Part shown: piece by piece, positions 1 through 60,795 of the stretch | How the letters are laid out: each line of letters opens with the position of its first letter | Position numbering within the stretch: the stretch's first letter is position 1 | Source: a virus | Length of the DNA: 60,795 bases | Virus record (IMG/VR): IMGVR_UViG_3300012078_000002 | Location: 1-60,795 of that record | Reading direction: 5' to 3' (one strand) | Notes under the pieces: model-generated | What the model was told of the DNA's origin: nothing | What the model saw: the letters and a program-made list of their open reading frames with translations, nothing else | Database searches by the model: none | Program-made: the position numbers and the translations under genes

Positions 1-351
1 GAGCTTCCCCGCATCTCGCCGACATTGGAGCTTTCCCACATCACGCCGACATTGGAGCTTTCCCACATCACGCCGACATTGGAGCTTTCCCACATCACGC
101 CGACATTGGAGCTTTCCCACATCTCGCCGACATTGGAGCTTTCCCACATCACGCCGACATTGGAGCTTTCCCACATCACGCCGACATTGGAGCTTCCCCG
201 CATCACGCCGACATTGGAGCTTCCCCGCATCACGCCGACATTGGAGCTTCCCCACATCACGCCGACATTGGAGCTTTCCCACATCACGCCGACATTGGAG
301 CTTTCCCACATCTCGCCGACATTGGAGCTTCCCCGCATCTCGCCGACATTG
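1..351. repeat. 27-bp tandem repeat array, 13 units (window-start part)
   Basis: GAGCTTTCCCACATCACGCCGACATTG repeats head to tail from base 1 to 351. Units differ only at unit positions 7 (T/C), 11 (A/G) and 16 (A/T). The array decays at 352. Confidence 0.97.
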
Positions 352-758
352 GAGCTTTCAAGAAAAACTTTAACATCATTACAGAGCTTTTTGACCTCAC
401 ACCGTTTTAATCGATAATAACCACTTGTCAATGCCTCGATCTTCTGATCAACCAAAACATGAACTTTCCACCATGCGCAAACGCTCTCCCTAAAAATACG
501 TTCGTATTCGCTCTTGTCAAACCATTCAGGAACTATGTCCTGATCTACCACAAAACACCAGTCTTCCGGATACTCTTCCGGGCTAACCCACCATTCGCCA
601 TTGTTCGGGATTAACTCGGCCCGTACAAATGTTTTGGATGCGCCTATGTAGCTATCTTCAATTCCAAGCGATTCCAACAAGTCTGTATGGCTTTCGTTCT
701 CTCCCTCGGCTATAACTGTTTTGTTTTTTAAGATAATTCCAGATTTAAAATTACACAT
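1..758 (-). CDS. Tandem-repeat protein, N-terminal part (gene leaves the window at base 1 and continues at 60795)
   Basis: Absent from the ORF track because it has no stop in the window. ATG at 758 follows AGGAGAGAAGAC. Translation: MCNFKSGIILKNKTVIAEGENESHTDLLESLG...KVFLE, then SSNVG[V/E]M[W/R][E/G] nonapeptides. Same codon phase as ORF 60408..60794. Confidence 0.8.
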   Translation of the reverse strand, partial: MCNFKSGIILKNKTVIAEGENESHTDLLESLGIEDSYIGASKTFVRAELIPNNGEWWVSPEEYPEDWCFVVDQDIVPEWFDKSEYERIFRESVCAWWKVHVLVDQKIEALTSGYYRLKRCEVKKLCNDVKVFLESSNVGEMRGSSNVGEMWESSNVGVMWESSNVGVMWGSSNVGVMRGSSNVGVMRGSSNVGVMWESSNVGVMWESSNVGEMWESSNVGVMWESSNVGVMWESSNVGVMWESSNVGEMRGS

Positions 759-773
759 GTCTTCTCTCCTTTT

Positions 774-941
774 TTATTTATTGATTACTTCCGTCGCACC
801 GGGAAGTTTCCACAATTCAATCAGTTCGTGCGCTACAACCGCAACCCCTGGTAAGTTGTCAAAATGCACGGCGTCCTCGATTATGTGCAACAATATTTCT
901 TCTAATTTTTTTTGAGCGTTTACTTCGTCATTTGCCGGCAT
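774..941 (-). CDS. hypothetical protein (55 aa)
   Basis: Hand-translated ORF below the track cutoff: MPANDEVNAQKKLEEILLHIIEDAVHFDNLPGVAVVAHELIELWKLPGATEVINK. Its ATG overlaps the stop of the upstream gene. Confidence 0.5.
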   Translation of the reverse strand: MPANDEVNAQKKLEEILLHIIEDAVHFDNLPGVAVVAHELIELWKLPGATEVINK

Positions 942-1110
942 TTATCTTGCCCCCCGTTCTCTTTTCATTGATTATTTCCAACTCCCTCTCCGGCCGCACA
1001 CGGGCGGGATTAGTCCGCACGATGAAAGGATTAAGTGCGCCGTCATTGATGACGCGGCAGTACTCCGGATCGTGAAGCTGTGGCGGTGTGTCTAATTTCA
1101 CAAGGTTCAT
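928..1110 (-). CDS. hypothetical protein (60 aa)
   Basis: ORF track. AAAGAGG lies upstream of the ATG. Co-oriented and coupled with its neighbours. Confidence 0.55.
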   Translation of the reverse strand: MNLVKLDTPPQLHDPEYCRVINDGALNPFIVRTNPARVRPERELEIINEKRTGGKINAGK

Positions 1111-1182
1111 GTTTACCTCTTTCTCCGACGCTTAACGGTCGGGGTATTATATTTATATCTCTGTCCACTCAACTCCTTTTGT

Positions 1183-2115
1183 CTACCCTATAGCCATGAG
1201 ATAACTCATTGCCTTGTCGCTGTCCCTGTTTTCCATCTCGTCCACTATATGCGAATATACATTCAACGTCGTTGTCAGATTTGAATGTCCCAATCTCTTC
1301 GATATGCTTAGCATGGACACTCCTGCAAATATAAGCAGTGATGCATGTGTGTGCCGTAGGGAATGAATAGATATCACTGTAATTCCGGCTTTTTCACATA
1401 ATTTTTCCAGATGGTCATTTGAAGTGGCGTTAAACATTCTTCCGGTCACAAGAACCGGCATGTCCGGTTCCATCCCTATTACAAGGCGGCTAAAAGTTTC
1501 TGCGGTTCTTGGGTCTATTTCTATAACCCTTTTTGATGATACGTTCTTTGTCGGAATAAAGCCCCCTTCTTTAGCCTTATAATTCCACGTCTTATTAATG
1601 CTGAGTTTTCTTTTTTCAAAGTCAAAATCAGCCGGTGTAACTCCCAACGCCTCCGCGTATCTCAAACCGGTTTTTGCGATCAGAAAAATAATCCAATCTT
1701 GATTCACTCCGTGCGTAAGGTCTAAGCTGTACATTAGGCGCTGCAATTCCTGTTGACTTAGCCATTTTTCTTTTTTCTTTGACGGCTCTTTTCCAACTAT
1801 TACTACTTTCTTCGTGGGGTCCCTGACAATAATTCCATCGTCAAACGCATCTCTAATGCTGGCGCGAAGATGTGTGTGGAAATCGCTGACTGTCTGTTTT
1901 TCATGCGTCTTCCCGTACTCGCTTATAATTATTTGGTACATTCTGCGATCCAGACTATCAAGGGTGACGTCAGGAGCAATTTCCATGAGCCGCTGATGGG
2001 TCATAATGTATTTTTGCAGAGTACACTTACTTACCACCCCGCGCTTATAGGTATTAACCCAATCCAGAAAATAAGCTTGAAAAGGCATCTTTTTATTCAT
2101 GTTCTTCGTCCGCAT
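1183..2115 (-). CDS. tyrosine recombinase / phage integrase family (second copy in this genome)
   Basis: C-terminal catalytic signature IHSLRHTHASLL...RLGHSNLTTTLNVYSHI (R, H-x-x-R, H, Y). GGAGGGAG lies before the ATG. Confidence 0.9.
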   Translation of the reverse strand: MRTKNMNKKMPFQAYFLDWVNTYKRGVVSKCTLQKYIMTHQRLMEIAPDVTLDSLDRRMYQIIISEYGKTHEKQTVSDFHTHLRASIRDAFDDGIIVRDPTKKVVIVGKEPSKKKEKWLSQQELQRLMYSLDLTHGVNQDWIIFLIAKTGLRYAEALGVTPADFDFEKRKLSINKTWNYKAKEGGFIPTKNVSSKRVIEIDPRTAETFSRLVIGMEPDMPVLVTGRMFNATSNDHLEKLCEKAGITVISIHSLRHTHASLLIFAGVSMLSISKRLGHSNLTTTLNVYSHIVDEMENRDSDKAMSYLMAIG

Positions 2116-2710
2116 GGCTCCCTCCTCTAAAAAATATCCCTAATTCTCTTTCTAACTCTTCGCTGTGCTCCATCTTGTATACTCCGCTAAATTTCAAAAA
2201 ATCAGCACTGTCGTTACGGATAAAGTACACGTCTTTGACTTTTTGTTCCAATGAATCGCCGTGGATGATTACGCCGCACATTCCCCGGATTGCCATATTA
2301 AAAATCAAAAACGGTACCGCTCGATCTGATAATTCTTCAACTTGGTACCAGTATGTCCGGGGATCGTAACGGGCCGGTCCTATACGCATCCTCTGCTCAT
2401 TCCATTTTTGAATCAAAATTCCACCCGTACCAGCTGCACATTCAAAGTACGTACTTCCTCCAGTAAGCTGTGCAAGTAATCTTGATACACTCATTGGCGT
2501 AAAATCCTGTTTTTTTACCTTCCTGTCCGAATGCTCGCTTTCGAAATATTCCGAAAACCATTCATAGCCCATCCTTGTTTCGTGTTCCAAAAACGCACAA
2601 AATAACTCCTCGCGCTTTTCGGTGTCAAGCATATACGCAAGCATTTCTTGTGGTGCCTGATAGCTCTCTGTGATTCCCAGCAACTCATTTATTTTCTTGT
2701 TTGTTAGCAT
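2093..2710 (-). CDS. N6-adenine DNA methylase-like SAM-binding protein, catalytic motif IV not detectable
   Basis: HsdM/gamma-class-like motifs DFTPMSVSRLLAQL, FECAAGTGG and FLIFNMAIRGM..HGDSL are present. No (D/N/S)PP(Y/F/W) occurs anywhere in the 205 aa. Confidence 0.6.
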   Translation of the reverse strand: MLTNKKINELLGITESYQAPQEMLAYMLDTEKREELFCAFLEHETRMGYEWFSEYFESEHSDRKVKKQDFTPMSVSRLLAQLTGGSTYFECAAGTGGILIQKWNEQRMRIGPARYDPRTYWYQVEELSDRAVPFLIFNMAIRGMCGVIIHGDSLEQKVKDVYFIRNDSADFLKFSGVYKMEHSEELERELGIFFRGGSHADEEHE

Positions 2711-2755
2711 TCTCCCTCCCTTGCCATAGCCACCGTTAATCAGTCCAACAATTCC

Positions 2756-3565
2756 TCAAGAACCCATTCCGATCATCCCGCGCACCGCATCTAAATTTTC
2801 CGTCAAATACATCCGATGTACCCGGCCGCGGATTGCCTTGACTGACTTTCCAATTGCGTCGGCCATCTGCTCATATCTCTTCCCTGCCGCTATCAGTTGG
2901 CCAAGTAATTCAAGCTCCTCTTCCGTCCACCTAACCATATTGTCAGCCTTTACTGGCCGGTCTTTAATGCCCAAATCTGTGAGCCGCCGTTGCATTGCTC
3001 CCTCCGTTCTTCGCATCATCAGGGACAATTCTCGAAAGCCATATTTCTGCTTGCGCACCAGCGCAATTAACTTTTCGTCCTCTGCCCTTGTCCATGGGGT
3101 ATTTTTGAATTGTCGCCGACTATCAATATCCGCCCTGCGTTTTTCTTTCACCCAATCCGGCTCCGCACCTAATGCACATAATTCAAAGTTAGAGAAATCC
3201 AAAAACATTTGATTTTGTTTCGCCCATTTCCAAAAGTCATCTATAAGAACAATCTTGTAAACTTTGTTCTTGACGCGTTTCATACGCATTGGAAAACCTC
3301 TGTTTTCTACCCATGATTTCATTTTGTAGCGACATCCGGTACTACCATATCCCAATGCCGCTAACAGTTGATTCCATGTAATATAATCACCTGATTCCAA
3401 GAAGGCTCCCAATTTTAGCCTATTTTTCTTGACTATAATCGCATTTTTGGATCTGTTTAAAACTTTGGCTATTCTTGTGATCGAGGCGGTTCCCCACTTC
3501 TCATTTAAATATTCTATCTCTTCTGCTGTCCAAGCGCGTCCTGCTCCCATATCCCTAGGGGCCAC
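2756..3565 (-). CDS. Myb/SANT-like triple-repeat DNA-binding protein
   Basis: Three W-T-x-E-E/D-x-x-L repeats (WTAEEIEYL, WTRAEDEKL, WTEEELELL). The start is uncertain: GTG at 3565 or ATG at 3550. Confidence 0.6.
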   Translation of the reverse strand: MAPRDMGAGRAWTAEEIEYLNEKWGTASITRIAKVLNRSKNAIIVKKNRLKLGAFLESGDYITWNQLLAALGYGSTGCRYKMKSWVENRGFPMRMKRVKNKVYKIVLIDDFWKWAKQNQMFLDFSNFELCALGAEPDWVKEKRRADIDSRRQFKNTPWTRAEDEKLIALVRKQKYGFRELSLMMRRTEGAMQRRLTDLGIKDRPVKADNMVRWTEEELELLGQLIAAGKRYEQMADAIGKSVKAIRGRVHRMYLTENLDAVRGMIGMGS

Positions 3566-3613
3566 CGCGTTTTTTTGCGGGAAGCCCGGCCTCCTTTCGG
3601 CAAGCTTCTATCT

Positions 3614-3805
3614 TTACCCTCCGGCATCCGACAAATCTAAACCGGTGCGCTCGTAAAAGTACTTCCGTGATACCCGTCCGGCCACAATGTAAAAGCCTTT
3701 CGCTTCCAGTTCCTCATTAAATTGCTTAATAATCTTGTAAGCCGTGTTTCTTGACACGTTCATCAACTCTGCGACCTCTGTCGCCCGCATGATTGGTGAT
3801 GGCAT
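3614..3805 (-). CDS. small HTH DNA-binding protein (excisionase/MerR-superfamily-like)
   Basis: MRATEVAELMNVSRNTAYKIIKQF...GRVSRKYFYE pattern, typical of HTH_17/Xis-like proteins. AAGGAGGTGA precedes the ATG. Confidence 0.65.
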   Translation of the reverse strand: MPSPIMRATEVAELMNVSRNTAYKIIKQFNEELEAKGFYIVAGRVSRKYFYERTGLDLSDAGG

Positions 3806-3817
3806 AATGTCACCTCC

Positions 3818-3976
3818 TTATCCGACTTTTTCATCACTTGCAATGGTATGCAGGTTAAATATAGTAGATATTGTTGTGAATAACATCTGCTTCTCTTTAG
3901 AGGACAATTCATCTGTTCCGTTCAAGATTTCTTCAATCTGATCAAGACGCTCTTTCAATTTTTTGGACTTTTTCAC
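3818..3976 (-). CDS. hypothetical small protein (52 aa, GTG start)
   Basis: Hand-translated: (V)KKSKKLKERLDQIEEILNGTDELSSKEKQMLFTTISTIFNLHTIASDEKVG. GAGGTGAG lies upstream. Confidence 0.4.
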   Translation of the reverse strand: MKKSKKLKERLDQIEEILNGTDELSSKEKQMLFTTISTIFNLHTIASDEKVG

Positions 3977-4003
3977 TTACTCACCTCGCTTTCCGTTTGT
4001 TTT

Positions 4004-4726
4004 TTAGGCAATAAACTTGTTGATAAAATATTGCTGGCCGTATCCTGTTACCTTGGTTGTCTTGCTAATTGTTGTGTGCCCGTCAGAATGGGTGATTGCA
4101 GTTTCCTTAACTTCGAAAAGTTTCATCTCCATACTGCGCTGTGTGGGAGCATTGTAGTCAGTTCCCTTCCGACGGATCAGATAACCATTATTTCTTAAAT
4201 ATTCAAATAACCGCTTCTCGCCGGTATCCACACCGTTTTGTTTTAGGATTTTCGCCAGTTCGCCGATCAAGATTGATGTTTTGCTTGTGGCTACCGCATC
4301 AGCAAATAGTGCTTTGGGCTTCATGCACTGGTTGTCTTCCAATAAAATGACCTTTTCGCTTTTTAATTTACTTATTTGTGCATCAGCCATCTTTAATGCC
4401 CTTGCCATGATCTGCTCCGGAGCGTTCCAAGCTTTTTCTAATTCAAGAAAATACTGGCGATATTGTCTGCCTTTCTCGGAACGCTGGATCATACAAATTT
4501 CCTTTGCCATATCAATTTTGATTTCATAATCAATCGATGGCCGACCGCCCATTTCAAGGGTTTTACTCTTTTTTGAGTAAAAGTCTCTACCTTCTTCAAA
4601 TCCATATTCGGCCATTCTTAGAAACCAATCGTTAAATCTGGTTCCAATTTTCAGCGCCTCGTGTAAATCCCTTGCCGATACTGTCGGCTGTTCTGTTTCA
4701 TAATTGATTCTAATTAACTCGTTCAT
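4004..4726 (-). CDS. phage antirepressor (AntA/ORF6N N-terminal plus KilAC-like C-terminal domain)
   Basis: MNELIRINYETEQPTVSARDLHEALKIGTRFNDWF... then ALFADAVATSKTSILIGELAKIL. Start moved to M17 behind AAAGGAG. Confidence 0.75.
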   Translation of the reverse strand: MNELIRINYETEQPTVSARDLHEALKIGTRFNDWFLRMAEYGFEEGRDFYSKKSKTLEMGGRPSIDYEIKIDMAKEICMIQRSEKGRQYRQYFLELEKAWNAPEQIMARALKMADAQISKLKSEKVILLEDNQCMKPKALFADAVATSKTSILIGELAKILKQNGVDTGEKRLFEYLRNNGYLIRRKGTDYNAPTQRSMEMKLFEVKETAITHSDGHTTISKTTKVTGYGQQYFINKFIA

Positions 4727-4801
4727 AATCTCCTTTCTCTCAACGTCTTTGATTTTTAATATTATGTGTCTCACCTCACTTTCTACTTGCTTTGTAAGTA
4801 T

Positions 4802-4830
4802 ATATTACCACTGCGTGAGTGAGATGTCAA
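4802..4830 (-). promoter_or_regulatory. candidate early (lytic) promoter
   Basis: The minus strand reads TTGACA, a 17-nt spacer, then TAATAT, about 70 nt upstream of the antirepressor gene. Confidence 0.55.
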
Positions 4831-4850
4831 CACTTTTTTTAAATTTTTAC

Positions 4851-4879
4851 TTGCTTAGTGAGCGGAAATATGATATATT
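4851..4879 (+). promoter_or_regulatory. candidate repressor-gene promoter
   Basis: TTGCTT, 17 nt, TATATT on the plus strand, just upstream of AGGAGG and the TTG start at 4902. TACTTGCTT is repeated at about 4790 and 4848. Confidence 0.4.
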
Positions 4880-4901
4880 ATATTTATAAGGAGGTGTTAA
4901 T

Positions 4902-5294
4902 TTGAAAGAGCGTATAAAAAAAGTAAGGGAAAGCCTCAATATGAGCCAAGCGGAATTTAGCAAGGAAATATTGGTCGGTTCGTCCACGGTAGCAATGTGG
5001 GAGCTGGGAACAAGGAGCCCCAAAGACATACACATTTCGAAAATATGCGAAAAGTTAAGTATAAGTGAAGTTTGGTTGCGGACTGGCAAGGGCAATATGA
5101 AAAAAGATCTTTCTATAGAAGAAGAAACATATGGACGATTCGGGAAGATAATGGAAGTGGGAAGTCCCATAAAGAAAAACATGGCTACAATGCTATTAAA
5201 GATAGTGGAAACACTTCCGGACGAACAATGGGAAAGAATCTATGAAGAGTTCAAGGCCTGCATTGACAGGGTAGAAAAAGAGGGCGAGGATTAA
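4902..5294 (+). CDS. XRE/CI-type HTH repressor
   Basis: LNMSQAEFSKEILVGSSTVAMWELGTRSP is a classic Cro/C1 HTH. The gene is divergent from the early operon and next to the integrase. TTG start follows AGGAGG. Confidence 0.85.
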   Translation: MKERIKKVRESLNMSQAEFSKEILVGSSTVAMWELGTRSPKDIHISKICEKLSISEVWLRTGKGNMKKDLSIEEETYGRFGKIMEVGSPIKKNMATMLLKIVETLPDEQWERIYEEFKACIDRVEKEGED

Positions 5295-5339
5295 TCCCCG
5301 CCCTCTAAAACACCTCTTATTAAACTAATGAGGTTTTTT
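5280..5339 (+). terminator. candidate terminator after the repressor gene
   Basis: GAGGGCG...CGCCCTC hairpin, then ACCTC...GAGGT followed by TTTTT. Confidence 0.4.
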
Positions 5340-5562
5340 AAGAATTTAGCGCTATGTATTTTGTCAATCAATTCATGCAGTTCGTTTTTGAGACTATCCA
5401 CGTATACACACCCCTTTCACTGTCAGCAAGCCAGATATTCATTACAGATTTGCCGATGTGTATATTATAACTGCACGCCAACATCATGTCAACAGGAAAA
5501 TAGAACACAGGTTCGACTTATTTCAAAGTTATTCGACAAATAGAAAGGGAGGTAATCAAATA

Positions 5563-6618
5563 ATGCCAGCATACAAAGATGAAGCCAGAAAAACGTGGTA
5601 CTGCAAATTCTCTTATACTGACTGGACGGGAAAGCAGCGGCAGAAGTTAAAGCGCGGTTTCCCATCGAAGAAAGAAGCCGCTGCTTGGGAGCGTAACTTT
5701 TTAGAACGGCAGCAGGGAAACCCCGATATGACCTTCCAGACCCTTTGTGCGCTCTACATGGAAGATATCACCATGCACCTCAAGGAATCCACGGTAGACG
5801 GCAAGGAGCATCGTATCAGAAACCACATACTGCCTTATTTCGGGGATAAGCGAGTGAACGAAATCAAGCCCGCCGATATAAGGAAGTGGCAGGGGATTAT
5901 AATCGAAAAAGAATTGAGTCCGACTTATCAAAGGTTGTTAAACGGGAACCTTAATACTATTTTTAATTTTGCGAAAAGGTATTATGGACTAATTGCTAAT
6001 CCGTGTGCGCCGGTAAAGACTATAGGCAAAGCAAAAGCAGGGCGCATGGAGTTTTGGACACAGTCCGAACTTGTTGCTTTTCTTGATTACACAAAAGACA
6101 CAGAAACTAAACTGGCCTTTCAGATACTTTTTTATACGGGCTTACGCTTCGGCGAAATGTTGGCGCTTAATCCGAACGCGGATATTGATTTGGAAAATGG
6201 AGCCCTAACGGTGTCAAAGACACACCACCGAAAACGCGGGAAGGATATAATCACGTCCCCAAAAACAGACAACGGAAACCGCGTTGTTATGTTGCCGTCG
6301 TTTTTGGTTGAACTAATAGGGGACTACATGAGTCATATCTATGATATTCAATCCAGAGAACGACTATTTCTATTCTCACGCAACAAACTCAGAAGAGCCA
6401 TGGAAAGGGGATGTCGACAATCCGGCGTCAAGCGCATTCGGCTGCATGATATCAGACATAGTCATGTGTCTATGCTCATAGAAATGGGGTTTTCACCTTG
6501 GTTAATAGCTGAAAGGATTGGCGACACTGTCGATATGGTCAATAGCATCTATGGGCACTTATATCCAAACAAGCACAAGGACGTGGCTGATGCGCTAAAT
6601 AAAATCGTATCAAAATAG
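5563..6618 (+). CDS. int: site-specific tyrosine integrase
   Basis: Start moved to MPAYKDEARKTWYCKF (arm-binding N-terminus) behind AAAGGGAGG. C-terminus RLHDIRHSHVSMLI...IYGHLY. Confidence 0.93.
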   Translation: MPAYKDEARKTWYCKFSYTDWTGKQRQKLKRGFPSKKEAAAWERNFLERQQGNPDMTFQTLCALYMEDITMHLKESTVDGKEHRIRNHILPYFGDKRVNEIKPADIRKWQGIIIEKELSPTYQRLLNGNLNTIFNFAKRYYGLIANPCAPVKTIGKAKAGRMEFWTQSELVAFLDYTKDTETKLAFQILFYTGLRFGEMLALNPNADIDLENGALTVSKTHHRKRGKDIITSPKTDNGNRVVMLPSFLVELIGDYMSHIYDIQSRERLFLFSRNKLRRAMERGCRQSGVKRIRLHDIRHSHVSMLIEMGFSPWLIAERIGDTVDMVNSIYGHLYPNKHKDVADALNKIVSK

Positions 6619-6885
6619 TATCACAAGCCAAAAACGACCGACGGAAATGACGTATTTTCATTGGTTCTCGGACTTTTCGTATTGATTCATTAATGATCAA
6701 AAATTTTATGGTCTTACGTAATTACAATGTTTTTTGGTATATATTTTAACGTTTGGTATCCGGAAAAATGATTTTCACAGGATGTACTAAAATAAAACGT
6801 ATCATTTTCGTATCATCCAAGGCGAAAAAGAAGCAAGGGCATCAGCCCTAATGCGCCATAATGCTAAACAAATGTAAAAGTTTAA
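6619..6885. other. candidate attP region
   Basis: 267-bp AT-rich noncoding stretch directly downstream of int. CGTAT cores recur at 6606, 6651, 6678, 6798 and 6809; three of them read CGTATCA. Confidence 0.4.
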
Positions 6886-6911
6886 CCCCGGCTTACCACC
6901 GGGGCTTTTTT
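6886..6911. terminator. intrinsic terminator (probably bidirectional)
   Basis: CCCCGG-cttacca-CCGGGG followed by CTTTTTT on the plus strand. It sits at the stop of the convergent minus-strand gene. Confidence 0.7.
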
Positions 6912-7458
6912 AATATTTGTATCCCATTTTTGCTTCTTCTTTTTCAGCATGATCATGATTATTAAAATCGCTCGTCTCATAGATGTAAAGATCGTGCAAG
7001 GCAGTGCCCTGCGCTTTCATATCGGCGTATCTCTTGATCTTACGGTTCAGGTCCACAATGGCGCACTTGATACAGCTGCTGCGTTCATAGAGCGGGCAGG
7101 CCAAATCCCTAAGACAGAGTGGTGCCGCAAACATATTTGCGCTTTCCATTATTTTCCAGTACATGTCCCATAGCCCGTTCCGGTACTCCACCAGAAATGT
7201 TTCAACGCTATTTACATTAGGAAACGACGCGTTTGATTTTTGAGGATAAATCTCAACCTCGAATAAATCGAACGCTTCTGATTGCAGGTATTTCCGAATG
7301 TTTTCATCCTTGGTACCTTCCATGCGTGCCTCTCGTTTTTTACCCTGGATTCCCAAGGATAAGGCCTTGACAAACGCTGTATTTTCAAATTCTTCAAATG
7401 CATACAGATAATTCACGGTATTCTGAATCTGTCTTATGCAGTCGGCTTTATTGACCAT
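6910..7458 (-). CDS. hypothetical protein (182 aa)
   Basis: ORF track. AAGGAGG upstream. No motif recognised. Confidence 0.7.
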   Translation of the reverse strand: MVNKADCIRQIQNTVNYLYAFEEFENTAFVKALSLGIQGKKREARMEGTKDENIRKYLQSEAFDLFEVEIYPQKSNASFPNVNSVETFLVEYRNGLWDMYWKIMESANMFAAPLCLRDLACPLYERSSCIKCAIVDLNRKIKRYADMKAQGTALHDLYIYETSDFNNHDHAEKEEAKMGYKY

Positions 7459-7470
7459 TTTTCTACCTCC

Positions 7471-7671
7471 TTAGAAATAAGATGTCCGCGGGTTGCCGTC
7501 CATCATCTCTTTGTGCGTGCCGCTCTGCATCTCTTTCCATCTCTCGATATGCTTTCTGTTTTCCAGCAACACGTGCAGATCGTGTTCCGCCTTGGTAAGC
7601 CCCTTGGACTCTGACCTAACCAATTCGTCAATGGCCATATCTAATTTTTCGATATATTTCTGTGTGTACAT
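7471..7671 (-). CDS. hypothetical protein (66 aa)
   Basis: ORF track. GGGAGGTG upstream. Confidence 0.6.
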   Translation of the reverse strand: MYTQKYIEKLDMAIDELVRSESKGLTKAEHDLHVLLENRKHIERWKEMQSGTHKEMMDGNPRTSYF

Positions 7672-7674
7672 AGC

Positions 7675-8070
7675 TTACACCTCCCGGCATCTGCGCAAAT
7701 GCTCCACTCCGCGAAGGTCGAAGAAATCGGCCATGTTGTTATTCAAGTACAGCGGGACTCTTGTCCGGCCGCGCTCCGGCAGATCAATCCCGAATTCCTG
7801 ATCGCCAAATGTGCATTGGGCTGTTTTTCCGCAGCTCGTTGTGATCCTGCAAACAGTTTTAAGTAGCGGAATAGCAACGGTTTCACCCGACAGCAATATT
7901 GTAACAGGAAGGCTTTCTCCGGCCTCCGGCAACGGGGATGTTAACACCAGACAGTATTTTGTGCTTGGTTCTAAAGCCGTGGGGCCGGTTACGGTGATTT
8001 GTAAATTTGTACCGACTACAGCGATAGCAGTTGATACAAGTTTTGTGAAGCAATTCTTACATGCACTCAT
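7675..8070 (-). CDS. hypothetical Cys-containing beta-rich protein (131 aa)
   Basis: ORF track. AAAGGAG upstream. N-terminal MSACKNCF plus four further Cys. No family recognised with confidence. Confidence 0.65.
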   Translation of the reverse strand: MSACKNCFTKLVSTAIAVVGTNLQITVTGPTALEPSTKYCLVLTSPLPEAGESLPVTILLSGETVAIPLLKTVCRITTSCGKTAQCTFGDQEFGIDLPERGRTRVPLYLNNNMADFFDLRGVEHLRRCREV

Positions 8071-8084
8071 TTTTAAATTCTCCT

Positions 8085-8333
8085 TTAAATTTTTTGATTT
8101 ATCTGTTTAAGTTGCTCGATCATTTCGGCGGTATTTAATGCATTGCGCCTGGTATTTTCCAGATTTTCTTTTGTCAACTCAAGGGTTCTCATATTGATCA
8201 ACAGATTATTCACCGCAACGGTTAGAATTGCGGCGGTCAAAAGAGATCCCCACCATGCACCCACAGAGCTGCGTATAGCAATCTCGCTATCGGTAATCGG
8301 TTGTTTCTTCGCCTGAAACCACGGTCGGCTCAT
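8085..8333 (-). CDS. hypothetical membrane protein (82 aa)
   Basis: Start placed at MSRPWFQ behind AAGGCGGTG. One hydrophobic segment (GAWWGSLLTAAILTVAV). Overlaps the upstream ORF by 47 nt. Confidence 0.45.
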   Translation of the reverse strand: MSRPWFQAKKQPITDSEIAIRSSVGAWWGSLLTAAILTVAVNNLLINMRTLELTKENLENTRRNALNTAEMIEQLKQINQKI

Positions 8334-8484
8334 CCGCAACACCGCCTTTGCCCATGAATCCATTCACAGCTTTTTCAATACTTACGCTTGCGCCGTTTAT
8401 GATTCCTATAAATTTCTTTCTTTTTTCCGGATTTTCGATTAATGTTCCGGCGTATAACAACCCCAAAACTTGAAGCAATGGCAT
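8287..8484 (-). CDS. hypothetical protein (65 aa)
   Basis: ORF track. GAGGTGA upstream. Confidence 0.5.
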   Translation of the reverse strand: MPLLQVLGLLYAGTLIENPEKRKKFIGIINGASVSIEKAVNGFMGKGGVADEPTVVSGEETTDYR

Positions 8485-8503
8485 CTATTCACCTCATCTT
8501 TCC

Positions 8504-8532
8504 TTGTATTTGTACGGTTTTCATGGTATAAT
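8504..8532 (+). promoter_or_regulatory. candidate promoter of the HNH/AP2 gene
   Basis: TTGTAT, 17 nt, TATAAT. Confidence 0.5.
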
Positions 8533-8535
8533 AAT

Positions 8536-8593
8536 TATGGTATGGATAGGGTAGCTCCCGAATGGCGGTTTCCCGATCGCCCTCCATACCATA
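8536..8593 (+). promoter_or_regulatory. long interrupted hairpin in the 5' leader of the HNH/AP2 gene
   Basis: TATGGTATGGA(ta)GGG pairs with CCCTCCATACCATA: 14 bp with a 2-nt bulge and a 28-nt loop. Confidence 0.5.
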
Positions 8594-8632
8594 AACATTC
8601 GGGACGACAAATTACGGGAGGTTTGTATTTTT

Positions 8633-9295
8633 ATGCCAAATTTCATTGATTTAACGGGACAAAAATTCGGGAGGTGGGTAGTACTTGAACGCGCCGAGAA
8701 TGACAGGAACAAAAATACACGATGGTTATGTCGCTGCAAATGCTCAAAAGAACGCATCGTGCAAGGAGATCATCTTAAAAGCGGTGCGTCCACAAGTTGC
8801 AGGTGTTTTCGTAATGAATTCACGCAGAAAAGAAGCAAAACGCACGGGATTAGCAAATCTCCATTATATTCATGCTGGGTCCATATGTGGCAACGTTGCA
8901 CAAATCCGAGAGACAAGAGCTACATAAATTACGGCGGCAGGGGCATAAAAATAGATAGCAAGTGGCAGGATTTCGAGCCGTTTAGGGATTGGGCATTATC
9001 ACATGGTTATTCAAACGATTTGACTATTGACCGTATAAACGTAAATGGTGACTATACGCCGTCTAATTGCCAATGGACAAACAGGCTTGAACAAAACCGC
9101 AATCAAAGGGTGCGCTCGGATAATACAAGCGGATGTCGGGGCGTATGCTGGGATAAAAGAAGCAATAAATGGCATGTCACGATAAGCATTAATGGAAAGT
9201 CCAAGCATATTAAATATTGTGTAGATATAAACGATGCCATTATAGCCCGCAAGAATGCCGAACTTAAATATTGGAAAAAAGAGAAAAGCGACTAA
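8633..9295 (+). CDS. free-standing HNH-like/AP2-domain homing-endonuclease-like protein
   Basis: LTGQKFGRWVVL..WLCRCKC, IDRINVNGDYTPSNCQWTNRLEQNRN, and the AP2-like segment SGCRGVCWDKRSNKWHVTISINGK. Opposite strand to its neighbours. Confidence 0.75.
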   Translation: MPNFIDLTGQKFGRWVVLERAENDRNKNTRWLCRCKCSKERIVQGDHLKSGASTSCRCFRNEFTQKRSKTHGISKSPLYSCWVHMWQRCTNPRDKSYINYGGRGIKIDSKWQDFEPFRDWALSHGYSNDLTIDRINVNGDYTPSNCQWTNRLEQNRNQRVRSDNTSGCRGVCWDKRSNKWHVTISINGKSKHIKYCVDINDAIIARKNAELKYWKKEKSD

Positions 9296-9348
9296 TGCCG
9301 CTTTTCTTTCACTTTAACGGCAAATGTACGATTCGCTATTCAATTTCG

Positions 9349-9891
9349 TTAGCACCAACCATTGCCACGATCATCGCGATCCCCGCGTCCGCATCTGTCA
9401 ATACCTCTAACACATGCGCTGACTGTCTCCGCAAATACGGGTGTTACGTTGGGCTTGTGTTCAAGTTCGCGCTCGATCATGCCGAATTTAGCGTTCAGAT
9501 TCTCCTGAAGCTCTGCGAACATGCCGCTGACAAACAGCTGATTCTTCTGCTCCTGGATAACCATGTCTTTTTCAAGCAGCTTTCTTTCCAGATTCTTTTC
9601 GTAAATCTTGTTCTGTTCGATAATACCGGCATCCCTGGACGTGACAACATCCTTATCAATCTGACAATTGCTTACGCAGCAACAAGGATTAGTGAATCGG
9701 CTACGAACTTCGTCAAAGTCGCGATCATGATTATGTCCTTCGCCACAACGGCCACCAAACAGCCCACCGCCAGAAAAACAAGCGAAAAACAGCAAAATGA
9801 TGATCAGAAATCCCAGGCCACCGCCACCGCCGAGGCCCCAACCGAGGCCACCGCCGCCAATGGAGTCATTTTCAATACTATAACTTGCCAT
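9349..9891 (-). CDS. Gly-rich membrane protein with Cys clusters and a coiled-coil
   Basis: GGGGLGWGLGGGGGLGFLIIILLFFACFSGGGLFGG (YjcZ-like from memory), then NPCCCVSNC, a heptad-like region, and C-terminal CGRGDRDDRGNGWC. AAAGGAG upstream. Confidence 0.65.
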   Translation of the reverse strand: MASYSIENDSIGGGGLGWGLGGGGGLGFLIIILLFFACFSGGGLFGGRCGEGHNHDRDFDEVRSRFTNPCCCVSNCQIDKDVVTSRDAGIIEQNKIYEKNLERKLLEKDMVIQEQKNQLFVSGMFAELQENLNAKFGMIERELEHKPNVTPVFAETVSACVRGIDRCGRGDRDDRGNGWC

Positions 9892-9950
9892 GTTTTTTAT
9901 CTCCTTTCATGATTTTTTATGTTAAAGGCAGAAGCCTATAAACATCTGTT

Positions 9951-10355
9951 TTATTTCATTCTGTCAAGCTTCTCGCGATATGAATTTGCCGGAGTACCTG
10001 TCTGCCGAGTGGGGAAAGACTGGCTTGCGCTGAAATTAGATGGCGCTTGTCTATATTGCGATTCCTGGAATCGATCTTTTATTTTATTGAGACTTAAGCC
10101 GTTGCTTGATAGAATGCCATTTACAGCTATTTTGACGGCGGGATTTCGGTCCAGTATGGTCGATATCCTGTTAACCATGGGTGCGCCCCCAACGGCATCA
10201 ATGGCTCTGTACAATCCCTCTTCGCTGCTACCAAACTGCTTTGCGCCCTGGATGGCCTGATCAAGCATCTGTTTGCTTTCGGGATTTGACTGTATCTTTG
10301 CCGCTGCGTTTTTGCTCACCTTGCTCACTGTTCTCACCAATGAATTTAGATCCAT
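9951..10355 (-). CDS. hypothetical protein (134 aa)
   Basis: ORF track. ATGGAGGAAAAAA precedes the ATG. Confidence 0.6.
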   Translation of the reverse strand: MDLNSLVRTVSKVSKNAAAKIQSNPESKQMLDQAIQGAKQFGSSEEGLYRAIDAVGGAPMVNRISTILDRNPAVKIAVNGILSSNGLSLNKIKDRFQESQYRQAPSNFSASQSFPTRQTGTPANSYREKLDRMK

Positions 10356-10683
10356 TTTTTTCCTCCATCTTTGTTATTTTGTCAGAAAGTTTTTGAATAG
10401 TAGCCAGAAGAGTCGCATTGATTTCCTGTTGCTGTATTGCCTGCTTTTGCAACAACTCTTCTGCTGACTTCGGCGGCACAATGTCGCCCAGCTCCACAAG
10501 GCGGTTGTAAAACCCCTCTGCCTTTGTTATGGCTTCGCTTAGCGTTGATTCCAGCTCGTTGCAATACTCAAGTGTGTGACCTATCAGGACCTGCTGGTTT
10601 GATTGAAATTCCAGGATATCCCTCCCGGCGATAACGCGGGTTGGATAACTGTTTATGGTCCCATTTTCAAAAGAATAATTCAT
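10261..10683 (-). CDS. hypothetical protein (140 aa)
   Basis: ORF track. AGGAGGGG upstream. Its 3' end overlaps the next gene by 95 nt. Confidence 0.6.
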   Translation of the reverse strand: MNYSFENGTINSYPTRVIAGRDILEFQSNQQVLIGHTLEYCNELESTLSEAITKAEGFYNRLVELGDIVPPKSAEELLQKQAIQQQEINATLLATIQKLSDKITKMEEKNGSKFIGENSEQGEQKRSGKDTVKSRKQTDA

Positions 10684-10844
10684 TCATGCCCCTCCTGTAA
10701 TCCCATAGATATTTCTCCAATCAATGCCAAAACATTTAGATTGTCCGCGCAATCAATGGATAAATAGAAATCAAACATATCCTCCGCTTCTGCCTCTTTG
10801 TATCCGATCCGCGTCATCCGGTCAACAAACTGCTTTTCACTCAT
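10680..10844 (-). CDS. hypothetical protein (54 aa)
   Basis: Hand-translated: MSEKQFVDRMTRIGYKEAEAEDMFDFYLSIDCADNLNVLALIGEISMGLQEGHE. ATGA overlap with the upstream gene and a 4-nt overlap (ATGA) with the downstream gene. Confidence 0.5.
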   Translation of the reverse strand: MSEKQFVDRMTRIGYKEAEAEDMFDFYLSIDCADNLNVLALIGEISMGLQEGHE

Positions 10845-11086
10845 ATAATTTTCCGTACCTCCGCCATAAAGTCACCCAGCGACACACCGTAGCTTCTGGC
10901 AACACTCTCGCCGCACTGAATACCGTTTTGCAGCATTGCTTTGAACCGCTCCCGTTGTGCGTCGCCCATGCCATTCACAAAGAGTCTGGCGCAGTTCTCG
11001 GCAGTGACTGAATGGCTATCGGTTTCTTTCTTTTTGCCGGCCGGTGCATTCTTGGATGCCGGTGGCTGAATTAAATTACTTACCAT
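10841..11086 (-). CDS. hypothetical protein (81 aa)
   Basis: Start moved to MVSNLIQPP behind GGGAGG. Confidence 0.5.
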   Translation of the reverse strand: MVSNLIQPPASKNAPAGKKKETDSHSVTAENCARLFVNGMGDAQRERFKAMLQNGIQCGESVARSYGVSLGDFMAEVRKII

Positions 11087-11234
11087 CTCCAAACCTCCCG
11101 TAAGCCATGCTAAGGACGATGCATGCAGCTTCAATAAAATCCTTGCTGAAATGCTTCTTTTCCTTGGCTTCCTTGATTGCGTCAAGCGTCATTTCTGTTA
11201 AATCTGTCAAGGCTTCGTCTAATTTGTTAATCAC
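11076..11234 (-). CDS. hypothetical protein (52 aa, GTG start)
   Basis: ACAGGAGG, 7 nt, then GTG. The ATG at 11258 given in the track has no SD. Confidence 0.45.
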   Translation of the reverse strand: MINKLDEALTDLTEMTLDAIKEAKEKKHFSKDFIEAACIVLSMAYGRFGDGK

Positions 11235-11349
11235 GCTGAAACCTCCTGTCACGTTCATTTCTTATATGGTAATTTTAAGGGATTTAGGGGAAAGAAAAGC
11301 ATTTGAATAATGCTTATAAAGTTTGGAAAAAGTGTTAGAAAAATGCAAT

Positions 11350-11382
11350 AAAAAAAGAGACCTCCTACATTAAGGAAGTCCC
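11350..11382 (-). terminator. intrinsic terminator
   Basis: The minus strand reads GGGACTTCC-ttaatgta-GGAGGTCTC (9 bp, two G-U pairs) followed by TTTTTTT. Confidence 0.7.
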
Positions 11383-11394
11383 TTGTGCCTGAAT

Positions 11395-11718
11395 CTATTT
11401 CATTTTTCTCTTGCCAGCGTTTGCCGGATATAGTACGACTGGCAAGCCGTCCGGCTGATTCTTGAAAAAGGCAGAATTTCTATAGTCCAGGGTATACCCA
11501 TTATCAAGGGCGAACTTGGCGCAGTCGGGATACTTTTCAATGTGTGCCGTTACCCTACCAGCAAAAAGAATATATCCGTTTTTGTCGTAATCAGCGCTCT
11601 TTAATTCGTCAAGACTTTCTGAAATGCAATCCAGAATATTTTTTAACACCAGATTTTCCAGTTCTAATTTTTCCATCCTCGTCATTTCGTCTCCTTTCGC
11701 TTCGCTCTTATTTTTCAT
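11395..11718 (-). CDS. hypothetical protein (107 aa)
   Basis: ORF track. ATGA overlap with the upstream small ORF. Confidence 0.65.
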   Translation of the reverse strand: MKNKSEAKGDEMTRMEKLELENLVLKNILDCISESLDELKSADYDKNGYILFAGRVTAHIEKYPDCAKFALDNGYTLDYRNSAFFKNQPDGLPVVLYPANAGKRKMK

Positions 11719-11846
11719 GACACCTTACTGCTCTTCTGTGTGTATACGCTTTTTACAAGAATATATACGCGCCTCACAAAAGTATCACTGCCAATTTTAT
11801 CTAAGTAATCCACGATTGATTTAATATACGTTTCGCGTTCGGTCAT
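11715..11846 (-). CDS. small protein, paralog 2 (43 aa)
   Basis: MTERETYIKSIVDYLDKIGSDTFVRRVYILVKSVYTQKSSKVS. GGAGGTAA upstream. ATGA overlaps on both sides. Confidence 0.5.
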   Translation of the reverse strand: MTERETYIKSIVDYLDKIGSDTFVRRVYILVKSVYTQKSSKVS

Positions 11847-11968
11847 AATTTTTTACCTCCTCCGCACATGCTTCTCACAAAGTAGTACGCGCACCTTGTC
11901 AGTGTCACATTATTAGTTCTCTTTAATATTTCCATAATTAACTTGATGTACTCCTTATGTTCTGCCAT
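11843..11968 (-). CDS. small protein, paralog 1 (41 aa)
   Basis: MAEHKEYIKLIMEILKRTNNVTLTRCAYYFVRSMCGGGKKL. GGGAGAT upstream. Confidence 0.45.
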   Translation of the reverse strand: MAEHKEYIKLIMEILKRTNNVTLTRCAYYFVRSMCGGGKKL

Positions 11969-11983
11969 GATTTATATCTCCCT

Positions 11984-12802
11984 TCATCTCTGCACGCCGT
12001 ATATGGCCTGATGTTTTTTTACTATTCCTTCAAAAATCTGCCGCAATTGCTTATCTTTGCTGATAACATCCATCTTTGTCAATGTTTTTGCTTCGGTTTT
12101 AGTAGCTCCTCGCCTCACCATATCTTTTCTGCGACGGATTAAGCGGCTGCCCAATAAGATGCCGGAACTTTCCTCCAGTTCTTTGTATATCATTCCCCGG
12201 AACTTGACCGGGCTTAAATGATATGTCGCTACCATCACATTGATTGCGCCGTTCATATCAGCACTCCAGTGGTCAATGCTCGGGTTTGCAAACACTTTCA
12301 AAGTGGTTTCCAGCTTCGTCGCTGATTCCTGCGCTGTCTGCTCAATAACGGCAAGGCGCTGGTCTTGGATTTCCAGCAGTTGTCCCTGCGCTTCCAACTT
12401 TCGTTCAAGTTCTACCGTGTTCCGCGCCATTTGCAACATCATCTCGGCTTGTGTAAGCTGCGGGAGATTATAGCCTCCTTGTTTGCGGATGGCCGGAAGT
12501 ACTTCGGCGGTGACCCAACGCTTGAATTTCTTGGCGCTGGGCAATTCACTCATGATGACAAGGGCATACATGCCGGATTCATTAATGAGAATTGTATCGA
12601 TTGTTTTACTGATACTCTGCGGATGAGGTATACCCCGTTTCAGGGTATCCTCTGAATCCACATGCCGCACCACAGCGTCATAAGGCTTTACGTAACCCAA
12701 GGCCAGCGCGATATCCCGCCCTACAAACCATGCTTCATTATCAATTTCTACTGTTCTAACTTCCCCAAATTCTGGATTATTAAAAATCTGTAATTCATTC
12801 AT
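11984..12802 (-). CDS. BRO-N domain protein (prophage antirepressor-like)
   Basis: MNELQIFNNPEFGEVRTVEIDNEAWFVGRDIALALGY...NESGMYALVIMSELPSAKKFKRWVTAEVLPAIRK is a typical Bro-N domain. AAGGAGG upstream. Confidence 0.8.
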   Translation of the reverse strand: MNELQIFNNPEFGEVRTVEIDNEAWFVGRDIALALGYVKPYDAVVRHVDSEDTLKRGIPHPQSISKTIDTILINESGMYALVIMSELPSAKKFKRWVTAEVLPAIRKQGGYNLPQLTQAEMMLQMARNTVELERKLEAQGQLLEIQDQRLAVIEQTAQESATKLETTLKVFANPSIDHWSADMNGAINVMVATYHLSPVKFRGMIYKELEESSGILLGSRLIRRRKDMVRRGATKTEAKTLTKMDVISKDKQLRQIFEGIVKKHQAIYGVQR

Positions 12803-12823
12803 AATAAAAAACCTCCTTTTTTA

Positions 12824-12878
12824 TTGCAAACTAATCCGCAAAAAGGTATAATATATTTACCTTGCTCGGATTAGTTTG
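12824..12878 (+). promoter_or_regulatory. consensus-like promoter embedded in a 12-bp inverted repeat
   Basis: TTGCAA (12824), 17 nt, TATAAT (12847). Inverted repeat CAAACTAATCCG (12827..12838) / CGGATTAGTTTG (12867..12878). Confidence 0.5.
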
Positions 12879-12927
12879 AGTTTGGTTACTGGGATACTCA
12901 ATTTCACTTCCCAAGGTGTGAGTATCC

Positions 12928-13101
12928 CTATTTTTCTACCCATTTCAAAATTGCTTCTTTTTCAATCCTCCATTCCCTATTTACTTTAAACGCTGCTAAG
13001 TCTCCCTTTTTTATGGCTCTTACCACAGTCTGCTCGCTCGTTTGAAGGAAATCAGCCAATTGCTTCACTGTAACAATATCCGGCAATTTATCCAAACCCA
13101 T
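12928..13101 (-). CDS. HTH_17/excisionase-family DNA-binding protein (57 aa)
   Basis: Hand-translated: MGLDKLPDIVTVKQLADFLQTSEQTVVRAIKKGDLAAFKVNREWRIEKEAILKWVEK. AAAGGAG upstream. Confidence 0.65.
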   Translation of the reverse strand: MGLDKLPDIVTVKQLADFLQTSEQTVVRAIKKGDLAAFKVNREWRIEKEAILKWVEK

Positions 13102-13126
13102 TTTATCAACTCCTTTCTATAACTAT

Positions 13127-13155
13127 ATATTACTATCAACAGCTATCGTTGTCAA
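13127..13155 (-). promoter_or_regulatory. candidate promoter of the HTH/Bro operon
   Basis: The minus strand reads TTGACA, 17 nt, TAATAT. Confidence 0.55.
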
Positions 13156-13177
13156 TACTTTTTTGAAATTATTTTAA

Positions 13178-13206
13178 TTGCTTTTTCCCGCTATTTACCA
13201 TATAAT
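13178..13206 (+). promoter_or_regulatory. candidate promoter of the PH-domain gene
   Basis: TTGCTT, 17 nt, TATAAT. Confidence 0.55.
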
Positions 13207-13237
13207 AATTTCATCAAAAGAAAAGGGGATACAGACC

Positions 13238-13756
13238 ATGGGAAACTACATTAAAAAATCAGTTAATCAAAACCAAAAGGAAAATGTAATGTTAGAAACA
13301 GGGGCGCACTGGGTGTCGCTCATAGCCCCCGGGGCCGTGGCCGCCTTCTTTGTATTATTAGCATTTGACGTAGGTAGGTCAGATATATCCGGCGCATTAA
13401 TTCTTTTGTTTTTAGCATTTCTCGTCATCTGCCGACCACTAATCAATGTATTAACCACCGAATTGGGGTTTTCCAACAAACGCATAATCGGTAAGCGTGG
13501 TTTAATTAAAACAAAATCAATGGATTCTCCGCTTAGTAAAATCAACAATGTTGCCGTTAATAACGGACTGCTCGGAAAGATACTCGGATATGGAAATATA
13601 GTTATTACAACATCCTCTGGAATTTATCCATATAGATCAATCGCAAAGCCGGAGCAATTCAAGACGGCACTCATGAACCAAATAGATCAATATGACGAAG
13701 ATAGAATTAAGAAACAGGCCACTGAAATGGCAAACGCGATAAATACAGCGCAATAA
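13238..13756 (+). CDS. membrane protein with bacterial PH (bPH_2/YdbS-like) domain
   Basis: Two TM helices, then FSNKRIIGKRGLIKTKSMDSPLSKINNVAVNNGLLGKILGYGNIVI. Start moved to MGNYIKK behind AAAGGGGA. Confidence 0.7.
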   Translation: MGNYIKKSVNQNQKENVMLETGAHWVSLIAPGAVAAFFVLLAFDVGRSDISGALILLFLAFLVICRPLINVLTTELGFSNKRIIGKRGLIKTKSMDSPLSKINNVAVNNGLLGKILGYGNIVITTSSGIYPYRSIAKPEQFKTALMNQIDQYDEDRIKKQATEMANAINTAQ

Positions 13757-13771
13757 GGGGATTTAATAACC

Positions 13772-13802
13772 AAAAGCCAGCAATTAAATTTGCTGGCTTT
13801 TT
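13772..13802. terminator. bidirectional intrinsic terminator
   Basis: AAAA-GCCAGCAA-ttaaat-TTGCTGGC-TTTTT between convergent genes. Confidence 0.8.
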
Positions 13803-13810
13803 GAAATGCT

Positions 13811-14332
13811 CTATATAACAAATCTAATATCAAACTGAGTTATTTGCTTCGTGCTTTCATTATATATAATCCATATTTCAGAAATTTCATCGGTTACATT
13901 TGTGCACCTATAGGCTTCGCCCGTATCAGCCACAATATTCATGTTATCGTTGGGTATAATTTTTAAAGATTCCCAAAACCATTCCTCAGAAACATATGTC
14001 ATAGCCGTCGCCCCGATAATCTGTATCCTTGACACGCAACCATCTTCAAGGCTAATGAAGACATATCCGCCATCATTCCCTTTGTAACTTATTTTTTCAG
14101 CATCTTGCGTAGCAGGTTCGCCAATAATCGATATCGCATTATCCACACTTTTTCCGCCAGTAGATATAAGTGTTCTCATAATAGCGTATTCATCATTGAC
14201 ATTAGTACTTTCAGCCTTGGAACTTGGCGCTGCTTCTTTTGTTTGCGCGTCGCTAAGGCCGGTTTTTCTACCACGAGCCACAAACATTCCTACTATAAAA
14301 ACTAATATAAGAATAATTCCGAATTTCTTCAT
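13811..14332 (-). CDS. secreted or membrane-anchored protein (signal-peptide-like N-terminus)
   Basis: MKKFGIILILVFIVGMFVARG. The start is ambiguous: 14365, 14341 or 14332. Confidence 0.6.
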   Translation of the reverse strand: MKKFGIILILVFIVGMFVARGRKTGLSDAQTKEAAPSSKAESTNVNDEYAIMRTLISTGGKSVDNAISIIGEPATQDAEKISYKGNDGGYVFISLEDGCVSRIQIIGATAMTYVSEEWFWESLKIIPNDNMNIVADTGEAYRCTNVTDEISEIWIIYNESTKQITQFDIRFVI

Positions 14333-14457
14333 ATCTCGCATTCTCCTTTTCCTTCTTTTTCTCAATCATACCAGATGGTAAGAAAATTGTCGATAGCCAT
14401 TTGTACGACCGGACAGAAAAGGCACGGTTTCCCATGCCTTGGTTTTGGTTATATGCT

Positions 14458-14697
14458 CTAACCTTCTGTGATTTCTTCGAGGTCGGTCATTAATTCCTCA
14501 ATCGAAAAACTCATATCTTCCAAAGAACTTATATAATCCTGCATCTGTTCGCCGCGTTCGTCATCCTGTAGGTTCTCCGGTATGTTGTCAAATGCTTCCT
14601 GCTCTTCATCTGCCGTAGCACTGATCACGCTCATGGCATGCTCTAACAGCTTTATGGCTTCTTTTAATTGACTCCTTCTTGTTTTATTCATCTTCAT
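14458..14697 (-). CDS. highly acidic small protein (79 aa)
   Basis: ORF track. ...ADEEQEAFDNIPENLQDDERGEQMQDYISSLEDM... AAAGAGAGA upstream. Confidence 0.6.
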   Translation of the reverse strand: MKMNKTRRSQLKEAIKLLEHAMSVISATADEEQEAFDNIPENLQDDERGEQMQDYISSLEDMSFSIEELMTDLEEITEG

Positions 14698-14734
14698 TCT
14701 CTCTTTCTCCCCGGATACCGCCGGGGCCGGTTAA

Positions 14735-14947
14735 TTACTTGTTAATAATTTCCTCTCTTATCCATTCCCTGATTCTCGCTATCCGCTTGCTCAATTCTCT
14801 AATCTCTGTCAAATTCCCTCCGAGGTAGCGCATCACGGATAAATTGCTTTCATAGCTATCTAATAATTCTATCTCAACAGTATAATCAGTTTTTAATGTA
14901 AGGCCATTTTCTAATATGTCAATATTTCTTTTTAAGTTATCCAGCAT
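14735..14947 (-). CDS. hypothetical protein (70 aa)
   Basis: ORF track. GAAAGGAAA upstream. Confidence 0.55.
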   Translation of the reverse strand: MLDNLKRNIDILENGLTLKTDYTVEIELLDSYESNLSVMRYLGGNLTEIRELSKRIARIREWIREEIINK

Positions 14948-14991
14948 CTCATTTCCTTTCCCCCCGTCAAGCCGGTAGGTCAGCTGCTTGC

Positions 14992-15240
14992 TTATGCGTA
15001 TCTTTTTGTATAGTCCTTAAACCATGCGTTGGCCTCTTCTTCGGTTCCAACCGCTCCCATCGAATGAAAGTATTTGTTTTCAAGCAGCAAGGTTATTATT
15101 TGATATTTGTTCTTTCTGGCCTTCAAATCCTTTACCAGAAAAAATCCTTCGCCGTTTTTGCTTGTTCCTTCTTTTAATATTTCGAAAGTGTGGCTTTTGT
15201 AGGTTGCGTTGTTTGTTGTGGTGATTGTCGTGTTTTTCAT
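14992..15240 (-). CDS. hypothetical protein (82 aa)
   Basis: ORF track. ACGGAGGA upstream. Confidence 0.6.
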   Translation of the reverse strand: MKNTTITTTNNATYKSHTFEILKEGTSKNGEGFFLVKDLKARKNKYQIITLLLENKYFHSMGAVGTEEEANAWFKDYTKRYA

Positions 15241-15329
15241 CTTTGCATCCTCCGTTTGTTTTGCTGTTTTACTGTAATTACATTATAGCACATGGGAGTA
15301 TGTATGTATATTGACACAATTACCAAATT

Positions 15330-15380
15330 TACATGGACTTATGTGCGATATTTTTGTTGCATTTGTACATGGTCTTATGT
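15330..15380 (+). promoter_or_regulatory. two 15-bp direct repeats (operator candidates) upstream of the RHH operon
   Basis: TACATGGACTTATGT (15330..15344) and TACATGGTCTTATGT (15366..15380). An extended -10-like TGATACAAT lies at 15390..15398. Confidence 0.5.
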
Positions 15381-15452
15381 AATTAATTGTGATACAATAG
15401 TATTGCAAGGAAGAAAAGGATACTTTAATTACCTAATAGAAAGGGGAGCTAC

Positions 15453-15695
15453 ATGCAAGAAGAAAAGAAAAGCACTTATGCGGGCTTCACAGAGGCGCGC
15501 AAGGAAGCAAACAAGCGGTACATGGAAAAATTCGTCGAGGTCAAAGTCCGGATGACGCCGGACGAAAGAGACGCAATAAAGGCCCACGCCGCTAAGATGG
15601 ATGAAAGCACCAATGCATTCATTAAACGCGCCATTGACGAAACCATGGACGCTGACGGGCATATTATGAAGCCCGTGGCCAGTCCGGCAAAATAG
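15453..15695 (+). CDS. ribbon-helix-helix (Arc/CopG/MetJ-like) protein
   Basis: VKVRMTPDERDAIKAHAAKMDESTNAFIKRAIDETM is an RHH pattern. AAAGGGGAG upstream. Confidence 0.65.
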   Translation: MQEEKKSTYAGFTEARKEANKRYMEKFVEVKVRMTPDERDAIKAHAAKMDESTNAFIKRAIDETMDADGHIMKPVASPAK

Positions 15696-15715
15696 AGAAA
15701 ATGGAGGGAACAAAA

Positions 15716-16189
15716 ATGGCTAAATACACTATAAATCATATCTGCGGACATAAAAGCGAAGCTGCACTTTTTGGAAAAAACGACTATAGAAAAAGCAGAA
15801 TCGCATATCTTGAAACTACTACATGCGCAGCATGTCGCGCAGAAGAAAAAGCCCAGGAATCCGGCGGCGAGTGGGTCAAAATGTCTTACAAGGAGTATAA
15901 GGCCGAATACAGCCATTGCGAAAAAATGGACTATGATCCAAAGGACAAAACAATCATGGTCTTAGTAGCTCCTAAAACAAATAAGCAACTGGCCAAAGAG
16001 GAGATGAAGGAGCTGGGCATCCCTGAAAAAGCGATTGAGCATGCATTTAATACCGGCCACGAAAAGTATAAAGAAAATTATCAAAGAGTACTGGAAAAAA
16101 CAAAAGGGCAGGAACTTCCCGCGGAACAGCAAGAAGCTAAAGAAACGATCGAAGCCGTAATTAAAGTTTTTGAAAAATACGATTTATAA
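15716..16189 (+). CDS. hypothetical protein with N-terminal Cys/His cluster (157 aa)
   Basis: MAKYTINHICGH...TTTCAACRAEE. Start moved behind GGAGGG. Confidence 0.6.
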   Translation: MAKYTINHICGHKSEAALFGKNDYRKSRIAYLETTTCAACRAEEKAQESGGEWVKMSYKEYKAEYSHCEKMDYDPKDKTIMVLVAPKTNKQLAKEEMKELGIPEKAIEHAFNTGHEKYKENYQRVLEKTKGQELPAEQQEAKETIEAVIKVFEKYDL

Positions 16190-16198
16190 GGAGGAAAC

Positions 16199-16639
16199 AT
16201 GAAAGTAAAAGGCGTATGGAATATAAAGCAAATGCCCGTGAAATATGTGGCAGAACTGGAAAATGGCGAGTTGGCGACATTTAACATAGCTCCCTTCCGG
16301 ACGGTATCGGCCGACGAATTAACCCCGTTCAAGGGACATCACCCGACCCGCCAGATCAGCACCGCAATGCCGGAATATCTATATAGGTTTTATGACTTAG
16401 AATCGGCGGGAGCGACGAAAGAGGGATATAAAAAAATAAAAAAAATGTTATTATCTGAATGGGCGAAAAAAAACGGCATCAGCGATGTCACCGCTCGGCA
16501 AAAGGCGCAAAAAGGATTGCTGGAAACTGCTGAAAAAAGTGGCAAGTTTTGGCTGATTGATGAAGATGAGCCAAATGCAGATAACCGCATGAGGAAACCC
16601 GCTTCGGCGGGAGAAAAGAGAGAAGATGATGAAGGATAA
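16199..16639 (+). CDS. hypothetical protein with C-terminal HTH-like segment (146 aa)
   Basis: LSEWAKKNGISDVTARQKAQKGLLETAEKSGKFWLIDEDE. AAGGAGGA upstream. Confidence 0.6.
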   Translation: MKVKGVWNIKQMPVKYVAELENGELATFNIAPFRTVSADELTPFKGHHPTRQISTAMPEYLYRFYDLESAGATKEGYKKIKKMLLSEWAKKNGISDVTARQKAQKGLLETAEKSGKFWLIDEDEPNADNRMRKPASAGEKREDDEG

Positions 16640-16829
16640 TTCATGTCGGCAATTCTATTTCAAAAATAGCGATAGAGCCGAAAACAATGAAATGTCCCTT
16701 GAAGAGTTTGAAGAGTGGACAAAATGGTACGAGGAGCACTGTGCTAAATGCCCTTATATGAATCATGCGTACAACACGTGCGTATATAGTCACGCAATGA
16801 ATATTGGTGACTTATTCGCTGGAAGATAG
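16626..16829 (+). CDS. hypothetical Cys-containing protein (67 aa)
   Basis: ORF track. Overlaps the upstream gene by 14 nt. Confidence 0.5.
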   Translation: MMKDNSCRQFYFKNSDRAENNEMSLEEFEEWTKWYEEHCAKCPYMNHAYNTCVYSHAMNIGDLFAGR

Positions 16830-16871
16830 TAAAATGCTTGACTCGTTGGCGGGAGAAAGGGAGACGCAAAT

Positions 16872-17069
16872 ATGAAAAGATATGAATTTACAGATTCGCA
16901 CGAATTAAGTGAAGAAGCGTTTCGGGTTTATAGCGATAGCAGTTTTGCTTTTTATAAATCGGGCGATACTTTTTATGTGGCCGACAATAGTTCGGCTGAT
17001 CCGTGGGAACTTGGAACTTTGGAAGACGTTGAAGAGTATCTATTGGTTTTTGCTGATAACGGCGAATAA
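16872..17069 (+). CDS. hypothetical acidic protein (65 aa)
   Basis: ORF track. GGGAGAAAGGGAG upstream. Confidence 0.55.
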   Translation: MKRYEFTDSHELSEEAFRVYSDSSFAFYKSGDTFYVADNSSADPWELGTLEDVEEYLLVFADNGE

Positions 17070-17125
17070 AATCATGCAAAACCTTAGAGATAGCGGGAAC
17101 CGGACAACTGGAACCCGCTATTCTT

Positions 17126-17338
17126 CTATAAAACTCTTATAATCTTCGATTTTACTTTTTTAGACAAAATATCCGCCTTAGACTTGGATATATTCATGGC
17201 GAAAGTGATTTCTATGATACTTTTGTTCCGGCTCCGGAGGTTGAAAAACTCCATTTCCTCCGGCGTAAAATTGCATAGAGCACGAAACCGCTCAATCTCC
17301 GGCATTGTAAAATCGCATATTTTAAGTTGCTGGGCCAT
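17126..17338 (-). CDS. small sigma-70 region-4/LuxR-type HTH protein
   Basis: FTPEEMEFFNLRSRNKSIIEITFAMNISKSKADILSKKVKSKI resembles a region-4 HTH. Confidence 0.45.
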   Translation of the reverse strand: MAQQLKICDFTMPEIERFRALCNFTPEEMEFFNLRSRNKSIIEITFAMNISKSKADILSKKVKSKIIRVL

Positions 17339-17354
17339 CAAATTGCTCCAATCA

Positions 17355-17380
17355 AAAAGGATGCCCTGAGCGACATCCTC
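17355..17380 (-). terminator. intrinsic terminator after the lysis cassette
   Basis: The minus strand reads AGGATG-tcgctcaggg-CATCCT followed by TTTTT. Confidence 0.6.
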
Positions 17381-17424
17381 GATTTTATTTCTTTTTCGTT
17401 TTTCTAACCGCCGTGCCTTTTTTG

Positions 17425-17721
17425 TTACCGCTCTTCTTGAGTCTCGTTTTGACTTTTTGTCCCATTGTTGTTTTGCACCGATCCTCCATTATTGACATTT
17501 ACATTGTTATAGCCGTTTCCATCCTGCGAGTAGCCTATATAGTCATATTGCGAAATATACCAGACAAATCCACCGATAGTGGCAGCCCATAGCGATAATA
17601 TTACAATCAAAATTATCCACAGTCGCTTAATTGTCGACTTCAATTCCTGCAATATCTCCGTGGCGAAGTTGAGATGTTCCACTCTTTCTTCCACGTCCAC
17701 AATTCTTTCGTTAATATCCAC
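17425..17721 (-). CDS. XhlA-like coiled-coil/TM protein
   Basis: N-terminal coiled-coil, then the TM segment WIILIVILSLWAATIGGFVWYI, next to the lysis genes. GTG start follows AAGGAGGG. Confidence 0.5.
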   Translation of the reverse strand: MDINERIVDVEERVEHLNFATEILQELKSTIKRLWIILIVILSLWAATIGGFVWYISQYDYIGYSQDGNGYNNVNVNNGGSVQNNNGTKSQNETQEER

Positions 17722-17733
17722 AATCCCTCCTTG

Positions 17734-18015
17734 TTAACCAGAGCGCTTAGGCACAGTCTGATTGTGTTCTTTTCTTAAGTGTTCGTCCAGGCGGTCATGC
17801 ACGCGCCTGATGGAATCTTTTGTGTCCCTGGAATTCTGCCCGACCAGATTCTTGATCTCGTCCAAATCCTTGCGCACATACTCCATTTCCTTATTGAACG
17901 CTCCCCAGCGTTCATTTTCTCTCGCACTGTCTGTATTACCGCTTCGCCAAAAGGAAGCAGCAGCAAGACAGCAGCAAACAATAGTGCACATTAGCTGTAT
18001 TGTATTCGTGTCCAT
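17734..18015 (-). CDS. membrane protein (N-terminal TM plus coiled-coil), lysis-associated position
   Basis: LMCTIVCCCLAAASFW TM segment. GGTGGTGA upstream. Confidence 0.55.
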   Translation of the reverse strand: MDTNTIQLMCTIVCCCLAAASFWRSGNTDSARENERWGAFNKEMEYVRKDLDEIKNLVGQNSRDTKDSIRRVHDRLDEHLRKEHNQTVPKRSG

Positions 18016-18074
18016 TTAATCACCACCGTCATATTATTTTATCTGATATGTCCAAACCTATCGAATTCGAGAGG

Positions 18075-19463
18075 TTATCCAATACCCGGGTACTGCAATG
18101 CGCCGTCTTTGTCGGGTGTTAGCGTAACCGGCTCTGTTGCCATTTCACCGTTTTCATTCAAATAGTACCACTTCCCGCCGATGTCCTGCAATCCTTTCAG
18201 CATAGCCCCGTCTGCACCGAGATAATACCAATGCCCGTTATGCATGTACCAGACATTAGTAGCCATCATTCCGGCTCCGTCAAACCAATACCACTTACCA
18301 CCGTCAAGCACCCAATCATTAGCTACATAACTGCCCGTGTCGCCATTGTAATAGCGCCAGCTGCCATTCTCCTCGGTCCATCCGGATTTTACCGTTACGG
18401 TAACGCCGTAGCGCATTGCTATCGCAGAGGCTTCTGCCTGTGCCAGCCGATCAAGGTTGTTATCATCAAGCAACCAGGCCGTACTGGCGGCATTTGTGTG
18501 GAACGAATGTTCAAGGATTAACCCCGGCGTTCCTACTGCGGTGGCTCCGCGGATTACACCGTAATAATCGCCGTTATTGCCGCTCCTGTTTTCGATTCTG
18601 GCGGCTTGCTTTGTTCCCATGCAATTTTCTACCACCTGTGCCAGCAAAAGCCCTATAGCGTCCGCTGAATGATTTATAGCGCAATAAGCAGCGGGATAAT
18701 CGACACTATTATTGACTGTGCTTGCTACCGCATTTGAGTGATTGGAGATGAATAGATCACAACCTTTGGATGCTGCTCCGCGATCATACAAATCCCTGTC
18801 GGTTGCCTGATTAGCGCGCGTGGTAATGACCTCGAATCCATATTGCTGTAAGTACTTATTTTGTAACTCTGTTAATTTCCACGCCATGTCTGATTCGTAA
18901 TACCGACTGTCTGCCGGTGACTGATTATATTTTCCGAAATGCCCTGCATCAAGACATATTTTCATCGTTTTCCCTCCATCATATTGAGCCAGATTGTTAC
19001 TCTCAATGATTGCACATAGCTTGTCTACGTAGGCCGTGTCAGTCGCGTACCCACCGGCCTTAATGATCTGCGCTGCCGTTCGGTAATTCGTGCAGCCGGA
19101 AAGACCTGCATAGCGCAAGTTATTCCCATTCATGGCTCCCAACAAGTAGTCACTGTGATCATTGATGGACTGCGCAAGCGATTGATACTTGCGGAAAGCT
19201 GCCGTGATCGTGTATTCATTGCCGGCAGTGTCCTGCTCCTTGGTTTCTTTGGTGTATGTGCTGCCATCCCACTCTGATGCCCATGTGTTGCCGGATAACA
19301 CGGCCTTCATTCCGAATAGATTGCTTGCCATGACTGCCAGTTCACTGGTTCCATACGCCGACTCCAGACAGGCCTGCGCGATTGTGACGCTTGCAAGGAT
19401 GCCGGATGTCTTCATATCAGCTTGGGCAGCTTCGGCGATTAATTTTATGAATATTTGTGACAT
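18075..19463 (-). CDS. three-domain endolysin (glucosaminidase, amidase_3, cell-wall-binding repeats)
   Basis: GH73-like: TIAQACLESAYGTSELA...LFGMK. Amidase_3-like: ICLDAGHFGKYNQ...FISNHSNA. C-terminal GWxxxNGxWYYf-type repeats: GKWYWFDGAGMM, GHWYYLGADGAM, GKWYYLNENGEM. Confidence 0.9.
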   Translation of the reverse strand: MSQIFIKLIAEAAQADMKTSGILASVTIAQACLESAYGTSELAVMASNLFGMKAVLSGNTWASEWDGSTYTKETKEQDTAGNEYTITAAFRKYQSLAQSINDHSDYLLGAMNGNNLRYAGLSGCTNYRTAAQIIKAGGYATDTAYVDKLCAIIESNNLAQYDGGKTMKICLDAGHFGKYNQSPADSRYYESDMAWKLTELQNKYLQQYGFEVITTRANQATDRDLYDRGAASKGCDLFISNHSNAVASTVNNSVDYPAAYCAINHSADAIGLLLAQVVENCMGTKQAARIENRSGNNGDYYGVIRGATAVGTPGLILEHSFHTNAASTAWLLDDNNLDRLAQAEASAIAMRYGVTVTVKSGWTEENGSWRYYNGDTGSYVANDWVLDGGKWYWFDGAGMMATNVWYMHNGHWYYLGADGAMLKGLQDIGGKWYYLNENGEMATEPVTLTPDKDGALQYPGIG

Positions 19464-19524
19464 AATCCTCCGATCAAAAAGGGCCGGAACATTCCCGACC
19501 CAATCAGCAGTTGCGATATCGCAA

Positions 19525-19719
19525 TTATTCCGTCACTTCCGGCATGCCAGTGATTACCGATGTCATCACGGAAGCAACCGCTGCTACTGCCGAAATAGAC
19601 AGCATCCCAAGCCAATCAACATCGGACACCGCCTGTCCGACTGTAATCATTGTCAAGCCAGTCTGGCAAAAGGTCTTCAATGCTCTCACGCCCGCTGCTT
19701 TTACCCATTCTCTACTCAT
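19525..19719 (-). CDS. holin (r1t/LL-H-like)
   Basis: 64 aa. AGVRALKTFCQTGLTMI plus a second hydrophobic helix. Immediately upstream of the endolysin. Confidence 0.75.
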   Translation of the reverse strand: MSREWVKAAGVRALKTFCQTGLTMITVGQAVSDVDWLGMLSISAVAAVASVMTSVITGMPEVTE

Positions 19720-19777
19720 TCTTAATTCCTCGCTTTCGTTTGTGAAATAAAATAACCACCCGTAGGTGGATTGTTGC

Positions 19778-20194
19778 TCATGTCAATTTGTAATGTGGCC
19801 GCTCCTGCCCGAACCACCAATACCGAAGCCAGTCATCCAATATAATCCCAATCAGTGATACCGGCATCCACAACACCATGTACTGCGGACATACTTGACC
19901 GAGAATATTTCCCGCCATATTGCTGTAATCCCATATTGCCCACCCAAGATACAGATTAACAACACAGCCGGTCAAAAACTCTAAGACCGTTACGATACAG
20001 GTTCCAGCCAGCACCTGCCGCCATAGTGGCATTTCCCACGGTATGATCTCATTAATCAGCCCCAGACAGACAAAACAGATACCGCCCAGGACGAACATAG
20101 TCCAGTGGCTGTATCCGCGCCAGAGCAGCTCAATTACGACATACAGCCCGCCGCCGGTAAGCAGTAGGGTTAAACACTTGATCAATTGTTTCAT
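19778..20194 (-). CDS. polytopic membrane protein (CmpB / putative ABC-transporter type IV family-like)
   Basis: GGGLYVVIELLWRGYSHWTMFVLGGICF...VLEFLTGCVVNLYLGWAIWDYS matches my memory of PF06541. Confidence 0.6.
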   Translation of the reverse strand: MKQLIKCLTLLLTGGGLYVVIELLWRGYSHWTMFVLGGICFVCLGLINEIIPWEMPLWRQVLAGTCIVTVLEFLTGCVVNLYLGWAIWDYSNMAGNILGQVCPQYMVLWMPVSLIGIILDDWLRYWWFGQERPHYKLT

Positions 20195-20901
20195 GCGCTC
20201 CCTCCGGACACCGCCGCAATAATGGCAGCCATATTATCTGCCAAATCAGTCGGCAAAGCTGCGCCATAACTGATTGCGTCAAGCTCCGCAAACGATTCGG
20301 TGCGACGAATCCATGCGTTGAGGTGATTGCAGTACGTTGTGTGATATAACTTGTGTTCTGTCGCAGCTGTGCCGATATTTATGATGTCTGCTGCTTGGTA
20401 TAATTTGCATAACGCACCGTCTGCGTGATAGGGGTATACTTGTGCACCAGCTTGTACCGCTGCCACCGCTGCCGATAGATTGATTTGATCTGTTTCGGTC
20501 AGACTGTAGTGTTCTGTGCTGCCATCAGATAGCTGTACATCAAATCCGGCTGCAATAGCTGTTGAGCAAGCCGCTGCTATCTCTTGTAACTTAGATAATC
20601 GCCGTTCCGATAGGGTTGGTGTATATAGTTCTGGCGGCTCCTGTGGCATGTCGATAGGCGTTTGATATGTGCTGCCGTCGTTGCTAAGATATATCGTTCG
20701 GCCTTCGTTCCGATATATTGTTTCATAGCCGATTATAGTAGTCGCCTCTTCGCCGCCGGATGTGTATAATGTGATCTTTCCCCATTCTGCCGGAACTTCG
20801 TCAGCAAAGACAATTTGCATAATATTTGGTGTTTGTGGATGAATACTCTCGATATTGTATAATTTCTTATTGTTTCCAATTTTAATTGCTTCCATTTTCA
20901 T
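20191..20901 (-). CDS. tail-fibre-associated protein
   Basis: Lies after the fibre gene. The C-terminal half is DUF4376-like from memory (IAAGFDVQLSDGSTEHYSLTETDQINL). Confidence 0.5.
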   Translation of the reverse strand: MKMEAIKIGNNKKLYNIESIHPQTPNIMQIVFADEVPAEWGKITLYTSGGEEATTIIGYETIYRNEGRTIYLSNDGSTYQTPIDMPQEPPELYTPTLSERRLSKLQEIAAACSTAIAAGFDVQLSDGSTEHYSLTETDQINLSAAVAAVQAGAQVYPYHADGALCKLYQAADIINIGTAATEHKLYHTTYCNHLNAWIRRTESFAELDAISYGAALPTDLADNMAAIIAAVSGGSA

Positions 20902-20966
20902 GCTCCTTTTCTTTGATTTTCGTATTAAGATTTATTACACAAACTATTTTTTATTCAATCGAGTAA

Positions 20967-21887
20967 TTAATCCGCTGAAAAACCTATACTTTGAACGCTC
21001 TGCCTCGGGTAAAAAAGCTTTATGTTCCCGCCGATAACCCCGGTGGATAAAGCCAGTTTTATTCTTACCGTTCCATCTCCGTTGTTGATGGCGCTGATTC
21101 CTTGCAGTATGCCGCTTGAGGATATTATAGAAGTATAGTTAAAACCTACTTGACCAATTGAGCTTGTCGCCATCAGTGATGGCACTGCCGTGACAATATA
21201 AACATCAGTGTAAAATTGTATTTGAAAACCAATTAGATCAAGACTGCTGTGGTTTATAATAACATTCATATTCCTGGCACTCGTAACGGAATTACTAAAC
21301 CATGTTCCCATGCTATTAAGAAGCGATGAATATGCATTATATACCGCTGCGCTGCTAGCTGTCATTCCTGCACTTGCAGCTCCACTGGAGCTGGTATAGT
21401 TATCAGATATCCTGACGTGTCCGTAATTGCTGGCATTTCCGATGCCATAAGTTGTTGCACTGCTAGCGTGTCCGACGGGTGCCTTGCCGCTTAATCCCGC
21501 GGTTAAATCGCTATTTGTTTGTGTGATTTGATCTTGCAGTACTTTGGCCACCGCTGCCGATACCGGTAACTGCGAGTTATTAGTGACAGCATTATTGACT
21601 AGCATGCCCACTGTGAGGATGCCGGTTTTGAAATTGTTAAAATCTTGAATGAATTTTCGAATTTTACCAGCGAACGTTCTTGTCGCTTCGCCCGCTGTTG
21701 GTACAGGGAATTCTCCGGTGATTGCGTCGAATGTCGTTATTTGCGTACTGGAAATGTCGCCGGTTCTAAGTACCCTATCTTTCAATTCTGCGTCAATGAT
21801 ATCAGCATTATCATTAAAATCACCGATATTATAAACATCCTCCGGGCTTGGTTTGATCAAATTGTAATTTTCCGTAAAACTTGCCAT
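20967..21887 (-). CDS. tail fibre protein
   Basis: N-terminus MASFTENYNLIKPSPEDVYNIGDFNDNADIIDAEL is typical of Firmicutes phage fibre/baseplate-distal proteins. Ser/Ala/Asn-rich shaft. Confidence 0.7.
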   Translation of the reverse strand: MASFTENYNLIKPSPEDVYNIGDFNDNADIIDAELKDRVLRTGDISSTQITTFDAITGEFPVPTAGEATRTFAGKIRKFIQDFNNFKTGILTVGMLVNNAVTNNSQLPVSAAVAKVLQDQITQTNSDLTAGLSGKAPVGHASSATTYGIGNASNYGHVRISDNYTSSSGAASAGMTASSAAVYNAYSSLLNSMGTWFSNSVTSARNMNVIINHSSLDLIGFQIQFYTDVYIVTAVPSLMATSSIGQVGFNYTSIISSSGILQGISAINNGDGTVRIKLALSTGVIGGNIKLFYPRQSVQSIGFSAD

Positions 21888-22423
21888 TATCCCAAGTCCT
21901 CCCCTCTGATTTTAAGATGCGTGAATTGCCCCAAAAATCCATGTGTGTAATCGCTTAGTGCTTGGTGCTGATTGTACCTGATAACGAGTGTGTACACCAG
22001 ATTTGCCGGAATAATCTTATCAAGCGTTATTTTTACTTCATTTACCCAGTTTTTCCCGTGCCGCAAACTGGCGATATTCAACGTGTAAGCGCGGTAATTC
22101 AATTCGTAAGACCAGCCACCGGAACCCATAATGTTGTTCATGATGTTTTTCAATGCTGTTTCCGTATATGGAATATCACTTATTAGCCTGCTTATAATCC
22201 GGCCACGCCTAAAATCAAGCGTTTCGGTCAATGGATCGGAAATTATGCTTAGGGCATTCTCCCACTGCAAGACACCTCGTTCCGTGGCTATAATCGGAAA
22301 CGCATCACGAAATGAATTTTCCGCAGATTCCGACAATGCGTCCAATTCTGGTTGAATCGCGTTTATAATTTCTTGAATATCAATGTTGTCATCGTAAATG
22401 CGATTATAGAAATCCCTTAACAT
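21887..22423 (-). CDS. baseplate protein, XkdU/YmfQ (DUF2313)-like
   Basis: Position after the baseplate J-like gene, plus the FRRGRIISRL and LKNIMN patterns. Confidence 0.6.
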   Translation of the reverse strand: MLRDFYNRIYDDNIDIQEIINAIQPELDALSESAENSFRDAFPIIATERGVLQWENALSIISDPLTETLDFRRGRIISRLISDIPYTETALKNIMNNIMGSGGWSYELNYRAYTLNIASLRHGKNWVNEVKITLDKIIPANLVYTLVIRYNQHQALSDYTHGFLGQFTHLKIRGEDLG

Positions 22424-23517
22424 TAATTAATCACCACGCTTTCAAGTATTGGCAGGTGTTGGGACAAGGGCGATTGCTGGATATTTAAATCCGTCGGCGA
22501 ACCATTAATTAATACATTTGTGACATTGTTAATTCCGGGCAAGCTGATTATTGCGGACGTTATGCGTGCGACAAATATTGACAAGCCATCAGAATCAGAC
22601 CATTGCTTTCGTACTTCCAGTATGTATTCAAGCAAGGCGTCTTCGATCAATGATTGCAGCTGGCCAATCGTGTAACCGGTTTGCAGATTCACGGAAGCGG
22701 TTATATTAATACTTAGTTTGTCAGGTGTTACAACCGTCACCCTGTGTCCAATTGGAGCTATCCCAAGCCCTTCTCCGCTGTTCGGAATGGGATCTATTGC
22801 GGTCTGCACAACGCCAATGAATTCGCTCGTGGCTGGGTTATATTCTGCGTCAATAATGGATACCATCACCGTGCCGCCGCCATCCCATACAGGAAATATT
22901 TTGGCTGCCCCGACACCCGGGATAGCCGTTGTGAACTGCTTGTAATCAGAAACGTTGCCGCCAAATGCGCGATTGTTAATTCTTTCAATTATACGCTTCC
23001 TTAGTTCCTCGTCGGTTTCCGTGTCTTCCCCCGGTGTGTATGTTCCAGTGATGGCAGCGGAACCCAGATTGTTAATCGTAAACAGCGGCAAAACGGGACC
23101 GAGATATGTATTTCCGACAGTGCCGGCAGTTTCGCATTCCAAAAGACAGCGGCCGGTGACTTCGAATCTCTTGGTTAATACGAAAATCTGCCCACCGGAA
23201 AGCGCAGGAACGGAAAAGCGGCTCCCTATGGTCAGATCAATGGGGTTTCCATCCGTATCAGCCATTTCGCCGATCCTGATTGCTCTGGTTGCCTGATTCC
23301 TCGTAATACCATGATTGGCGGCCAGATTTTCCAAATTAACACCGACAGCGGACAATATTGATACCTGCTCTTGAAAAATCGTGGCTACAATGCTCTGCTG
23401 CGCTAATTCCGCAGCCACCGGCGCAAGGGTGTCGTATATGATCGATCCCTGTCTTTTGTCCCGTGCTGTGGACACTCTCGCAAGCATCCGCGTCAATGTT
23501 TCGTCAAATGATGCCAT
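22423..23517 (-). CDS. baseplate J/gp47-like protein (XkdT-like)
   Basis: Size, position, and an N-terminus of the MASFDETLTRMLARV...GSIIYDTLAPVAAEL type. Confidence 0.75.
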   Translation of the reverse strand: MASFDETLTRMLARVSTARDKRQGSIIYDTLAPVAAELAQQSIVATIFQEQVSILSAVGVNLENLAANHGITRNQATRAIRIGEMADTDGNPIDLTIGSRFSVPALSGGQIFVLTKRFEVTGRCLLECETAGTVGNTYLGPVLPLFTINNLGSAAITGTYTPGEDTETDEELRKRIIERINNRAFGGNVSDYKQFTTAIPGVGAAKIFPVWDGGGTVMVSIIDAEYNPATSEFIGVVQTAIDPIPNSGEGLGIAPIGHRVTVVTPDKLSINITASVNLQTGYTIGQLQSLIEDALLEYILEVRKQWSDSDGLSIFVARITSAIISLPGINNVTNVLINGSPTDLNIQQSPLSQHLPILESVVIN

Positions 23518-23908
23518 TTACCGTCACCTCGCTTCCAAACGTACCTCTATCGCTTGTTACATTAAACTCAATCAGCGCCCCGTCTCTTGATGCCCGACTT
23601 ACATTTGTGACCGAAACCGCCGTAATTCGGTCGTCTTGCAATAGCGCGTCTCTTAGTGTTTTTTGTATTGTGTCGCGCAAAAATGAAAACGGCCTGCCGA
23701 TATATTTTTTAAACTCAACCCCGCGATTATCGCTGTAGATCGGATACGCATAACGCTCCGTTGATAGAATATGATATACCGCCTGTTGTATCGCTTCATT
23801 TCCGTCCACGTTGCCGGAAATTTGGTTATCAGCGACGCGGTACGTAAATGTCGGATATTGAACTACGTTGACCTGATCAATTGTGACTCCACTTACCTGC
23901 GGTATCAT
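23504..23908 (-). CDS. baseplate protein, XkdS (DUF2634)-like
   Basis: Synteny in a PBSX-type tail module. Overlaps both neighbours. Confidence 0.6.
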   Translation of the reverse strand: MIPQVSGVTIDQVNVVQYPTFTYRVADNQISGNVDGNEAIQQAVYHILSTERYAYPIYSDNRGVEFKKYIGRPFSFLRDTIQKTLRDALLQDDRITAVSVTNVSRASRDGALIEFNVTSDRGTFGSEVTVNGII

Positions 23909-24225
23909 TTGAGCACACTCCTCTCGACAAAATAGCGTTGGCCAGCGTTAAATGACATCAGAGTCACTTTTTCCCCGACCGCAAGATCGCCCCACAGCCG
24001 AACGGTTTCCCCGGCGACTGTGATTGTTTTCGCCTTGCAAAGTGGAGATAGGACAAGTGCGCCTGCCGGTAGTGGCAATTCTCGGCTTTCCGATGCCATG
24101 ATCAGTATTTGTAGTGGTGATACGCTGGCAACGGTTCCGTCAAATATCTCCGACCGTATTACGCTTGCACTGTCATTGCCTATTTTGGTCACCACTCCGG
24201 CCAACCTGTTAGCTGATATTCCCAT
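23905..24225 (-). CDS. baseplate protein, XkdR (DUF2577)-like
   Basis: Synteny and size (106 aa). Confidence 0.55.
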   Translation of the reverse strand: MGISANRLAGVVTKIGNDSASVIRSEIFDGTVASVSPLQILIMASESRELPLPAGALVLSPLCKAKTITVAGETVRLWGDLAVGEKVTLMSFNAGQRYFVERSVLK

Positions 24226-25225
24226 ATATACCTCCTGTTATAGAAACCTCCAGTTGCATCGTGTGAAGCCCCTGTTGGTAGTTGTGCGATGCGGATACAA
24301 TCCACATGTCTTGCTTGATGCCCAACTTAGCGATTGACAGTGTGAATCCGCTACCGGCAATCAGTTCCGGTACACCAAGTGCATTCAGCTTCAAGGTCTG
24401 CGCTTCCCTGTTATATCTTTTCAGATATTTGGCGGCCAAATCCGTCATTTGCTCGACGGTCATGGGTGTATCAATTTCTTCAACCATCTGCAACACGCCC
24501 CACTGCTTCTGTGATTCCGTGTAGGGCGATACATGGGATATTATTCTTCCGATATCCTTGTCAGTCCGCGTTATTTTGATTCGATTGTAGACATCCTTGT
24601 CAATGCTTAGCTTGTATGTGTAATCTGTCAGCAATGAGCCGTCGCCAATAATATAATTTGTCTTGCACTGTGCCAACTCCGTAAATTCGAGCGTGCCGAA
24701 ATTATCACGGATGAAATAATACTTCCCAGCCTCGTGAACAATTGATTGCTCAATACCGTACTGAATGACCTCGTACAGTGTGCCATTGTGTATTTTGTAT
24801 TCCGGCACCCATACCGACGGCGTAACGACCTTATACTGCGAATCAGTTTTTCGCCCGGCAGATTCGCCGAAGTTTTCACTGCAAACCAGCTCGAATATTT
24901 GGCTGGCGGTCACGCCCTCGGTAATATAGACTTCCTTGTTTTGCAGATATCGAATCTGGTCATAAGCTGTTATCTTGTTATCTCCATCTCTGGATGTTTC
25001 CATCGAAAATACATAGCCGTAGAATACGCCACGGCCATTGACGGAAAACTTGATGATGCTGCCATTGACGATTTGCAGCCGGTTGCCCGGATCGTCGCGC
25101 ACCGTAAATGTACATTTGCCCGGCTGGCCGCTAATAAAAGTATCGTGTGTTATGGAATCCACCAAGGTTGTAATATCGTACATCGTGCCGGTCAATGTAT
25201 TCTGACATTGAATAGTGTATTGCAT
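24209..25225 (-). CDS. baseplate hub protein, XkdQ/YqbQ-like
   Basis: Synteny and size. Start moved to MQYTIQ (TAATG overlap with the LysM gene stop) behind AAGGGTGGGTG. Confidence 0.65.
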   Translation of the reverse strand: MQYTIQCQNTLTGTMYDITTLVDSITHDTFISGQPGKCTFTVRDDPGNRLQIVNGSIIKFSVNGRGVFYGYVFSMETSRDGDNKITAYDQIRYLQNKEVYITEGVTASQIFELVCSENFGESAGRKTDSQYKVVTPSVWVPEYKIHNGTLYEVIQYGIEQSIVHEAGKYYFIRDNFGTLEFTELAQCKTNYIIGDGSLLTDYTYKLSIDKDVYNRIKITRTDKDIGRIISHVSPYTESQKQWGVLQMVEEIDTPMTVEQMTDLAAKYLKRYNREAQTLKLNALGVPELIAGSGFTLSIAKLGIKQDMWIVSASHNYQQGLHTMQLEVSITGGIYGNIS

Positions 25226-25854
25226 TAAGTCACCCACCCTTGCGGAATCACGTAGACCTGTCCGGGATAGATAAGATTCGGATTACTGCCAACCACCGCT
25301 TTATTTGCTGCGTACAGTTCCGGCCAGTTTGCACCATTCCCGGACAGCCGCCTTGTGATTGCCCATAAATTATCACCGCTTTTGACTGTGTAAGTCTGCG
25401 GAACCGATTCGGTGTTATCTTTTCTCGGCTCTTCCGGCACCGTCGCACTGGTAGTCTCTTCCACCGCTTGTATGACGATAATCTTGGCACCATAGGGGCG
25501 GTATTCCGACAGCGACAGGGTGTAATATACCCTGTGCTCTTCTCCCGCCTTACGAGCATGCTTAAAGTCGTCGACAACCACGTCCATGTTAATGTCAATG
25601 TCGCTCGCCGTGAATTCACCGGCCCGCTCGGAATCCCGCCAGTCTTCAATGAATTCAATGAACTCGTCGCCATCGTCTTCGATAAAACTTTCGATCACAA
25701 AAGTGGCAAGGCCCGGCTTGCGCGGAATCACAACCTCGCCGGTCCCGATAATATTAACTGTCTCGTTGTTTCCAGGTATTGATATTTCGATTTCTTCCGG
25801 CGCGATCGGTAACTCGTAATCGCCGTCACTTGTTTCAATAATGATATCTATCAT
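25225..25854 (-). CDS. LysM-domain tail protein (XkdP-like)
   Basis: C-terminal LysM: YTVKSGDNLWAITRRLSGNGANWPELYAANKAVVGSNPNLIYPGQVYVIP. Confidence 0.8.
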   Translation of the reverse strand: MIDIIIETSDGDYELPIAPEEIEISIPGNNETVNIIGTGEVVIPRKPGLATFVIESFIEDDGDEFIEFIEDWRDSERAGEFTASDIDINMDVVVDDFKHARKAGEEHRVYYTLSLSEYRPYGAKIIVIQAVEETTSATVPEEPRKDNTESVPQTYTVKSGDNLWAITRRLSGNGANWPELYAANKAVVGSNPNLIYPGQVYVIPQGWVT

Positions 25855-27830
25855 GCCAGCACCACCCTTGAATCCGCAGCTTCTTCAAGTACTGCGGCTA
25901 TCTCTTCGACAATAGAATTAACGTCGGCTGTTTCCCTGATTGTGCCAATATTCAAAGACAGCTGTGGCGTTAATGTCTGATAGGTCACCTGATAATCGAT
26001 GGTTGCTAAATCCATCAATAGTTTAATGTCCTCGCCGGAAATTTTGACTTCGCCGGTAGTTTTGAGTGCTTTTCCACCGCCAGAGCCAGAGGTTACGTCA
26101 CCGAGCGCACTTTCAACGCCGGAAGTTGATTTGAAAATCCCTTCAATAAGATCGCCATTGTCGCCAGTCGCCCTAAGCTCTGCTATATTGGCCTGGCGCG
26201 CAGAATGCGCTGCGCGGGTTTCGGCAGCCATTGTATCTATAGCTTCCTGCCGTTTCAGCTGATTCCAGATCATGTCTGCTTCGGCTGTTGCGATATCGGC
26301 CGCTCTTCCCTGTTTTGCCGCTTCATTTTCCGCTGCGGCAGTAGCAGCAAAAGTAACATGTTCTATTGCTTCGATGCTTACACCCGGAATACTTCCCAGG
26401 GCACCGATAAACTTATTAATAATGTCAATAGCGCCATTAACCATATTTTGCAAAATGGTAAGAACATTCACCTTCATGTCACCCATATATCCGGCTATTG
26501 CGGCCCCTGCCTTTGACATTCCCAAACTCATTTTATCCCATAGATTCAGCACGGCATAAACGCCGGTCTTGAACCCGAGATTAGCCTTGTCACTGGCAGA
26601 AAGAACCGCATCGACTACTGTTTCCCATGCGGCCCGAACTCCACCCATTGCGTTTATCCACACGGCTATCGCCGCAACTACAGCAACAATGCCTACTATT
26701 ATCCATGTCAGGGGATTAGCTAAAATGGCAGTATTCCATAACCACTGCGCCACTGTAACCACTCCGATTATTACCGCCAGTGTACCTAACGTTGCCGCAA
26801 GTACGATTGCAATCGGTGCAATCACATCCATGTGCTCTGCAATAGCTTCAAGGGCTGGATTCAATGCGGATGTTAATAATTCCTTGAATTGAAGCACATA
26901 GGGATACAGTTCGCCGCCTATAGTTTCTTTTAGGTCACCCGTGGCGTTATTCATTTGGATAATCTTTCCAGCATCAGTTCCAGCAATTGCTTCTGCTAAA
27001 CCGCCCCATGTTTCCGTTGTTACTTCGGCAACTATAGCTACTTTGGCAGCTTCAAGGCCTACACTTTCCACGTAAGCCCTGGTCTGCTTGTCTAAAGTTT
27101 TCAAGGACTTTACACTGTCATCCTGCAAGGCGAGAACTGCTTTTTGAGACTCCGATACAATAAATCCCTTTTTCGTAAGTCCTTCGTACTGTCCTTGGAG
27201 CGCCTTGCCCAATGCTGTGGCATAAGAAACCGCTGCCTGTGTTCCAAGCTCTGGCGCTCCCTCATTCATACCTATGGCAAAATCCGCGAATGTCGGCATA
27301 AGTGCAGTTAGGGCTTCTGTGTCCGATATATAAGTCGCCAGCTCTGCCAGTCCGGCGATCATTGTTTCGTCGCCGATAGTGGTTTTTGCCTGTATCGCAG
27401 ATGCTTCTTCAAGAATGGATTTGTAATCTTCAAACGCTACGCCCTGGTTGGCCAAAACGACTGCGAGGGAAGTTTCGGCCTGTTTCTGGACATCATACAA
27501 GCCTGTTAATTTGCCAATCTCATTAATTCCCGATTTGACAAGCGCCAATCCTTTGCGCGATACTTCCAGTGCTGCGTTGAAAGCCGTTATCTGCCCTTCC
27601 TGGCTTTCGAACCCTTTATTATTTTTGACCTCGTTGAGACTCTGATTCATTTGATCAATCGCCGCTGTCGCAAGTTTGACATCAGCAGCCGCCTGTGCGA
27701 ATTCTGGCCCGAGCTCCGCACCCTTAATACTGCGTATGGCAACAAGAGTGCTATTCATGGCTTTTACTATGCTCTGCATAGGTTTTGATATTTTGTCCTG
27801 CAATGCAAGCGTGCTGCTAATTGTAGACAT
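25851..27830 (-). CDS. tape measure protein
   Basis: 659 aa, Ala/helix-rich with a central hydrophobic block. Lies directly after the tail chaperone pair. Confidence 0.85.
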   Translation of the reverse strand: MSTISSTLALQDKISKPMQSIVKAMNSTLVAIRSIKGAELGPEFAQAAADVKLATAAIDQMNQSLNEVKNNKGFESQEGQITAFNAALEVSRKGLALVKSGINEIGKLTGLYDVQKQAETSLAVVLANQGVAFEDYKSILEEASAIQAKTTIGDETMIAGLAELATYISDTEALTALMPTFADFAIGMNEGAPELGTQAAVSYATALGKALQGQYEGLTKKGFIVSESQKAVLALQDDSVKSLKTLDKQTRAYVESVGLEAAKVAIVAEVTTETWGGLAEAIAGTDAGKIIQMNNATGDLKETIGGELYPYVLQFKELLTSALNPALEAIAEHMDVIAPIAIVLAATLGTLAVIIGVVTVAQWLWNTAILANPLTWIIVGIVAVVAAIAVWINAMGGVRAAWETVVDAVLSASDKANLGFKTGVYAVLNLWDKMSLGMSKAGAAIAGYMGDMKVNVLTILQNMVNGAIDIINKFIGALGSIPGVSIEAIEHVTFAATAAAENEAAKQGRAADIATAEADMIWNQLKRQEAIDTMAAETRAAHSARQANIAELRATGDNGDLIEGIFKSTSGVESALGDVTSGSGGGKALKTTGEVKISGEDIKLLMDLATIDYQVTYQTLTPQLSLNIGTIRETADVNSIVEEIAAVLEEAADSRVVLA

Positions 27831-27836
27831 TGATCA

Positions 27837-28022
27837 TCACCTGCCCCTCTTCTTTGGCCTTGATTTTATTTCTGCCAGCCGCTTTTTTTCTGCATCAATT
27901 TTGTTTTCAATACACGCAATCACAAACACTTTCTCTGCCCGTGGAAGATTGGCGAACTCTGACGGCTTGTATCCCATGTTCAGTACGGCATATTGACAAG
28001 CCGCCATTTCCCCATCTTCCAT
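27837..28022 (-). CDS. tail assembly chaperone, downstream (frameshift-extension) ORF
   Basis: In the -1 frame relative to 28025..28423, downstream of an A_AAA_AAC site. Also has its own ATG. Confidence 0.6.
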   Translation of the reverse strand: MEDGEMAACQYAVLNMGYKPSEFANLPRAEKVFVIACIENKIDAEKKRLAEIKSRPKKRGR

Positions 28023-28024
28023 GA

Positions 28025-28423
28025 TTAGTTTTTTACTTCTTTAATTTCTTCGTTAATATCGTTTTCTTCTGCGTCGAATCCGCTGGCCCGAACAATTCCG
28101 TCAGACAATGCCTGCACTTCACCTGCTAAAAATTTTTTCGTAACAAAATCGGCTACCGTCGCGCATTTTGCTTTGGAAAGAAATTCTGCATCTGCGAGAT
28201 TCGGCTCAATGACATGTCCGGTTATAATCAGCAAATTGAATTTGCTACTATCGAAGTCTGCACCTCTTTTATTAATCTTCCCCTGGCTCCTGGTGCGATA
28301 AGTAGACCACTCTTTTTCACTCATTGGTCTGACGGTGAACGTTCCCAACCTTTCGCTGACATACACCTCTTCGGTAAACTCTGATACATCCGGTAGGGAT
28401 AATAAATCCTGTAATTTACTCAT
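28025..28423 (-). CDS. tail assembly chaperone (XkdN-like)
   Basis: Position between the tube and tape measure genes. Acidic C-terminus. Confidence 0.7.
   Translation of the reverse strand: MSKLQDLLSLPDVSEFTEEVYVSERLGTFTVRPMSEKEWSTYRTRSQGKINKRGADFDSSKFNLLIITGHVIEPNLADAEFLSKAKCATVADFVTKKFLAGEVQALSDGIVRASGFDAEENDINEEIKEVKN
28028..28034 (-). promoter_or_regulatory. candidate -1 programmed ribosomal frameshift heptamer A_AAA_AAC
   Basis: The minus strand reads GTA AAA AAC TAA. A -1 slip gives CTA ATC ATG GAA..., in frame with ORF 27837..28022. Confidence 0.6.
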
Positions 28424-28441
28424 TTTTCTTTTTCTCCTTTT

Positions 28442-28906
28442 TTATGCTGCCGGGAATAAGGCGTTGAATGCCTCTGGATTATCAACGCCGCTGAAAGTAT
28501 AATCGCACGAACCTTCAAGCATATCTGCATCGATGTCAAGCATAGCTATGTCACCGCCGTCAATATTACATTGCTGCAACTGAACCGAATGTCTGCCTGC
28601 GTTGCTTCCGGGATCGTCACTTGTAATAACCATCGTAAAATATACGTCCTTGCCCGTTCTGGCATAGTCAATAAGCATTTTCGCCCAACGACTCGTAACC
28701 CAATGATACGTAAAACTTCCAGTTCCTACCCATCCGGCAGACTTGTGCCTATCTGCCGAATCGCCCATAGCTCTCCATGTGGTTTTGTTTTTTGAAATAT
28801 TGGCAGTGATATTTTTAATTTCAGCGAGTTCCTCGACACTGCCGTCAATAACTGCCGTGATTATTCCCCGCCGCCCCTCAACCGGCCTTGAATCATGTAA
28901 TAGCAT
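28442..28906 (-). CDS. tail tube protein (XkdM-like)
   Basis: 154 aa, directly after the sheath gene. Confidence 0.75.
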   Translation of the reverse strand: MLLHDSRPVEGRRGIITAVIDGSVEELAEIKNITANISKNKTTWRAMGDSADRHKSAGWVGTGSFTYHWVTSRWAKMLIDYARTGKDVYFTMVITSDDPGSNAGRHSVQLQQCNIDGGDIAMLDIDADMLEGSCDYTFSGVDNPEAFNALFPAA

Positions 28907-28929
28907 TTATATTCCTCCTTTTCGAGCAC

Positions 28930-28958
28930 AAAAAGCGCCCACTTGAAAACAGGCGCTT
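28930..28958 (-). terminator. hairpin plus T-run between the sheath and tube genes (attenuator candidate)
   Basis: The minus strand reads AAGCGCC-tgttttcaagtg-GGCGCTT followed by TTT. Confidence 0.4.
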
Positions 28959-28967
28959 AAATAATGC

Positions 28968-30290
28968 TTAATCAACAAAAACTTCCATATAAAGCTTGCT
29001 CATTGCCGCTACCGGCTGCACGTTGACACCGACAAGAACCGCTTCTTTCGCTTTTCCGGCCACTACCGTAACATCGGTTGCGCCGTCAAAGTTTTCAATC
29101 GCTCCAAGGGTTTGTAGTTCGCCGAAGTATGTCAGCAGCATGGCTTGGAATATGCCTCTGCCGTCTGCGTTATTCTGCACTATTCCCTTAAATGACGTTT
29201 CCCAGATCGTGCTTGTACTTGTTCCAATTTCATCAAGTACCCTTATAATCTGATTGAGCCGGAAGTCCTCTGATAATTCAGTCGTGTATGTACGCAGACT
29301 GTTAATATCGTCTTCAACCACAATGCTACCGCTTGTATTCACCGACAAAATGAATTTGCCCGACTGCAAAGCTTCGATGATTTCGGAATTTGTGCGTTCG
29401 TTCAGAATTCGAGTGGCACCGGTAAATGTCTTGGCAACATTGGATTGTGTCACGGATGCCCCGGCAGTAATCCCAGCAACCCACGCAGTAGCCTCTTCGG
29501 CGGTTACTTCAACGTCGCCCATCATTACACCGCAGTCGGAATTGATAACCCCGTGGTAATCGGCTGCGTCATAATTTGCAACAACAATCTGGACGTACTT
29601 GCCCTCTGTGTCGCGCATTTCCTCTGCAAACTTAGCGAACTGCGCGGCGAAAGTATCATTATTCTGCGTCAGCGCCATTGTCTGCCAACGCGCCTTGCGT
29701 GCTAATGCCAGGTATGCCGGGTAAGCCGTCACTGGCGTTACTGTGCCGTTCGTACCGCCCGATAGGGTAATGCCGGCATTTATGGCCAATGCACCGAATC
29801 CGCTGAATTCCACATAATCGTTGTTTACAAGCTCCTGCACTGTGGAAGCTGTTTGTGCGTCCCTGCTTACGCCGTCGACGTAGGTTGTGACCGTGAAAAG
29901 GCCATCAGATTCGGTTATGGCCACGGTAATCATGTTGCCTTTCGTGCCGGCATATTTCGCCTTTGCTGTAAGGCTGCCTTGCGTTGCAGTTGCTCTTACA
30001 CCGCCGCTATCGAGTCTATAAAATAGCCCAAGATAGCAATTTGATAACATCAAATTCGGGAGTTTTGCTTCTTCATCAAATGCCGTCATTCCGATTTTTG
30101 CAAGACTCGTTCCGTCTGTCATATCAGTACTGTAGACGCTAATCAGCTCCCCTTCCGGGCCCCAATTCATAGGGAATGCCATCGTGCCTATCCCTCTATC
30201 CCCAACCTGCATAGTTGGGGCTGAAACGGCGGTGAAATTGATATAAACGCCTGGACGGGTCTTGTTCTGTGAAATCCATCTTCCACCCAT
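28968..30290 (-). CDS. contractile tail sheath protein (XkdK-like)
   Basis: 440 aa. N-terminus GGRWISQNKTRPGVYINF is typical of phage sheath proteins. Synteny supports the call. Confidence 0.85.
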   Translation of the reverse strand: MGGRWISQNKTRPGVYINFTAVSAPTMQVGDRGIGTMAFPMNWGPEGELISVYSTDMTDGTSLAKIGMTAFDEEAKLPNLMLSNCYLGLFYRLDSGGVRATATQGSLTAKAKYAGTKGNMITVAITESDGLFTVTTYVDGVSRDAQTASTVQELVNNDYVEFSGFGALAINAGITLSGGTNGTVTPVTAYPAYLALARKARWQTMALTQNNDTFAAQFAKFAEEMRDTEGKYVQIVVANYDAADYHGVINSDCGVMMGDVEVTAEEATAWVAGITAGASVTQSNVAKTFTGATRILNERTNSEIIEALQSGKFILSVNTSGSIVVEDDINSLRTYTTELSEDFRLNQIIRVLDEIGTSTSTIWETSFKGIVQNNADGRGIFQAMLLTYFGELQTLGAIENFDGATDVTVVAGKAKEAVLVGVNVQPVAAMSKLYMEVFVD

Positions 30291-30348
30291 GTGTTACCTC
30301 CTTATAATTCATATAATAAATGCGCCCGCCTAAATTGACAGACGCGCG

Positions 30349-30795
30349 CTAAATCGTGATATTTGTTTCAATCTGTTCTTGCAACGGCCCGAGCTCAACC
30401 GGCTTCGTCGCCATAACGGATACATTGCAGAAAAAGTGGAGTACGCCGTCAACCTTTTCTGTCCTCCGGCCAGTTAATCGCACTGGCATGCCGTTCCACG
30501 TAATATACTCCAAATCCGACAGCAACCGAATGCTTATATCATCAAGCTGCTGCTGCAAAAGGTTGACACTACTTGGATCGGCAGCGACATGATAACGAAT
30601 TGTCACAAAATAAGAAACCATCCAGTGGTTGCGGCGTTCCGGTTGTATGTCAAGTGTGAGTTGCTGAATGAAGAAATGCGGGTATACAAGCAACTGAACC
30701 GGCGCTGTTTCCCGATACCGCATTACGCCCGGGAACGCCTCGCCCAGGGCTATTACAAGTCCGCTGGTGACGCTGGTTGCCGTGATCTCGTACAA
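30349..30795 (-). CDS. tail completion / head-tail joining protein
   Basis: Position between the connectors and the sheath. Confidence 0.5.
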   Translation of the reverse strand: MYEITATSVTSGLVIALGEAFPGVMRYRETAPVQLLVYPHFFIQQLTLDIQPERRNHWMVSYFVTIRYHVAADPSSVNLLQQQLDDISIRLLSDLEYITWNGMPVRLTGRRTEKVDGVLHFFCNVSVMATKPVELGPLQEQIETNITI

Positions 30796-30797
30796 TG

Positions 30798-31193
30798 TTA
30801 CACCCCCTGCCTGACGCTCATCGTCGCCTCTTGTCGCGATTGATTGACCACCGGCGCGCCGATAACACCCTCGTAGGTTTCAAGCACTGTGCCGTCAAAC
30901 GCCAGTTTTCGCGCTACAATTCTGTCAGCGTTTTGCAGGTCGATTCCCACGGCACAATTAATGCGCAAAGCGTGGATAATAGGCACAGCGCCCACCGCTA
31001 CGGGATCGGGATTATCAACGTCTGAAAAAGATATGTGAACCTTGATACCGGAATAGAATGGCACATTCGGATCGCTCGGGGCAAATGAGCCGTCGGGCAA
31101 CTCAATCAATGTCGCCCTGTAAATATCTATCTCGTCGGCATCCATATAATCGCCAATAATGCCGCCAATGATGCCGAAATTAAAACTATCCAT
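30798..31193 (-). CDS. head-tail joining protein
   Basis: Position only. Confidence 0.45.
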   Translation of the reverse strand: MDSFNFGIIGGIIGDYMDADEIDIYRATLIELPDGSFAPSDPNVPFYSGIKVHISFSDVDNPDPVAVGAVPIIHALRINCAVGIDLQNADRIVARKLAFDGTVLETYEGVIGAPVVNQSRQEATMSVRQGV

Positions 31194-31194
31194 G

Positions 31195-31539
31195 CTATCC
31201 CCTCCTAAACGGCAACCTAAAACTGTTTAGCTGCTTCTGCCTATCCTCGATCCGGCGCTCAATCGCCATTGTTGCCAGCGACGAATCGAATGACACCGAC
31301 CGCCCAGCTTCCGAAACGCTTGTTGCTTTTCCGGTTGTTGTTTTGTTTGCATCCAGCATTTCATTGTACGCGTCGACAACCATCTGCGCTGCGACGTAAG
31401 TTAATTCAGTTGGCAATTCTGCGCGATTGATGTAGTTTAATATTTGCTGTATGGTCATGTCGACATACAGCGTCAAGATCGTGTCCTTGGAAGTGTCCGT
31501 TATCCCCAGCAGGGTTTTGACTATATCAAGTAGATTCAT
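31195..31539 (-). CDS. head-tail connector (gp6/YqbG-like)
   Basis: MNLLDIVKTLLGITDTSKDTILTLYVDMTIQQILNYINR... is typical of the Phage_connect_1 family. Confidence 0.65.
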   Translation of the reverse strand: MNLLDIVKTLLGITDTSKDTILTLYVDMTIQQILNYINRAELPTELTYVAAQMVVDAYNEMLDANKTTTGKATSVSEAGRSVSFDSSLATMAIERRIEDRQKQLNSFRLPFRRG

Positions 31540-31699
31540 CTCGCACCGCCTTTGTTGACATATTTTCTATCGCTTTTTTACATTGGTTGCAGACGCAAAA
31601 TTCCTTCGGTGGAGGATAACCGGCGCAACCGCAACGAGCTTCTGGTATCCGATCTCTGTTATCGTCCATCTTGTGCAAGCAAAGTTCACAAATTTTCAT
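31526..31699 (-). CDS. small Cys-rich (zinc-ribbon-like) protein (57 aa)
   Basis: Hand-translated: MKICELCLHKMDDNRDRIPEARCGCAGYPPPKEFCVCNQCKKAIENMSTKAVRDEST. Confidence 0.45.
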   Translation of the reverse strand: MKICELCLHKMDDNRDRIPEARCGCAGYPPPKEFCVCNQCKKAIENMSTKAVRDEST

Positions 31700-31838
31700 C
31701 CATCACCGCCTCGCTTTCCGGCGCAAATATACTTTCCTTCTTTGACTTTTTTGCAACCGTTTTTTCAGGCTCGGATTTTTCTTCTGCCCGCTCCTGTCGC
31801 TTATTGATTATCTGTTGTCGTGAAAGCTCTGTCAACAC
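31686..31838 (-). CDS. small basic protein (50 aa, GTG start)
   Basis: Hand-translated: (V)LTELSRQQIINKRQERAEEKSEPEKTVAKKSKKESIFAPESEAVMDENL. AAGGACGGTG upstream. Confidence 0.3.
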   Translation of the reverse strand: MLTELSRQQIINKRQERAEEKSEPEKTVAKKSKKESIFAPESEAVMDENL

Positions 31839-31853
31839 GTGTATCACCGTCCT

Positions 31854-32249
31854 TTATTCTCTGGCGGGAACAATATCGTAATCAATGATTTCTAATTCTG
31901 TAAAATCATCAGGATTAAATATCCCTATCCAAAAATTCCCGATATATCGTTGCCTATTAATTACGCATTCATTGTAAAATCTGATCTCGTTGATAATCTC
32001 CTTATTGTTTATTCCGAATTCGTCTTCATACAAACCGCTGTCTAGTTTATATTCAATAGATTGTCGGTAGTTTTGAAATTCCAACAAGTCCCCATCAACC
32101 AAGGCATGAGCACCAATCGCAATTGGAACGCAGACCATCAATCCGCCTATGCCGATTACTATCGCAGCAAAAGCAAAACCATTATCATCAATAAATTTCC
32201 AACATATAATTCCTCCGATAAGAAGAATAACAAAAATCCATAATAACAT
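31854..32249 (-). CDS. two-TM membrane protein (moron inside the head/connector region)
   Basis: MLLWIFVILLIGGIICW and FAAIVIGIGGLMVCVPIAIGA. Visibly more AT-rich than its neighbours. AAAGGAG upstream. Confidence 0.7.
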   Translation of the reverse strand: MLLWIFVILLIGGIICWKFIDDNGFAFAAIVIGIGGLMVCVPIAIGAHALVDGDLLEFQNYRQSIEYKLDSGLYEDEFGINNKEIINEIRFYNECVINRQRYIGNFWIGIFNPDDFTELEIIDYDIVPARE

Positions 32250-32292
32250 AATTATCGCTCCTTTTCTTATCCACTCCTGATTATAAGCACAG

Positions 32293-32318
32293 AAAAAGGC
32301 GGGGGAGCGTAACCCGCC
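32293..32318 (-). terminator. intrinsic terminator after the capsid operon
   Basis: The minus strand reads GGCGGG-ttacgctcc-CCCGCC followed by TTTTT. A TATAAT (minus strand, 32280..32285) follows. Confidence 0.7.
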
Positions 32319-32361
32319 TACGGTTCATGATACCGTTCTATGCTGCTAAAGCCAATGGCGT

Positions 32362-32598
32362 TTAACCTTGTTCGTCGGCCTTGCGAAGCGCGTTTATCAC
32401 CTGCCTACGGGTTTTCCCTGTGGTATCAATGTGCCTTTCAGCGGCAAGGGCAGCAAGGGCCTCGTCGTTCATGTCGTTGTAATCCGTGGATTCCTCCGGA
32501 ACGGCAGGAGCAAGGGTTTCCCCCTGCTCCGGTTCTGTACTTACTTCCGATAGCGGGATGGCTTTATTTTTTTCTGCATCCCAAACAAACCGGCCCAC
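32362..32598 (-). CDS. Rho-N/SAP-like domain protein
   Basis: MNDEALAALAAERHIDTTGKTRRQVINALRKA. Lies directly after the major capsid gene. Confidence 0.6.
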   Translation of the reverse strand: MGRFVWDAEKNKAIPLSEVSTEPEQGETLAPAVPEESTDYNDMNDEALAALAAERHIDTTGKTRRQVINALRKADEQG

Positions 32599-32599
32599 G

Positions 32600-33559
32600 T
32601 TACACCGCCAGACCTGTTATTGAGCCATGCAGGAATGCGGGACCGTGGTCAAGTCCTACCTCTCCATATAGCTGACGTTTCTCGCTGGCACCGACTTTTG
32701 CCAGCTCTTCTACAAAGAATACTCCCTTGCCCGGAACTTCCAGGAATACCGGTGCCATATATGCGATATCGCAAAGCAAAATAGCGCCGTTCGGCATGAA
32801 CCGATTCCATACTACGCCAATTTTCGTAAAATCCGTTTCGATATCTGTGATATTGATACCGCCCTCGTTTCTCGATGGCGGCAAATTGCCACCAGGGAGA
32901 CTTGCGTAAATGGAAGAAATCTTTTGCTTGAGTTTCGCCGGAACAAACATAACCATATTCTCAAAATAAGCCCCGTTGTCAGCCATCTCCTGATACAATG
33001 ACTGTAGCATATCAAAAGTCAATTCCGCGCCCGCTGCGGCAATATTAGTACCATCCTCACACAATTGGAGCATCCCTCTTGTCTTGTTTGGCACGCTCAC
33101 CCCTGTGGCCAACTGGTATCTTCCGGCAATGAACGAATATTCGATATTTCGGGCTGCCGGAACAAGCAGGCTGTGCTGAATCTGCCAAGCCAATTCCCCG
33201 GCCGGGTTCGGTGTCTGGCCCGCCGTGTTGAGTCCGGCCATCCTGCCCGTATTGGCGAGCTTGTGGTAAGTCAAGTCCGTGGTGTCCTGGTGAATCTGTA
33301 CTACGTTGGTTTCTTGGTTGCGCTCGATGTGCCTTGCTGTCGGTGCGGTTGCCGAGGCTGCTTCCGATATCCCTGGCTGCTCTGCGTCCGGATAATCGAA
33401 AAGCTGCGCGGTCGGGAATTCCGCGTTTGTGGTCGTAATTCCTCCCGACAAACCGCCAATCATGGATAAAAGCGGCGTGGCAGTCGGTGCTGCTGTAAAT
33501 AATTCCCCCGCATAGTTCGGAAGGTTCCAAGTTGTTCCAATTCCTGCTACTACTGGCAT
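32600..33559 (-). CDS. major capsid protein (SU10/DUF5309-type)
   Basis: WNLPNYAGELFTAAP...TPLLSMIGG is the signature N-terminus of this capsid family. Lies after the scaffold gene. Confidence 0.85.
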   Translation of the reverse strand: MPVVAGIGTTWNLPNYAGELFTAAPTATPLLSMIGGLSGGITTTNAEFPTAQLFDYPDAEQPGISEAASATAPTARHIERNQETNVVQIHQDTTDLTYHKLANTGRMAGLNTAGQTPNPAGELAWQIQHSLLVPAARNIEYSFIAGRYQLATGVSVPNKTRGMLQLCEDGTNIAAAGAELTFDMLQSLYQEMADNGAYFENMVMFVPAKLKQKISSIYASLPGGNLPPSRNEGGINITDIETDFTKIGVVWNRFMPNGAILLCDIAYMAPVFLEVPGKGVFFVEELAKVGASEKRQLYGEVGLDHGPAFLHGSITGLAV

Positions 33560-33577
33560 ATTTTATATCTCCTTTTC

Positions 33578-34231
33578 TTAAATTAAATAAACCCCGTTTT
33601 CGGCGGCTTCTGTTTTAATCCTTATCGCATCCTGTGTGCTTCCTGCTTTTCTTGCGGCAGTAAGTTGGCTTACATAATCCGGCTTTTCACCGGCTCCTGC
33701 TGGCGGCGTAGCCACTCCCGCTCCGGTAGTGGTAGTTGTCCCGAATACGTCGGCATAGCTTTCCTTGACCGATTTTGTCAGATCGTCATAATTGGACACA
33801 ACGCCATCTTTGTACTCGGCTTTTGTTACATCAACCTCTTTCAGCAGCAGCTTGACAAGTTTCTGATTTGCGCCGTCTTTGAGTAATCGCGTTTCGATAT
33901 CTGCCGTGATTGCCGACGTGGTTTTTTCCGATTCGACGTTGGTTTTGTAATCGCTGTATTCTTTTTCCTTGGCCGCGATATCAGCATCGTACTTGGTTTG
34001 CAAATCCTCAAATTTCTGCTTGTATGTATCCGCGTCGGCAGATTTTCCTTGCAGATCTTTGTTTTCGGCTTCCAGTTCGATGATTCTGTCCGTTTTTTTG
34101 CTATACTGCTCTTTTGGCACGAACTCCTTGCCCTGCTCGGCCTTAATTTCTTTTTCGATTGCCTTCAAGGTCTTGTCCATAATCTCTACCCCTTCCGGCA
34201 AGTTGTCTTTGATGATTGCTAAAATATCCAT
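33578..34231 (-). CDS. scaffolding protein (GP20-like)
   Basis: Helical, acidic, K/E-rich. Lies upstream of the capsid gene. AGGAGGAG upstream. Confidence 0.75.
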   Translation of the reverse strand: MDILAIIKDNLPEGVEIMDKTLKAIEKEIKAEQGKEFVPKEQYSKKTDRIIELEAENKDLQGKSADADTYKQKFEDLQTKYDADIAAKEKEYSDYKTNVESEKTTSAITADIETRLLKDGANQKLVKLLLKEVDVTKAEYKDGVVSNYDDLTKSVKESYADVFGTTTTTGAGVATPPAGAGEKPDYVSQLTAARKAGSTQDAIRIKTEAAENGVYLI

Positions 34232-34241
34232 GTGCGTACTC

Positions 34242-34404
34242 CTCCTGGCTTTTATAGCGGTTCCACGCTAGAGTATTTGGTCTCTTAGTTGCTGTTTTGC
34301 AATTCTCGCTCCTGGCTTTTATAGCGGTTCCACGCTAGAGTATTTGGTCTCTTAGTTGCTGTTTTGCAATTCTCGCTCCTGGCTTTTATAGCGGTTCCAC
34401 GCTA
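34242..34404. repeat. 67-bp direct tandem repeat, 2.4 copies
   Basis: CTCCTGGCTTTTATAGCGGTTCCACGCTAGAGTATTTGGTCTCTTAGTTGCTGTTTTGCAATTCTCG at 34242..34308 and 34309..34375 (identical). A partial third copy occupies 34376..34404. Confidence 0.95.
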
Positions 34405-34420
34405 AACGAGTTTTTGCAAT

Positions 34421-34458
34421 AAAAAAAGCCACCCACCTCCGATTAGGAAATGAATGGC
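34421..34458 (-). terminator. intrinsic terminator
   Basis: The minus strand reads GCCATTCATTTCC-taatc-GGAGGTGGGTGGC (13 bp, four G-U pairs) followed by TTTTTTT. Confidence 0.65.
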
Positions 34459-34473
34459 TCTATGGCTCTAATA

Positions 34474-34893
34474 TTATTTAAAATAATCTACCAATTTAAC
34501 TAAAATTTCATCGTATACATACCAATCGTCGGCGCATGCTTTTTTGCCGTATCTTTGGTCGCAATCGCCTAATTGCTTAGCGTCAAGAAATCTTGCACCT
34601 TTTGGTCTTTTTTCAAACGGGAGTGGACAACCATTTTCTGTAAGCAGGGAACATCTGCCGCCCCATGATGGGTCTACCGCGTCAGCATCAACGTTCCTGA
34701 TTCTTAAAAAATATCTGTTAGGATTGTCCTCCCACCAATCAATAGAGATATGTCCCTTTTCTATTTCGGATTTCAAATATTCATAATTGATTTCTTTAAA
34801 ATCGTCAGGCGAATAGTGACATCCCATTGATTTACAACAGCTCCCACACGTTTTACATCTTTCAATCGGTTGCGTCCCATTTATTTGGCTCAT
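34474..34893 (-). CDS. YkgJ-family CxxCxxCC cysteine-cluster protein
   Basis: CKTCGSCCKSMGCHYSP motif. Start moved to MSQINGT behind AGGAGAG. Confidence 0.7.
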   Translation of the reverse strand: MSQINGTQPIERCKTCGSCCKSMGCHYSPDDFKEINYEYLKSEIEKGHISIDWWEDNPNRYFLRIRNVDADAVDPSWGGRCSLLTENGCPLPFEKRPKGARFLDAKQLGDCDQRYGKKACADDWYVYDEILVKLVDYFK

Positions 34894-34921
34894 CTTTTTG
34901 GCTCTCCTTTTTGGCTCATTT

Positions 34922-35137
34922 TTATTTAAGGACAAATGCATTACCGCCAATATTTATAATATCAGACGCCATGTATCCGCAATGAGGACAGCGGAATTTA
35001 TCAAACTCCAAATACCGTGTATCCTTACCTTCTTGCTCTGCCAACCAAGATTCATTTTGAATTTGCTTGCCGTGTTGGAGTATCAAAATTGCATCTATTT
35101 CGCATCGACATTGATGGCATCTATAAGTTTTATTCAT
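34922..35137 (-). CDS. zinc-ribbon protein (71 aa)
   Basis: CHQCRC...CPHCGY. Confidence 0.6.
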   Translation of the reverse strand: MNKTYRCHQCRCEIDAILILQHGKQIQNESWLAEQEGKDTRYLEFDKFRCPHCGYMASDIINIGGNAFVLK

Positions 35138-35282
35138 CTTTTCGGCTCTCCTTTTGGCTCACTATAATTTCTTTTTCACCCCGACACGATTTGCACCAGC
35201 AGAAAACACCTTCACTCTCGGCATCGTCGCTGTATGTCGCTATTCGCTTTCCGCAGTCGGGGCATAGATAATCATGTTTCAC
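35130..35282 (-). CDS. zinc-ribbon protein (50 aa, GTG start)
   Basis: Hand-translated: (V)KHDYLCPDCGKRIATYSDDAESEGVFCWCKSCRGEKEIIVSQKESRKDE. Confidence 0.4.
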   Translation of the reverse strand: MKHDYLCPDCGKRIATYSDDAESEGVFCWCKSCRGEKEIIVSQKESRKDE

Positions 35283-35619
35283 TTGTCACCGCCTTTGCGC
35301 CTTCGCATTTGCATAGATTAAACAATGCATTACCATTATCCTGTAATACCTGATATACGCCCTTTGCTATAGTATCAACAATGGCTTCATCGCTAGCTTT
35401 TTCGAGACCAATATTTGAATGTTCTACTATTCCGTGTATGATCTCATGCCATAATGTGAGACATTTCTTCTGATGATCTTGGTTGCCTGAGTTAAGCTCA
35501 ATAGTTGATTGCTCATAATTAATATATCCATAGCACACTGCGGTGCCATTATTCAGACCGGATTTTTCTATAACGGCATAATCAACGCCGCCGATTCTGA
35601 TAGATTCTGGTATTTTCAT
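35272..35619 (-). CDS. HExxH-motif protein (putative metallopeptidase-like)
   Basis: LTLWHEIIHGIVEH. AAAGGAGGA upstream. Confidence 0.55.
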   Translation of the reverse strand: MKIPESIRIGGVDYAVIEKSGLNNGTAVCYGYINYEQSTIELNSGNQDHQKKCLTLWHEIIHGIVEHSNIGLEKASDEAIVDTIAKGVYQVLQDNGNALFNLCKCEGAKAVTSET

Positions 35620-35656
35620 TTATCCTCCTTTATAAAACACCCATTTGGGCGCGGGG

Positions 35657-35839
35657 TTATTCCGTTGGTTTAAATACTTCAAATTTACACCTATCATCTG
35701 GCGCTAAATATTCTGTTTCCCAACCGCCTGAAAGCTTTTCAAATTTTCGCTTTCCGCATTGTCCCTCAACAGTATTTCGGATAGGACACAATAAACATTC
35801 TTTTGGCTTTCTGTCTGCAATAACCCTATATATTTCCAT
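35657..35839 (-). CDS. small Cys-containing protein (60 aa)
   Basis: MEIYRVIADRKPKECLLCPIRNTVEGQCGKRKFE... Start moved to the internal ATG. Confidence 0.45.
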   Translation of the reverse strand: MEIYRVIADRKPKECLLCPIRNTVEGQCGKRKFEKLSGGWETEYLAPDDRCKFEVFKPTE

Positions 35840-35883
35840 TGCTCGCCATCCCTTCAAACACAAATATCGGCCGGAGAACAAAT

Positions 35884-36045
35884 TTAATCTTTTATAAATT
35901 CTTCCGTATGAAACGCCATTTCTCCGCTTAACAACTCCGCACTATCTGGCGTTATGATGATTGACGCATGTGGATGATAGTTGTCGTTTAGGAACTTAAT
36001 TAACGGCTTTGCCAATGTCTCAAATTCTTTCTGTTTTTCATTCAT
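35884..36045 (-). CDS. hypothetical protein (53 aa)
   Basis: Hand-translated: MNEKQKEFETLAKPLIKFLNDNYHPHASIIITPDSAELLSGEMAFHTEEFIKD. GGAGGATTG upstream. Confidence 0.5.
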   Translation of the reverse strand: MNEKQKEFETLAKPLIKFLNDNYHPHASIIITPDSAELLSGEMAFHTEEFIKD

Positions 36046-36188
36046 AATTCAATCCTCCTTATTCAAATTACGCATAATTCCACGCCGCGATATTAAAATT
36101 AATACATTAACCGCGATAAGTGCCAATCAGTATTAATCCGATTGTTGCAAGTATGCAGAAGCCCATAACATAAAACGATATATGCATG

Positions 36189-36659
36189 TTAATTCGCCCC
36201 CTTGCTCTGTAAATAAGCTTTAAATGATTTGTTCCAGCGGGCCGGAATCTGTTTTTGCACCTGGTCAATTCCGATCGTCATCATAAATCGGCCATCTTTC
36301 CATCTTCCGTTGCGAAGTCTATAGCCGAATTCAACAAAGGAGGCATAGTCCATCAGATTAAATATAGTTATTACGAATGAATCTCCGACCACTTCCACGC
36401 TCTCAATTGTGGCGGCCTGCTCAAATGCGGACGGGGCTTGTTCTTTTGTTCTACCGACTTGGAGCGCTTGGTTTCCAACTCCCCATGAGTTGCGCAGTGC
36501 GCCGGTATCCTCTATCGTATTATCTTTTATCTTGGCAACAGCCCGCAAGGCCATTTCCAGAAGAAACTTTCTCAAGAAATCGTCGAAATCATTATAGGCA
36601 TCCGTCCAATTCTCTAAAAACTTTTCTAACTCTCTGAAATCAGCTTCTTTCGCCACCAA
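36189..36659 (-). CDS. HK97 gp10-family protein
   Basis: DTGALRNSW and MDYASFVEFGYR motifs. Confidence 0.65.
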   Translation of the reverse strand: MVAKEADFRELEKFLENWTDAYNDFDDFLRKFLLEMALRAVAKIKDNTIEDTGALRNSWGVGNQALQVGRTKEQAPSAFEQAATIESVEVVGDSFVITIFNLMDYASFVEFGYRLRNGRWKDGRFMMTIGIDQVQKQIPARWNKSFKAYLQSKGAN

Positions 36660-38066
36660 TTATCCCTGCGCTTTCTTCTTTTCAAGCTCTTCTTTCCACC
36701 AACTACCGGTTAATTGCTTTCTATTGTCTTTGATAATTTCCCACTTCTTTGAATCCAGATATTTCATTTCCTGGAACCCAGCAATGGTCGTTGGCATTCC
36801 CTCAAACAGGCCCGATACGAGATCGCTGCCGTGCTCTTTTTTGGCAGCTGCGATAAATCGTTTATAACTCGCCAGCTGCTCCTTGTCGTTCTCGTAATAC
36901 TTTTCACGTTTTTGGGTAGATAAAAATTCCTTCCCCTGATCTTCCGTCAAACTCGCACGCCATTCCTTGTATGGCATGTCAGCAGGAACGTAGTAGTTTT
37001 TGCCGGTAACGGGATTGCGGGCAATTCGTGTTGCCACATCATCAAACATGGCATCGATCTCGTCCGGCGGGAAATAGGCCGTTGTGGTGCTTCTGCATGG
37101 GTGTGGTGGGGATGAAATCGGCGGGTAATTTATTCCCTCCATTTTTTCGGATAGCTTGAATATCTTCAAATCTAATTCTTGGCATGAATCCGTTGTGCGG
37201 TGGTCAAGTGTAGCCAAAAATTGATATTGATCCACTACGCCGCTTTCAACATAAGTATCCCATGTGGCGCTATTTGCTATATGGTTAAATTCCGTTCTGG
37301 CCAGACTGATGCTGCGCCACAGCATGCCACCGTGGCCTTTTGCCGCACCCTGTCCAAACATCCGATCATGTATAACCGCGCCGATAATATTAGGATTATG
37401 TCCGAGTGCTACGCCTTGCGGAATCTCTCGTTGGAGTATTAACGTGAGCTTATCCTTATTGGTCCAAATGCGGTCTGAATAATTTTCGCCGTCCCATTTT
37501 TCAGATACGGCTTTTTCAATAATTTTTGTATTTAATGAAGAAAACGGGGAGCCGAACCCCACCCCCTGTTGGAGATTGAACGTTGCCCTGTAATAACTTT
37601 CCTCGTACGCACTGCTCAACCCTTCTTTAAACGTATCCTGCTCTCGTGCATACAATTTCTCAATCTGGAATTGGCAATCTGCTTGCAGGGCTTCCAGGCG
37701 GCTCACGGCTGATTTTAAAGACTTTCGCCGACTTAATTTTTGGCGATAAGCTGGATCAAATGCATAGCCAGTCTTTTTAATCTCCTCGTAATAAGCCTCG
37801 GTTTGTTCTTTATAAGATCTTAATTCAGCCTTGCTTAAGTTTTTTTTTGCATCCGCAAGGGATACTTTGGCGTCTCTTGCATAGCGGCCATAGAACACCT
37901 CTATTTCGCGCTGTATGGCCTTTTGAGTTTCCCTGTATAGCCCAGCAAGATCGTCGTTCATTTCCTCGGCGGTTTTTTCGCTAGATAGTATTAATCTTTC
38001 GGCCCTATTCTGCCAGTACTTTTCTTGTTGCTCCCTGTTCTTTCTCAAAACACCAATCAGCTTCAC
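36660..38066 (-). CDS. minor head protein (SPP1 gp7 / Mu F-like)
   Basis: SLARTEFNHIANSATWDTY...ATLDHRTTDSCQELDLKIF...HPCRSTT. Confidence 0.8.
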   Translation of the reverse strand: MKLIGVLRKNREQQEKYWQNRAERLILSSEKTAEEMNDDLAGLYRETQKAIQREIEVFYGRYARDAKVSLADAKKNLSKAELRSYKEQTEAYYEEIKKTGYAFDPAYRQKLSRRKSLKSAVSRLEALQADCQFQIEKLYAREQDTFKEGLSSAYEESYYRATFNLQQGVGFGSPFSSLNTKIIEKAVSEKWDGENYSDRIWTNKDKLTLILQREIPQGVALGHNPNIIGAVIHDRMFGQGAAKGHGGMLWRSISLARTEFNHIANSATWDTYVESGVVDQYQFLATLDHRTTDSCQELDLKIFKLSEKMEGINYPPISSPPHPCRSTTTAYFPPDEIDAMFDDVATRIARNPVTGKNYYVPADMPYKEWRASLTEDQGKEFLSTQKREKYYENDKEQLASYKRFIAAAKKEHGSDLVSGLFEGMPTTIAGFQEMKYLDSKKWEIIKDNRKQLTGSWWKEELEKKKAQG

Positions 38067-38127
38067 CGCCTTTCGGGATAAGGAAATAGCGCCTGTCTTT
38101 GAACAAGCGCTATTATTTCATTATAGA

Positions 38128-38349
38128 TCAACGATTAACCGCGCAACGTCTTTTACATTCGTCTTTTGCGCTAAATACCGCATTTCCGATGTCTCTTTCG
38201 GTAAAATAAGCCAGCATGGGGCTGTTGGTATAATAGATGATTTCGTTTTCGCGTATACTTATCAGTCGTATTTTGGCCTTTACTGGCACCCTGTATGTGG
38301 GCATATACACATAGTCTCCAATATTGAAACACACTTCAATGTTCTTCAT
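38128..38349 (-). CDS. hypothetical protein (73 aa)
   Basis: ORF track. AAAGGTGG upstream. Confidence 0.55.
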   Translation of the reverse strand: MKNIEVCFNIGDYVYMPTYRVPVKAKIRLISIRENEIIYYTNSPMLAYFTERDIGNAVFSAKDECKRRCAVNR

Positions 38350-38406
38350 AACATTACCACCTTTCGGGACATAGGAAAGCGCCTTATTTAAAACAGTTTT
38401 GATATT

Positions 38407-38673
38407 TTATTTTAATTCATAACCAATTACATTTGTTATTTTTTTGGGGATCATTTCTTTTTCGGTATATCCGTGACCATCACAAATATCACAATCTCTA
38501 TTTTCGTATTCATCTTCCGAATAACCATACGAACCATATCTCACAATAACCTTTTTCAACCCTTTTCCGCCGCATTTGGGGCAAATATATTTTCTGTTTA
38601 ATATGGCTATTACTTCATCCAGTGTTATGTTTCCGTATTGTTTTTGCAGTGCGATAATTTGATGTGTTTTCAT
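38407..38673 (-). CDS. DnaJ-type zinc-finger-like small protein
   Basis: CPKCGGKG...CDICDGHG (two CxxCxGxG). Confidence 0.6.
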   Translation of the reverse strand: MKTHQIIALQKQYGNITLDEVIAILNRKYICPKCGGKGLKKVIVRYGSYGYSEDEYENRDCDICDGHGYTEKEMIPKKITNVIGYELK

Positions 38674-38694
38674 TTTCCCTCCGAATGATGAGTG

Positions 38695-38871
38695 TTAAAG
38701 TGCTTCATCTGGTTGAGTTGGGCCATCCCGTTCGGTCAATTTTGCGTTTATTGTATAAATACCACGATCACCTTCTGCGATAATTTTTATATTTAATTCT
38801 GAAATATCCTTGATTTTATCAACGGAATTTAAAATATCTTGTATGTCCATTATTACTTTATTGCGCGTCAT
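38695..38871 (-). CDS. hypothetical protein (58 aa)
   Basis: Hand-translated: MTRNKVIMDIQDILNSVDKIKDISELNIKIIAEGDRGIYTINAKLTERDGPTQPDEAL. ATGA overlap with the YopX gene stop. Confidence 0.45.
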   Translation of the reverse strand: MTRNKVIMDIQDILNSVDKIKDISELNIKIIAEGDRGIYTINAKLTERDGPTQPDEAL

Positions 38872-39272
38872 AGACTATTCCCTCCTACCTTTCTTTTTCT
38901 TTTAATCTCCTCAAGTAATTCTGGGTTTTCGTATATGTTTCCGATAATTTCAAGTTCACCCAGCCACGCATAAATTTCTCTGCCGAACCCTTCGGAATCC
39001 CACTCTATGAAAAATCCACAACAAGAAAAAACGACTACCCCTGTGCAGAACTGCCGCCATGAGACAATATCACCCTCATATATTAAGTTTCCGCTTTTGC
39101 TCTTCCGGTCGACACACTGCATGAATTCCAATTCTTCCATCAAAAACGGGTAAAATACACCTTTGCGCGTTACAACTTCGTTGCCGACAAGACTAGTCAT
39201 GTTTTTTAATGCTTCGAAGCTGATCATCTTCTCGGCCTCTTTATCCCATGCTCTAAATTTAAATCTGTCCAT
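38868..39272 (-). CDS. YopX-family protein
   Basis: FKFRAWDK...LIYEGDIV...IIGNIYENPELLE. Confidence 0.75.
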   Translation of the reverse strand: MDRFKFRAWDKEAEKMISFEALKNMTSLVGNEVVTRKGVFYPFLMEELEFMQCVDRKSKSGNLIYEGDIVSWRQFCTGVVVFSCCGFFIEWDSEGFGREIYAWLGELEIIGNIYENPELLEEIKRKRKVGGNSL

Positions 39273-39305
39273 TCTCTCTGCCTTTCATGGTACGTAAAAA
39301 CCGCC

Positions 39306-39539
39306 CTATTTGGACGGTTTAAATGATTCAATAATAGTCTGTAGTATCGTTTTATTTTGTTCGGCCTTGGACGATCCGCCATAAGCCTTAGCAATTCCTT
39401 GTGTGTATTTCATTTCTCTATATAGGGGGTTTTCCCATAATTCCAATTCCTGTTCTTGCCTTTTAAAGTATTCTTTCGCCCGTTTATGTCTCTCATAATG
39501 CTCTTGTGCTGTTTCATTCGGCTTTCTTGGCTCTAACAT
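39306..39539 (-). CDS. hypothetical protein (77 aa)
   Basis: ORF track. AAGGATGGTGA upstream. Confidence 0.55.
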   Translation of the reverse strand: MLEPRKPNETAQEHYERHKRAKEYFKRQEQELELWENPLYREMKYTQGIAKAYGGSSKAEQNKTILQTIIESFKPSK

Positions 39540-39640
39540 AATATTTCACCATCCTTGTATATAGAGTATATCATTTACAAGACTCATGCACAAGCATTTC
39601 TCCCCACCTTTTCAAGCATAATCCCGCCGGAGGACGAATG

Positions 39641-39835
39641 CTATTTAATATACAATATCAACTCCCGCAAAAGCGCCTGTTTTTCTTCGGAACGCGATTT
39701 GTTGTCGCCTGACAGGTAATTTTTGTTGTGATATTCCAACATCTCGATTGCCAAAACCTGTTCGGCATATGCCCTTGCCTTTTCAAGCTTTTGGTTGTGT
39801 TGTTCCAATTCCTTGCTTATATCAATTTGTAACAT
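39641..39835 (-). CDS. hypothetical coiled-coil protein (64 aa)
   Basis: Start moved to MLQIDISKEL behind AGGAGGGA. Confidence 0.5.
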   Translation of the reverse strand: MLQIDISKELEQHNQKLEKARAYAEQVLAIEMLEYHNKNYLSGDNKSRSEEKQALLRELILYIK

Positions 39836-39896
39836 AGTAATTCCCTCCTGTTTTCTTTTTTTCCCATACTCAATATACTTAGCATAAGAGCCGCAA

Positions 39897-40103
39897 TCAC
39901 GTTTCACTCTCCCCGCCCTCCCGTTCTAAAGGTTCAAACCCTATCGAGCCGCATATTTTACATGGCGCGGGATTTTCTATCGCGTGTTCATGTTTAACAA
40001 TATCGCCGCACAAGCTACACTTCCATTTCTTTGCCATCCATGGAGGCTGGTTTATTGCGTCCGGGAATTTCCCCATAAATCTGATTAGGTCATGCTCATT
40101 CAT
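39897..40103 (-). CDS. zinc-ribbon protein (68 aa)
   Basis: CSLCGD...CKICGS. Start moved to MNEHD (ATGAATGA overlap with the portal stop) behind AGGAGGG. Confidence 0.5.
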   Translation of the reverse strand: MNEHDLIRFMGKFPDAINQPPWMAKKWKCSLCGDIVKHEHAIENPAPCKICGSIGFEPLEREGGESET

Positions 40104-41550
40104 CGGTATTGCCCTCCTGCGCCAATCGCTCATTTTCTTCCCGCAGCCTTGCAAGTTCCCGCTCTGCACTCATGTCGGACAGGGCGGCTGCTTCCTCTTC
40201 TTTTAGCCGCTCCAGTATAGTTTCTACTTCGTCAATGTCGATATTGTCCAGTTTTTCCAGTGCCGTTTGCTTATCAATCAACTGCCGGTCATATATAGCC
40301 AACACGTTATTAATATTCTCTGTCTGGTTGGATACCGCCTGTCGCCGGAACTTGATGTTTTCCGTTTCGACACCAGCGATTTGCAGCAGCTTTCTGACCG
40401 CTTGGAATGCCTGATATTCGAATCGGTTACATTTTGTATTCAGATTGAATTTTGCTGTATCAATAGCAACGTTGGTCAGTGATCCGCCAGATATTTCCGA
40501 AAAGTTCATAGCCATGTAATCAGCATACAGAGAATCTTCCAGTATTTTCAAGGCTATCTGTCTGGCGGCATACGGAACCTCGATTGTGTGCGGCATTATC
40601 GAGGAATTTCCGCTTCCATCAGATTGTGAGTATGTAGCTCCTAATTCATTGATTTCGGCAATCATTTCTTTAATTTCGTCTGTCGTGCCGCCATAATTAT
40701 TGATTACCCATAAGATATCATTCGTGCGTTCCAGATTATCCCCGAAATCAGAAAATATTTTATCGTACATATCGATCTTGGTTTTGATTGGCTTAGTGAA
40801 CTCGCTGCGGTGGTGCCGGTTTGCGTAAAATGGCACGATCGGAAGTACGCCGTAATCTCCAACCTCTTTCACCTCTGCCGGAAGTATCCCGCCCGGATAA
40901 TTTGTGGTTTTGCGCTTGTAGGATCGCTTTGGCCGTGTCATTTTAAGCTGGTTATTATCGCTCGTGTCAAATTCCGTTATCCCACTGATCTCAAATAATT
41001 CAACATACATCGGCCGCATATCATCTATTTGCCAGAATCTTATGCCAACTGTAGGTTCTGACGTGCGCTCGTCAAATAGCATCAAAAACCCTTTGCCGCC
41101 TTTATCCCCTGCGGCCTCAAATTTTTCCACATGGTCGAGATCGAAAAATAGATAGCTCACGCTGTTCATTAGTGCCATTTCCCCCGCTTCTTCGAATGAA
41201 TTATCGAAACCAAAACCCAGTTTTTCTTTGATCCCGTCGTCAAGCTGTACGCCATTCGCCAGTAGAAATTGATTCAACTGAACAGTAAATCGGAAGAAGA
41301 AATTTGATATTGCAATATTCTGGCTGAATGTTATTTCCTTCCCTGATTTGGTCATTTTCCATTTGGGGCGGTTGGCGATAGCAGTGTTGTCGCCATGGAA
41401 ATATGCCTCGGCTTCCAGCATGTGCTTGAACTCTGCTGAGGCCTTGTATTCTGCTATTGCTATGGAAATAAATGCCGCCACGTCGTCTGCGGCGTAGAAA
41501 TCCTGTGCTGTTTTGATAATATCACCGCCCTCTCTTGGTATAAAAAGCAT
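40096..41550 (-). CDS. portal protein (SPP1 gp6-like)
   Basis: 484 aa, directly after TerL, with an acidic C-terminus. The family call is from overall pattern and position. No obvious SD at this ATG. Confidence 0.8.
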   Translation of the reverse strand: MLFIPREGGDIIKTAQDFYAADDVAAFISIAIAEYKASAEFKHMLEAEAYFHGDNTAIANRPKWKMTKSGKEITFSQNIAISNFFFRFTVQLNQFLLANGVQLDDGIKEKLGFGFDNSFEEAGEMALMNSVSYLFFDLDHVEKFEAAGDKGGKGFLMLFDERTSEPTVGIRFWQIDDMRPMYVELFEISGITEFDTSDNNQLKMTRPKRSYKRKTTNYPGGILPAEVKEVGDYGVLPIVPFYANRHHRSEFTKPIKTKIDMYDKIFSDFGDNLERTNDILWVINNYGGTTDEIKEMIAEINELGATYSQSDGSGNSSIMPHTIEVPYAARQIALKILEDSLYADYMAMNFSEISGGSLTNVAIDTAKFNLNTKCNRFEYQAFQAVRKLLQIAGVETENIKFRRQAVSNQTENINNVLAIYDRQLIDKQTALEKLDNIDIDEVETILERLKEEEAAALSDMSAERELARLREENERLAQEGNTDE

Positions 41551-41662
41551 CCGTCAAAGGACGAATGTTATATTTTGTGTATGTTGCACAATTTTTAACC
41601 TTTTCGTTTTGTCTAAACTCGCGTTTTCTGGCACCCAAATGGCAAATTGCACAATTAATATC

Positions 41663-43066
41663 TTATATTAGACTTTCGCGCTTGCCTCTGTTGTTCTTTT
41701 CTGCAATTCCCGTAGTGGCATCGGGAGCGTCGTCGTGCGCATTTTTACCTTCTTTTTGATACCTTGTCATTGCTTTATAATATTCCGGCCACTTATCCCC
41801 CCAGTTGACAGGGAAGTAAACATGGTTCATTACCCACGTGCTGTTTGACAGAATTCTTGATTGCTTATTTTTCGACTGGTGAAAAGTGGCAACATGACAT
41901 TTGTTTGATCCATATCTATTTTTCAATTCAGTCTGCACGTTTCTCGCGAACCCTCTGCCGCCATTATTAGATTCGATGTCTGCCGTATTTACGTTATCGT
42001 CATAAAGCATTTTGGCAGTAGCTGGTTCTGTAATCTCCATGCCCGCTTTGGTGTATAGAACATTAATGACGTAAGCTTCATTGTTATACACTACATAGTT
42101 AATGCTGCAAAGATAATCGTCGCCGGTATCTGCTGTATCTGTATAATTCTTGACCGATGAATAGAGCATGTTGCCGCTCTGATCCTTCGGCAGTTCGGTA
42201 TAAGTCTTGAGAGAAGTATAAAGCCGCCCTTTCAGATCTATAGGCTCCTGCTGATAATTTGCGCTGGCTATGTTGTCACCCATTGCTCTCACTTTGGCAT
42301 CATAGGACTTCCGGGACAGGATTTCGTCACAAAGCATGGTGCCGTCGTCCTGGAGGGCCTTCATGCTAATGTGGCGCATCTTTGCACCATCTTCTTTAAA
42401 ATGCTCCAGCGCCCGCCCTGCGAGGTCATCTGATGCCCAACGGGTCATGATGATGATGATCTTCCCGCCCTCTTCCAAGCGGGACAACATGGTATCTGCA
42501 AACCAAGTCCAGTGCTTTTCTTTTGTCAACTCATTATTGGCCTCTTCGGCATTTTTGATAAGGTCATCTATAATCAACAGCGTCGCGCCGAAACCAGTGG
42601 CCGTACCAGTGGGAGATGTGGCCAGGTAATTATTATATCCTCCATCCAGGCTCCACAGGTTCATGGCGCCGTCACCACACTTAATCCGGATGCCAGGAAA
42701 CACATCTGAAAACACCGGCTTGTATATATCGGCTTTTATTTCCTGTATATCATTCCTCACGTTTTTTGAAAACATGGTCGACAATGTTTCGTTATAGGAA
42801 CCGGTCATGATTTTTTGTTTTGGATCATTGCCCAACACCCACTCGACCAAAAGTCCAGCAGTGCGCGATTTTCCATGTCTGGGTGGCTCATTAACGATCA
42901 TTACATCTTCATCGGATTGGATGAAGTCTTGGAATTCATTGCAGAGATCGATTAGATAATGGCGATCTCTCTTGTAGAAACTGGGTGCTTTCAAGTTACA
43001 ATAAAAAAAGAACTCCCGCCGGGCAAGTTCTATCTTCGCACCTAATTGTATCAGTTTTTTATCCAT
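41663..43066 (-). CDS. terL: terminase large subunit
   Basis: Walker A-like PPRHGKS, Walker B LLIIDD, and the nuclease motif HDDAPDA near the C-terminus. Confidence 0.92.
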   Translation of the reverse strand: MDKKLIQLGAKIELARREFFFYCNLKAPSFYKRDRHYLIDLCNEFQDFIQSDEDVMIVNEPPRHGKSRTAGLLVEWVLGNDPKQKIMTGSYNETLSTMFSKNVRNDIQEIKADIYKPVFSDVFPGIRIKCGDGAMNLWSLDGGYNNYLATSPTGTATGFGATLLIIDDLIKNAEEANNELTKEKHWTWFADTMLSRLEEGGKIIIIMTRWASDDLAGRALEHFKEDGAKMRHISMKALQDDGTMLCDEILSRKSYDAKVRAMGDNIASANYQQEPIDLKGRLYTSLKTYTELPKDQSGNMLYSSVKNYTDTADTGDDYLCSINYVVYNNEAYVINVLYTKAGMEITEPATAKMLYDDNVNTADIESNNGGRGFARNVQTELKNRYGSNKCHVATFHQSKNKQSRILSNSTWVMNHVYFPVNWGDKWPEYYKAMTRYQKEGKNAHDDAPDATTGIAEKNNRGKRESLI

Positions 43067-43610
43067 CGTCTATCAGCTTCTTTAAATTTTCAGTCGACAG
43101 ACCGGCAAAGGGATTATTTACTTCCATTCCGCCAGACATTTCCACTTTGTCCTTGAACATGCCCAAGTGCCGGCCAATCAGTTCCAGTGATCCCTTTTTA
43201 TCGGTCAGCTTATATTTCTTAACATAGCCGACGAACTCCCTATCTTCACCGTATCCCTCATATACCTCCTGCACATCCAGACCCGCAATACATGCTGCCG
43301 TATCATCATCAAGCTCCGTAATATCTTTCGGTTTTCCATCGGCGTGAAATAGTTTTCTCGGGTCAAAGAATCCAAGCCGTCCCAATTCACGCAATACCGC
43401 GTCCTGGGTGATCTCCGTTCGCTGTTCTCTGTCCTTCATGCGCTGCTCAATGTATTCTACGATGTTAGTATTTGTTAGTGCCTTGCTTCCGTTAACCCTT
43501 GCGGCTTCATCCTTCTTACAACTTGGATACGCTGCCTTATAAGCGCGAGTGGCATTCAAGTCAATCAGGTATTCATCCACAAACCGCTTTTGTTTTTCAG
43601 TTAAGGACAT
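43059..43610 (-). CDS. terS: terminase small subunit (P27/Terminase_2-like)
   Basis: MSLTEKQKRFVDEYLIDLNATRAYKAAYP. Start moved from 43703. Confidence 0.85.
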   Translation of the reverse strand: MSLTEKQKRFVDEYLIDLNATRAYKAAYPSCKKDEAARVNGSKALTNTNIVEYIEQRMKDREQRTEITQDAVLRELGRLGFFDPRKLFHADGKPKDITELDDDTAACIAGLDVQEVYEGYGEDREFVGYVKKYKLTDKKGSLELIGRHLGMFKDKVEMSGGMEVNNPFAGLSTENLKKLIDDG

Positions 43611-44085
43611 ATCTATCACCCATCCGTATATAATTATTTGCGCTTGCCTCTCGCGCCGCTTGCCTACCTCGTCAGAGGATACCCACCTATTTTCCCCTCG
43701 CAAAAAGAGACACCTGCCGCGCTAAGCAGCAAATGCCTCTTCCAAAGGAGAGTGTCATAAAACAATCGGAACATCCGGACTTGAACCGGAATCTCGCAAC
43801 CACACCCGGTTGCTGTTCAACCGCTGTATCTTTGTTGAACCATATTCGCCCAGCGTATTTTTTCCCTTGTTTTTGCACAAGGTCGGTTTGCGCTACCACC
43901 TGTCGTAAGCATCCTATTTGTTCCTTTTGCGAAGACGCGAGCAATAGGCTAAGAACGTCGTCTTCTAATCGGCGACCGGGCTGTGACACCCGGAAGCCGT
44001 ATATAAAATTGGAGAGGAGGGACCGGGAATTCAGGAACATTATCAGGGAGTTAATATTGTTCCCATTACCGCTAATACAGTTATA
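43611..44085 (-). other. structured noncoding leader between the late-regulator candidate and terS
   Basis: 475 bp, relatively GC-rich, with only implausible ORFs. Nested stems: GAAGACG/CGTCTTC at 43931/43959 and CCTATT/AATAGG. A three-hairpin tRNA-like block lies at 43774..43840. Confidence 0.5.
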
Positions 44086-44520
44086 TCACATTATGTCGCT
44101 CAATTTGAACCCATTTTTCAAAAGATGCAAATTAAAGTAGAATAATCGGCGATATCCGTTGAAATCCGTCTTCCCTACGGGTATGCGTCCGTATTCATGA
44201 TCGTATTCGACCATCTCGTATGGTATGTTCTTGGTCACACTCCTTAAAATATGTCTGTATATGCTTGGATTCGCGCGGATCGCCGCCTCTTCTATCAGCT
44301 GGCAGTCCCTTCGCAGTTCTTCGTTCTGAATGGCCGTCCCCTCTGTCTGGTTGCTCACACCGGTTCCCCGCGGCATCCCGTCAAATTTTACGGCCGGTAG
44401 TCCGTATTTTATTTTCTTCTTTTTCTCCTCGTATTGCCGGCAGAATGCTCTAAGTTCGTCGTATCTGTCTTTGGAGATGCCGTAATCGTCCCAATTCAAG
44501 TCACGCACTCTTTTGTTCAT
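44086..44520 (-). CDS. candidate late-gene transcriptional regulator (ArpU/RinA-like position and pattern)
   Basis: MNKRVRDLNWDDYGISKDRYDELRAFCRQY...GMPRGTGVSNQTEGTAI...IEEAA. Last gene before the packaging module. Start moved behind AGGAGGA. Confidence 0.4.
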   Translation of the reverse strand: MNKRVRDLNWDDYGISKDRYDELRAFCRQYEEKKKKIKYGLPAVKFDGMPRGTGVSNQTEGTAIQNEELRRDCQLIEEAAIRANPSIYRHILRSVTKNIPYEMVEYDHEYGRIPVGKTDFNGYRRLFYFNLHLLKNGFKLSDIM

Positions 44521-44540
44521 TTTGGGTCCTCCTGTGAAAA

Positions 44541-44894
44541 TTAATTTTCTGCATACTCGCCAAGTTTGCAAGCTTGGTATATCTCCTCCTTGCTCGCGCT
44601 CGGTGCGACACTGCGGCAATCAGCTTTTTTATCAAATGTGCAGAATACATTGCCAAATACGTTGTCCAATTCTCCATTGCCCAAATATTCATCCAGTACT
44701 GATGTCACATTGTAGTAACTATCATAAGTCTCCCAAAATTCATTGTTTAGGATTATGTATCTGTCTCCTATTTTATCGCCACCGGCCAGCAATATCTTTT
44801 CAATCAAGGAACTATCAGTAGTTTTGTAATATGCCTTAATCTCCTTTACTAACTGGTTATAATCATAACTTTTAACCTCAACGCTTCGTCCCAT
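44541..44894 (-). CDS. hypothetical protein (117 aa)
   Basis: ORF track. AGGAGGA upstream. Confidence 0.65.
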   Translation of the reverse strand: MGRSVEVKSYDYNQLVKEIKAYYKTTDSSLIEKILLAGGDKIGDRYIILNNEFWETYDSYYNVTSVLDEYLGNGELDNVFGNVFCTFDKKADCRSVAPSASKEEIYQACKLGEYAEN

Positions 44895-44902
44895 AAATCC
44901 TC

Positions 44903-45184
44903 CTAAAATATACTCTTTTTAATCGACACTTTTGTTATTGATGTATTATTTATTATTTCTTTCTTCTGCGGCACTGGTGGAGTACCCGCTTCGATTAATT
45001 TACAGGCGACAAATTTGTATTCTGTTTTCGATTCTTCCCATAGGCAACCCGCCTTGATAGCATCTTCGTTGTTCATATAATGGGGTTTTCTGCCGCCCAA
45101 AATCTTATGTTGCGCCTCCACATATTCACACGAAGGGCATTCTTGCACTATGCAGTTAGAAAAATTTCTATATGGACACTTCAC
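44903..45184 (-). CDS. Cys-rich protein (93 aa, GTG start)
   Basis: KCPYRNFSNCIVQECPSCEY. GAGGGTGAGG upstream. Confidence 0.55.
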   Translation of the reverse strand: MKCPYRNFSNCIVQECPSCEYVEAQHKILGGRKPHYMNNEDAIKAGCLWEESKTEYKFVACKLIEAGTPPVPQKKEIINNTSITKVSIKKSIF

Positions 45185-45219
45185 CGCCTCACCCTCTCCC
45201 CCAGCTCAGCCGGATAACT

Positions 45220-45477
45220 TTAATTTCCCTTCACGGAATAACCATCAGACAACGCCGTTTCATACATCTTGATCACATCATCTTTTTTGCCTGAATACCA
45301 AGGCCGCCCGAAAAGGCTGTTTTCCGTTGATTCTGTCCCGAAAACCCTTTTGTACATTTCCGGGAAGGAGCTTGGTGCATTGTGGATATTGGCTATTTCC
45401 AGATCACCGCCAAAATGCTGTCGCCTTTTGCGAAAGCGCTCCAGCTCCTCCGCTTCTTTTTCTGTTAGCAAAACCAT
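45220..45477 (-). CDS. hypothetical protein (85 aa)
   Basis: Start moved to MVLLTEKEAEEL behind GGAGGTGA. Confidence 0.55.
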   Translation of the reverse strand: MVLLTEKEAEELERFRKRRQHFGGDLEIANIHNAPSSFPEMYKRVFGTESTENSLFGRPWYSGKKDDVIKMYETALSDGYSVKGN

Positions 45478-45503
45478 TTCTTTCACCTCCATCAAAAATT
45501 AAT

Positions 45504-45725
45504 TCACTCAAGTTCAAACTCTACGCTTTCTGCTCCCTTAATAACTTTATTTATATTTCCACCGTGACTTTCAATAATTTCTGAAATATCGTCTGGATGG
45601 TCAGCATCTTCTATATCGTCCGCAATCATATCGGCAAAATTACTTCCATCTTCTTCATTATCCACATCAATTACATATGTGTTTGTTCTTTTTACACATT
45701 CACAAACATATAAATTGTATTTCAT
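45504..45725 (-). CDS. acidic small protein (73 aa)
   Basis: Start at the ATG behind GGAGGTG. Confidence 0.55.
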   Translation of the reverse strand: MKYNLYVCECVKRTNTYVIDVDNEEDGSNFADMIADDIEDADHPDDISEIIESHGGNINKVIKGAESVEFELE

Positions 45726-45745
45726 TTTCACACCTCCATCAAAAA

Positions 45746-45997
45746 TTAATTTACTGTCTCAAAAAGTGAATTCGGCAACATATCGGTCGCCCTTCCTACG
45801 TTTTCGGGAAAATCCTTATAAAACATTTTCACTGCTTTCTTGATTATCAACATTTCTCCTGGCTCCAGTCCGGTATCCTCGTAAAGCTTTAACCGCCGCT
45901 TCAACTCTTCTTCACGGCAGGCGTATTCGTTCCAGCCTTTCTCTTTAGCTTCCTGGTAGGTTATGTATTCCTTGTCTGTCGCTGTGTACCTGTCCAT
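45746..45997 (-). CDS. hypothetical protein (83 aa)
   Basis: Start moved to MDRYTATDKEY behind GGAGGTGA. Confidence 0.55.
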   Translation of the reverse strand: MDRYTATDKEYITYQEAKEKGWNEYACREEELKRRLKLYEDTGLEPGEMLIIKKAVKMFYKDFPENVGRATDMLPNSLFETVN

Positions 45998-46022
45998 TGT
46001 CTTCACCTCCGTTAAGTTTAAT

Positions 46023-46199
46023 TTACTCGAACATATCAAGGAAAGCGTTATCGCTCTCGGAATTGCGTTTTGTGTAGATGCAATATTCATGCCACCGCCG
46101 TTCTACCTCTTTACGGGCTCTATATGTTTCAATAGAAATACCCAAAGCTTCATCAAATGTTGTATTTTTATGTTTCTTTTTTCGCTGCCTCCGATTCAT
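46023..46199 (-). CDS. hypothetical basic protein (58 aa)
   Basis: Hand-translated: MNRRQRKKKHKNTTFDEALGISIETYRARKEVERRWHEYCIYTKRNSESDNAFLDMFE. GGAGGATAA upstream. Confidence 0.5.
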   Translation of the reverse strand: MNRRQRKKKHKNTTFDEALGISIETYRARKEVERRWHEYCIYTKRNSESDNAFLDMFE

Positions 46200-46233
46200 G
46201 GATTTTATCCTCCTCTATCAAGTTTTAATTCAA

Positions 46234-46602
46234 TCAATCCTCACTTACGTAATCCTCCCCGCCGTGCTCCACAGCGTCCAGGTATGTTTCATAGTTTTCA
46301 TCACACCAGCGCCCCTCACACATGCTAGGGCCGTCAGGCGTTGCGGTATATGCACGTTTTCCATATTCTGTGTTGTCGCAATAATTTTCGCACAAGTAAT
46401 CGCCTAACTCTTCTCGGGTATATGGCTTCATCACCACAGTAAGCCCGTCAGCCGCATAGCACCCGCTGTAGCCATCCAACCAAACACATTCCTTGCCGTA
46501 TACCATCTGCGGTCCTGCTGTAACAATAAACTCCCTTCCCTTGTTTTTTTCATTGACGCAATACTTGTTGTTCATGGTAACTTTATCCCCTGGTTTCAAC
46601 AT
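46234..46602 (-). CDS. hypothetical Cys-rich protein (122 aa)
   Basis: ORF track. AGGAGG upstream. Confidence 0.65.
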   Translation of the reverse strand: MLKPGDKVTMNNKYCVNEKNKGREFIVTAGPQMVYGKECVWLDGYSGCYAADGLTVVMKPYTREELGDYLCENYCDNTEYGKRAYTATPDGPSMCEGRWCDENYETYLDAVEHGGEDYVSED

Positions 46603-46625
46603 TTTATCTGCCTCCTAAATTTATT

Positions 46626-46817
46626 TTATTGCCCCGCCGGCACCACCCAGAATTCCCAACTATACCCGTCGCTGGTCCACGCCTGGAAGAACTCCTGATA
46701 AGGATCATACCGCACGTGGTCGATCTGGCGGGAAGTGATCACGATGTCGCGGTATACATCAGAGCTAATGGTGTGGTTGTTGCGATCGAGCAGTGCTTGT
46801 ATTTCATGTGAGTACAT
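46626..46817 (-). CDS. hypothetical protein (63 aa)
   Basis: ORF track. GGGGGTGAG upstream. Confidence 0.55.
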   Translation of the reverse strand: MYSHEIQALLDRNNHTISSDVYRDIVITSRQIDHVRYDPYQEFFQAWTSDGYSWEFWVVPAGQ

Positions 46818-46843
46818 TTTTTCTCACCCCCGCCTCATTTGTG

Positions 46844-48025
46844 TTAAATGTTCATGTTCTCCGGGATAACCCCTGGGTAATCCCCTAATGTCATTTGCCC
46901 TTTTATTTCTTCATTGGTAGCAGTTTTCTGCTGCTCTTTGTCCCATGCTTGTCTGAATGTCTTGTATGAATTGTATTGTTGGCGGTATCGATAGCTGTCG
47001 CCAAACACATTCCATGCGGCTTTAACCAGGTTTGGTTCAAACGGCCTTATCTTCTCTAAGTCTTCCGTCGCCTTTGCTGATATGGAGCATCCACAACACC
47101 CTGTACGCGTTAATCCATACACCTCATAGGCATCCGAATAGCGGAGTCCATAGTAATCTTTGTACCACTGCTTATCCGCATCCGACACATAAAACAGGGG
47201 CCGGAGCCTGTATTTTCCGTCAGCTGTTTCGGAAAAACACATTGAGGTATTATCCTTCCGTGGGACAGATCGCATACCGCCCTCGTCCCTGCGCTCGCCC
47301 GTTATAACCATATCGAATGACCGTTGGACACTGTGCGCTACCTGCTTTTTACAATAGTCGCAACATTTGTTGCTGACATTAAAAGGGATCGGATTGTCAG
47401 TTATAAAATCCAACATATACTTTGATGAATTTATAACTAACTGAATATCTGGCCTTGGCTCTCCCTTGGAATTACAGCAACATAAAAAATTAATTGTTGT
47501 TTCACATCCAGGATAGCGCTTTTTAAGTTCCGCCCGTTTTGCCGCCTTGTCCTCTGCGTCTGCGTATTCCTTATGTATTGACAGCGGAATATTTTTACGC
47601 TGTATACCCTCCAGACCGGCCGACATAATCTTTGAAACAAATGGCTGACCATATTCCCTTGTGGCTTGTACGATATTCTTCTTTGGCCGGTGTTTGGTAA
47701 TTGTTACGCCATATAGTGATTCCATTTCGACTACATGACGCTTTATTGCTTCCATTTCGAGCCCCGTGTTAAAAAAGGCATAATGGACGGAAGGGAAGCC
47801 GAATGTCTCGCGAACCTGCTCTATCAGGTGAAGAAGAATGTCGCTATCACTCCCACCAGAGTAAGAACAAACTGCGTTTGGATGCTCTTTAAGTCTTTTT
47901 GCAACAATGCTTTTTATAGCCTCAAATTTAGCCGGTGCGCTAAAGTCCGCATATGCCGGGCGATCTGTATATACTTTGCTTTTATAATTGTCCTTCATTG
48001 TTTTACCGAAAGGAGCCGTGTACAC
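46844..48025 (-). CDS. PAPS-reductase-family PP-loop protein with Cys-Cys clusters
   Basis: PP-loop CSYSGGSDS, plus FLCCCNS, NKCCDYCKK and TGCCGCS. The start is uncertain (GTG at 48025 or ATG at 47998). Confidence 0.8.
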   Translation of the reverse strand: MYTAPFGKTMKDNYKSKVYTDRPAYADFSAPAKFEAIKSIVAKRLKEHPNAVCSYSGGSDSDILLHLIEQVRETFGFPSVHYAFFNTGLEMEAIKRHVVEMESLYGVTITKHRPKKNIVQATREYGQPFVSKIMSAGLEGIQRKNIPLSIHKEYADAEDKAAKRAELKKRYPGCETTINFLCCCNSKGEPRPDIQLVINSSKYMLDFITDNPIPFNVSNKCCDYCKKQVAHSVQRSFDMVITGERRDEGGMRSVPRKDNTSMCFSETADGKYRLRPLFYVSDADKQWYKDYYGLRYSDAYEVYGLTRTGCCGCSISAKATEDLEKIRPFEPNLVKAAWNVFGDSYRYRQQYNSYKTFRQAWDKEQQKTATNEEIKGQMTLGDYPGVIPENMNI

Positions 48026-48072
48026 TTTGCCCTGCAGGAGCTCCGGTCCTTTCTGCTTATTCAGCTGTATTC

Positions 48073-48987
48073 TTATACTTTTTCATAATTCTCAAATCTC
48101 CGGCACTTTCGCCAGATGATTCGGTTGTTAACCCATCGCTGCAAATCCTTATGTTGCTGATCAGCATGCTCCTTGTCGTATAACATCACGTAGGGATCAT
48201 ATTTGAGATCACGCAAGGTATATATCCGGTGCAGGTCTTGCTCTATCGTGCTGTTATAATTTGTCAGCACATAAACAACTTTTCCACTTTCCGACTTCCG
48301 GTTGTAGCACTCCGAGAACCTTTTGAAATCTTCCGTCAAGTCCTGATCGGGCTGATCCCATGCCATATGTATCCTCTTGATTCGCATCCGGTTAAGCATT
48401 TCTATGCGCTCCGGCGTTGCAAGTCTGACGTCAATACCCTGGGTGAAATCTATAATCGCCCTTGACTCCACCAGCTGCCCTAATAGGTCGTCCCTATCCC
48501 GACAAGCTAATATGTTAGGGTCGCATAGTGTTACATGCCCCTGTCCGTCCCAGAACGCCCGTAGATCAGCAACCTTGATACTGCACCGGCCCTCTTTGGC
48601 GGCAACGTGGCAGAAGCTGCACCCCCTTGGGCATCCGCGGGTTAGGAATCCGAACGCCGTGTCCTTGGTCAAGTCCGGGTATATGCTGTAATCCGGATAG
48701 ATGTGTTCAATCTCTTCCGGCAGCGAAGTATCACGGTCTGACCGGTAAGCCTCTTTGCCGTCAACCAAGTCGATACAGTAACCACTGCCGCACCGGATGA
48801 CCTCATTGGCATCAATACAATCGTCATAGTCCGGTGAGAAAGAAAACACCTTGCTCATATACACCCGGTCACAATGATTAGAAAACATCGGATCGTACCA
48901 CTCAACCCTGTCCCCTTGCTGCTTATGCCATGCTGATAACTTCATTAAGGGCAAATTAGGAAAATTGTGGCCGTCCACGTCTATCAA
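48073..48987 (-). CDS. radical SAM protein
   Basis: CPRGCSFC (CxxxCxxC) in FLTRGCPRGCSFCHV. The N-terminal start codon is ambiguous. Confidence 0.8.
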   Translation of the reverse strand: MIDVDGHNFPNLPLMKLSAWHKQQGDRVEWYDPMFSNHCDRVYMSKVFSFSPDYDDCIDANEVIRCGSGYCIDLVDGKEAYRSDRDTSLPEEIEHIYPDYSIYPDLTKDTAFGFLTRGCPRGCSFCHVAAKEGRCSIKVADLRAFWDGQGHVTLCDPNILACRDRDDLLGQLVESRAIIDFTQGIDVRLATPERIEMLNRMRIKRIHMAWDQPDQDLTEDFKRFSECYNRKSESGKVVYVLTNYNSTIEQDLHRIYTLRDLKYDPYVMLYDKEHADQQHKDLQRWVNNRIIWRKCRRFENYEKV

Positions 48988-49034
48988 TCCTATCTTGATA
49001 TCCTCACCGCCTTTCTGATCAATCTAATTTTAAT

Positions 49035-49487
49035 TTACCCATCGCAGAAATTGCCGATGACTTCATAATCTTTTCCCTGAATCTCCTGGTCATTTCCGTA
49101 TTCAGGTAAAATCATAGGAAATCTCAAACCGTCTCCCAGCAGTATGTCATACCTTGCATCAACCTCATTCCAGGATACTGTTGCCCGATGAAATGCAGCC
49201 CCTCGCTTTTTGCATCTAACAATATCATTTTCAAATATTCTTCGCCCGTTCTTGTCCCAAAGGCCAGTAAATTGACATAGCGTTTCGGGGACAATATCCA
49301 TCTGTAACTTCCGATTCGGAAGTCCCCAGTCCGTCATCCAATCAAATAACAGATAATGTTTAGTATTTTCCGGATTATTTTCATAATCACTCTGTACGCA
49401 ATATGTGGTTTCATCAGTCTGCCAATAATACCCCTCGCGCCAACCTTCACCGTCTTTACCCTTTGCCTTAAATAATATCTCTTTCAT
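49035..49487 (-). CDS. YopX-like protein
   Basis: ILFKAKGKDGEGW...GRRIFENDIV...EVIGNFCDG. GGAGGTAG upstream. Confidence 0.6.
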   Translation of the reverse strand: MKEILFKAKGKDGEGWREGYYWQTDETTYCVQSDYENNPENTKHYLLFDWMTDWGLPNRKLQMDIVPETLCQFTGLWDKNGRRIFENDIVRCKKRGAAFHRATVSWNEVDARYDILLGDGLRFPMILPEYGNDQEIQGKDYEVIGNFCDG

Positions 49488-49519
49488 TTACTACCTCCAT
49501 CAAGTTCTAATTTTGCTGA

Positions 49520-49987
49520 TTAAATATTTCCTTCCCAATTCCATAATCCTTGATATCCCCGCGCCGGTATCGGCTCGGGAAGCATCGTCATGTTGGCAAA
49601 TTCCCATGCATATCGGCCCGGCATCCAGTCGCCAAATAAAAGCTCATTTTCATTTTTGATATAAACAGATTTGACGTAAATCCCTGTTGCTTCGCTTTTT
49701 GGGGCTATATATGTTCCCATGGCATCCACGCCTATTAGATGGCACCCTACAAGCTCCGCCATGGCGATGACAGCGCCACGTGGCAAGTCTGAAAAATCGG
49801 TACGTCCTAATGCCTCGTAGGCACTATTCATCAAGCTTATTTGCGTGATTGCCTTGCACGGGTTTCGTAGTCCTGCATGTATCGCAATCGGCCCGCGATA
49901 ATTCGTTGCCCACGATCTTGTTTCGTATTGTTTTGCGCCACAAGCAAGTAAGCTCGCCCATGGTTGCCACATTGTTATTACTTTCAT
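49520..49987 (-). CDS. ASCH-domain protein
   Basis: ITMWQPWASLLACGAKQYETRSWATNYRGPIAIHAG is a typical ASCH N-terminus. AAGGAGGG upstream. Confidence 0.75.
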   Translation of the reverse strand: MKVITMWQPWASLLACGAKQYETRSWATNYRGPIAIHAGLRNPCKAITQISLMNSAYEALGRTDFSDLPRGAVIAMAELVGCHLIGVDAMGTYIAPKSEATGIYVKSVYIKNENELLFGDWMPGRYAWEFANMTMLPEPIPARGYQGLWNWEGNI

Positions 49988-50010
49988 GTTTACCCTCCTT
50001 AAAAATTAAT

Positions 50011-50238
50011 TCACCCGAACATTTCAATTTGCCCGTCACACCCATCACACTGCCGCTGCTTCACTTCCCGCGGCTTATACGTTTTGTCCAGGTCAAACGC
50101 ATCCATCGGATTAAGGTCAAATAACTTACAGTGATTGACTGACTTCGCGCTTGCCTCGCTCATTGTCTTTTTCTTTTCGTTACAGTAGATACCATTCCCC
50201 GTCACAAGGTAAGAGCAGTACCGGCAGTATTGTCTCAT
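50011..50238 (-). CDS. small Cys-rich protein (75 aa)
   Basis: CRYCSY...CDGCDG. AGGAGGTG upstream. Confidence 0.6.
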   Translation of the reverse strand: MRQYCRYCSYLVTGNGIYCNEKKKTMSEASAKSVNHCKLFDLNPMDAFDLDKTYKPREVKQRQCDGCDGQIEMFG

Positions 50239-50254
50239 TTCCGCACCTCCTGTC

Positions 50255-50425
50255 TTAACGGCTTATAAAATATATCCGTCTGCTTTTGTTGCACTTGTCA
50301 CAGGAAAATTCATATACAACTACCGCAATTCTGAATCTGGTGTCATGAAACAATACGAATCTTTCAGCGGCGCATATTCCGTGTATGCTACTAAAATGCT
50401 TTTCAAAACACTTTCTACCTGTCAT
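50255..50425 (-). CDS. small Cys-containing protein (56 aa)
   Basis: Hand-translated: MTGRKCFEKHFSSIHGICAAERFVLFHDTRFRIAVVVYEFSCDKCNKSRRIYFISR. ATGA overlap with the upstream stop. Confidence 0.4.
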   Translation of the reverse strand: MTGRKCFEKHFSSIHGICAAERFVLFHDTRFRIAVVVYEFSCDKCNKSRRIYFISR

Positions 50426-50697
50426 CTTTCATCGTCCTCCATGTTAATATCAAGGCGATGCCGGCAGATCGGGCAAAAAATCCAGCTGGCGCGTATCGGC
50501 GCACCGCAGTTGCTACAACTTCCGTCTAAATCCTGTTCCCTGTCATCCAACTGCCGCAGCTCCCGCGCGAAGTCCTCACATGCGGCCTCATAGGCTTTAT
50601 ACGCTGCTTCGATTACGGCGATCTCTTTGATGTACAGTTCTGTTCGTTTGTGCTGTAATTCATCTGCTATTCGATGCGATTCATCTGTTATTTTCAT
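50422..50697 (-). CDS. coiled-coil plus zinc-ribbon protein (91 aa)
   Basis: CSNCGAP...CPICRH. Confidence 0.6.
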   Translation of the reverse strand: MKITDESHRIADELQHKRTELYIKEIAVIEAAYKAYEAACEDFARELRQLDDREQDLDGSCSNCGAPIRASWIFCPICRHRLDINMEDDER

Positions 50698-50714
50698 TTC
50701 TCTGCCTCTCTTTC

Positions 50715-51341
50715 TTAATAATCAAATATATTCATCTGATCTTTGGCGACGCTCAATCTTTCGCTGGCCGCCTTATAATAATCCGGATCAAGCTCAAATC
50801 CGATGTAATCAAATCCCAGCTCCCTACAGGCCACTAAGCTGCTTGCGCTGCCGACATGCGTATCGAGAATCTTGTCACCCTTCTTGGCGTAGTTGTTTAA
50901 AATCCATTTATATAGTGCTACCGGCTTTTGCGTTGGGTGTATCCTGTCTTTCTGATTTGGATGTATTTTGCGTATTTTTGCATTTTCATCAAATGATGTC
51001 CATGCATATTCACATTCAGAAAAACTGCGACCATACATGCTTTCACCTTTGTCCCATATAAGAAAGCATCTTGTTGCTGATAATTCCGTAAAATAATTGC
51101 CACCCCATATTATTTGATTCTTACTCACACGAAAAAGCTCGTTGAAATATTTTTCGTCTGGCACATGCATGTCCCATGCCTTCGAAGTATCTATCTTTTT
51201 TATATCGCAATTACCCATTCGCATTTTAGTAACATCAATTCCGTAAGGTGGGTCAACTACTGCCAAATTGAAATATTTGTCCGGGAGCTGTTTCATTCCC
51301 TCCATGCAATCCATGTTCAGAAAACTGTTTAATTCAAACAT
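50715..51341 (-). CDS. DNA methyltransferase (N6-adenine/N4-cytosine, DPPY type)
   Basis: Motif IV VVDPPYG near the N-terminus and SAM motif ILDTHVGSASS near the C-terminus (beta-class order). Confidence 0.85.
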   Translation of the reverse strand: MFELNSFLNMDCMEGMKQLPDKYFNLAVVDPPYGIDVTKMRMGNCDIKKIDTSKAWDMHVPDEKYFNELFRVSKNQIIWGGNYFTELSATRCFLIWDKGESMYGRSFSECEYAWTSFDENAKIRKIHPNQKDRIHPTQKPVALYKWILNNYAKKGDKILDTHVGSASSLVACRELGFDYIGFELDPDYYKAASERLSVAKDQMNIFDY

Positions 51342-51385
51342 TTATTTCACTCCTATCCGCAGTCATGGGGATTTTCATCTATGTT

Positions 51386-52408
51386 TTACGTCTTTTCGCC
51401 CGGTGACCGGTATGGTTCCGGCAGTCTCATCCAGGCCAGCACCTCCTCGCAATATCCAGACCATATAGCCCTGTTTCCAAGGACTTCACTAAACCACCTG
51501 GTACATGTTTCAAAATAATGATCTCCACAATCGATGATATTCCTGCGATACTCCCACTGGGCATCATGAACGGGTGGATCATTTCTTCTGACAAAGCAGA
51601 TATATACTCCTGGTGCTTCCGGCAGCCGCTCTTTTGCTGGAATCCACCTGTGTATATCCCTTTCTGCCTCTAGCTCTGCAATTCTGCCTAGTAGGATATC
51701 TTCTGTCGTTTCACACGGGAAATCATCTATTGCATCACACTGAAAATACTCTGGCTCTTCCGGTTGCGATATCGCAACTGTCGCCTCGCCTACCATCTGG
51801 TCAATAGTCATGGTAAAGGCCGGTAATGCGCTAACTTTCTCCGGCAAACTGACCGGCTCCGGTGCACTATCTCCAAGCAAGTCATTAATTGACAACACTG
51901 GCGATACACTTTCGCCGTAATCTATTCCGTACCCATCCGGCAGGAATTGCGGAAATTCAGTTATGGTCATCTGGCCCGGCAGCTGTTCACCTTCTTGTTG
52001 TTTTCCCAGCTCCCTGATGTCCATCACCTGCATAGCTGGTTCTGTTCGTTCAAGTTGTTCATCCGTAAGATACAACATCTCCTGTAACTGGCTCTTTCCA
52101 AACCCTTGATACCGATCATCAGCAATCGGACTATTTCCATCCTTGGAAAACCGGTCATTGATAGCCATGTACCGGGATATCGTGGATTTGCTTAATCCAA
52201 ATTCCTCTCTGGCAAACTCTGCTAGGGTGACATATCCATCCTGGGTATATAGCTCGTTATCCCGAATATGTTTGAGATAGTACCCGATTGCTATAACGCT
52301 TCTCGCCACCGAAACAACGTTGGCCCGCAGGATGTTTTTTGTTTCTTCCAGGTCAAGGCCGTGATACCAGGGCTTTGTCTCCGCTGGAATTATTTTTAGT
52401 TCCTCCAT
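51386..52408 (-). CDS. HTH DNA-binding protein with C-terminal DUF551-like domain
   Basis: LAEFAREEFGLSKSTISRYMAI, and C-terminal WIPAKERLPEAPGVYICF...VLAWMRLPEPY. Confidence 0.55.
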   Translation of the reverse strand: MEELKIIPAETKPWYHGLDLEETKNILRANVVSVARSVIAIGYYLKHIRDNELYTQDGYVTLAEFAREEFGLSKSTISRYMAINDRFSKDGNSPIADDRYQGFGKSQLQEMLYLTDEQLERTEPAMQVMDIRELGKQQEGEQLPGQMTITEFPQFLPDGYGIDYGESVSPVLSINDLLGDSAPEPVSLPEKVSALPAFTMTIDQMVGEATVAISQPEEPEYFQCDAIDDFPCETTEDILLGRIAELEAERDIHRWIPAKERLPEAPGVYICFVRRNDPPVHDAQWEYRRNIIDCGDHYFETCTRWFSEVLGNRAIWSGYCEEVLAWMRLPEPYRSPGEKT

Positions 52409-52625
52409 TTGCCTCCCTCCGTTTTCGTTCTTGTTCGTCGATCAAGGCCGTTATTAGGTTTCTTGTGAAATCACTTTGGTATTTGTGATGAAGTTTTTCA
52501 GCCGTTTGTATCATCTCGTCCCAATATTCGTCCGCTTCTTCCAGTCCCCAAAATTTCTGTACAAAATTCCAGTAGTCCCGGAAGAAAAAAAACATTTCAG
52601 ATCCCTTCGGAAATTCAACTTTCAT
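52353..52625 (-). CDS. hypothetical protein (90 aa)
   Basis: ORF track. AAGGGGGA upstream. Overlaps the next gene by 56 nt. Confidence 0.5.
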   Translation of the reverse strand: MKVEFPKGSEMFFFFRDYWNFVQKFWGLEEADEYWDEMIQTAEKLHHKYQSDFTRNLITALIDEQERKRREANGGTKNNSSGDKALVSRP

Positions 52626-52636
52626 GACATTCCCCC

Positions 52637-53923
52637 TTAATCAAACGGCGTAGGTTCTCGGGCTGGGGAAAACTCTTCTTCCTTCACTGGTTCCCCGGTT
52701 TCTTCAAACCGCATAACCGAACCGTTAAAGCGCATAGCCACTTTGCCGGTCTCGCCCTGCCGCTGCTTCTCAATCTTGATTGCTTTCTTGCCCCCGTCCG
52801 TCTTGCTTGTATTCCACATCAGCAATATATTACTGGCATCCTGCTCAATGTCCCCTGATTCCCTCAACTCTGCCATAGTCGGCTCCTTGGTCTCTCTTGC
52901 CTCGCTCTGGCGGTTCAACTGTGACAGCACAACAATAGGCGTGTTGATCTCCATTGCCAGCCCCTTCATGGCCCTAGAGATAGCGCCCACTTCGGCGGCC
53001 CGGTTCGGGTACCACGTATCTGATCTAAGCAGCTGTAAATAATCAATGACGATTACTTCAAAGTCGTTGTGTCGGCATTCGTTCCTGATCTCTGATATCT
53101 TTTTTGGGCCGCTGCTGATCCAGACGTTAAACCCTGTTAGGACTTTGTTTGCTCGGCTCACCCTTTCCTGTTCGTCGTTCAGGTAGTTTTTTGCCCGTCG
53201 AATCCGTTTCAAGCCTATCCCTGTCTGGCTGGAAAGCATACGCTCATAGACCTGCTTGTCCATCATCTCAAGGTTATAAAAAGCTACCTTCTTGCCCGAC
53301 AGGGCAATGCTGGCTATTACCTGTGTCACAAAAGCTGATTTTCCTACCGCCGGTCTTGCGCCGATTACTGTGATATCTCCCCCCTCAAGGCTGCCTATCA
53401 TATCATCAAGCCGGGGAAATCCGAATTTCACTCCGGTTTCTGGCAGATCAACAAAACACTTGTCCTTGTTTTCCTTGACGATCTGTGCCATCGGCTTGAG
53501 GTTGTTCTTTTCGCATCTTACCAAAGCTTCCAGGTCATTCAGCAAGGCCCCTATGGTCCCGTCAATACTACTTGGCACAATCTGCACGGAATTGATAATG
53601 CGTGACAGCATCTTGGCCTTGTGGTTATTAATCAACACATCAGCCGATCCCCGTATGGTTGCAGACGTAACGGTATTTTCCACGCATCCCTTGATGGTCC
53701 GAAACGTCGTATCGCTGTTATATCCAGACTCTCCCAGCCACTGGCAGAGATTAACCAAGCTCACCGGTTCGCCCATGTCGTAAGCCTTGATTATTTCAAA
53801 ATACGCTCTGGACAAGAGGTCGGTCTCAAACATTTCCGGTTTCAGATCGTCGTATATACCCTGCACGGTATTGATGTCCATCAGCAACGCCCCGATGATG
53901 GATTGTTCCGCCATTAGGCTCAT
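52637..53923 (-). CDS. dnaB: replicative DNA helicase (DnaB family)
   Basis: AEQSIIGALLMD N-terminus and Walker A GARPAVGKSAF. Start moved to MSLMAEQ (ATGA overlap with the upstream stop). Confidence 0.92.
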   Translation of the reverse strand: MSLMAEQSIIGALLMDINTVQGIYDDLKPEMFETDLLSRAYFEIIKAYDMGEPVSLVNLCQWLGESGYNSDTTFRTIKGCVENTVTSATIRGSADVLINNHKAKMLSRIINSVQIVPSSIDGTIGALLNDLEALVRCEKNNLKPMAQIVKENKDKCFVDLPETGVKFGFPRLDDMIGSLEGGDITVIGARPAVGKSAFVTQVIASIALSGKKVAFYNLEMMDKQVYERMLSSQTGIGLKRIRRAKNYLNDEQERVSRANKVLTGFNVWISSGPKKISEIRNECRHNDFEVIVIDYLQLLRSDTWYPNRAAEVGAISRAMKGLAMEINTPIVVLSQLNRQSEARETKEPTMAELRESGDIEQDASNILLMWNTSKTDGGKKAIKIEKQRQGETGKVAMRFNGSVMRFEETGEPVKEEEFSPAREPTPFD

Positions 53924-54672
53924 GTCTCGTCCTCCTGTACATAGTCCAATATTGATTTGTTTAAAAGGGTGTCGAAGTTTTTGTAAAATTCCAAGTCTTT
54001 CCCACCTGCCTCCTGTTCTCGTACATAGGCCCTTACGGCGATGTACATCTGACGGTTGGTCAGTTTGATTGTGCGGCCATTGATCTTCCGGCCCTTCAAC
54101 CATCCAAGGTAATGTTCGTAAGCTTTGGCTCTGCCTTTCTTCCTGGGGTATATCGCATATATGGTGGCGAAATCTTCTTCCCGCGTATCTGGTTTTTCGG
54201 ATTCAGAGTTTACTTGTTCGACGCCCGGCGAACAAAAGAGTTTTTTATTATCTTCTTTACATTCTTTCTTTCTAACATTCTTGTTAGTGTTCACTTGTTG
54301 TTCACTCGTTGTTCGCTCGTTGTTCACTTGTTGTTCAATTTGTTGTTCACTGCTTTGGTATTTACCCCAATTCGTCAAGGATATAAGCCGATTTTTGGTG
54401 CAAGTTTGTTGTTCAATCTGTTGTTCGATTTCGAACCGTTTCAGTACGCGTTGCACTTTGCTTTCGTTGATCAACAATTCAGCTGATATTGACTTCCTGC
54501 CGGTTATCAGCTGCCCCGGTTGCAGCTTTATCCTTGTTCCGTCAAATATCACATCTTGCTCGGCGTGGGTTGCATTAAGGAGTAAGTATATCCATATCGC
54601 TATGTGATCGGCATCCTTGCAAACTACCGGATTATTAAGCATTTGGCGGTGAATCTTTACGTATCCCTCCAT
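53920..54672 (-). CDS. replisome organiser / DnaD-like replication initiator
   Basis: N-terminal winged-helix-like YVKIHRQMLNNPVV...LITGRKSISAELLINESKVQRVLKRFE. Lies directly upstream of dnaB and contains the iteron array. Confidence 0.7.
   Translation of the reverse strand: MEGYVKIHRQMLNNPVVCKDADHIAIWIYLLLNATHAEQDVIFDGTRIKLQPGQLITGRKSISAELLINESKVQRVLKRFEIEQQIEQQTCTKNRLISLTNWGKYQSSEQQIEQQVNNERTTSEQQVNTNKNVRKKECKEDNKKLFCSPGVEQVNSESEKPDTREEDFATIYAIYPRKKGRAKAYEHYLGWLKGRKINGRTIKLTNRQMYIAVRAYVREQEAGGKDLEFYKNFDTLLNKSILDYVQEDET
54297..54428. repeat. iteron-like 9-mers GTTGTTC(A/G)(C/A), 7 copies (candidate origin)
   Basis: Copies start at 54297, 54308, 54319, 54330 and 54342 (11-12 bp phasing) and at 54408 and 54420, all inside the organiser gene. 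Confidence 0.6.
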
Positions 54673-54827
54673 ATTACCGCCTACCTTTTTTCAAGATTTG
54701 TTTCAGGCTCCTTTGGCTTGCCGGACAGATTCCTCTTTCCGGCGGCTCCCTTCTTTTTGCTGTTCAAAGGCCCTCCTTTCCCCCCACCGCCCAATCAGAA
54801 CAGTGGGGGCTTGTATCCGTATATTGA

Positions 54828-55565
54828 TTATCCAATAATTGTAATTCGGCGGTCAAAATCATTACTCGCGAGTGCTTCGGCAAAAAATTCCTTAATAAAG
54901 CTAATTGCTTCATTTTTCCAAATGCCGCCTTCGGCTTCGATCAGCTTAAACGCTGGCGATCCCTTATCGCTAATTCGAAACACGAAACAGCTTTCCGGCT
55001 GCCTGATCTCCTGAAATGTACGATACGGGATTAAGCAGACCGGGTTAGGTACTACCGCATCAACCTTCTGGGCGATCCCCTGGGTGATAGTCACTTTCTG
55101 GGTTACGCCGTTATCACCATAATTTGCAGCCGATTTGGCCTCTACATTGCCGGCCACCTGCATAAGTATTTCAAGATCATCATTTTTTACAAAATTGGCT
55201 TGCAACTCGATAATGAATCTTTCTTGATCGTAATCCCTGTCAAACTTAAATTCTGACGTTTCGGCAAAGGATTCGAACAGCACTTCTCTGCCCCTCTCCG
55301 CGTCCAGTACGGACATTAAGCGAACTTTTGTCGGGCTGACAATGTGAATGATCATATCGTCCGTAAATTCGCCGCTACAGGCCTTGATATAGTCCACCAT
55401 GGAAGTCAGGGTTGAGGCCGAAATCGGGTTGGCTCTCTGCGGATCGTCGTACCTGGTTAACTTTCTGTCTGCGTAGGTCTTACCGCAAATTTCAATTACT
55501 TCGGTTGATTCTGCCGCATTGGACAGGTCCGCTACATACTGTAATGCATCTTTCAAATCGTTCAT
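54828..55565 (-). CDS. hypothetical protein (245 aa)
   Basis: ORF track. AAAGGAGAA upstream. Confidence 0.7.
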   Translation of the reverse strand: MNDLKDALQYVADLSNAAESTEVIEICGKTYADRKLTRYDDPQRANPISASTLTSMVDYIKACSGEFTDDMIIHIVSPTKVRLMSVLDAERGREVLFESFAETSEFKFDRDYDQERFIIELQANFVKNDDLEILMQVAGNVEAKSAANYGDNGVTQKVTITQGIAQKVDAVVPNPVCLIPYRTFQEIRQPESCFVFRISDKGSPAFKLIEAEGGIWKNEAISFIKEFFAEALASNDFDRRITIIG

Positions 55566-55578
55566 ATTTTTTCTCCTT

Positions 55579-56001
55579 TTATGCTCTTTGTCTCAGGTCA
55601 ACAACTTCGTGTTGCTCCTGTGTTTCAATTATTTCGCCCGTCTCCGGATCAAATGCCTGATCTCGCTGCGGCGTTGCCGGGGTTCTCCCGGCGGCCACGA
55701 CAACCCGTCCTTCTGGGTTTCCGTATTCACTCATTTCAATTCTTCCGGTCTGTAAGTCTTGACCGACTAACAATGTTGTTTTGGCGGCATGCAGCGGTGC
55801 CAATGAGGTCTTAACCTCGCCAGATGTACTAACAACCCGGCGTGCATCGTCTGGTTTGAATGTAAATGTGATAGTCATCTTCCTGGCCTTTTCTGCATCT
55901 GTATTTGGATTCATGATGTTCTGGCCAACCTGGGCCAGTGCCATCGACACCTTTTCGGCTAACTCGCCGCCGCATAAACTGTCTAAACTAATTCTTCCCA
56001 C
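55579..56001 (-). CDS. hypothetical protein (140 aa, GTG start)
   Basis: AAAGGAGG, 7 nt, then GTG. (V)GRISLDSLCGGELAEKV...MTITFTFKPDD. Confidence 0.6.
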   Translation of the reverse strand: MGRISLDSLCGGELAEKVSMALAQVGQNIMNPNTDAEKARKMTITFTFKPDDARRVVSTSGEVKTSLAPLHAAKTTLLVGQDLQTGRIEMSEYGNPEGRVVVAAGRTPATPQRDQAFDPETGEIIETQEQHEVVDLRQRA

Positions 56002-56411
56002 CCGTCTACCTCCTTTCATTTTGATTGTCTATTAACCCCCGTCTGGAGGCCCTCTTGATCTCCCTACGTCCCGCGCTCCTTTCCCCGCCTCCGGCATTCG
56101 GTCAGAGGCGGCAGTACCCACAGCTGTGAAGTCGTGACACAACATAGCCGAACAAATACCTTTAGCATGCCAGTACTGCCGTGTGCAGCTTCGCAATTGA
56201 TATGCCCTTTAACGGCCCTGACTGCCGTCCACTTCTGGTAGTGGCGTACCCGTTGCTTTCTCGGCGCGTTGTCTGCTCACCCTCTTTTTTATTGCCTATC
56301 TGGTTTTTGCTCCAGAGTTTGTTTTTACAAGGTTTTTAGTCATCCTTGCCCCGTAATGCCAGTTAGGCCAGCAATATAAAACGCTTCTTCTTTTCCATGC
56401 AATTCCCTTTC
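56002..56411 (-). other. GC-rich structured region with no long ORF (candidate ncRNA or DNA element)
   Basis: No ORF of 60 aa or more lies within this region; three track ORFs only clip its edges. 9-bp long-range stem at 56109..56117 / 56173..56181. 7-bp hairpin at 56085..56111 sharing CGG with it. Perfect palindrome CACAGCTGTG at 56119..56128. Confidence 0.5.
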
Positions 56412-56696
56412 TCAATCCAAGTACGATTTGCCAAACTCTTGCCGGAAGTCTTCACGGCTCCCACAGTGTGCTTCAAAATGCTCCTGCGCTATGATCTTTA
56501 AAAACAGGTCCGTTCCCTTATTGCGGTGAACAGAAGCACTACTCTCGGTATGGTGATTGTGACACAACCACACCTTAAGGCCGTGCTTTTCGGACTTTTT
56601 CCGGTTAGCTGTGCCGAAAAAGATATGATGACTTTCCAGTTTGCAAACCGTACCACATACATAGCATTGCTTTTCATTCTGCAAAACGCTTTTCAT
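56412..56696 (-). CDS. HNH-type nuclease-like protein
   Basis: CYVCG...ESHHIFFGTANRKKSEKHGLKVWLCHNHH. Confidence 0.65.
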   Translation of the reverse strand: MKSVLQNEKQCYVCGTVCKLESHHIFFGTANRKKSEKHGLKVWLCHNHHTESSASVHRNKGTDLFLKIIAQEHFEAHCGSREDFRQEFGKSYLD

Positions 56697-57073
56697 ATTT
56701 CAACCTCCCGGATAATAATCTCAATCCGGGGATTACCAGGATCGCAATGAAAATTATCCGTAAATCCTACAATATGTTTCCATCCGTCCCCCTGCAGCGT
56801 TCCACACTTCACAAGTGCGTCTTGAATCACCTTGCGGCCAAAACTGGAAATATTATCAAGGTCTCTTTTTCTGTCTTTTTCGAACCAGTTATAAATGATT
56901 CTTACGGGCCTAGATATATGTAACCGTCTCAATTGTTGCCGGATGGCCCACTGTACTACTTCTTGGTTTTGGGCTTTCATTTTCCCGCCTTTGCGGGGGC
57001 TGGTTCGGTTGGCTGCTGTGTATTCATTCAGACCATCCAAACGCCCTTGGATAACAAATTTGTATTCCATCAC
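56693..57073 (-). CDS. rusA: RusA-family Holliday junction resolvase
   Basis: Size, RKRDLDNISSFGRKVIQDALVKCGTLQGDGW, and 4-nt overlaps with its neighbours. Confidence 0.8.
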   Translation of the reverse strand: MMEYKFVIQGRLDGLNEYTAANRTSPRKGGKMKAQNQEVVQWAIRQQLRRLHISRPVRIIYNWFEKDRKRDLDNISSFGRKVIQDALVKCGTLQGDGWKHIVGFTDNFHCDPGNPRIEIIIREVEI

Positions 57074-57867
57074 AAATCCCCCATTAATTCAGAAAAATGA
57101 ATCGCTTTGGTGAGTACTTTTGTGTGCTTACAATAATCACACACCTCACAGCGGATTGGTTCATAGTCGCCATTTTTCAATGCAAAAATTTTCGCTACAT
57201 TACTTTCGACCTCAATCAGTTTTTCTTTCAGGTGAAGATCATCAATGAAAATAACGTTGATGTCCGGTTCCTTTTCTTTACTGGCCGCAGCTATAAAAAA
57301 CGGAAGTTTCTCGCCGGTGTTTTGTCTGACAATCTCCTGATATACAGCCCCTTGGATGTCATAACCCCAATACTGGACAAAATCCATATATCCGGTATCG
57401 CGAACCCAGAATGTGTCCTTAATAGCTTTCATCACTTTGAGATCAACAATCGCTTGACCGGGCAAATAACTGTCAATTTTGATTTTTACCTTTGCGCCAG
57501 CTATTTCGCCGGTCATAATAACTTGTTTTTGCCCAGACAGATATTGCATCATGTACGCATCTCTTTCGATCCTACATATAACATTTTCGGCATTCCTGTA
57601 GTCTGCTTTTAGATCGCCGCTTTTGGTGAATATCTCTGAATTAGACGCCTTGAAAAGTCCTAATGATTCCTCAAAGTGGGCATCTACGTAGGAACCAACC
57701 AGCAAGGCGGTAGTCTTATCTGTTATCCATTCTCCCGACAGTTTCGCGAGTGCTTGGGCTTCGCACGGGACTTTTCCCAAACTACCGCAGAAGTCCTTGT
57801 ACTGGCTAACAGACAGGTATTCCTGATTAGCTTCTTTACTGTGGTAATTCTCTACACTTAGGATCAT
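57070..57867 (-). CDS. PD-(D/E)XK (RecB/Cas4-like) exonuclease
   Basis: IVDLKVMK (D-x-K), QYWGYDIQGAVY (QxxxY) and the C-terminal Cys cluster CEVCDYC. Partner of RecT. Confidence 0.75.
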   Translation of the reverse strand: MILSVENYHSKEANQEYLSVSQYKDFCGSLGKVPCEAQALAKLSGEWITDKTTALLVGSYVDAHFEESLGLFKASNSEIFTKSGDLKADYRNAENVICRIERDAYMMQYLSGQKQVIMTGEIAGAKVKIKIDSYLPGQAIVDLKVMKAIKDTFWVRDTGYMDFVQYWGYDIQGAVYQEIVRQNTGEKLPFFIAAASKEKEPDINVIFIDDLHLKEKLIEVESNVAKIFALKNGDYEPIRCEVCDYCKHTKVLTKAIHFSELMGDL

Positions 57868-58490
57868 ACGACTACCTCCGTTATAGCGGGAAATACATCC
57901 GGAATATCATAGAATGTCTTTTCCTTGAACGCGTCTTCGGCCTCGCCCTCTACGTATACGCCCATTAGGGCATTGGGCAAGTAAGCCCTTGCGAAAAATG
58001 CAGCTGCGCGATAAATCAACATTTGTTCGGGCATCGTCTTCCACTTACTGCCGTCTTTATTTATCCAGCCTTCCTTTTCCGCCATTTCCATAGTGACGGT
58101 TGTCCCTTTTACGATTTCCCCGGTGTCTTTATATTCTGCCTCAACGAAACATCCTCGGTCAGCGTCCCCCTCTTTGCCCACATGCCTGATTCTCGCGTTT
58201 TTAAACTGTCTGGCGGCATAAATCATGCTCATGCAAGCCTGTCCGCTCCAAGTTGGTTTTCCCTTCACAATATATAAATTTTGCATTACCATCATCGGAC
58301 TCACCTGCATTCGGTTCGCCATGTCAACCGCAATCGCACAATCCATCGGCTTGCCTCTATAGCTGCTTGGTACGATGTCAGACACCGCGAACATTTTCCC
58401 TATATCATATAATTCCTGAAAAGCGGCTGAGTTCGCGAACGGGTTTGTAACCTCGTATTTTTGATCTTGAATAATGATCTCGTTATCCAT
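57864..58490 (-). CDS. recT: RecT-family single-strand annealing protein
   Basis: MFAVSDIVPSSYRGKPMDCAIAVDMANRMQVSPMMVMQNLYIVKGKPTWS is a typical RecT core. Confidence 0.85.
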   Translation of the reverse strand: MDNEIIIQDQKYEVTNPFANSAAFQELYDIGKMFAVSDIVPSSYRGKPMDCAIAVDMANRMQVSPMMVMQNLYIVKGKPTWSGQACMSMIYAARQFKNARIRHVGKEGDADRGCFVEAEYKDTGEIVKGTTVTMEMAEKEGWINKDGSKWKTMPEQMLIYRAAAFFARAYLPNALMGVYVEGEAEDAFKEKTFYDIPDVFPAITEVVV

Positions 58491-58498
58491 GTGCCCTC

Positions 58499-59929
58499 CT
58501 ATAATTCCACTACCAGTAAATCGTCGTCATCGGTTGTCCGTGTTGCGATAAACTGTAAGCCTTTGTCTTTGCATTTTTGGTATAACTCTGTTCTCAATTT
58601 AGTCGACAGCTTTTCCACGCCATCAATCAAAATGATTTGCAATCCATTAGGTTTCTGAATTGCCACATCGATGCAAAGGTCTAACTTTTCTCCATCCGAC
58701 AGGTTGCTGATCGGCAAGCCACGAATCAGTGGTATCCCGTCTTTTACCGTAAGCCCTTCGATAGGGATTTTTGCGGTCTGTAAAATTTCACCCGGCAAAG
58801 CCCTGGCCTTTTCAATCTTTTCGGTCAGCATACGTTCTTCTTCTATCAATTCATCCACCTTCTCCTGCATATTAAGCATGCGGCGGTGTTCGTTTAAATG
58901 TTTCTTCATTTCCTCAACATATACCGCTTCTTCCATAAGGCTGCTTGTCTCTTGTGGCTCTTTCTCTGCGCATAACCGGTATTCATCTACTACCGCGTCA
59001 TAGGTGGCGATATCCGCCCGGTACTTCTCTTCTACCAGATCGGTTTTGCTTTGCTTTTTGCTTGACAGTCCGGAAAGCTCTTTCCGGCAGGAATTGATCT
59101 GTTCTTCAAGAGAAGCAATTTTTTCCTTCAAATCAGATTCTTGGCGCATACACTCTCTTTCCAATGCTGCCAGTGCAATTTCTCTTTCCGCGTCATAGGC
59201 ACGCACCTTGTTATTGCGCTCATTAACTAAGGATTTGGCCTTTTGAATTGTTTCGTTTTCTTTTCGGATCCGCTCGATCCGTTGATACAACTCTGACAAA
59301 TCCGCTTTCTCCCATCGCTCTGCCTGATAGCCAGTCGGGATTGTAGCCGCTATTTCTTCGATAAAAGCCCTCTTGTTTCGTTTTTCCAAGGCAATATCAT
59401 GGCGCTGCTGGAAATATTCCCCTTTTTCAGATTGGATATCATTAAGAACCGAAAGAATGTTTTGATCGTAAGATACCCAGCTGGGGATTTCACCAAACCA
59501 TTCCTTGATCGTCTGCACGGTCCAGGGATACTCAACCATATCCAAAATAATGGCGTTTTGCTGCTTTTTGTCCATGCTCATAAATTCAAATGGAGAAAGC
59601 TGTAAGGGGCTGAATATATCCCTCAGAAACGATTCCGGACTACCGACCTCATACCCATCCTTTTTCACGCTTTTATAATCTGCCTGCGTGGTTCTGGCTT
59701 TCCGGTTGATCCGCATGTTATTATCTGTTTCGATCAAAATTTCGCCCTCGGTCTCTCCTTTCCGTACTATGTATTCCCGGTCTGACTTGTTTGTCAGAGC
59801 GTAGCGGATCGCGTCAATAACAGAAGTTTTTCCAGCCCCATTTAAGCCGGATAATTCCAGGCTTTTCCCGTCCGCTTCAAATTCTTTGATACCAAAAAGA
59901 TTTTTGATTTTGATTTTTGTTAGTCGCAC
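58499..59929 (-). CDS. SMC/RecF/SbcC-like AAA ATPase
   Basis: Walker A GLNGAGKTS, a long coiled-coil, signature LSDGEK, and Walker B IILIDGVE. Start moved to the GTG (VRLTKIKIKNLFGI) behind AAGGGAG. Confidence 0.85.
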   Translation of the reverse strand: MRLTKIKIKNLFGIKEFEADGKSLELSGLNGAGKTSVIDAIRYALTNKSDREYIVRKGETEGEILIETDNNMRINRKARTTQADYKSVKKDGYEVGSPESFLRDIFSPLQLSPFEFMSMDKKQQNAIILDMVEYPWTVQTIKEWFGEIPSWVSYDQNILSVLNDIQSEKGEYFQQRHDIALEKRNKRAFIEEIAATIPTGYQAERWEKADLSELYQRIERIRKENETIQKAKSLVNERNNKVRAYDAEREIALAALERECMRQESDLKEKIASLEEQINSCRKELSGLSSKKQSKTDLVEEKYRADIATYDAVVDEYRLCAEKEPQETSSLMEEAVYVEEMKKHLNEHRRMLNMQEKVDELIEEERMLTEKIEKARALPGEILQTAKIPIEGLTVKDGIPLIRGLPISNLSDGEKLDLCIDVAIQKPNGLQIILIDGVEKLSTKLRTELYQKCKDKGLQFIATRTTDDDDLLVVEL

Positions 59930-59976
59930 TTGACAATCTCCCTTCATCCCCCTATAATTGGGGGTGTACAGTATAA

Positions 59977-60213
59977 TTATTTATTCGATTCCCCGGCTGA
60001 CTCCGCAGCTGGGGTTTTGCTATCCCCATGGCGCATGTTAAACAGTATGCCAAACAGTTCTGCCACCTCTTCTGCTGTATAGGCAGCGCCGAGGTTGTGT
60101 TCTGCATGGCTCCAAATCCATCCCGCGATATTGCAAAATGCCGTGCCAAAATCTTCACCGGCAAGTAGTGCTGCGTAATCCAGGGCGGTCAACCTTACTA
60201 TTATTTTTTCCAT
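59977..60213 (-). CDS. hypothetical protein (78 aa)
   Basis: Start moved to MEKIIVRL behind AGGAGGAAAG. Confidence 0.55.
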   Translation of the reverse strand: MEKIIVRLTALDYAALLAGEDFGTAFCNIAGWIWSHAEHNLGAAYTAEEVAELFGILFNMRHGDSKTPAAESAGESNK

Positions 60214-60226
60214 TGCTTTCCTCCTT

Positions 60227-60427
60227 TCACTGGACAAGCATCTTCCCGCATGATTTGCAGTAAGCATGTATATGATTATTCGTGCCACTTCTGGAAAACC
60301 GCATTGTACCGCCACATGTGCAAGTTATTTTTTCTTTACCCTCTTTCTCGGATTTTTCAATTAATTCAATAAATTGATTTAATTCCCTTATCTTTAATTG
60401 GATTGATTCATTCGCTTTTGCTTCCAT
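60227..60427 (-). CDS. zinc-ribbon protein (66 aa)
   Basis: CTCGG...CKSCGK. Start moved to MEAKANES. Overlaps the repeat-protein stop by 20 nt. Confidence 0.55.
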   Translation of the reverse strand: MEAKANESIQLKIRELNQFIELIEKSEKEGKEKITCTCGGTMRFSRSGTNNHIHAYCKSCGKMLVQ

Positions 60428-60795
60428 TTGCCGATTCCTCCGTTTTGTTTTCAAAAGCAATCATCTCAAATCTGTCAAGCGAATCTGCCGGAACCATGAC
60501 TTTGATTTTGGGATAATTTTTAAAGTCTCTGGCGGTGGAGCTTCCCCGCATCTCGCCGACATTGGAGCTTCCCCGCATCTCGCCGACATTGGAGCTTTCC
60601 CACATCACGCCGACATTGGAGCTTTCCCACATCACGCCGACATTGGAGCTTCCCCGCATCACGCCGACATTGGAGCTTCCCCGCATCTCGCCGACATTGG
60701 AGCTTTCCCACATCACGCCGACATTGGAGCTTTCCCACATCACGCCGACATTGGAGCTTTCCCACATCACGCCGACATTGGAGCTTTCCCACATC
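60408..60795 (-). CDS. Tandem-repeat protein, C-terminal part (enters the window at 60795)
   Basis: ORF 60408..60794 carries SSNVG[V/E]M[W/R][E/G] repeats, then SSTARDFKNYPKIKVMVPADSLDRFEMIAFENKTEESANGSKSE. Same phase as the ORF that leaves at base 1. Confidence 0.8.
   Translation of the reverse strand, partial: MWESSNVGVMWESSNVGVMWESSNVGVMWESSNVGEMRGSSNVGVMRGSSNVGVMWESSNVGVMWESSNVGEMRGSSNVGEMRGSSTARDFKNYPKIKVMVPADSLDRFEMIAFENKTEESANGSKSE
60538..60795. repeat. 27-bp tandem repeat array, 9.6 units (window-end part)
   Basis: Same unit as 1..351, beginning at 60538. The last unit is truncated after 15 nt by the window edge. Confidence 0.97.
60673..60795. repeat. 123-bp terminal direct repeat (identical to 1..123)
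   Basis: Unit-variant order (C-G-T unit, three T-A-A units, then the first 15 nt of the next unit) is the same at both ends. Read base by base. Confidence 0.9.

Follow-up and report, generated by a model that had tools for sequence, protein, structure and literature searches.

What kind of protein is encoded where the two ends of this viral genome meet, and why does it carry a tandem array? The window, by which we mean the whole 60,795-nucleotide stretch analysed (IMG/VR record IMGVR_UViG_3300012078_000002), begins and ends inside the same 27-bp array, which Tandem Repeats Finder places at 1-359 (13.3 copies) and 60536-60795 (9.6 copies) with 96% matches. Suffix and prefix of the window overlap exactly in only one way, by 123 bp, and this overlap falls within the array. 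Its downstream copy, 60673..60795, is an exact duplicate of bases 1-123, an assembly overlap that adds no sequence, and trimming it leaves a circle of 60,672 bp. On this circle, a continuous minus-strand ORF runs from the ATG at 758 across base 1 to 60672 and on to a stop at 60408. Its product is 340 aa long and consists of 134 non-repetitive residues, 18 units of 9 residues, and a 44-residue tail. An earlier note on this DNA had proposed a single gene spanning the junction, and both the 123-bp overlap and the lengths it gave (134 + 162 + 44 = 340 aa) are exact on recomputation. We also read the same start from the sequence, an ATG on the minus strand directly 3' of the Shine-Dalgarno region AGGAGAGAAGAC (759..770).

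The gene has four parts, all on the minus strand. Residues 1-100 (459..758) make up a conserved N-terminal α/β domain, hereafter the N-domain, defined by alignments A1-A3 and by AlphaFold. Its motif string is MCxFKSGIILK ... SH ... FVRAEL ... VDQD.P.WF, and C2, S6, H24, D35, R46, E48, W67, Q73, P77, and W79 are invariant or nearly so in the alignments. Residues 101-134 (357..458) hold about four degenerate 9-residue units, VLVDQKIEA LTSGYYRLK RCEVKKLCN DVKVFLE, which lead into the perfect array. Units 1 to 13.2 of the array, 27 bp each, occupy 1..356, and the remainder, units 13.2 to 18, follows at 60543..60672 after circularisation; the two portions (356 + 130 = 486 bp) amount to 18 in-frame units that encode SSNVG[E/V]M[W/R][E/G]. 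Residues 297-340 and the stop codon (60408..60542) comprise a degenerate last unit, SSTARDFKN, and then a C-terminal cap with the conserved motif YP.IK..V ... FEM..., which is kept in homologues.

A repeat at which a contig ends invites the reading that the array acts mainly as DNA, whether as a set of origin iterons, as a site for packaging, or as an array that binds proteins, the ORF being incidental, or else that the junction gene is an assembly artefact. Tandem DNA repeats in phage early regions can be origins, both ends of the window lie within the array, and many assemblies break there. However, an independent ENA contig (ERZ27241879:k141_189225, 60,287 bp) crosses the junction. Over 20.5 kb it matches the circularised window with 100% identity, bar the unit number, and because it carries the N-domain, one unit, and the tail internally as a single 187-aa ORF, the three belong to one ORF. 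This otherwise identical genome thus carries a single unit. A search with the N-domain returned 409 proteins whose lengths rise in 9-residue steps and in each of which the N-domain leads into in-frame units, 1-7 or more in number, and then into the tail SSTARDFKNYP.IKI.V..G.FEMV, so that the frame is continuous from N-domain to tail in hundreds of homologues of differing codon usage. When lineages are compared, all four GTN codons occur at unit codon 4, which always encodes Val (331 synonymous pairwise differences, 0 nonsynonymous), codon 7 is ATG throughout, and codon 2 alternates between TCC and TCA. This pattern indicates purifying selection on the protein and not on a DNA motif; Ser2, Val4, and Met7 are the predicted structural positions of the unit that are under this selection.

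A textbook origin candidate is found elsewhere: the DnaD-like loader gene contains 11-bp iterons (54288-54351), with an AT-rich tract after them. We rejected origin iterons as an explanation for the 27-bp array, since its gene is unrelated to an initiator and an identical genome has one unit. A role mainly at the DNA level, or an assembly artefact, is thus extremely unlikely, and the junction ORF is almost certainly a genuine protein-coding gene. The earlier note had held that its gene would fall if the two arrays proved not to be contiguous, or if homologues read the repeat on the other strand or as noncoding; in fact, the flanks are contiguous in the independent contig, and homologues keep the repeats in this frame.

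How many units the gene has is a separate question. The earlier count of 18 copies holds for the circularised window, where it rests on short-read circularisation within the array, but not as a fixed property of the gene. The overlap length of 123 would equal k-1 for an assembler k of 124, in which case longer internal repeats would collapse. Because the circle closes inside the array and the near-identical contig has one unit, 18 is best regarded as one allele or as a lower bound. The one-unit allele probably exists, since a single-unit contig needs 141-mers across both flanks, and we infer these to be derived from reads. Units 1 and 18 of the window are identical (EMRG), which fits simple recombinational collapse. 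Across homologues, the unit number is polymorphic or assembly-dependent and ranges from 1 to at least 27; comparing these numbers, as the earlier note had proposed, showed variable counts of in-frame 9-aa units ahead of a conserved tail.

Long arrays in general are not artefacts. Complete, contig-internal viral genes with 15-27 units encode proteins of 410 aa (L002), 351 aa (L021), 322 aa (L007), 320 aa (L003), and 302 aa (L004), and long arrays are also present in cultured isolates, with two copies in Clostridium porci (337 and 325 aa) and one protein of 322 aa in Anaerotaenia torta DSM 100431. At the same time, the array coincides with the contig end in about 30 of 80 viral loci, and N-gaps or frameshifts interrupt it in several genome assemblies. 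A 59.6-kb JGI contig about 93% identical to the window likewise has both ends within the array, and the exact junction sequence of the window has no match in IMG/VR or JGI metagenomes. Because the array breaks short-read assemblies, public data systematically truncate this family, and where the terminal repeat of a circular viral genome falls inside an array of this kind, the repeat number should be treated as uncertain. With units 96% alike and a number that differs between very close relatives (18 vs 1), the array is a coding VNTR. It differs from contingency loci in that its unit is a multiple of 3 bp: since one unit is 27 bp, or 9 codons, every unit number stays in frame, and the array does not support on/off phase switching by frameshift.

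A structure model bears on what the repeats build. The earlier note had asked whether the 9-residue repeat forms a solenoid, and AlphaFold gives one. The full-length AlphaFold2 model, computed with 99 sequences, has a pLDDT of 89.8 and a pTM of 0.76, values that may be inflated for perfect repeats. In it, the N-domain is an α/β domain with strands at 6-10, 14-16, 44-51, and 67-71 and helices at 24-30, 37-42, and 82-100. From about residue 101 to residue 312, there is one 5-residue strand per 9 residues, and then a short helix. The strands ahead of the perfect array (101-103, 106-110, 114-118, 121-125, and 130-134) are continuous with those of the array, which indicates that the solenoid begins about four degenerate units earlier than the array itself; the C-terminal end has strands at 299-305 and 308-312 and a helix at 315-320. 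Judging from the DSSP string only, unit positions 3-7 form the strand and positions 8, 9, 1, and 2 the turn. The repeat region is thus predicted to be a β-solenoid with one strand per unit.

Searches with these models and with the sequence led to no relative of the N-domain with a known structure or function. Foldseek found no significant PDB match for the full model (E ≥ 0.5 for a pentapeptide-like resemblance), and the weak matches were nearly all β-solenoids or β-helices, namely pentapeptide proteins, designed β-solenoids, and tailspike-like helices. Modelled alone, the N-domain reaches a pLDDT of 93.8 and a pTM of 0.85. This model has no fold match in the PDB (best E 0.8, TM < 0.31), and its sole match in BFVD is an unannotated fragment of its own family. 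Among PDB sequences, neither the full-protein profile nor the N-domain profile had a match, and a Pfam scan of 68 N-domain sequences at E ≤ 1 gave no consistent family. The full protein matched nothing meaningful in Pfam, NCBIfam, or PADLOC, and in PHROGs only phrog_4433 (function not known), weakly and in the repeat region. On the basis of the model, the N-domain appears to be a new fold.

The distribution of variation within arrays suggests what the solenoid is for. In the window array, 3 of 27 nucleotide columns vary (17, 22, and 26), and all of the changes are nonsynonymous (E/V, W/R, and E/G). Inside the arrays of 46 loci, we counted 245 nonsynonymous and 8 synonymous variant codon types; of the nonsynonymous types, unit codons 6, 8, and 9 account for 186 and Val4 for one, while Met7 has none. 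Once identical events are collapsed, 95 variants are nonsynonymous and 5 synonymous, where a synonymous fraction of 0.19 is expected (p = 3e-5); at codons 6, 8, and 9 the split is 63 to 0 (p = 2.4e-5). A caveat to these counts is that the events are not fully independent in phylogeny, but the pattern recurs in every repeat flavour. The phage represented by the JGI contig, about 93% identical, has the same three dimorphic sites in different combinations. Such low synonymous and position-restricted variation points to fast homogenisation of the array (concerted evolution) with amino-acid diversity kept at three positions per unit. The near-identity of the 27-bp units in DNA also means that the array can expand and contract. 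Units would presumably be gained and lost by replication slippage or unequal recombination, with the frame always kept.

The same data can be read more simply, with the rod as a passive spacer or scaffold that sets a length or oligomerises in a bactofilin-like manner, and with unit number and variable residues as slippage noise. The span from 1 to at least 27 units shows no obvious optimum, and the one-unit allele in an otherwise identical genome suggests that rod length may not be critical. Noise is argued against, however, by a nonsynonymous excess that in many lineages clusters at one and the same set of three unit positions, and by the repeated pairing of the N-domain with other dedicated variable or binding modules, a DGR target included. 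We therefore regard a passive rod as unlikely.

These pairings emerged from a wider view of the family. An exhaustive HMMER search with the N-domain profile recovered 1,740 cluster representatives (50% identity) at E ≤ 1e-3 and 521 at E ≤ 1e-10, and in almost all of the 1,740, the N-domain starts at residue 1. This MCxFKSG N-domain family is unnamed and is defined in the present analysis, with the window protein as the first sequence of A1-A3; the window protein has all of the features by which members are recognised (C2, S6, H24, D35, FVRAEL, W67, VDQD, and P.W). Genome records with family members come from Lachnospiraceae and relatives. The family is limited to gut Clostridia and their phages and is unannotated, and our literature searches on DUF6273, the YdcK solenoid, hypervariable solenoid phage proteins, and the sequence motifs found no description of it. 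A statement in the earlier note, that similar W/E/D-rich N-terminal domains followed by β-helix-like repeats occur in uncharacterised Firmicutes proteins, is borne out by more than 400 homologues that keep this layout.

C-terminal to the N-domain, the family carries Met-type 9-residue units, as in the window, or other solenoid flavours with 9- or 8-residue units. Two proteins with the same N-domain match PF18836, the YdcK β-solenoid, with 59.2 bits (L061) and 56.8 bits (P0249) against a gathering score of 30 bits. Another has genuine pentapeptide repeats (P0273; PF00805, 41.8 bits), and a further one has repeats that are DUF4116-like by eye (P0346). The 9-residue units of the YdcK-type sister proteins, GNATVNKVY, align by eye with those of the window as [GDE][NS][AS][TQN]V..[VIM][YWC]. 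The window protein itself differs in having no PF18836 match at E ≤ 1, as is also the case for the Met-type proteins L002, L007, and L021, so a relationship to PF18836 solenoids is one we infer from shared architecture and period.

Other known solenoids resemble the window protein in general terms. RTX and pentapeptide proteins share with it a short period (9 or 5), a strand and turn per unit, and a parallel β-solenoid. The window unit has the period of 9 of the RTX β-roll but lacks the GGXGXD calcium-binding motif, and RTX proteins are secreted toxins, whereas the window protein is predicted to be cytoplasmic and early-expressed, with no significant sequence or fold match. Unlike pentapeptide repeats (PF00805), it has a period of 9 and not 5, no A(D/N)LXX, and no Pfam match. 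It resembles LRR proteins such as variable lymphocyte receptors, and also TALEs, in stacking near-identical units into a solenoid, with hypervariability at a few positions of each; in all of these, as in coding VNTRs, unit number and order shift by recombination or slippage. The repeat type and fold are different, and the window protein is phage-encoded and early by position. A conceptual frame for hypervariable repeat binders is available (Altae-Tran et al., 2020; PMC10392669). By these comparisons, the window protein is a coding VNTR and not a DGR target, a PF18836 or pentapeptide protein, an RTX protein, or an ArdA.

The closest comparison is nevertheless with DGR targets (Mtd-like, C-type-lectin/DUF6273), because some of these share the N-domain. 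In loci L056-L081, proteins with 47-61% identity to the window N-domain over residues 1-93/103 continue into a DUF6273/C-type-lectin domain, which matches DUF6273 above the Pfam cut-off in L063 and below it in L056. The final ~30 residues of the lectin domain vary between otherwise identical proteins. A template repeat lies ~490 bp downstream with 13-16 mismatches, nearly all of them template A to N, and is followed by an Avd-sized ORF and a reverse transcriptase; that of L070 matches Pfam RVT_1 at 1e-13. In tblastn searches with L070 queries, reverse transcriptase and Avd were present in 23/23 DGR-type loci and absent from the window and all tandem-repeat loci. The proteins of L056-L081 are bona fide DGR targets.

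The two kinds of protein are alike in having a homologous ~100-residue N-domain with a hypervariable module C-terminal to it, and both reside in Lachnospiraceae mobile elements. They differ in that the window protein has no lectin domain (no Pfam match), template repeat, or reverse transcriptase, and the window contains no pair of variable region and template repeat with adenine-specific differences. DGR targets vary by adenine mutagenesis, whereas the window protein varies by unit turnover and by point differences at three codons per unit. That one N-domain is common to VNTR- and DGR-diversified proteins was unexpected. One conserved domain combined with two unrelated mechanisms of hypervariation amounts to a natural experiment, and points to strong continuing diversifying selection on a function of the early phage genes. 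The variable unit number, the start of the solenoid near residue 101, and the N-domain in common with DGR targets all go beyond what the earlier note had described.

DGR targets described to date are mostly virion or cell-surface proteins, a fact in favour of an extracellular role, and the window protein might by analogy be a virion-displayed adhesin or receptor-binding accessory, with an N-domain that docks on the capsid or tail and a rod or lectin domain that binds host-surface or mucosal ligands. Classical DGR targets bind in this way, the N-domain is common to bona fide DGR targets, and β-helices, which dominate the weak Foldseek matches, are common in tail spikes. Moreover, published DUF6273 DGR targets have been read as receptor-binding or Hoc-like proteins (bioRxiv 10.1101/2024.10.15.618418; PMC11792537). 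Where the genes are found argues against this reading. The junction gene belongs to a temperate phage of Lachnospiraceae-type Clostridia, is early by position, and is approximately the ninth in a minus-strand early operon that diverges from a CI-like repressor and an integrase. The upstream part of the operon contains an antirepressor, small ORFs, a Myb/GcrA-like gene, a small MTase-like gene, a second tyrosine recombinase, and two small ORFs; downstream of the junction gene lie two small ORFs, an AAA/SMC-like ATPase, RecT, a DUF3799 exonuclease, RusA, the DnaD-like loader, and DnaB. This agrees with the earlier placement of the gene between a tyrosine recombinase (1183-2115, upstream; Pfam Phage_integrase) and the recombination module.

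A 250-aa homologue in the complete genome of Dulem virus 35 (PP511522.1), annotated as hypothetical, occupies the same slot after the cro-side start, and in L008 the downstream AAA-RecT-exonuclease module is common with the window. In other loci, only markers farther from the gene are shared, and the immediate neighbours vary. A fixed slot with non-conserved neighbours is typical of accessory genes. The DGR-type homologues, too, lie among non-structural genes: they are found ~10 kb from an integrase, a repressor, and a PemK toxin, their neighbours are unannotated genes, a C5 methylase, or a GmrSD-like gene with a radical-SAM gene, and no structural genes were near them in the loci examined. 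Finally, the window protein lacks a signal peptide and shows no likeness to known virion-attachment domains. Against a gene that sits in the early lytic operon after the lysogeny switch, beside recombination and replication genes, in the window, Dulem virus 35, and others, a virion adhesin is decidedly unlikely.

The early-operon position would suit an anti-restriction gene, and this raises the alternative that a solenoid of adjustable length imitates the DNA duplex and so blocks restriction enzymes or DNA-binding defence proteins. The family includes one member with pentapeptide repeats, described above, and one in which the N-domain and ~30 units are followed by an ArdA antirestriction domain (P0313; PF07275, 54.8 bits), and, taken as a whole, the window protein is acidic (net -19, pI 4.7). 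The acidity does not extend to the array, however, where each unit contributes ~0 to -1 and where some long arrays carry a small positive charge (+2 over 27 units in L002), and known DNA mimics are far more acidic than these arrays. The ArdA fusion comes from one 4-kb contig with 3.4x coverage, and no other locus examined has ArdA in the vicinity of the gene; the window protein has no PF07275 match, and the domain occurs only as the C-terminal fusion in P0313. In addition, the DGR lectin domain of relatives is no DNA mimic, and diversifying selection at three positions would be unexpected for a generic one. We consider DNA mimicry quite unlikely. In its strong form, we rejected it because the array charge is too near neutral, and we likewise rejected adjacency to ArdA as a general feature.

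We tentatively favour, with confidence a little short of even, a protein in which a constant effector or anchor N-domain is joined to a fast-diversifying binding rod, and which acts early in conflict between phage and host or between phages. The rod, as a β-solenoid, would serve as a variable ligand-binding surface and would aim or anchor the constant N-domain. The target would most likely be an intracellular, fast-evolving factor of the host or of a rival phage, involved in defence or counter-defence. An intracellular partner is the most likely because of the early lytic operon slot, the lack of a signal peptide, and the lack of structural-gene neighbours. The partner of the protein could reveal a new mechanism of anti-defence or exclusion in a clinically relevant microbiome clade. 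In addition, because each 9-residue unit of the solenoid offers three programmable positions, it could potentially be engineered as a scaffold for binding.

Because the N-domain also heads a DGR-diversified lectin domain, diversification in this family appears to serve one purpose by two different mechanisms. A broader version of this model, possible but doubtful at present, is that phages and further mobile elements of gut Clostridia encode antibody-like intracellular recognition, in which exchangeable hypervariable modules, varied by unit turnover or by DGR, direct one constant effector to fast-evolving targets. If true, DGRs and coding VNTRs would be alternative engines of one arms-race function in early infection, and the DGR-diversified members would count among the first phage families of DGR targets that are cytoplasmic and not structural.

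The N-domain offers one clue to what such an effector might do. Of 436 aligned sequences, 420 contain both Cys2 and His24 and 9 lack both, with Cys only in 1 and His only in 6 (Fisher p = 3e-14, for sequences that are phylogenetically non-independent). Their joint retention or loss suggests a functional pair. Cys2 directly follows the initiator Met, and methionine aminopeptidase, given its specificity, would remove this Met and leave the Cys N-terminal. The covariation suggests that Cys2 and His24 could form a catalytic dyad or a metal site, and the constant effector of the antibody-like model may thus be a Cys-His enzyme of novel fold.

A phage contig about 93% identical to the window, JGI Ga0153998_1000001 (59,642 bp; loci L121/L125), has both of its ends inside the homologous array, of which at least 13 + 2 units are present. 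The array shows the same three dimorphic sites as that of the window, in other combinations (EMWG, VMRE, EMRE and others). The three polymorphisms thus appear to have been kept in lineages that have diverged.

That contig ends are found within the array is a systematic feature of public assemblies, which stop, have N-gaps or shift frame inside the array of the N-domain gene. This is seen in L005, L006, L009, L010 and roughly 25 other viral loci, in L086, L091 and L095, and in the proteins P0034 and P0051. In example frameshifted products, the sequence changes to GKLPGRRDV, which is what the units encode when read in the +1 frame. As a consequence, database entries for the N-domain family are often truncated or wrong.

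P0273 joins the same N-domain to genuine pentapeptide repeats (PF00805), and P0346 joins it to DUF4116-like repeats of ~23 residues, which shows that many repeat scaffolds pair with this domain. A further fusion, P0313 (656 aa; L084 794-2764), combines a degenerate N-domain, in which Cys2 and His24 are both lost, with some 30 solenoid units and, at its C-terminus, an ArdA antirestriction domain. Another ArdA-like fragment lies upstream in L084, a locus that comes from just one contig of 4 kb, covered 3.4x.

The N-domain of the window protein is also borne by the targets of full diversity-generating retroelement (DGR) cassettes, comprising target, Avd-sized ORF, template repeat and reverse transcriptase, in L056-L081 (for example, L070 6001-8492) and in L116/L117 (10001-12498). 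The host elements are 90-240 kb and belong to Lachnospiraceae. The cassettes have non-structural neighbours (GmrSD-like, radical SAM, C5 methylase and PemK toxin), surroundings that are unusual for phage DGR targets.

Elsewhere in the window, about six copies of an 11-bp direct repeat, (A/G)GTGAACAACA, occupy 54288-54351 and are followed by an AT-rich tract. They sit within a minus-strand ORF (53920-54672), which encodes a DnaD-like helicase loader and lies a short way upstream of DnaB. Together, repeats and tract are a likely origin of replication located inside the initiator gene itself.

At 34242-34404, in an intergenic gap immediately upstream of a head-scaffold-like gene (33578-34231), lies a perfect tandem repeat with a unit of 67 bp and 2.4 copies that are 100% identical. 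In the early operon, an MTase-like protein (205 aa) and a second tyrosine recombinase (310 aa), additional to the canonical integrase at 5458-6618, form an odd pairing (1183-2710, minus strand), in which the MTase-like gene overlaps the start of the recombinase. The MTase-like protein matches phrog_1071 at near-full length, and its N6_Mtase match is restricted to the N-terminal, SAM-binding part.

Follow-up and report, generated by a model that had tools for sequence, protein, structure and literature searches.

A protein-coding tandem array that varies at only three nucleotides of its 27-nt unit raises the question which process keeps the units otherwise identical and whether the remaining differences carry a meaning. 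Such an array occupies both ends of the 60,795-nt viral DNA analysed here (record IMGVR_UViG_3300012078_000002; the whole stretch is called the window in the following), which belongs to a myovirus-like temperate phage whose hosts are Lachnospiraceae or related Clostridia. A first-pass annotation, made from the letters of this DNA, had suggested that the array is young and was built by unequal recombination or gene conversion between two unit types, or else that selection acts on three residues per turn of a repeat fold.

The repeat gene and the variation within its array

Positions 1..123 of the window are an exact copy of 60673..60795, and both copies lie inside the array. Hence, the window represents a circularised contig. 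After trimming of this 123-nt overlap, the merged array comprises 18 units (486 nt) in this assembly, while other assemblies collapse or break it, and the repeat gene closes in frame to encode a protein of 340 amino acids. Joining of the untrimmed ends, in contrast, would leave one aberrant unit of 15 nt. The encoded protein consists of a 134-residue N-terminal domain, 18 copies of the nonapeptide SSNVG[E/V]M[W/R][E/G] and a tail of 44 residues (Table 1), with the tail motif S-[TI]-A-[RK]-[DN]-[FYW]-K being present in 112 of 120 homologues among the matches listed. The TRF score of the 27-nt array is 627.

Table 1 Features of the repeat gene and of the adjoining early region in the window
Feature	Position	Strand	Basis or remark
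Two small upstream ORFs (55 and 60 aa) of the same operon	774..1110	-	conserved in close relatives L002 and L006
Start codon ATG of the repeat protein	758-756	-	GGAGAG ribosome-binding site immediately upstream
N-terminal domain of the repeat protein, 134 aa (MCNFKSGIILK...SHTDLL...)	357..758	-	translation
Promoter-proximal part of the array, 13 coding units + 5 nt	1..356	-	frame runs on from the N-terminal domain
Distal part of the array	60543..60795	-	new units only in 60543..60672 (4.8 units)
C-terminal cap/tail (SSTARDFKNYPKIKVMVPADSLDRFEMIAF...) and stop codon	60408..60542	-	translation, homologue comparison
Downstream genes of the same early operon	57070..60427	-	Pfam assignments via identical contig L001
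Zn-ribbon protein	60227-60427	-	early operon
78-aa ORF	between Zn-ribbon protein and ATPase in the list, within 57070..60427	-	early operon
AAA_15/AAA_23 ATPase	58499-59947	-	Pfam via L001
RecT	57864-58490	-	Pfam via L001
DUF3799 exonuclease	57070-57867	-	Pfam via L001
Iteron-like set, 11 bp x 5.7	54288-54351		inside ORF adjoining DnaB

The first-pass annotation had counted 22.6 units. These units are indeed present, but 4.56 of them fall in the duplicated ends, whose overlap had gone unnoticed, and were therefore counted twice. Direct tabulation of the full units (13 at 1..351 and 9 plus 15 nt at 60538..60795) confirmed that only unit positions 7, 11 and 16 vary, while all 22 full units are otherwise identical, and a search with the unit pattern returned 22 matches compared to 0 expected in shuffles. 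On the plus strand, position 7 is T in 13 and C in 9 of the 22 full units, position 11 is A in 14 and G in 8, and position 16 is A in 15 and T in 7. On the minus strand, this corresponds to the codon changes GAA/GGA (E/G), TGG/CGG (W/R) and GTG/GAG (V/E) that had been read before, and also the five unit types, including the lone W-G unit at 244..270, were found as described. All three sites are thus nonsynonymous, as claimed, but this is not significant in the window alone (P about 0.5), since about 79% of random changes in the unit would be nonsynonymous. Similarly, the reported linkage of W with E and of R with G holds in the window but is local only: the closest relative, L002, carries both W-G and R-E units, and family-wide the commonest combinations at positions 8 and 9 are near independence, with L-D and R-E being over-represented.

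Selection and turnover across the family

The significance of the three sites only becomes apparent by comparison with other arrays. At least 1,232 homologues (clusters at 90% identity) share the repeat design, with lengths that step by 9 amino acids and a family-wide unit of the form S-S-(N/Q/T)-V-G-x6-M-x8-x9. In other arrays, position 6 is occupied by E, K, V, A or T, position 8 by W, R, L, C, Y, F or H, and position 9 by G, D or E. The entropy at positions 6, 8 and 9 amounts to 1.76, 2.06 and 1.64 bits, respectively, against at most 1.06 bits elsewhere in the unit (1,149 units). Within 30 arrays, 167 nonsynonymous variants stand against 17 synonymous ones, whereas a fraction of 0.21 would be synonymous under neutrality (P=2e-5, an optimistic value as the 30 arrays are phylogenetically non-independent), and 127 of the 167 nonsynonymous variants fall into codons 6, 8 and 9. 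The three residues are hence hypervariable in all of these arrays and constitute a selected feature of the repeat, as had been proposed as one of two options.

Most arrays contain at most about one synonymous variant, whereas four-fold degenerate scaffold sites differ between arrays at 0.39-0.65. In the case of TCC/TCA, GTC/GTA and GGC/GGA, each array uses one codon throughout, and the difference is fixed between arrays. Repeats are therefore far closer to each other within than between arrays, and the nonsynonymous excess is found at few codons, which together make up the signature known as high internal conservation. A scaffold that is homogenised within arrays yet synonymously different between them indicates concerted evolution of the scaffold with maintained diversity at three sites, i.e., selection for diversity. 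Consequently, recombination and selection, which had been offered as alternatives, both act, and the data show them together. The idea of a young array derived from two unit types turned out to be too simple, as the design is family-wide and, judging from the synonymous differences of scaffold codons between lineages, old.

A neutral recent expansion, in which slippage amplified a few ancestral variants and the three sites are meaningless leftovers, would agree with the non-significant result in the window itself, and the W-E/R-G linkage and block duplications do resemble recent amplification. It is nevertheless regarded as distinctly improbable, given the family-wide excess of nonsynonymous variants clustered in codons 6, 8 and 9, the variability of the same positions in lineages with synonymously diverged scaffolds, and a homogenisation that erases variation except at precisely these codons.

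Turnover of the arrays is fast compared to their flanks. Loci L003 and L004 do not differ at any of the 390 nt of the N-terminal domain (0/390), and yet their arrays comprise 27 and 17 units, respectively, in different order. Likewise, the N-terminal domains of L022 and L033 are 2/390 nt apart, while their arrays differ in number and order of units. Units are thus shuffled, gained and lost by recombination, and the earlier impression that the array does not reflect slow divergence was correct. Since mostly short-read assemblies are compared, which are often broken or collapsed at the array, some of the order differences between arrays could be assembly error.

Taken further, number, order and mosaic of the units might all have been made by de Bruijn-graph traversal in short-read assembly of a mixed population, perhaps with merging of variants. 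The window itself ends inside the array with its exact 123-nt overlap. The phage was also recovered in two other assemblies. One of them (ERZ27241879) is 100.000% identical over the 20.6-kb flanks and contains one unit only, while the other (Logan SRR6448759) breaks off at the array from either side; exact searches with neighbouring proteins led to no assembly beyond these two, the one collapsed and the other broken. An exact 40-mer of the junction between array and N-terminal domain had no match in IMG/VR or JGI metagenomes, and megablast of window positions 1-6000 against INPHARED gave no match either. These searches thus yielded no additional independent assembly that contains a full array. 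Among array-bearing IMG/VR contigs, 17 of 31 end inside the array; N-runs interrupt the arrays of L048, L053 and L057, and both ends of contig L055/L073 lie within the array. Moreover, the analogous repeats of fungi are unreliable in short-read assemblies (PMC12222747). On the other hand, the reads themselves attest the variable sites and the five unit types, regardless of how the units are ordered. Variation at these three codons also recurs in 30 arrays, which stem from many samples and assemblers as well as from isolate genomes, including those of Clostridium porci and Anaerotaenia torta. In addition, the first seven consecutive units of L003 agree with those of L010, which originates from a separate sample, and an artefact would leave both the nonsynonymous excess and its positional concentration unexplained. 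This explanation is therefore considered unlikely. The failure of short-read assembly at the arrays nonetheless implies that virome databases contain the family in systematically mis-assembled and truncated form.

Predicted fold of the repeats and the shared N-terminal domain

In the AF2 model, β-strands recur every 18 residues within the repeats at pLDDT values of 50-66, while residues 1-103 of the N-terminal domain were modelled at 80-97. The repeats are thus predicted to form a β-solenoid in which two units make up one turn, and a turn would then contain six variable residues instead of the three that had been assumed initially. By the alternation logic of an x-M-x β-strand alone, x6, x8 and x9 should face outward.

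Searches with the full model against the PDB using Foldseek afforded weak β-helix and solenoid matches only, including YdcK (2pig), all of them at E values of 0.31 or higher. The model of the N-terminal domain had no match in the PDB and a single one in BFVD, an uncharacterised homologue fragment. A Pfam search of the window protein returned no family at E <=1 and, hence, also no match to the YdcK β-solenoid repeat PF18836. A sister protein with 9-mer repeats (P0216), however, matches PF18836 with 56.8 bits, which makes a relation to the YdcK fold class plausible for the window protein as well; for another sister protein, P0209, 27.4 bits were obtained, compared to a gathering score of 30 bits. 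The YdcK-type β-solenoid (PF18836; PDB 2PIG), the left-handed β-helix and the β-roll likewise exhibit repeats of ~9 residues and ~17-18 residues per coil. To our knowledge, no hypervariable triad has been described for YdcK proteins.

Other repeat classes could be dismissed. The unit lacks the GG and the Asp at position 6 of the RTX nonapeptide β-roll (GGxGxDxUx), and gives no corresponding Pfam match. The period of nine residues, again in combination with a missing Pfam match, excludes pentapeptide repeats (PF00805, A(D/N)LXX), and hexapeptide repeats are ruled out by consensus and lack of a Pfam match. An NCBIfam match to CopZ (E 0.0011, 19 bits compared to a cutoff of 91 bits) is noise from the repeat region, and the PDB profile match to 9e5c_0q, a trypanosome LIM-domain protein (E 3.4e-15), does not reflect homology, the alignment displaying a shared 9-residue periodicity with an EATEVAEAV-type repeat. 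PHROG 4433, annotated as 'unknown function', is matched at E 9.3e-10 over residues 207-302, i.e., within the repeat region only, and is thus uninformative on function. PADLOC gave no meaningful match, and no RNA family was found in the window using Rfam. For DNA mimics of the ArdA/Ocr type, net charges of about -0.17 to -0.23 per residue are estimated. The arrays, in contrast, are only mildly acidic, with a mean of -0.044 per residue and -9 over 162 amino acids in the window, and such a mimic was therefore rejected.

The N-terminal domain, on the other hand, is shared with proteins of different architecture. At 50% identity, 679 clusters contain it, and its position is N-terminal in nearly all cases. 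Two of its residues, Cys2 and His24, are near-invariant. In protein P0258 it is combined with true pentapeptide repeats, and in P0136 with repeats and an ArdA domain (PF07275, 2.2e-14). Its fusion partner at locus L036 is a DUF6273-like C-lec domain, and the DGR found there is genuine: 15 of 18 mismatches of the VR/TR pair are located at TR adenines, and the RT matches RVT_1 at 3e-15. N-terminal domains of such DGR C-type-lectin proteins are homologous and 47-61% identical over about 100 amino acids. They likewise carry a C-terminal module that is hypervariable at few defined codons and are found in phages of the same host group. The folds of the variable modules differ, and so do the routes to diversity, as DGRs act by RT-mediated, adenine-specific mutagenic retrohoming, whereas the array of the window varies by recombination among its repeat units. 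In view of the mutagenised lectin on the sister proteins, the array can be regarded as a recombination-driven functional equivalent of the DGR variable region. Two unrelated routes to diversification on one N-terminal domain form a natural experiment, which strongly suggests that this domain needs a fast-evolving recognition module.

As sister proteins with the same N-terminal domain are true DGR targets, a DGR or another dedicated mutator might also be thought to write the three variable sites of the array. The window, however, contains neither a nearby RT (tblastn with the RT of L036 gave only hits with E above 3) nor a template with matching adenines, as a search allowing up to 3 mismatches found unit-like copies only within the array. 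Furthermore, the changes on the coding strand are A/G, T/C and T/A and, thus, not adenine-specific, so that this mechanism appears extremely improbable.

Genomic position and proposed role

In every locus examined, the repeat gene is located between a CI-type repressor and a single-strand-annealing recombinase. Three loci represent three different families of the latter, namely RecT (window), a Rad52-like protein (L005; a weak match with E 0.00096, below Pfam's threshold) and Sak (L031). The family thereby occupies the site of phage genomes used for host-takeover and anti-defence genes.

As the array adjoins this recombination and replication module, it might act at the level of DNA, as origin iterons or protein-binding repeats with merely incidental coding capacity. 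Four-fold sites of the scaffold differ at 0/114 positions among close relatives, compared to 0.18 in the N-terminal domain, and the array is open throughout in three of six reading frames, which would both be in line with such an element. The reading frame, however, is continuous with the conserved N-terminal domain and a conserved C-terminal cap, and distant members preserve the amino acid periodicity, in some cases with 8-residue units, using quite different nucleotides. Additionally, more conventional iterons are available by DnaB (Table 1). A DNA element is accordingly judged very improbable.

Tail fibres, too, classically combine a constant N terminus with a variable C terminus that can be swapped. 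The N-terminal domain could thus anchor a virion receptor-binding protein to the particle, while binding to the host surface would fall to the variable β-helix or, in sister proteins, to the C-lec domain mutated by the DGR. Tail spikes commonly possess β-helices, and DUF6273 C-lec targets of DGRs are usually read as receptor-binding proteins (PMC10743442; bioRxiv 10.1101/2024.10.15.618418). Yet in all loci examined the gene resides in the early operon leading from the repressor to the recombination and replication genes, with about 17 kb separating it from the terminase gene (41663-43066), the closest head-and-packaging gene found, and also the DGR-type locus L036 has non-structural neighbours (sigma-like, GmrSD_N-like and RT proteins). 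With 190-340 amino acids the proteins are small, and the ArdA partner of one member is an intracellular anti-restriction protein. Little probability is hence left for a role on the virion.

The reading preferred here, held with slightly more confidence than doubt, is that the array encodes the predicted nine-residue repeat β-solenoid of an early, non-structural accessory protein, whose recognition properties are shuffled by recombination under diversifying selection. Frequent intragenic homologous recombination (slippage, unequal exchange and gene conversion) keeps the S, V, G and M scaffold identical within an array, even at the nucleotide level, while x6 and x8, which flank the invariant Met, and the adjacent x9 are kept different between units. 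Reshuffling, duplication and deletion of units would renew a variable surface stripe, in both its combinations and its length, much faster than point mutation alters the flanks. This stripe may act in binding, with diversifying selection on its specificity, and the conserved N-terminal domain would be a constant 'handle' or effector. Early in infection, the protein could recognise or inhibit a variable factor of the host or of a competitor; counter-defence or host takeover would be speculative examples, the former being a guess from the gene position and the single ArdA fusion.

More tentatively, and with clearly less confidence than in the shuffled solenoid as such, the order of a three-residue code might itself determine specificity. 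Temperate phages of gut Lachnospiraceae would then possess a widespread intracellular protein for combinatorial recognition that is rewritten by homologous recombination, possibly through the adjacent phage single-strand-annealing recombinase, and that acts early in infection against variable host defences or competitor factors as a retroelement-free counterpart of the DGR proteins on the same N-terminal domain.

Near-identical repeats with selected hypervariable sites are a well-known strategy, met in the sensors of fungal NLRs and in TAL effectors. The WD40 domains of HET-D, HET-E and HNWD from Podospora anserina consist of near-identical tandem repeats under concerted evolution, with few hypervariable sites per repeat under diversifying selection, and specificity shifts by deletion, duplication and reshuffling of repeats (PMC2873952, PMC12222747). 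These repeats of 'high internal conservation' share both their signature and their assembly problem with the phage arrays. There is no homology, however, as each fungal repeat is a eukaryotic WD40 blade of 42 residues in a β-propeller attached to a STAND NTPase, whereas the phage array forms a predicted β-solenoid of 9-residue units on a small, novel N-terminal domain encoded by an early gene. TAL effector repeats are near-identical as well, differ at two or three defined residues and recombine readily, and the specificity of TAL effectors is encoded by the order of the repeat-variable residues. Here, the likeness is functional only: TALE repeats are α-helical units of 34 residues that each read one DNA base. 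We know of no description of such repeats in a phage early protein, nor was any found in the literature searched. A known diversification strategy is therefore encountered in an unexpected place, a large unannotated family of phage early genes, and arrays of this family are common in phages of human and animal gut Clostridia.

The repeat gene and its assembly

The window is a circularised contig whose two ends carry the same 123 nt, an exact duplicate lying wholly within the array (see table). Trimming of this overlap gives a 60,672-bp circle in which the array comprises exactly 18 units (486 nt), as assembled in this one contig; untrimmed end joining would produce an aberrant 15-nt unit. The repeat gene then reads in frame through the contig ends, its ATG being preceded by GGAGAG, and encodes a 134-aa N-terminal domain (N-domain), 18 copies of SSNVG[E/V]M[W/R][E/G] and a 44-aa tail. 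In the phase of the first-pass annotation, the window contains 22 full units plus 15 nt. Its count of 22.6 units thus describes the linear sequence, but 4.6 of them were counted twice because the window ends duplicate 123 nt. Tabulation of the 22 units bears out that only unit positions 7 (T/C), 11 (A/G) and 16 (A/T) vary, all others being the same, and that five unit types occur, with a single W-G unit at 244..270. Translation likewise confirmed all three sites as nonsynonymous (minus-strand codons GAA/GGA for E/G, TGG/CGG for W/R and GTG/GAG for V/E). A consensus search of the whole window with up to three mismatches recovered precisely these 22 copies and 0 outside the array, where shuffled sequences predict 0 in all. 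Hence, the reported observation is real, with a count raised by the overlap of the ends. Three of six frames are open across the array, SSNVG, QCRRDVGKL (minus) and ELSHITPTL (plus), and only the SSNVG frame joins the conserved flanks; because of this openness, ORF finders list two spurious repeat 'proteins'.

Features of the window and of the relative's locus L036
Feature	Position	Strand	Remark
27-nt array, first end	1..359		13.3 copies (TRF)
27-nt array, other end	60536..60795		9.6 copies (TRF)
Terminal duplicate	1-123 = 60673-60795		123 nt, exact
Repeat-protein ORF	ATG at 758, via position 1, to stop at 60408	minus	1,023 nt, in frame; 340 aa after trimming
N-domain	357-758	minus	
Spurious ORF ELSHITPTL...	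25-417	+	
Spurious ORF QCRRDVGKL...	60520-60792	-	
Second tyrosine recombinase	1183-2115	-	310 aa, Phage_integrase family; early operon, just upstream of repeat gene
Integrase	5458-6618	+	annotated; typical, adjoins repressor
Endolysin	18075-19463		annotated
Tail sheath	28968-30290		annotated
Structural-module gene	33578-34231	minus	
67-nt tandem duplication	34242-34404		2.4 copies, 100% identity
Large terminase	41663-43066		annotated
DnaB-like helicase	52637-54103		
ORF with 11-bp repeats	53920-54672		
11-bp direct repeats	54288-54351		about six
L036, DGR locus	4001-6508		
L036, variable repeat	4671-4759		
L036, template repeat	5264-5352		
L036, reverse transcriptase	5465-6508		RVT_1, 3e-15; downstream

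Other assemblies collapse or break at the array. An ENA contig assembled with MEGAHIT (ERZ27241879) shares the flanks of the gene with the window at 100.000% identity (10,436 + 10,163 nt) and has one unit only (187-aa product P0026), and Logan contigs of SRR6448759 carry the same flanking genes and, from either side, end on reaching the array. Of 31 array-bearing contigs of IMG/VR relatives, 17 run off within the array; three GTDB contigs (L048, L053, L057) have N-runs inside it, and both ends of the 42.5-kb contig JAHZDE010000015.1 (loci L055 and L073) lie in it, as in the window. Public data on this repeat family are systematically truncated or mis-assembled. That three sites vary is therefore solid, while unit number and order are a reading of this one assembly. 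Assemblies can nevertheless be consistent, since L010, a locus from a different sample, repeats the first seven units of L003 exactly. The contig break inside the array itself suggests branching or a repeated k-mer at that place.

Variation and turnover across the family

The window protein has neither a Pfam nor a meaningful NCBIfam match; its sole match is PHROG 4433 (annotated as unknown function), via the repeats. A search of 5.8 billion proteins returned at least 1,232 homologues, whose lengths move in 9-aa steps (e.g. 240, 249, 258 ... up to 328). All keep the N-domain motif MC(R/Q/N)FKSGI...SH(S/T)DLL, followed by units of the form S-S-(Q/N/T)-V-G-x-M-x-x and a conserved cap, S-(T/I)-A-(R/K)-(D/N)-(F/Y/W)-K. 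Positional entropy, computed over 1,149 units, is highest at positions 6, 8 and 9 (1.76, 2.06 and 1.64 bits, respectively) and at most 1.06 bits elsewhere, Met7 being invariant. Residues in use are E, K, V, T and A at position 6, W, R, L, C, Y, F and H at position 8, and G, D and E at position 9. According to the GTDB contigs, hosts are Lachnospiraceae and related Clostridia, namely Clostridium porci, Lacrimispora, Anaerotaenia torta, Faecalimonas and Hungatella.

Selection was assessed in the 30 arrays with available DNA, after removal of one junction unit per array. Inside the arrays, distinct variants comprise 167 nonsynonymous versus 17 synonymous changes, nine of the latter coming from a single degenerate array. 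With a neutral synonymous fraction of 0.208 for these units, the binomial P is 2e-5, which is optimistic as arrays are not independent. Codons 6, 8 and 9 hold 127 of the 167 nonsynonymous variants; diversity is kept at these three codons, with nonsynonymous changes in strong excess. This signal is a property of the family; the three out of three nonsynonymous sites in the window alone (P about 0.5) are unremarkable. Scaffold codons are uniform inside each array, yet differ synonymously between lineages (TCC/TCA, GTC/GTA, GGC/GGA, AGC/AGT), a combination that is the signature of concerted evolution. Loci L003 and L004 show 0/390 nt differences in the N-domain, yet carry 27 versus 17 units with internal unit insertions and deletions, and L022 and L033, with 2/390 nt differences, do not share their first units. 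Array turnover is much faster than flank change. The arrays show a homogenised scaffold together with gain, loss and reshuffling of units while the flanks have diverged essentially not at all.

The W-E/R-G linkage noted earlier exists in the window as described, but is not general. The closest relative, L002 (23/402 nt N-domain differences, 15 synonymous), has a unit scaffold nucleotide-identical to that of the window with a fourth variable site (S/N), and carries both W-G and R-E units. Family-wide, the commonest position 8/9 residue pairs are near independence, with some, such as L-D and R-E, over-represented. The linkage is therefore a local effect of recent duplication. Neither a fixed unit order (L003/L004, L022/L033) nor ordinary synonymous divergence within units (167 versus 17), named in the first-pass annotation as the contrary pattern, was observed. 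Its two explanations, recombination and selection, are each supported, by unit turnover and nonsynonymous excess, respectively, and have to be merged rather than treated as alternatives. Its 'young array of two unit types' gives way to a hypervariable triad on a homogenised scaffold maintained family-wide. With these amendments, the interpretation was essentially right.

In the 30 loci, scaffold nucleotides evolve more slowly than those of the single-copy flank. Between close relatives, 0/114 four-fold sites of the unit consensus differ, versus 0.18 in the N-domain; between mid-range relatives, the values are 0.39-0.42 and 0.63-0.66, respectively. Codon bias, repeat exchange between phages and constraints on recombination are candidate causes.

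N-domain partners, fold and proposed function

In a HMMER scan of 1.84 billion representatives, the N-domain was found in 679 clusters, almost always starting from residue 1. Among its C-terminal partners are 8- or 9-residue solenoid repeats, either homogeneous or degenerate, pentapeptide repeats (P0258, 153 aa; PF00805, 7.5e-11), and degenerate 9-mer repeats with a C-terminal ArdA anti-restriction domain (P0136, 656 aa; PF07275, 2.2e-14). A further partner, found in 13 IMG/VR (L034-L046) and about 14 GTDB loci (L059-L069 included), ends in ...WYWLATPNQTP...GVRPFFILKS and weakly matches DUF6273, a C-type-lectin-like target domain of diversity-generating retroelements (DGRs) (PMC10743442; bioRxiv 10.1101/2024.10.15.618418). 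In L036, variable and template repeat are 80% identical, with 15 of 18 mismatches at template adenines, and a reverse transcriptase gene follows; by these marks, the DUF6273-like domain qualifies as a genuine DGR target. Neighbours of this locus are non-structural (sigma-like and GmrSD_N-like proteins). One N-domain is thus coupled, in different phages, to a retroelement-diversified binding domain or to a repeat array, a pairing with DGR targets that appears to be new. No other argument speaks as strongly for the array itself being a diversifying recognition module. Tblastn with the L036 enzyme found no reverse transcriptase in the window, a template copy of the unit is absent there at up to three mismatches, and the substitutions are not adenine-specific; the diversifier here is recombination and no DGR.

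An AF2 model built on a 63-sequence alignment gave pLDDT 80-96 for residues 1-103 and 50-66 for the repeats, which form β-strands with an 18-residue period, i.e. two units per turn; a model of the N-domain alone reached a mean pLDDT of 82.6 and a pTM of 0.77. Foldseek found no significant match in the PDB for either model. All weak matches of the full model are to β-helices or solenoids (SufB/D, GlmU, ice-binding proteins, autotransporters, YdcK (2pig)). In the sister protein P0216 (238 aa, same N-domain), GNATVxxIC 9-mers match the YdcK β-solenoid repeat PF18836 with 56.8 bits. Distant members retain hydrophobic periodicity in degenerate 9-mers or 8-mers (e.g. DNSTVTAY), which favours a structured solenoid over a disordered linker. 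Residues x6 and x8 lie on either side of the invariant Met, with x9 next after x8. If Met7 faces inward, x6 and x8 of the β-strand would face away from the core, and x6/x8/x9 would form a continuous exposed stripe. Units of 8 residues, (D/G)NSTVxA(Y/W) or GGTIQSVR, stand behind the same N-domain in P0184, P0213, P0255, P0242 and others; the 9-mer looks like an 8-mer extended by one residue (G5), which may form a β-bulge.

We infer that this stripe would bind a target, with recombination creating new stripes and selection favouring novelty. As a guess, the target might be some variable factor of the host or of a competitor that the phage encounters early in infection, which would make the protein a counter-defence factor, as the ArdA fusion and gene position hint; PADLOC gave no match supporting this role. 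For an Ocr- or ArdA-type DNA mimic, the arrays are too weakly acidic. Tested for class membership, the window protein itself did not qualify as an RTX, pentapeptide-repeat or YdcK protein, nor as a DGR target. The closest known evolutionary mode is that of the 'high internal conservation' WD40 repeats of fungal NLRs (HET-D/E, HNWD), where near-identical repeats are kept by concerted evolution, few hypervariable sites are under diversifying selection, specificity changes via repeat rearrangement and short-read assemblies are unreliable (PMC2873952, PMC12222747). TAL effectors offer a looser likeness, whereas DGR C-lec proteins are true relatives via the N-domain with a different diversifier.

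Within the N-domain, Cys2, immediately after the initiator Met, is near-invariant. Both alignments show Ser23-His24 and Asp72-Gln73 without exception; Asp74 is fully conserved in one of them and nearly so in the other. Such conservation may point to an N-terminal-nucleophile or Cys-His enzymatic site; no fold match speaks for or against it.

Genomic context

The phage in the window is temperate and myovirus-like; its further annotated genes are those for portal, tape measure and baseplate, for a CI-type HTH repressor and for an antirepressor. Its early operon runs from the antirepressor ... to the second tyrosine recombinase, two small ORFs and the repeat gene, followed by two small ORFs, an AAA ATPase, RecT, an exonuclease ... 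and DnaB. Distant relatives have other neighbours, yet the gene still lies between CI repressor and single-strand-annealing recombinase. As the recombinase of L005 weakly resembles Rad52 (E 0.00096, below Pfam's threshold) and that of L031 is Sak, this position is conserved across recombinase families. Together with a distance of about 17 kb to the nearest head-and-packaging gene found, it favours an early accessory role over a virion protein. In lambdoid phages, host-takeover and anti-nuclease genes occupy the corresponding region. Annealing recombinases promote exchange between short direct repeats, so that the adjoining enzyme is a suggestive candidate link to unit exchange.

Two further repeats were seen in the window. 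The 11-bp direct repeats (GTTCACTTGTT-like), inside an ORF and directly upstream of the DnaB-like helicase, are plausible as a putative replication-origin iteron set. The perfect 67-nt tandem duplication, in the intergenic leader upstream of a structural-module gene, may have arisen recently, may stem from assembly or may serve as a regulatory repeat.

Follow-up and report, generated by a model that had tools for sequence, protein, structure and literature searches.

The spacer between the candidate late regulator and terS

The window analyzed here, i.e., the whole 60,795-nt stretch of the IMG/VR virus record IMGVR_UViG_3300012078_000002, contains a 475-bp spacer (43611-44085) between the end of a 145-aa gene (44086) and the start of terS (43610), both genes being encoded on the minus strand. 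A gap of this size had been pointed out in an earlier interpretation made from the letters alone (hereafter, the sequence-only reading) and is borne out by the positions of the flanking genes. The spacer is a composite of a promoter-like DNA box, a first hairpin (HP1), a CCUCC box, a second hairpin (HP2), a cassette, a terminator and a pre-terS segment. The features are, in the direction of transcription:

44086..44523, minus strand: candidate late regulator, 145 aa; ORF with an AGGAGGA ribosome-binding site upstream
44098..44118, minus strand: Box A, AAAAATGGGTTCAAATTGAGC; direct repeat AAAWTGRG (two copies), -35-like TTCAAA at 44104-44109
44076..44088, minus strand: Box B; stop codon TGA of the regulator, then TATAAC; extended -10-like
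44033..44064, minus strand: HP1 (GGGAACA...UGUUCC), first hairpin past the box; predicted -11.2 kcal/mol
44011..44022, minus strand: pyrimidine box CCCUCCUCUCC; anti-Shine-Dalgarno-like CCUCC
43970..43999, minus strand: HP2, 12 bp, closing U.G pair, hexaloop GUCACA; conserved apex GGGUGUCACAGCCC (GGGU-GUCACA-GCCC)
43967..43972, minus strand: upstream CCGATT copy of the 6-nt direct repeat bounding the cassette, from empty-site comparison
43764..43966, minus strand: cassette of 203 nt, present or absent among relatives; ends with the second CCGATT copy (6 nt)
43766..43849, minus strand: tRNA-derived block; D-arm-like hairpin, 6-bp/6-nt 'anticodon' hairpin, T arm (43774-43790), acceptor 3' strand UGUUCCG (43767-43773) and A73 (43766)
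43702..43739, minus strand: intrinsic terminator GAGGCAUUUGCUGC-UUAGC-GCGGCAGGUGUCUC, then UUUUU; 14-bp stem, U5 tract
43611..43701, minus strand: pre-terS segment; repeated AGGCAAGCG, AT-rich TAATTATATA, ribosome-binding site of terS
43059..43610, minus strand: terS, first gene of the late/packaging operon; Pfam Terminase_2, E 7.5e-37
41663-43066, minus strand: terL, following terS

Neither Pfam nor NCBIfam holds a match to the candidate regulator. It is similar to PHROG 11237 (unknown function, E 1e-16) and to phrog_248, a 'transcriptional activator' (E 3.7e-5), and 36 homologues with 50-65% identity were found; Lachnospiraceae genomes contain related loci. An AlphaFold model of the protein (pLDDT 78.7) gave no significant PDB match in Foldseek, and the non-significant top matches were sigma-A. 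An assignment as Q protein was rejected, as there is neither a Pfam match nor a structural match to Q proteins in Foldseek, and an assignment as sigma factor was rejected on account of the non-significant Foldseek result and a negative hhalign comparison with the sigma70_r4-like regulators (probability 0.7%).

Two ORFs of the spacer, 117 aa on the minus and 135 aa on the plus strand, had been described as junk-like, and this view holds. Both are present, a Pfam search returned no match for either, and both are broken in relatives, being reduced to fragments of at most 88 aa in L002 and L006 and of at most 49 aa in relatives without the cassette; further, the length of the 203-nt indel is not divisible by three. 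The spacer is non-coding. The GC richness ascribed to it is only mild (49-51.5% vs 44.5% in the whole window), albeit slightly raised. RNA of the minus strand folds with -163.1 kcal/mol (z -3.16), a value which none of 100 shuffles equalled, and the plus-strand fold has a z of -1.6. Among close relatives, the leader diverges by 3.6-5.8% and third codon positions in the regulator gene by 21.6%; compared with third codon positions in the neighbouring gene, the spacer evolves more slowly by a factor of 4-6.

The individual helices listed in the sequence-only reading were all found in the sequence, though their support is unequal. CCGGG/CCCGG is the top of the deeply conserved hairpin HP2, but the pairings GAAGACG/CGTCTTC, CCTATT/AATAGG and CCTTGT/ACAAGG fall within the 203-nt cassette, which is missing in seven of ten close relatives, and have no compensatory support. 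Database searches matched no known RNA family in the spacer. Using gathering and E-value thresholds, Rfam detected only tRNAs, in relatives, when the window, L006 and L024 were searched; none of the models, including riboswitches, Intron_gpI, tmRNA, ROOL and GOLLD, reached its gathering score (best E-values 0.27-2.2, well under the cut-offs), and the earlier suggestion of a riboswitch-like element is unsupported by any Rfam riboswitch match. BLAST searches of 50,697 phage records with the spacer and with the L024 leader as queries gave no match.

Promoter-like box, hairpins and terminator

The conserved box at the end of the regulator gene contains AAAWTGRG twice and TGATAT twice. Box A is kept as DNA in 38 distinct relatives, among them L100, L049, L045 and L112, where the ORF stops earlier and the box is non-coding. 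The counterparts of Box B in relatives read TGATATTAT and TGATATTATGRTA, and the ten positions of TGATATTATG are nearly invariant across 38 distinct loci. Outside the window's own lineage, a promoter-like box overlapping the regulator stop was found in 34 of 47 distinct relatives. A promoter scan called TTCAAA-18-TATTAT with an upstream TG in L024; in the window, the candidate promoter P1 (TATAAC, -35 TTCAAA) fails the scan's own rule. A second regulator family, sigma70_r4-like and unrelated to the first (hhalign probability 0.7%), carries TGTTCG three times plus TGTTATACT at the equivalent place, and behind this box the order HP1, pyrimidine box, HP2 is identical. An alternative reading of Box B is a direct repeat, TGATAT-TA-TGATAT, which would make it a binding site instead of a -10 element.

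At the place of HP1, relatives have a hairpin of other sequence (mean z -2.1, 44 loci; z -4.6 to -6.8 in most of the close lineage). A CCUCC/UCCUC motif lies between HP1 and HP2 in most relatives, and the two hairpins are spaced by approx. 33 nt.

HP2 is recognized by a covariance model, R1, with 42.6 bits (E 5e-11) and has its sole clear copy in the window at this site. Downstream of regulator homologues, R1 yields 24 matches, all on the sense strand, of which 23 lie 40-90 nt past the regulator stop and one, in L114, approx. 3 kb downstream. Covariation, which the sequence-only reading had proposed to look for, is strong in this hairpin, with both-side changes at 11 of its 12 pairs. Non-Watson-Crick stem positions comprise 60 G.U vs 6 A.C, and this bias indicates selection at the RNA level. 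Exact matches to the apex in IMG/VR extend to long hairpins in 40 of 119 cases vs 1 of 120 for a loop-permuted control, and 0.79 Mb of unrelated viral DNA contained no HP2 match. The hairpin is also found in unrelated phages, where it occurs in leaders as well as behind capsid genes, and the phages sharing it have unrelated regulators and unrelated capsid families. There, its apex sits on top of hairpins which follow highly expressed genes at a distance of a few tens of nucleotides, some of them having U-rich tails; such U-tailed hairpins after capsid genes look like terminators. Since many relatives have box and terminator without HP2, the layout does not require the hairpin.

No Rfam family matches HP2, a literature search with the apex as a string returned chance primer matches only, and a keyword search on conserved hairpins downstream of capsid genes returned nothing relevant. 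An ANTAR-type dual hexaloop, an iron-responsive-element-like loop and a bacterial selenocysteine insertion element (SECIS) were considered for the loop and rejected, as the sequence fits none of them; that it mimics a T-loop minihelix or is a substrate of tRNA-guanine transglycosylase (UGU) is speculation. Tentatively, and with rather low confidence, we propose that HP2 might be an undescribed phage RNA motif recognized by a conserved host or phage factor for setting 3' ends, for control of termination or read-through, or for processing.

Further downstream, the sequence-only reading had seen a weak hairpin plus TCTTTTT (43702..43755). The terminator-like element is real, but the hairpin is a strong 14-bp stem, extendable to 18 bp, with a U5 tract at 43702-43739: a G+C-rich hairpin immediately followed by a U tract, as in intrinsic terminators. 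A terminator scan finds the top of the hairpin, and RNAfold predicts an 18-bp stem (-32.9 kcal/mol for a 71-nt segment). Substitutions in relatives are mostly switches between wobble and Watson-Crick pairs; in L009, the top of the stem is weakened. A terminator recurs in nearly all relatives.

The pre-terS segment has a mean pairwise difference of 5.8% vs 21.6% at third codon positions. In L007 and L008 it stays with the regulator module although terS differs, and the mosaic joint lies after GCGCAAATAATT. A scan of 43611-43701 found no sigma-70-type promoter. The distance to the terS start is approx. 40 nt from the terminator in L097 and approx. 37 nt from the last tRNA in L024, which leaves no room there for a separate canonical terS promoter.

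The cassette and the cargo slot

The cassette is present in the window, L002, L004 and L006 and absent from L001, L003, L005 and L007-L010; the empty site in these seven relatives reads CCCGGTCG-CCGATT-GTTT. Searches of IMG/VR and JGI metagenomes found the cassette in the window's lineage only. In more distant relatives, this slot is occupied by real tRNA genes, as detected by Rfam and ARAGORN in the interval between the regulator and the next gene. Several relatives have odd tRNA-like genes in which the acceptor and T arms are intact and the anticodon arms aberrant.

The tRNA-like block noted in the sequence-only reading proved to be real. The T arm UCCGG-UUCAAGU-CCGGA and the 3' strand of an acceptor stem are both there, and the block is collinear with genes for tRNA-Ile(UAU), Trp and Lys in the slot of relatives; nhmmer aligns the tRNA-Ile of L044 with the block of L006 over its full length (E 0.008). 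The acceptor stem is a perfect 7 bp in L006 and has two broken pairs in the window. Between these two genomes, the 3' 47 nt of the block are identical and the 5' part differs by 29%. Neither the Rfam tRNA model nor ARAGORN (default, relaxed) calls a tRNA in the block, and ARAGORN with default, intron, relaxed and tmRNA settings found no credible tRNA, tmRNA or intron-containing tRNA in the region. Like phage tRNA genes and pseudogenes, the block keeps a T arm and a CCA-less 3' end (...UGUUCCG-A-UU); unlike tRNA genes, it has an expanded D loop, a non-canonical 'anticodon' arm and, in the window, a broken acceptor stem. The 3' half of the cassette derives from a tRNA.

Several other identities were examined for the cassette. 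To check for a mobile element, the window, IMG/VR and the JGI metagenomes were searched for a second copy; as the cassette was found in the window's lineage only, it is not a widespread MITE. A group I intron was rejected, because no register of CCGATT has the 5' exon ending in U together with the intron ending in G; Intron_gpI of Rfam does not match the CCGATT-bounded insert either. An attP site (tRNA 3' half) was rejected because seven of ten relatives are without the block, and the template repeat of a diversity-generating retroelement because the window has no second copy. In T4-type phages, PeSLs are mobile cassettes of a promoter and a stem-loop which mediate the shuffling of modules. 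As in PeSLs, a conserved hairpin stands here at the border where different cargo or modules join; unlike in PeSLs, the only junction seen is a 6-nt microhomology.

A possible leader for the late operon

The sequence of regulator gene, structured RNA, terminator and late operon described in the sequence-only reading is backed by the relatives, through the box in 34 of 47 and the hairpin-rich leader plus terminator which follow in nearly all. On balance, we lean toward the view that the spacer is a modular cis-regulatory leader joining the late regulator to the packaging/late operon, with the box acting as promoter P1 and with read-through of the terminator. The box, with its short direct repeats and TG-n-TATAAC, would be both the target of the regulator and the late promoter, the TG of P1 being supplied by the regulator's TGA stop. 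Leader RNA would be made from P1 or by read-in from the regulator mRNA and would present HP1, the CCUCC box and HP2, whose apex is under selection at the RNA level. Past HP2, a cargo slot follows, occupied in relatives by tRNA genes, odd tRNA-like genes and morons and in the window by the 203-nt cassette, whose 3' half is a decayed tRNA; gain and loss of the cassette may proceed via recombination at the 6-nt microhomology CCGATT, common to the tail of HP2 and to tRNA 3' ends. Barring an unrecognized promoter in the last 90 nt, expression of terS would require RNA polymerase to read through the terminator 90 nt upstream, so that late expression is probably controlled at the terminator in the manner of lambda tR'. 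HP2 itself could be a signal for formation or stabilization of RNA 3' ends or for RNA processing, read by a conserved factor.

In lambda, pR' lies right after Q, and a short 6S leader runs to the strong intrinsic terminator tR' before the late operon; as this terminator precedes the whole operon, late expression needs read-through. The window resembles this unit in the succession of a candidate promoter after the regulator gene, a leader and a strong terminator before the late operon. It is unlike the lambda unit in that there is no Q-family protein and no demonstrable Q-binding element or pause signal in the window, and in that the leaders of the window's family carry exchangeable cargo (tRNAs). 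Membership in the lambda Q type, which the sequence-only reading had brought up, is unsupported, the regulator having no match in Pfam or NCBIfam and no significant one in Foldseek.

Among known systems, the Ltr (RinA/ArpU) late control regions described in Gram-positive phages come closest; the Ltr-type families are RinA, ArpU, LtrA/sigma70_r4, LtrB/DUF1492 and LtrC (PMC3753634, PMC3152322). As in the window, the regulator gene of Ltr regions is small and immediately precedes terS, short direct repeats occur at the end of this gene or just beyond it, and the spacer up to terS contains a terminator; the repeat block moves together with the regulator, the remainder of the spacer being modular and variable in sequence and size. 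The window's regulator stands outside all five families, as it has no Pfam/NCBIfam match and no profile similarity to the sigma70_r4-like group, and its box, unlike those of Ltr regions, shares bases with the stop codon and resembles an extended -10 element. Neither an HP2-like hairpin nor tRNA cargo is mentioned for the spacer in the portions of PMC3753634 and PMC3152322 that were available. In the RinA system, which has been studied experimentally, the late 5' end maps to 23 bp upstream of terS and the activator site to more than 155 bp upstream, with a terminator in between (PMC3152322). By analogy, this arrangement of a start near terS, a distant activator site and a terminator between them may also apply here.

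A strict version of the RinA-type arrangement is possible, although we regard it as rather doubtful. The box would then be an activator site only, the leader, HP2 and the cassette would form the 3' untranslated tail of the regulator mRNA ending at the terminator, and the late promoter and start would lie in the conserved 90 nt before terS, activated from a distance. This 90-nt segment is strongly conserved and moves with the regulator module in L007 and L008, it contains the repeated AGGCAAGCG and, approx. 20 nt before the ATG, the AT-rich TAATTATATA, and HP2 lies a short distance past a stop codon in every context, as would fit a 3'-end hairpin. However, the scan of 43611-43700 gives no promoter, only approx. 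37-40 nt precede the terS start in L024 (from the last tRNA) and L097 (from the terminator), and the extended -10-like element common to two unrelated regulator families with different repeats is promoter-like rather than a protein-specific site. That the region is an independent small-RNA gene appears unlikely. Its product, running from P1 to the terminator (approx. 360 nt, or approx. 155 nt without the cassette), would resemble lambda 6S and would act in trans or carry tRNAs. Such a gene would agree with the bracketing by a promoter-like box and a strong terminator, with purifying selection over the whole stretch and with the tRNA genes within the box-to-terminator unit of relatives. On the other hand, neither a target nor a seed region was identified, relatives freely swap what lies between HP2 and the terminator, and a small RNA of this kind is compatible with the leader model.

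It is distinctly unlikely that the tRNA-like block is a functional, non-decoding tRNA mimic, i.e., a processing signal or decoy, rather than a decaying pseudogene. The identity of its 3' 47 nt between the window and L006 despite a 25% difference at third codon positions, the perfect 7-bp acceptor stem of the L006 lineage, one compensatory change in the D-arm-like stem and the acceptor and T arms retained by odd tRNA-like genes of several relatives would be in keeping with such a role. Yet the block is wholly missing in seven of ten close relatives, the acceptor stem in the window has two broken pairs, the 29% difference of the 5' part from L006 is at least the rate at third codon positions, and neither ARAGORN nor Rfam calls it. 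In HK022, put RNA consists of promoter-proximal, adjacent stem-loops upstream of terminators, and the sequence-only reading had likened the spacer to this type as well. That HP1 and HP2 act likewise in cis on RNA polymerase, making it resistant to the downstream terminator, is very unlikely. Similar to put, two stem-loops lie near a candidate promoter and upstream of a terminator, and the invariance of the HP2 apex despite unrelated regulators would agree with a target in the host, e.g., RNA polymerase. In contrast to the adjacent hairpins of put RNA, however, those of the window are approx. 33 nt apart, HP2 is dispensable, being absent from many relatives which keep the layout of box and terminator, and its apex also occurs on terminator-like, U-tailed hairpins after capsid genes; a put-type RNA is therefore unsupported. 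Scarcely credible, finally, is a packaging site (cos or pac) or a coding function for the 117-aa or 135-aa protein, for which the position beside terS is the sole support. No contig of the close lineage ends in the spacer, the ends of the window lie within a 27-bp tandem array, and the leader stays with the regulator when terS is swapped; nothing in the spacer points to either kind of packaging site, an option which the sequence-only reading had left open. Concerning a protein, the G.U bias indicates selection at the RNA level and the ORFs are not conserved.

The family is a clean comparative case for how RinA/ArpU-type regulators turn on late genes. Two unrelated regulator families each have an extended -10-like box by their repeats, followed by a leader and a terminator, and this shared arrangement makes initiation at the box plus read-through of the terminator directly testable. 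In phages of Lachnospiraceae, a gut-associated family, the spacer between regulator and terS is also a slot for cargo in the form of tRNA genes and odd tRNA-like RNAs. HP2 has a sequence-invariant apex, recurs behind the capsid genes of unrelated phages and is a candidate for a new cis-element in the annotation of phage transcription units; if its proposed role is true, it would mark two punctuation points of late operons, namely the leader before the tRNA/terS genes and the position just after the major capsid gene.

Flanking genes and non-coding status of the spacer

Almost all genes of the window are carried by the minus strand. The analysis concerned the spacer at 43611–44085 and its neighbors, which comprise the following features:

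44086–44523, minus strand: 145-aa gene, ending directly upstream of the 475-nt spacer
43970–43999, minus strand: HP2, a 12-bp hairpin, UACGGCUUCCGGGU-GUCACA-GCCCGGUCGCCGAU
43702–43739, minus strand: strong intrinsic terminator, GAGGCAUUUGCUGC-UUAGC-GCGGCAGGUGUCUC followed by UUUUU
43610, minus strand: ATG of terS (Pfam Terminase_2, E = 7.5e-37)
41663–43066, minus strand: terL, next after terS

For the 145-aa protein, neither Pfam nor NCBIfam gave a match. In PHROG it matches 11237 (E = 1e-16; unknown function), with a weak further match to the "transcriptional activator" phrog_248 (E = 3.7e-5), and no significant PDB neighbor of its AlphaFold model (pLDDT 78.7) was found. Its designation as a candidate late regulator is therefore plausible but unproven.

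The 475-nt gap described in the sequence-only reading is real and spans the distance from the regulator stop codon to the terS ATG. Both long ORFs exist as claimed; neither matches a family, and in the closest relatives they are split into pieces of at most 88 aa. The spacer was also called GC-rich, which holds in direction (49–51.5% vs. 44.5% for the window), but the rise is only mild. RNA from the minus strand of the spacer folds better than shuffled sequences (z = −3.16), and the plus strand is unremarkable (z = −1.6). Among close relatives, pairwise differences amount to 21.6% at third codon positions of the regulator gene and to only 3.6–5.8% in the constant leader segments. By this comparison, purifying selection acts on the non-coding DNA over its whole length.

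Several other features of the window were recorded. Upstream of several small early genes, that of the regulator among them, stands a recurring motif about 25 nt long (minus strand AATTAATTTTTGATGGAGGTG; 44516–44551, 45481–45508, 45728–45756, 46210–46234, 49988–50015), which may be a translation-initiation or promoter cassette that these genes share. An early 393-aa protein (46844–48025) with an SGGSDS PP-loop motif resembles phosphoadenosine phosphosulfate reductase (phrog_424, E = 4.3e-26); its gene may be an auxiliary or DNA-modification gene. Tandem arrays of a 27-bp unit (GAGCTTTCCCACATCACGCCGACATTG; 96% matches) occupy both window ends (1–359, 13.3 copies; 60536–60795, 9.6 copies). A single long array probably makes the contig circular or its ends redundant; this array may act as iterons or code for a 9-aa repeat. 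A perfect 67-bp tandem repeat (2.4 copies, 34242–34404) is intergenic within the structural gene block. The 11-bp repeat TGTTCACTTGT (5.7 copies, 54288–54351) looks like an iteron or operator array, and its core TGTTCAC resembles the TGTTCG/TGTTCAC boxes beside sigma70_r4-like late regulators of other phages.

A 203-nt cassette with a tRNA-like block

The same regulator is present at 98–100% amino-acid identity in ten IMG/VR contigs. Three of these (L002, L004, L006) have the full region, and in seven a 203-nt block, corresponding to 43764–43966, is missing. This cassette carries the 6-nt direct repeat CCGATT at both borders, the empty site of cassette-less relatives reads CCCGGTCG-CCGATT-GTTT, and searches of IMG/VR and JGI metagenomes showed the block to be confined to this lineage. 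Because two close relatives (L007 and L008) keep the leader as far as GCGCAAATAATT despite a different terS, the leader is part of the regulator module.

A "tRNA-like block" had been proposed within the spacer, and relatives support it. The 3′ 84 nt of the cassette are collinear with tRNA genes in the same slot of more distant relatives, and nhmmer aligns the tRNA-Ile(UAU) of one of them (L044) with the L006 block over the full length (E = 0.008). Common to the block and these tRNAs are a 5′ GGAAyAU-AGCUCA and a 3′ T arm plus ...UGUUCCG-A-UU. The L006 acceptor stem is a perfect 7-bp helix (CGGAACA/UGUUCCG), of which two pairs are broken in the window copy. The block has an enlarged D loop and, as its "anticodon" arm, a 6-bp/6-nt hairpin. 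It is accepted neither by tRNA finders nor by the Rfam tRNA model, and ARAGORN calls no tRNA in the spacer. The 5′ part of the block differs by 29% between the window and L006, which equals or exceeds the value for third codon positions (25.5%), and its 3′ 47 nt are identical. We read the block as a decaying tRNA cargo gene with 3′ hairpins still constrained, and the cassette as gained or lost via the CCGATT microhomology common to the HP2 tail and tRNA 3′ ends. The helices GAAGACG/CGTCTTC, CCTATT/AATAGG and CCTTGT/ACAAGG, drawn earlier as leader structure, all lie inside this dispensable cassette and none has compensatory support. The 8-mer CCGGGUGU occurs both in the "anticodon" arm (43803–43810) and in the HP2 5′ arm (43986–43993), which could be due to chance, gene conversion or alternative pairing.

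The box, HP2 and the leader order in relatives

Thirty-six homologous regulators at 50–65% identity led to 142 loci, of which the genome-derived ones are largely from Lachnospiraceae (Blautia, Anaerobutyricum, Oliverpabstia and others). The spacer past the regulator gene is often 200–900 nt long and has a recurring order: a box at the stop codon, HP1 (a hairpin of variable sequence), a CCUCC-like box, HP2, cargo, at least one intrinsic terminator and the next gene. As cargo, these loci carry genes for tRNA-Lys, Met, Ile, Trp and other tRNAs, odd tRNA-like genes, and morons, e.g., HicA-like toxins or methyltransferases. The odd tRNA-like genes downstream of the regulator (same slot: L040 3755–3822, L041 2956–3023, L180 about 1930–2000; further L095, L099, L111, L096/L110) have intact acceptor and T arms, but their anticodon arm is either truncated (tetraloop-like) or enlarged; those of L040 and L041 pass the Rfam tRNA threshold, and ARAGORN calls none of these genes.

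At the box, TGATATTATG, whose TGA is the regulator stop codon, is nearly invariant across 38 distinct loci, and a block AAAWTGGGGACAAATTGAsC lies 10–11 nt upstream. Both blocks are kept in loci with an earlier ORF end, in which they do not code for protein (L100, L049, L045, L112); thus, they are elements of the DNA itself rather than a consequence of coding. A promoter scan of L024, a more distant relative, found TTCAAA-18-TATTAT with an upstream TG, i.e., an extended −10 promoter; the window sequence at this place is TTCAAA-18-TATAAC. A second regulator family, weakly like sigma70_r4 or DUF722 and unrelated to the first by hhalign, has at the equivalent place three TGTTCG copies followed by TGTTATACT, then HP1, a pyrimidine box and HP2 in the same order. 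Different repeats beside a common extended −10-like element would constitute an activator-dependent promoter architecture.

HP2 was followed with a covariance model, R1. The 24 copies that it found downstream of regulator homologs are all on the sense strand; 23 lie 40–90 nt past the stop codon and one (L114) about 3 kb downstream. There is one clear copy in the window, and unrelated viral DNA (0.79 Mb) gave no match. When IMG/VR was scanned for exact copies of the 14-nt apex, at least 119 sites were found. Among the 119 listed, 40 (31 distinct) extend by at least 4 further consecutive base pairs, most by at least 8, vs. 1 of 120 in a loop-permuted control. Over 44 distinct hairpins, 11 of the 12 pairs changed on both sides, in a set chosen for pairing whose percentage paired is not independent evidence. 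In a set selected on Watson-Crick pairs only, non-Watson-Crick positions comprise 60 G.U vs. 6 A.C; this excess indicates that selection acts on the RNA of the sense strand or on the same strand as single-stranded DNA.

HP2 is found in two contexts: as part of the leader, between small regulators and tRNA genes or terS, or 15–70 nt after late-operon genes, including major capsid genes of Phage_capsid, Phage_capsid_4 and SU10_MCP (Pfam), some with a U-rich tail. At L184, L166, L194 and L272 (and L203, L250), hairpins bearing this apex stand 15–40 nt behind major capsid genes from three Pfam families; others come after a DUF6711 gene or before a lysin that is GH25-like by its sequence, and some of the hairpins have U-rich tails. 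The motif is absent from Rfam families and was not found in the literature. After HP2, L024 (3545–3740) and L040, L041, L219, L192 and L211 have a covarying pseudoknot-like block (CAGGC..GACGGU..GCCUG..hairpin..ACCGUC; outer stem CGGC/GCCG in L211), with a structured block of about 130 nt between it and tRNA-Lys. No Rfam family matches these blocks, which may amount to a larger unknown leader RNA.

Late transcription and known control systems

The hairpin with TCTTTTT before terS was rightly noticed, but it was described as weak and is in fact a strong intrinsic terminator; substitutions in relatives are mostly switches between wobble and Watson-Crick pairs, and L009 weakens the stem top. The 90 nt from terminator to terS are conserved, and a promoter scan of this stretch found none. 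In L097 the terminator is only about 40 nt away from the start of terS, and in L024 the last tRNA is about 37 nt away from it; there at least, late transcription must start upstream and cross the terminator.

The layout of regulator, structured RNA, terminator and late operon was read correctly, and its order recurs in relatives. Its attribution is another matter: membership in the Q family or among put-type RNAs does not hold, and no Rfam family, riboswitches included, reaches threshold in the spacer. The spacer is also unlikely to be a packaging site. The best-documented analog is the late control region (Ltr) of Gram-positive phages. As outlined in PMC3753634, Ltr regulators form five families (RinA, ArpU, LtrA/sigma70_r4, LtrB/DUF1492, LtrC) directly upstream of terS, and the spacer holds a terminator and is otherwise modular. 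The regulator–spacer–terS layout is the same here, but the regulator belongs to none of the families described there. In phi11 and 80alpha, a RinA-dependent 5′ end is reported 23 bp upstream of terS and >155 bp from the binding site (PMC3152322). The box suggests a simpler reading than this RinA case: transcription would initiate at the box, from a putative late promoter P1, and would reach the late genes by reading through the terminator, with lambda pR′-tR′ as the functional parallel. We infer this mechanism, including the role of HP2.

Based on these results, we conclude that the spacer is a late-control leader of modular build, belonging to the Ltr kind and containing the relic of a tRNA gene; HP2 may represent a new RNA hairpin motif in wide use among phages.
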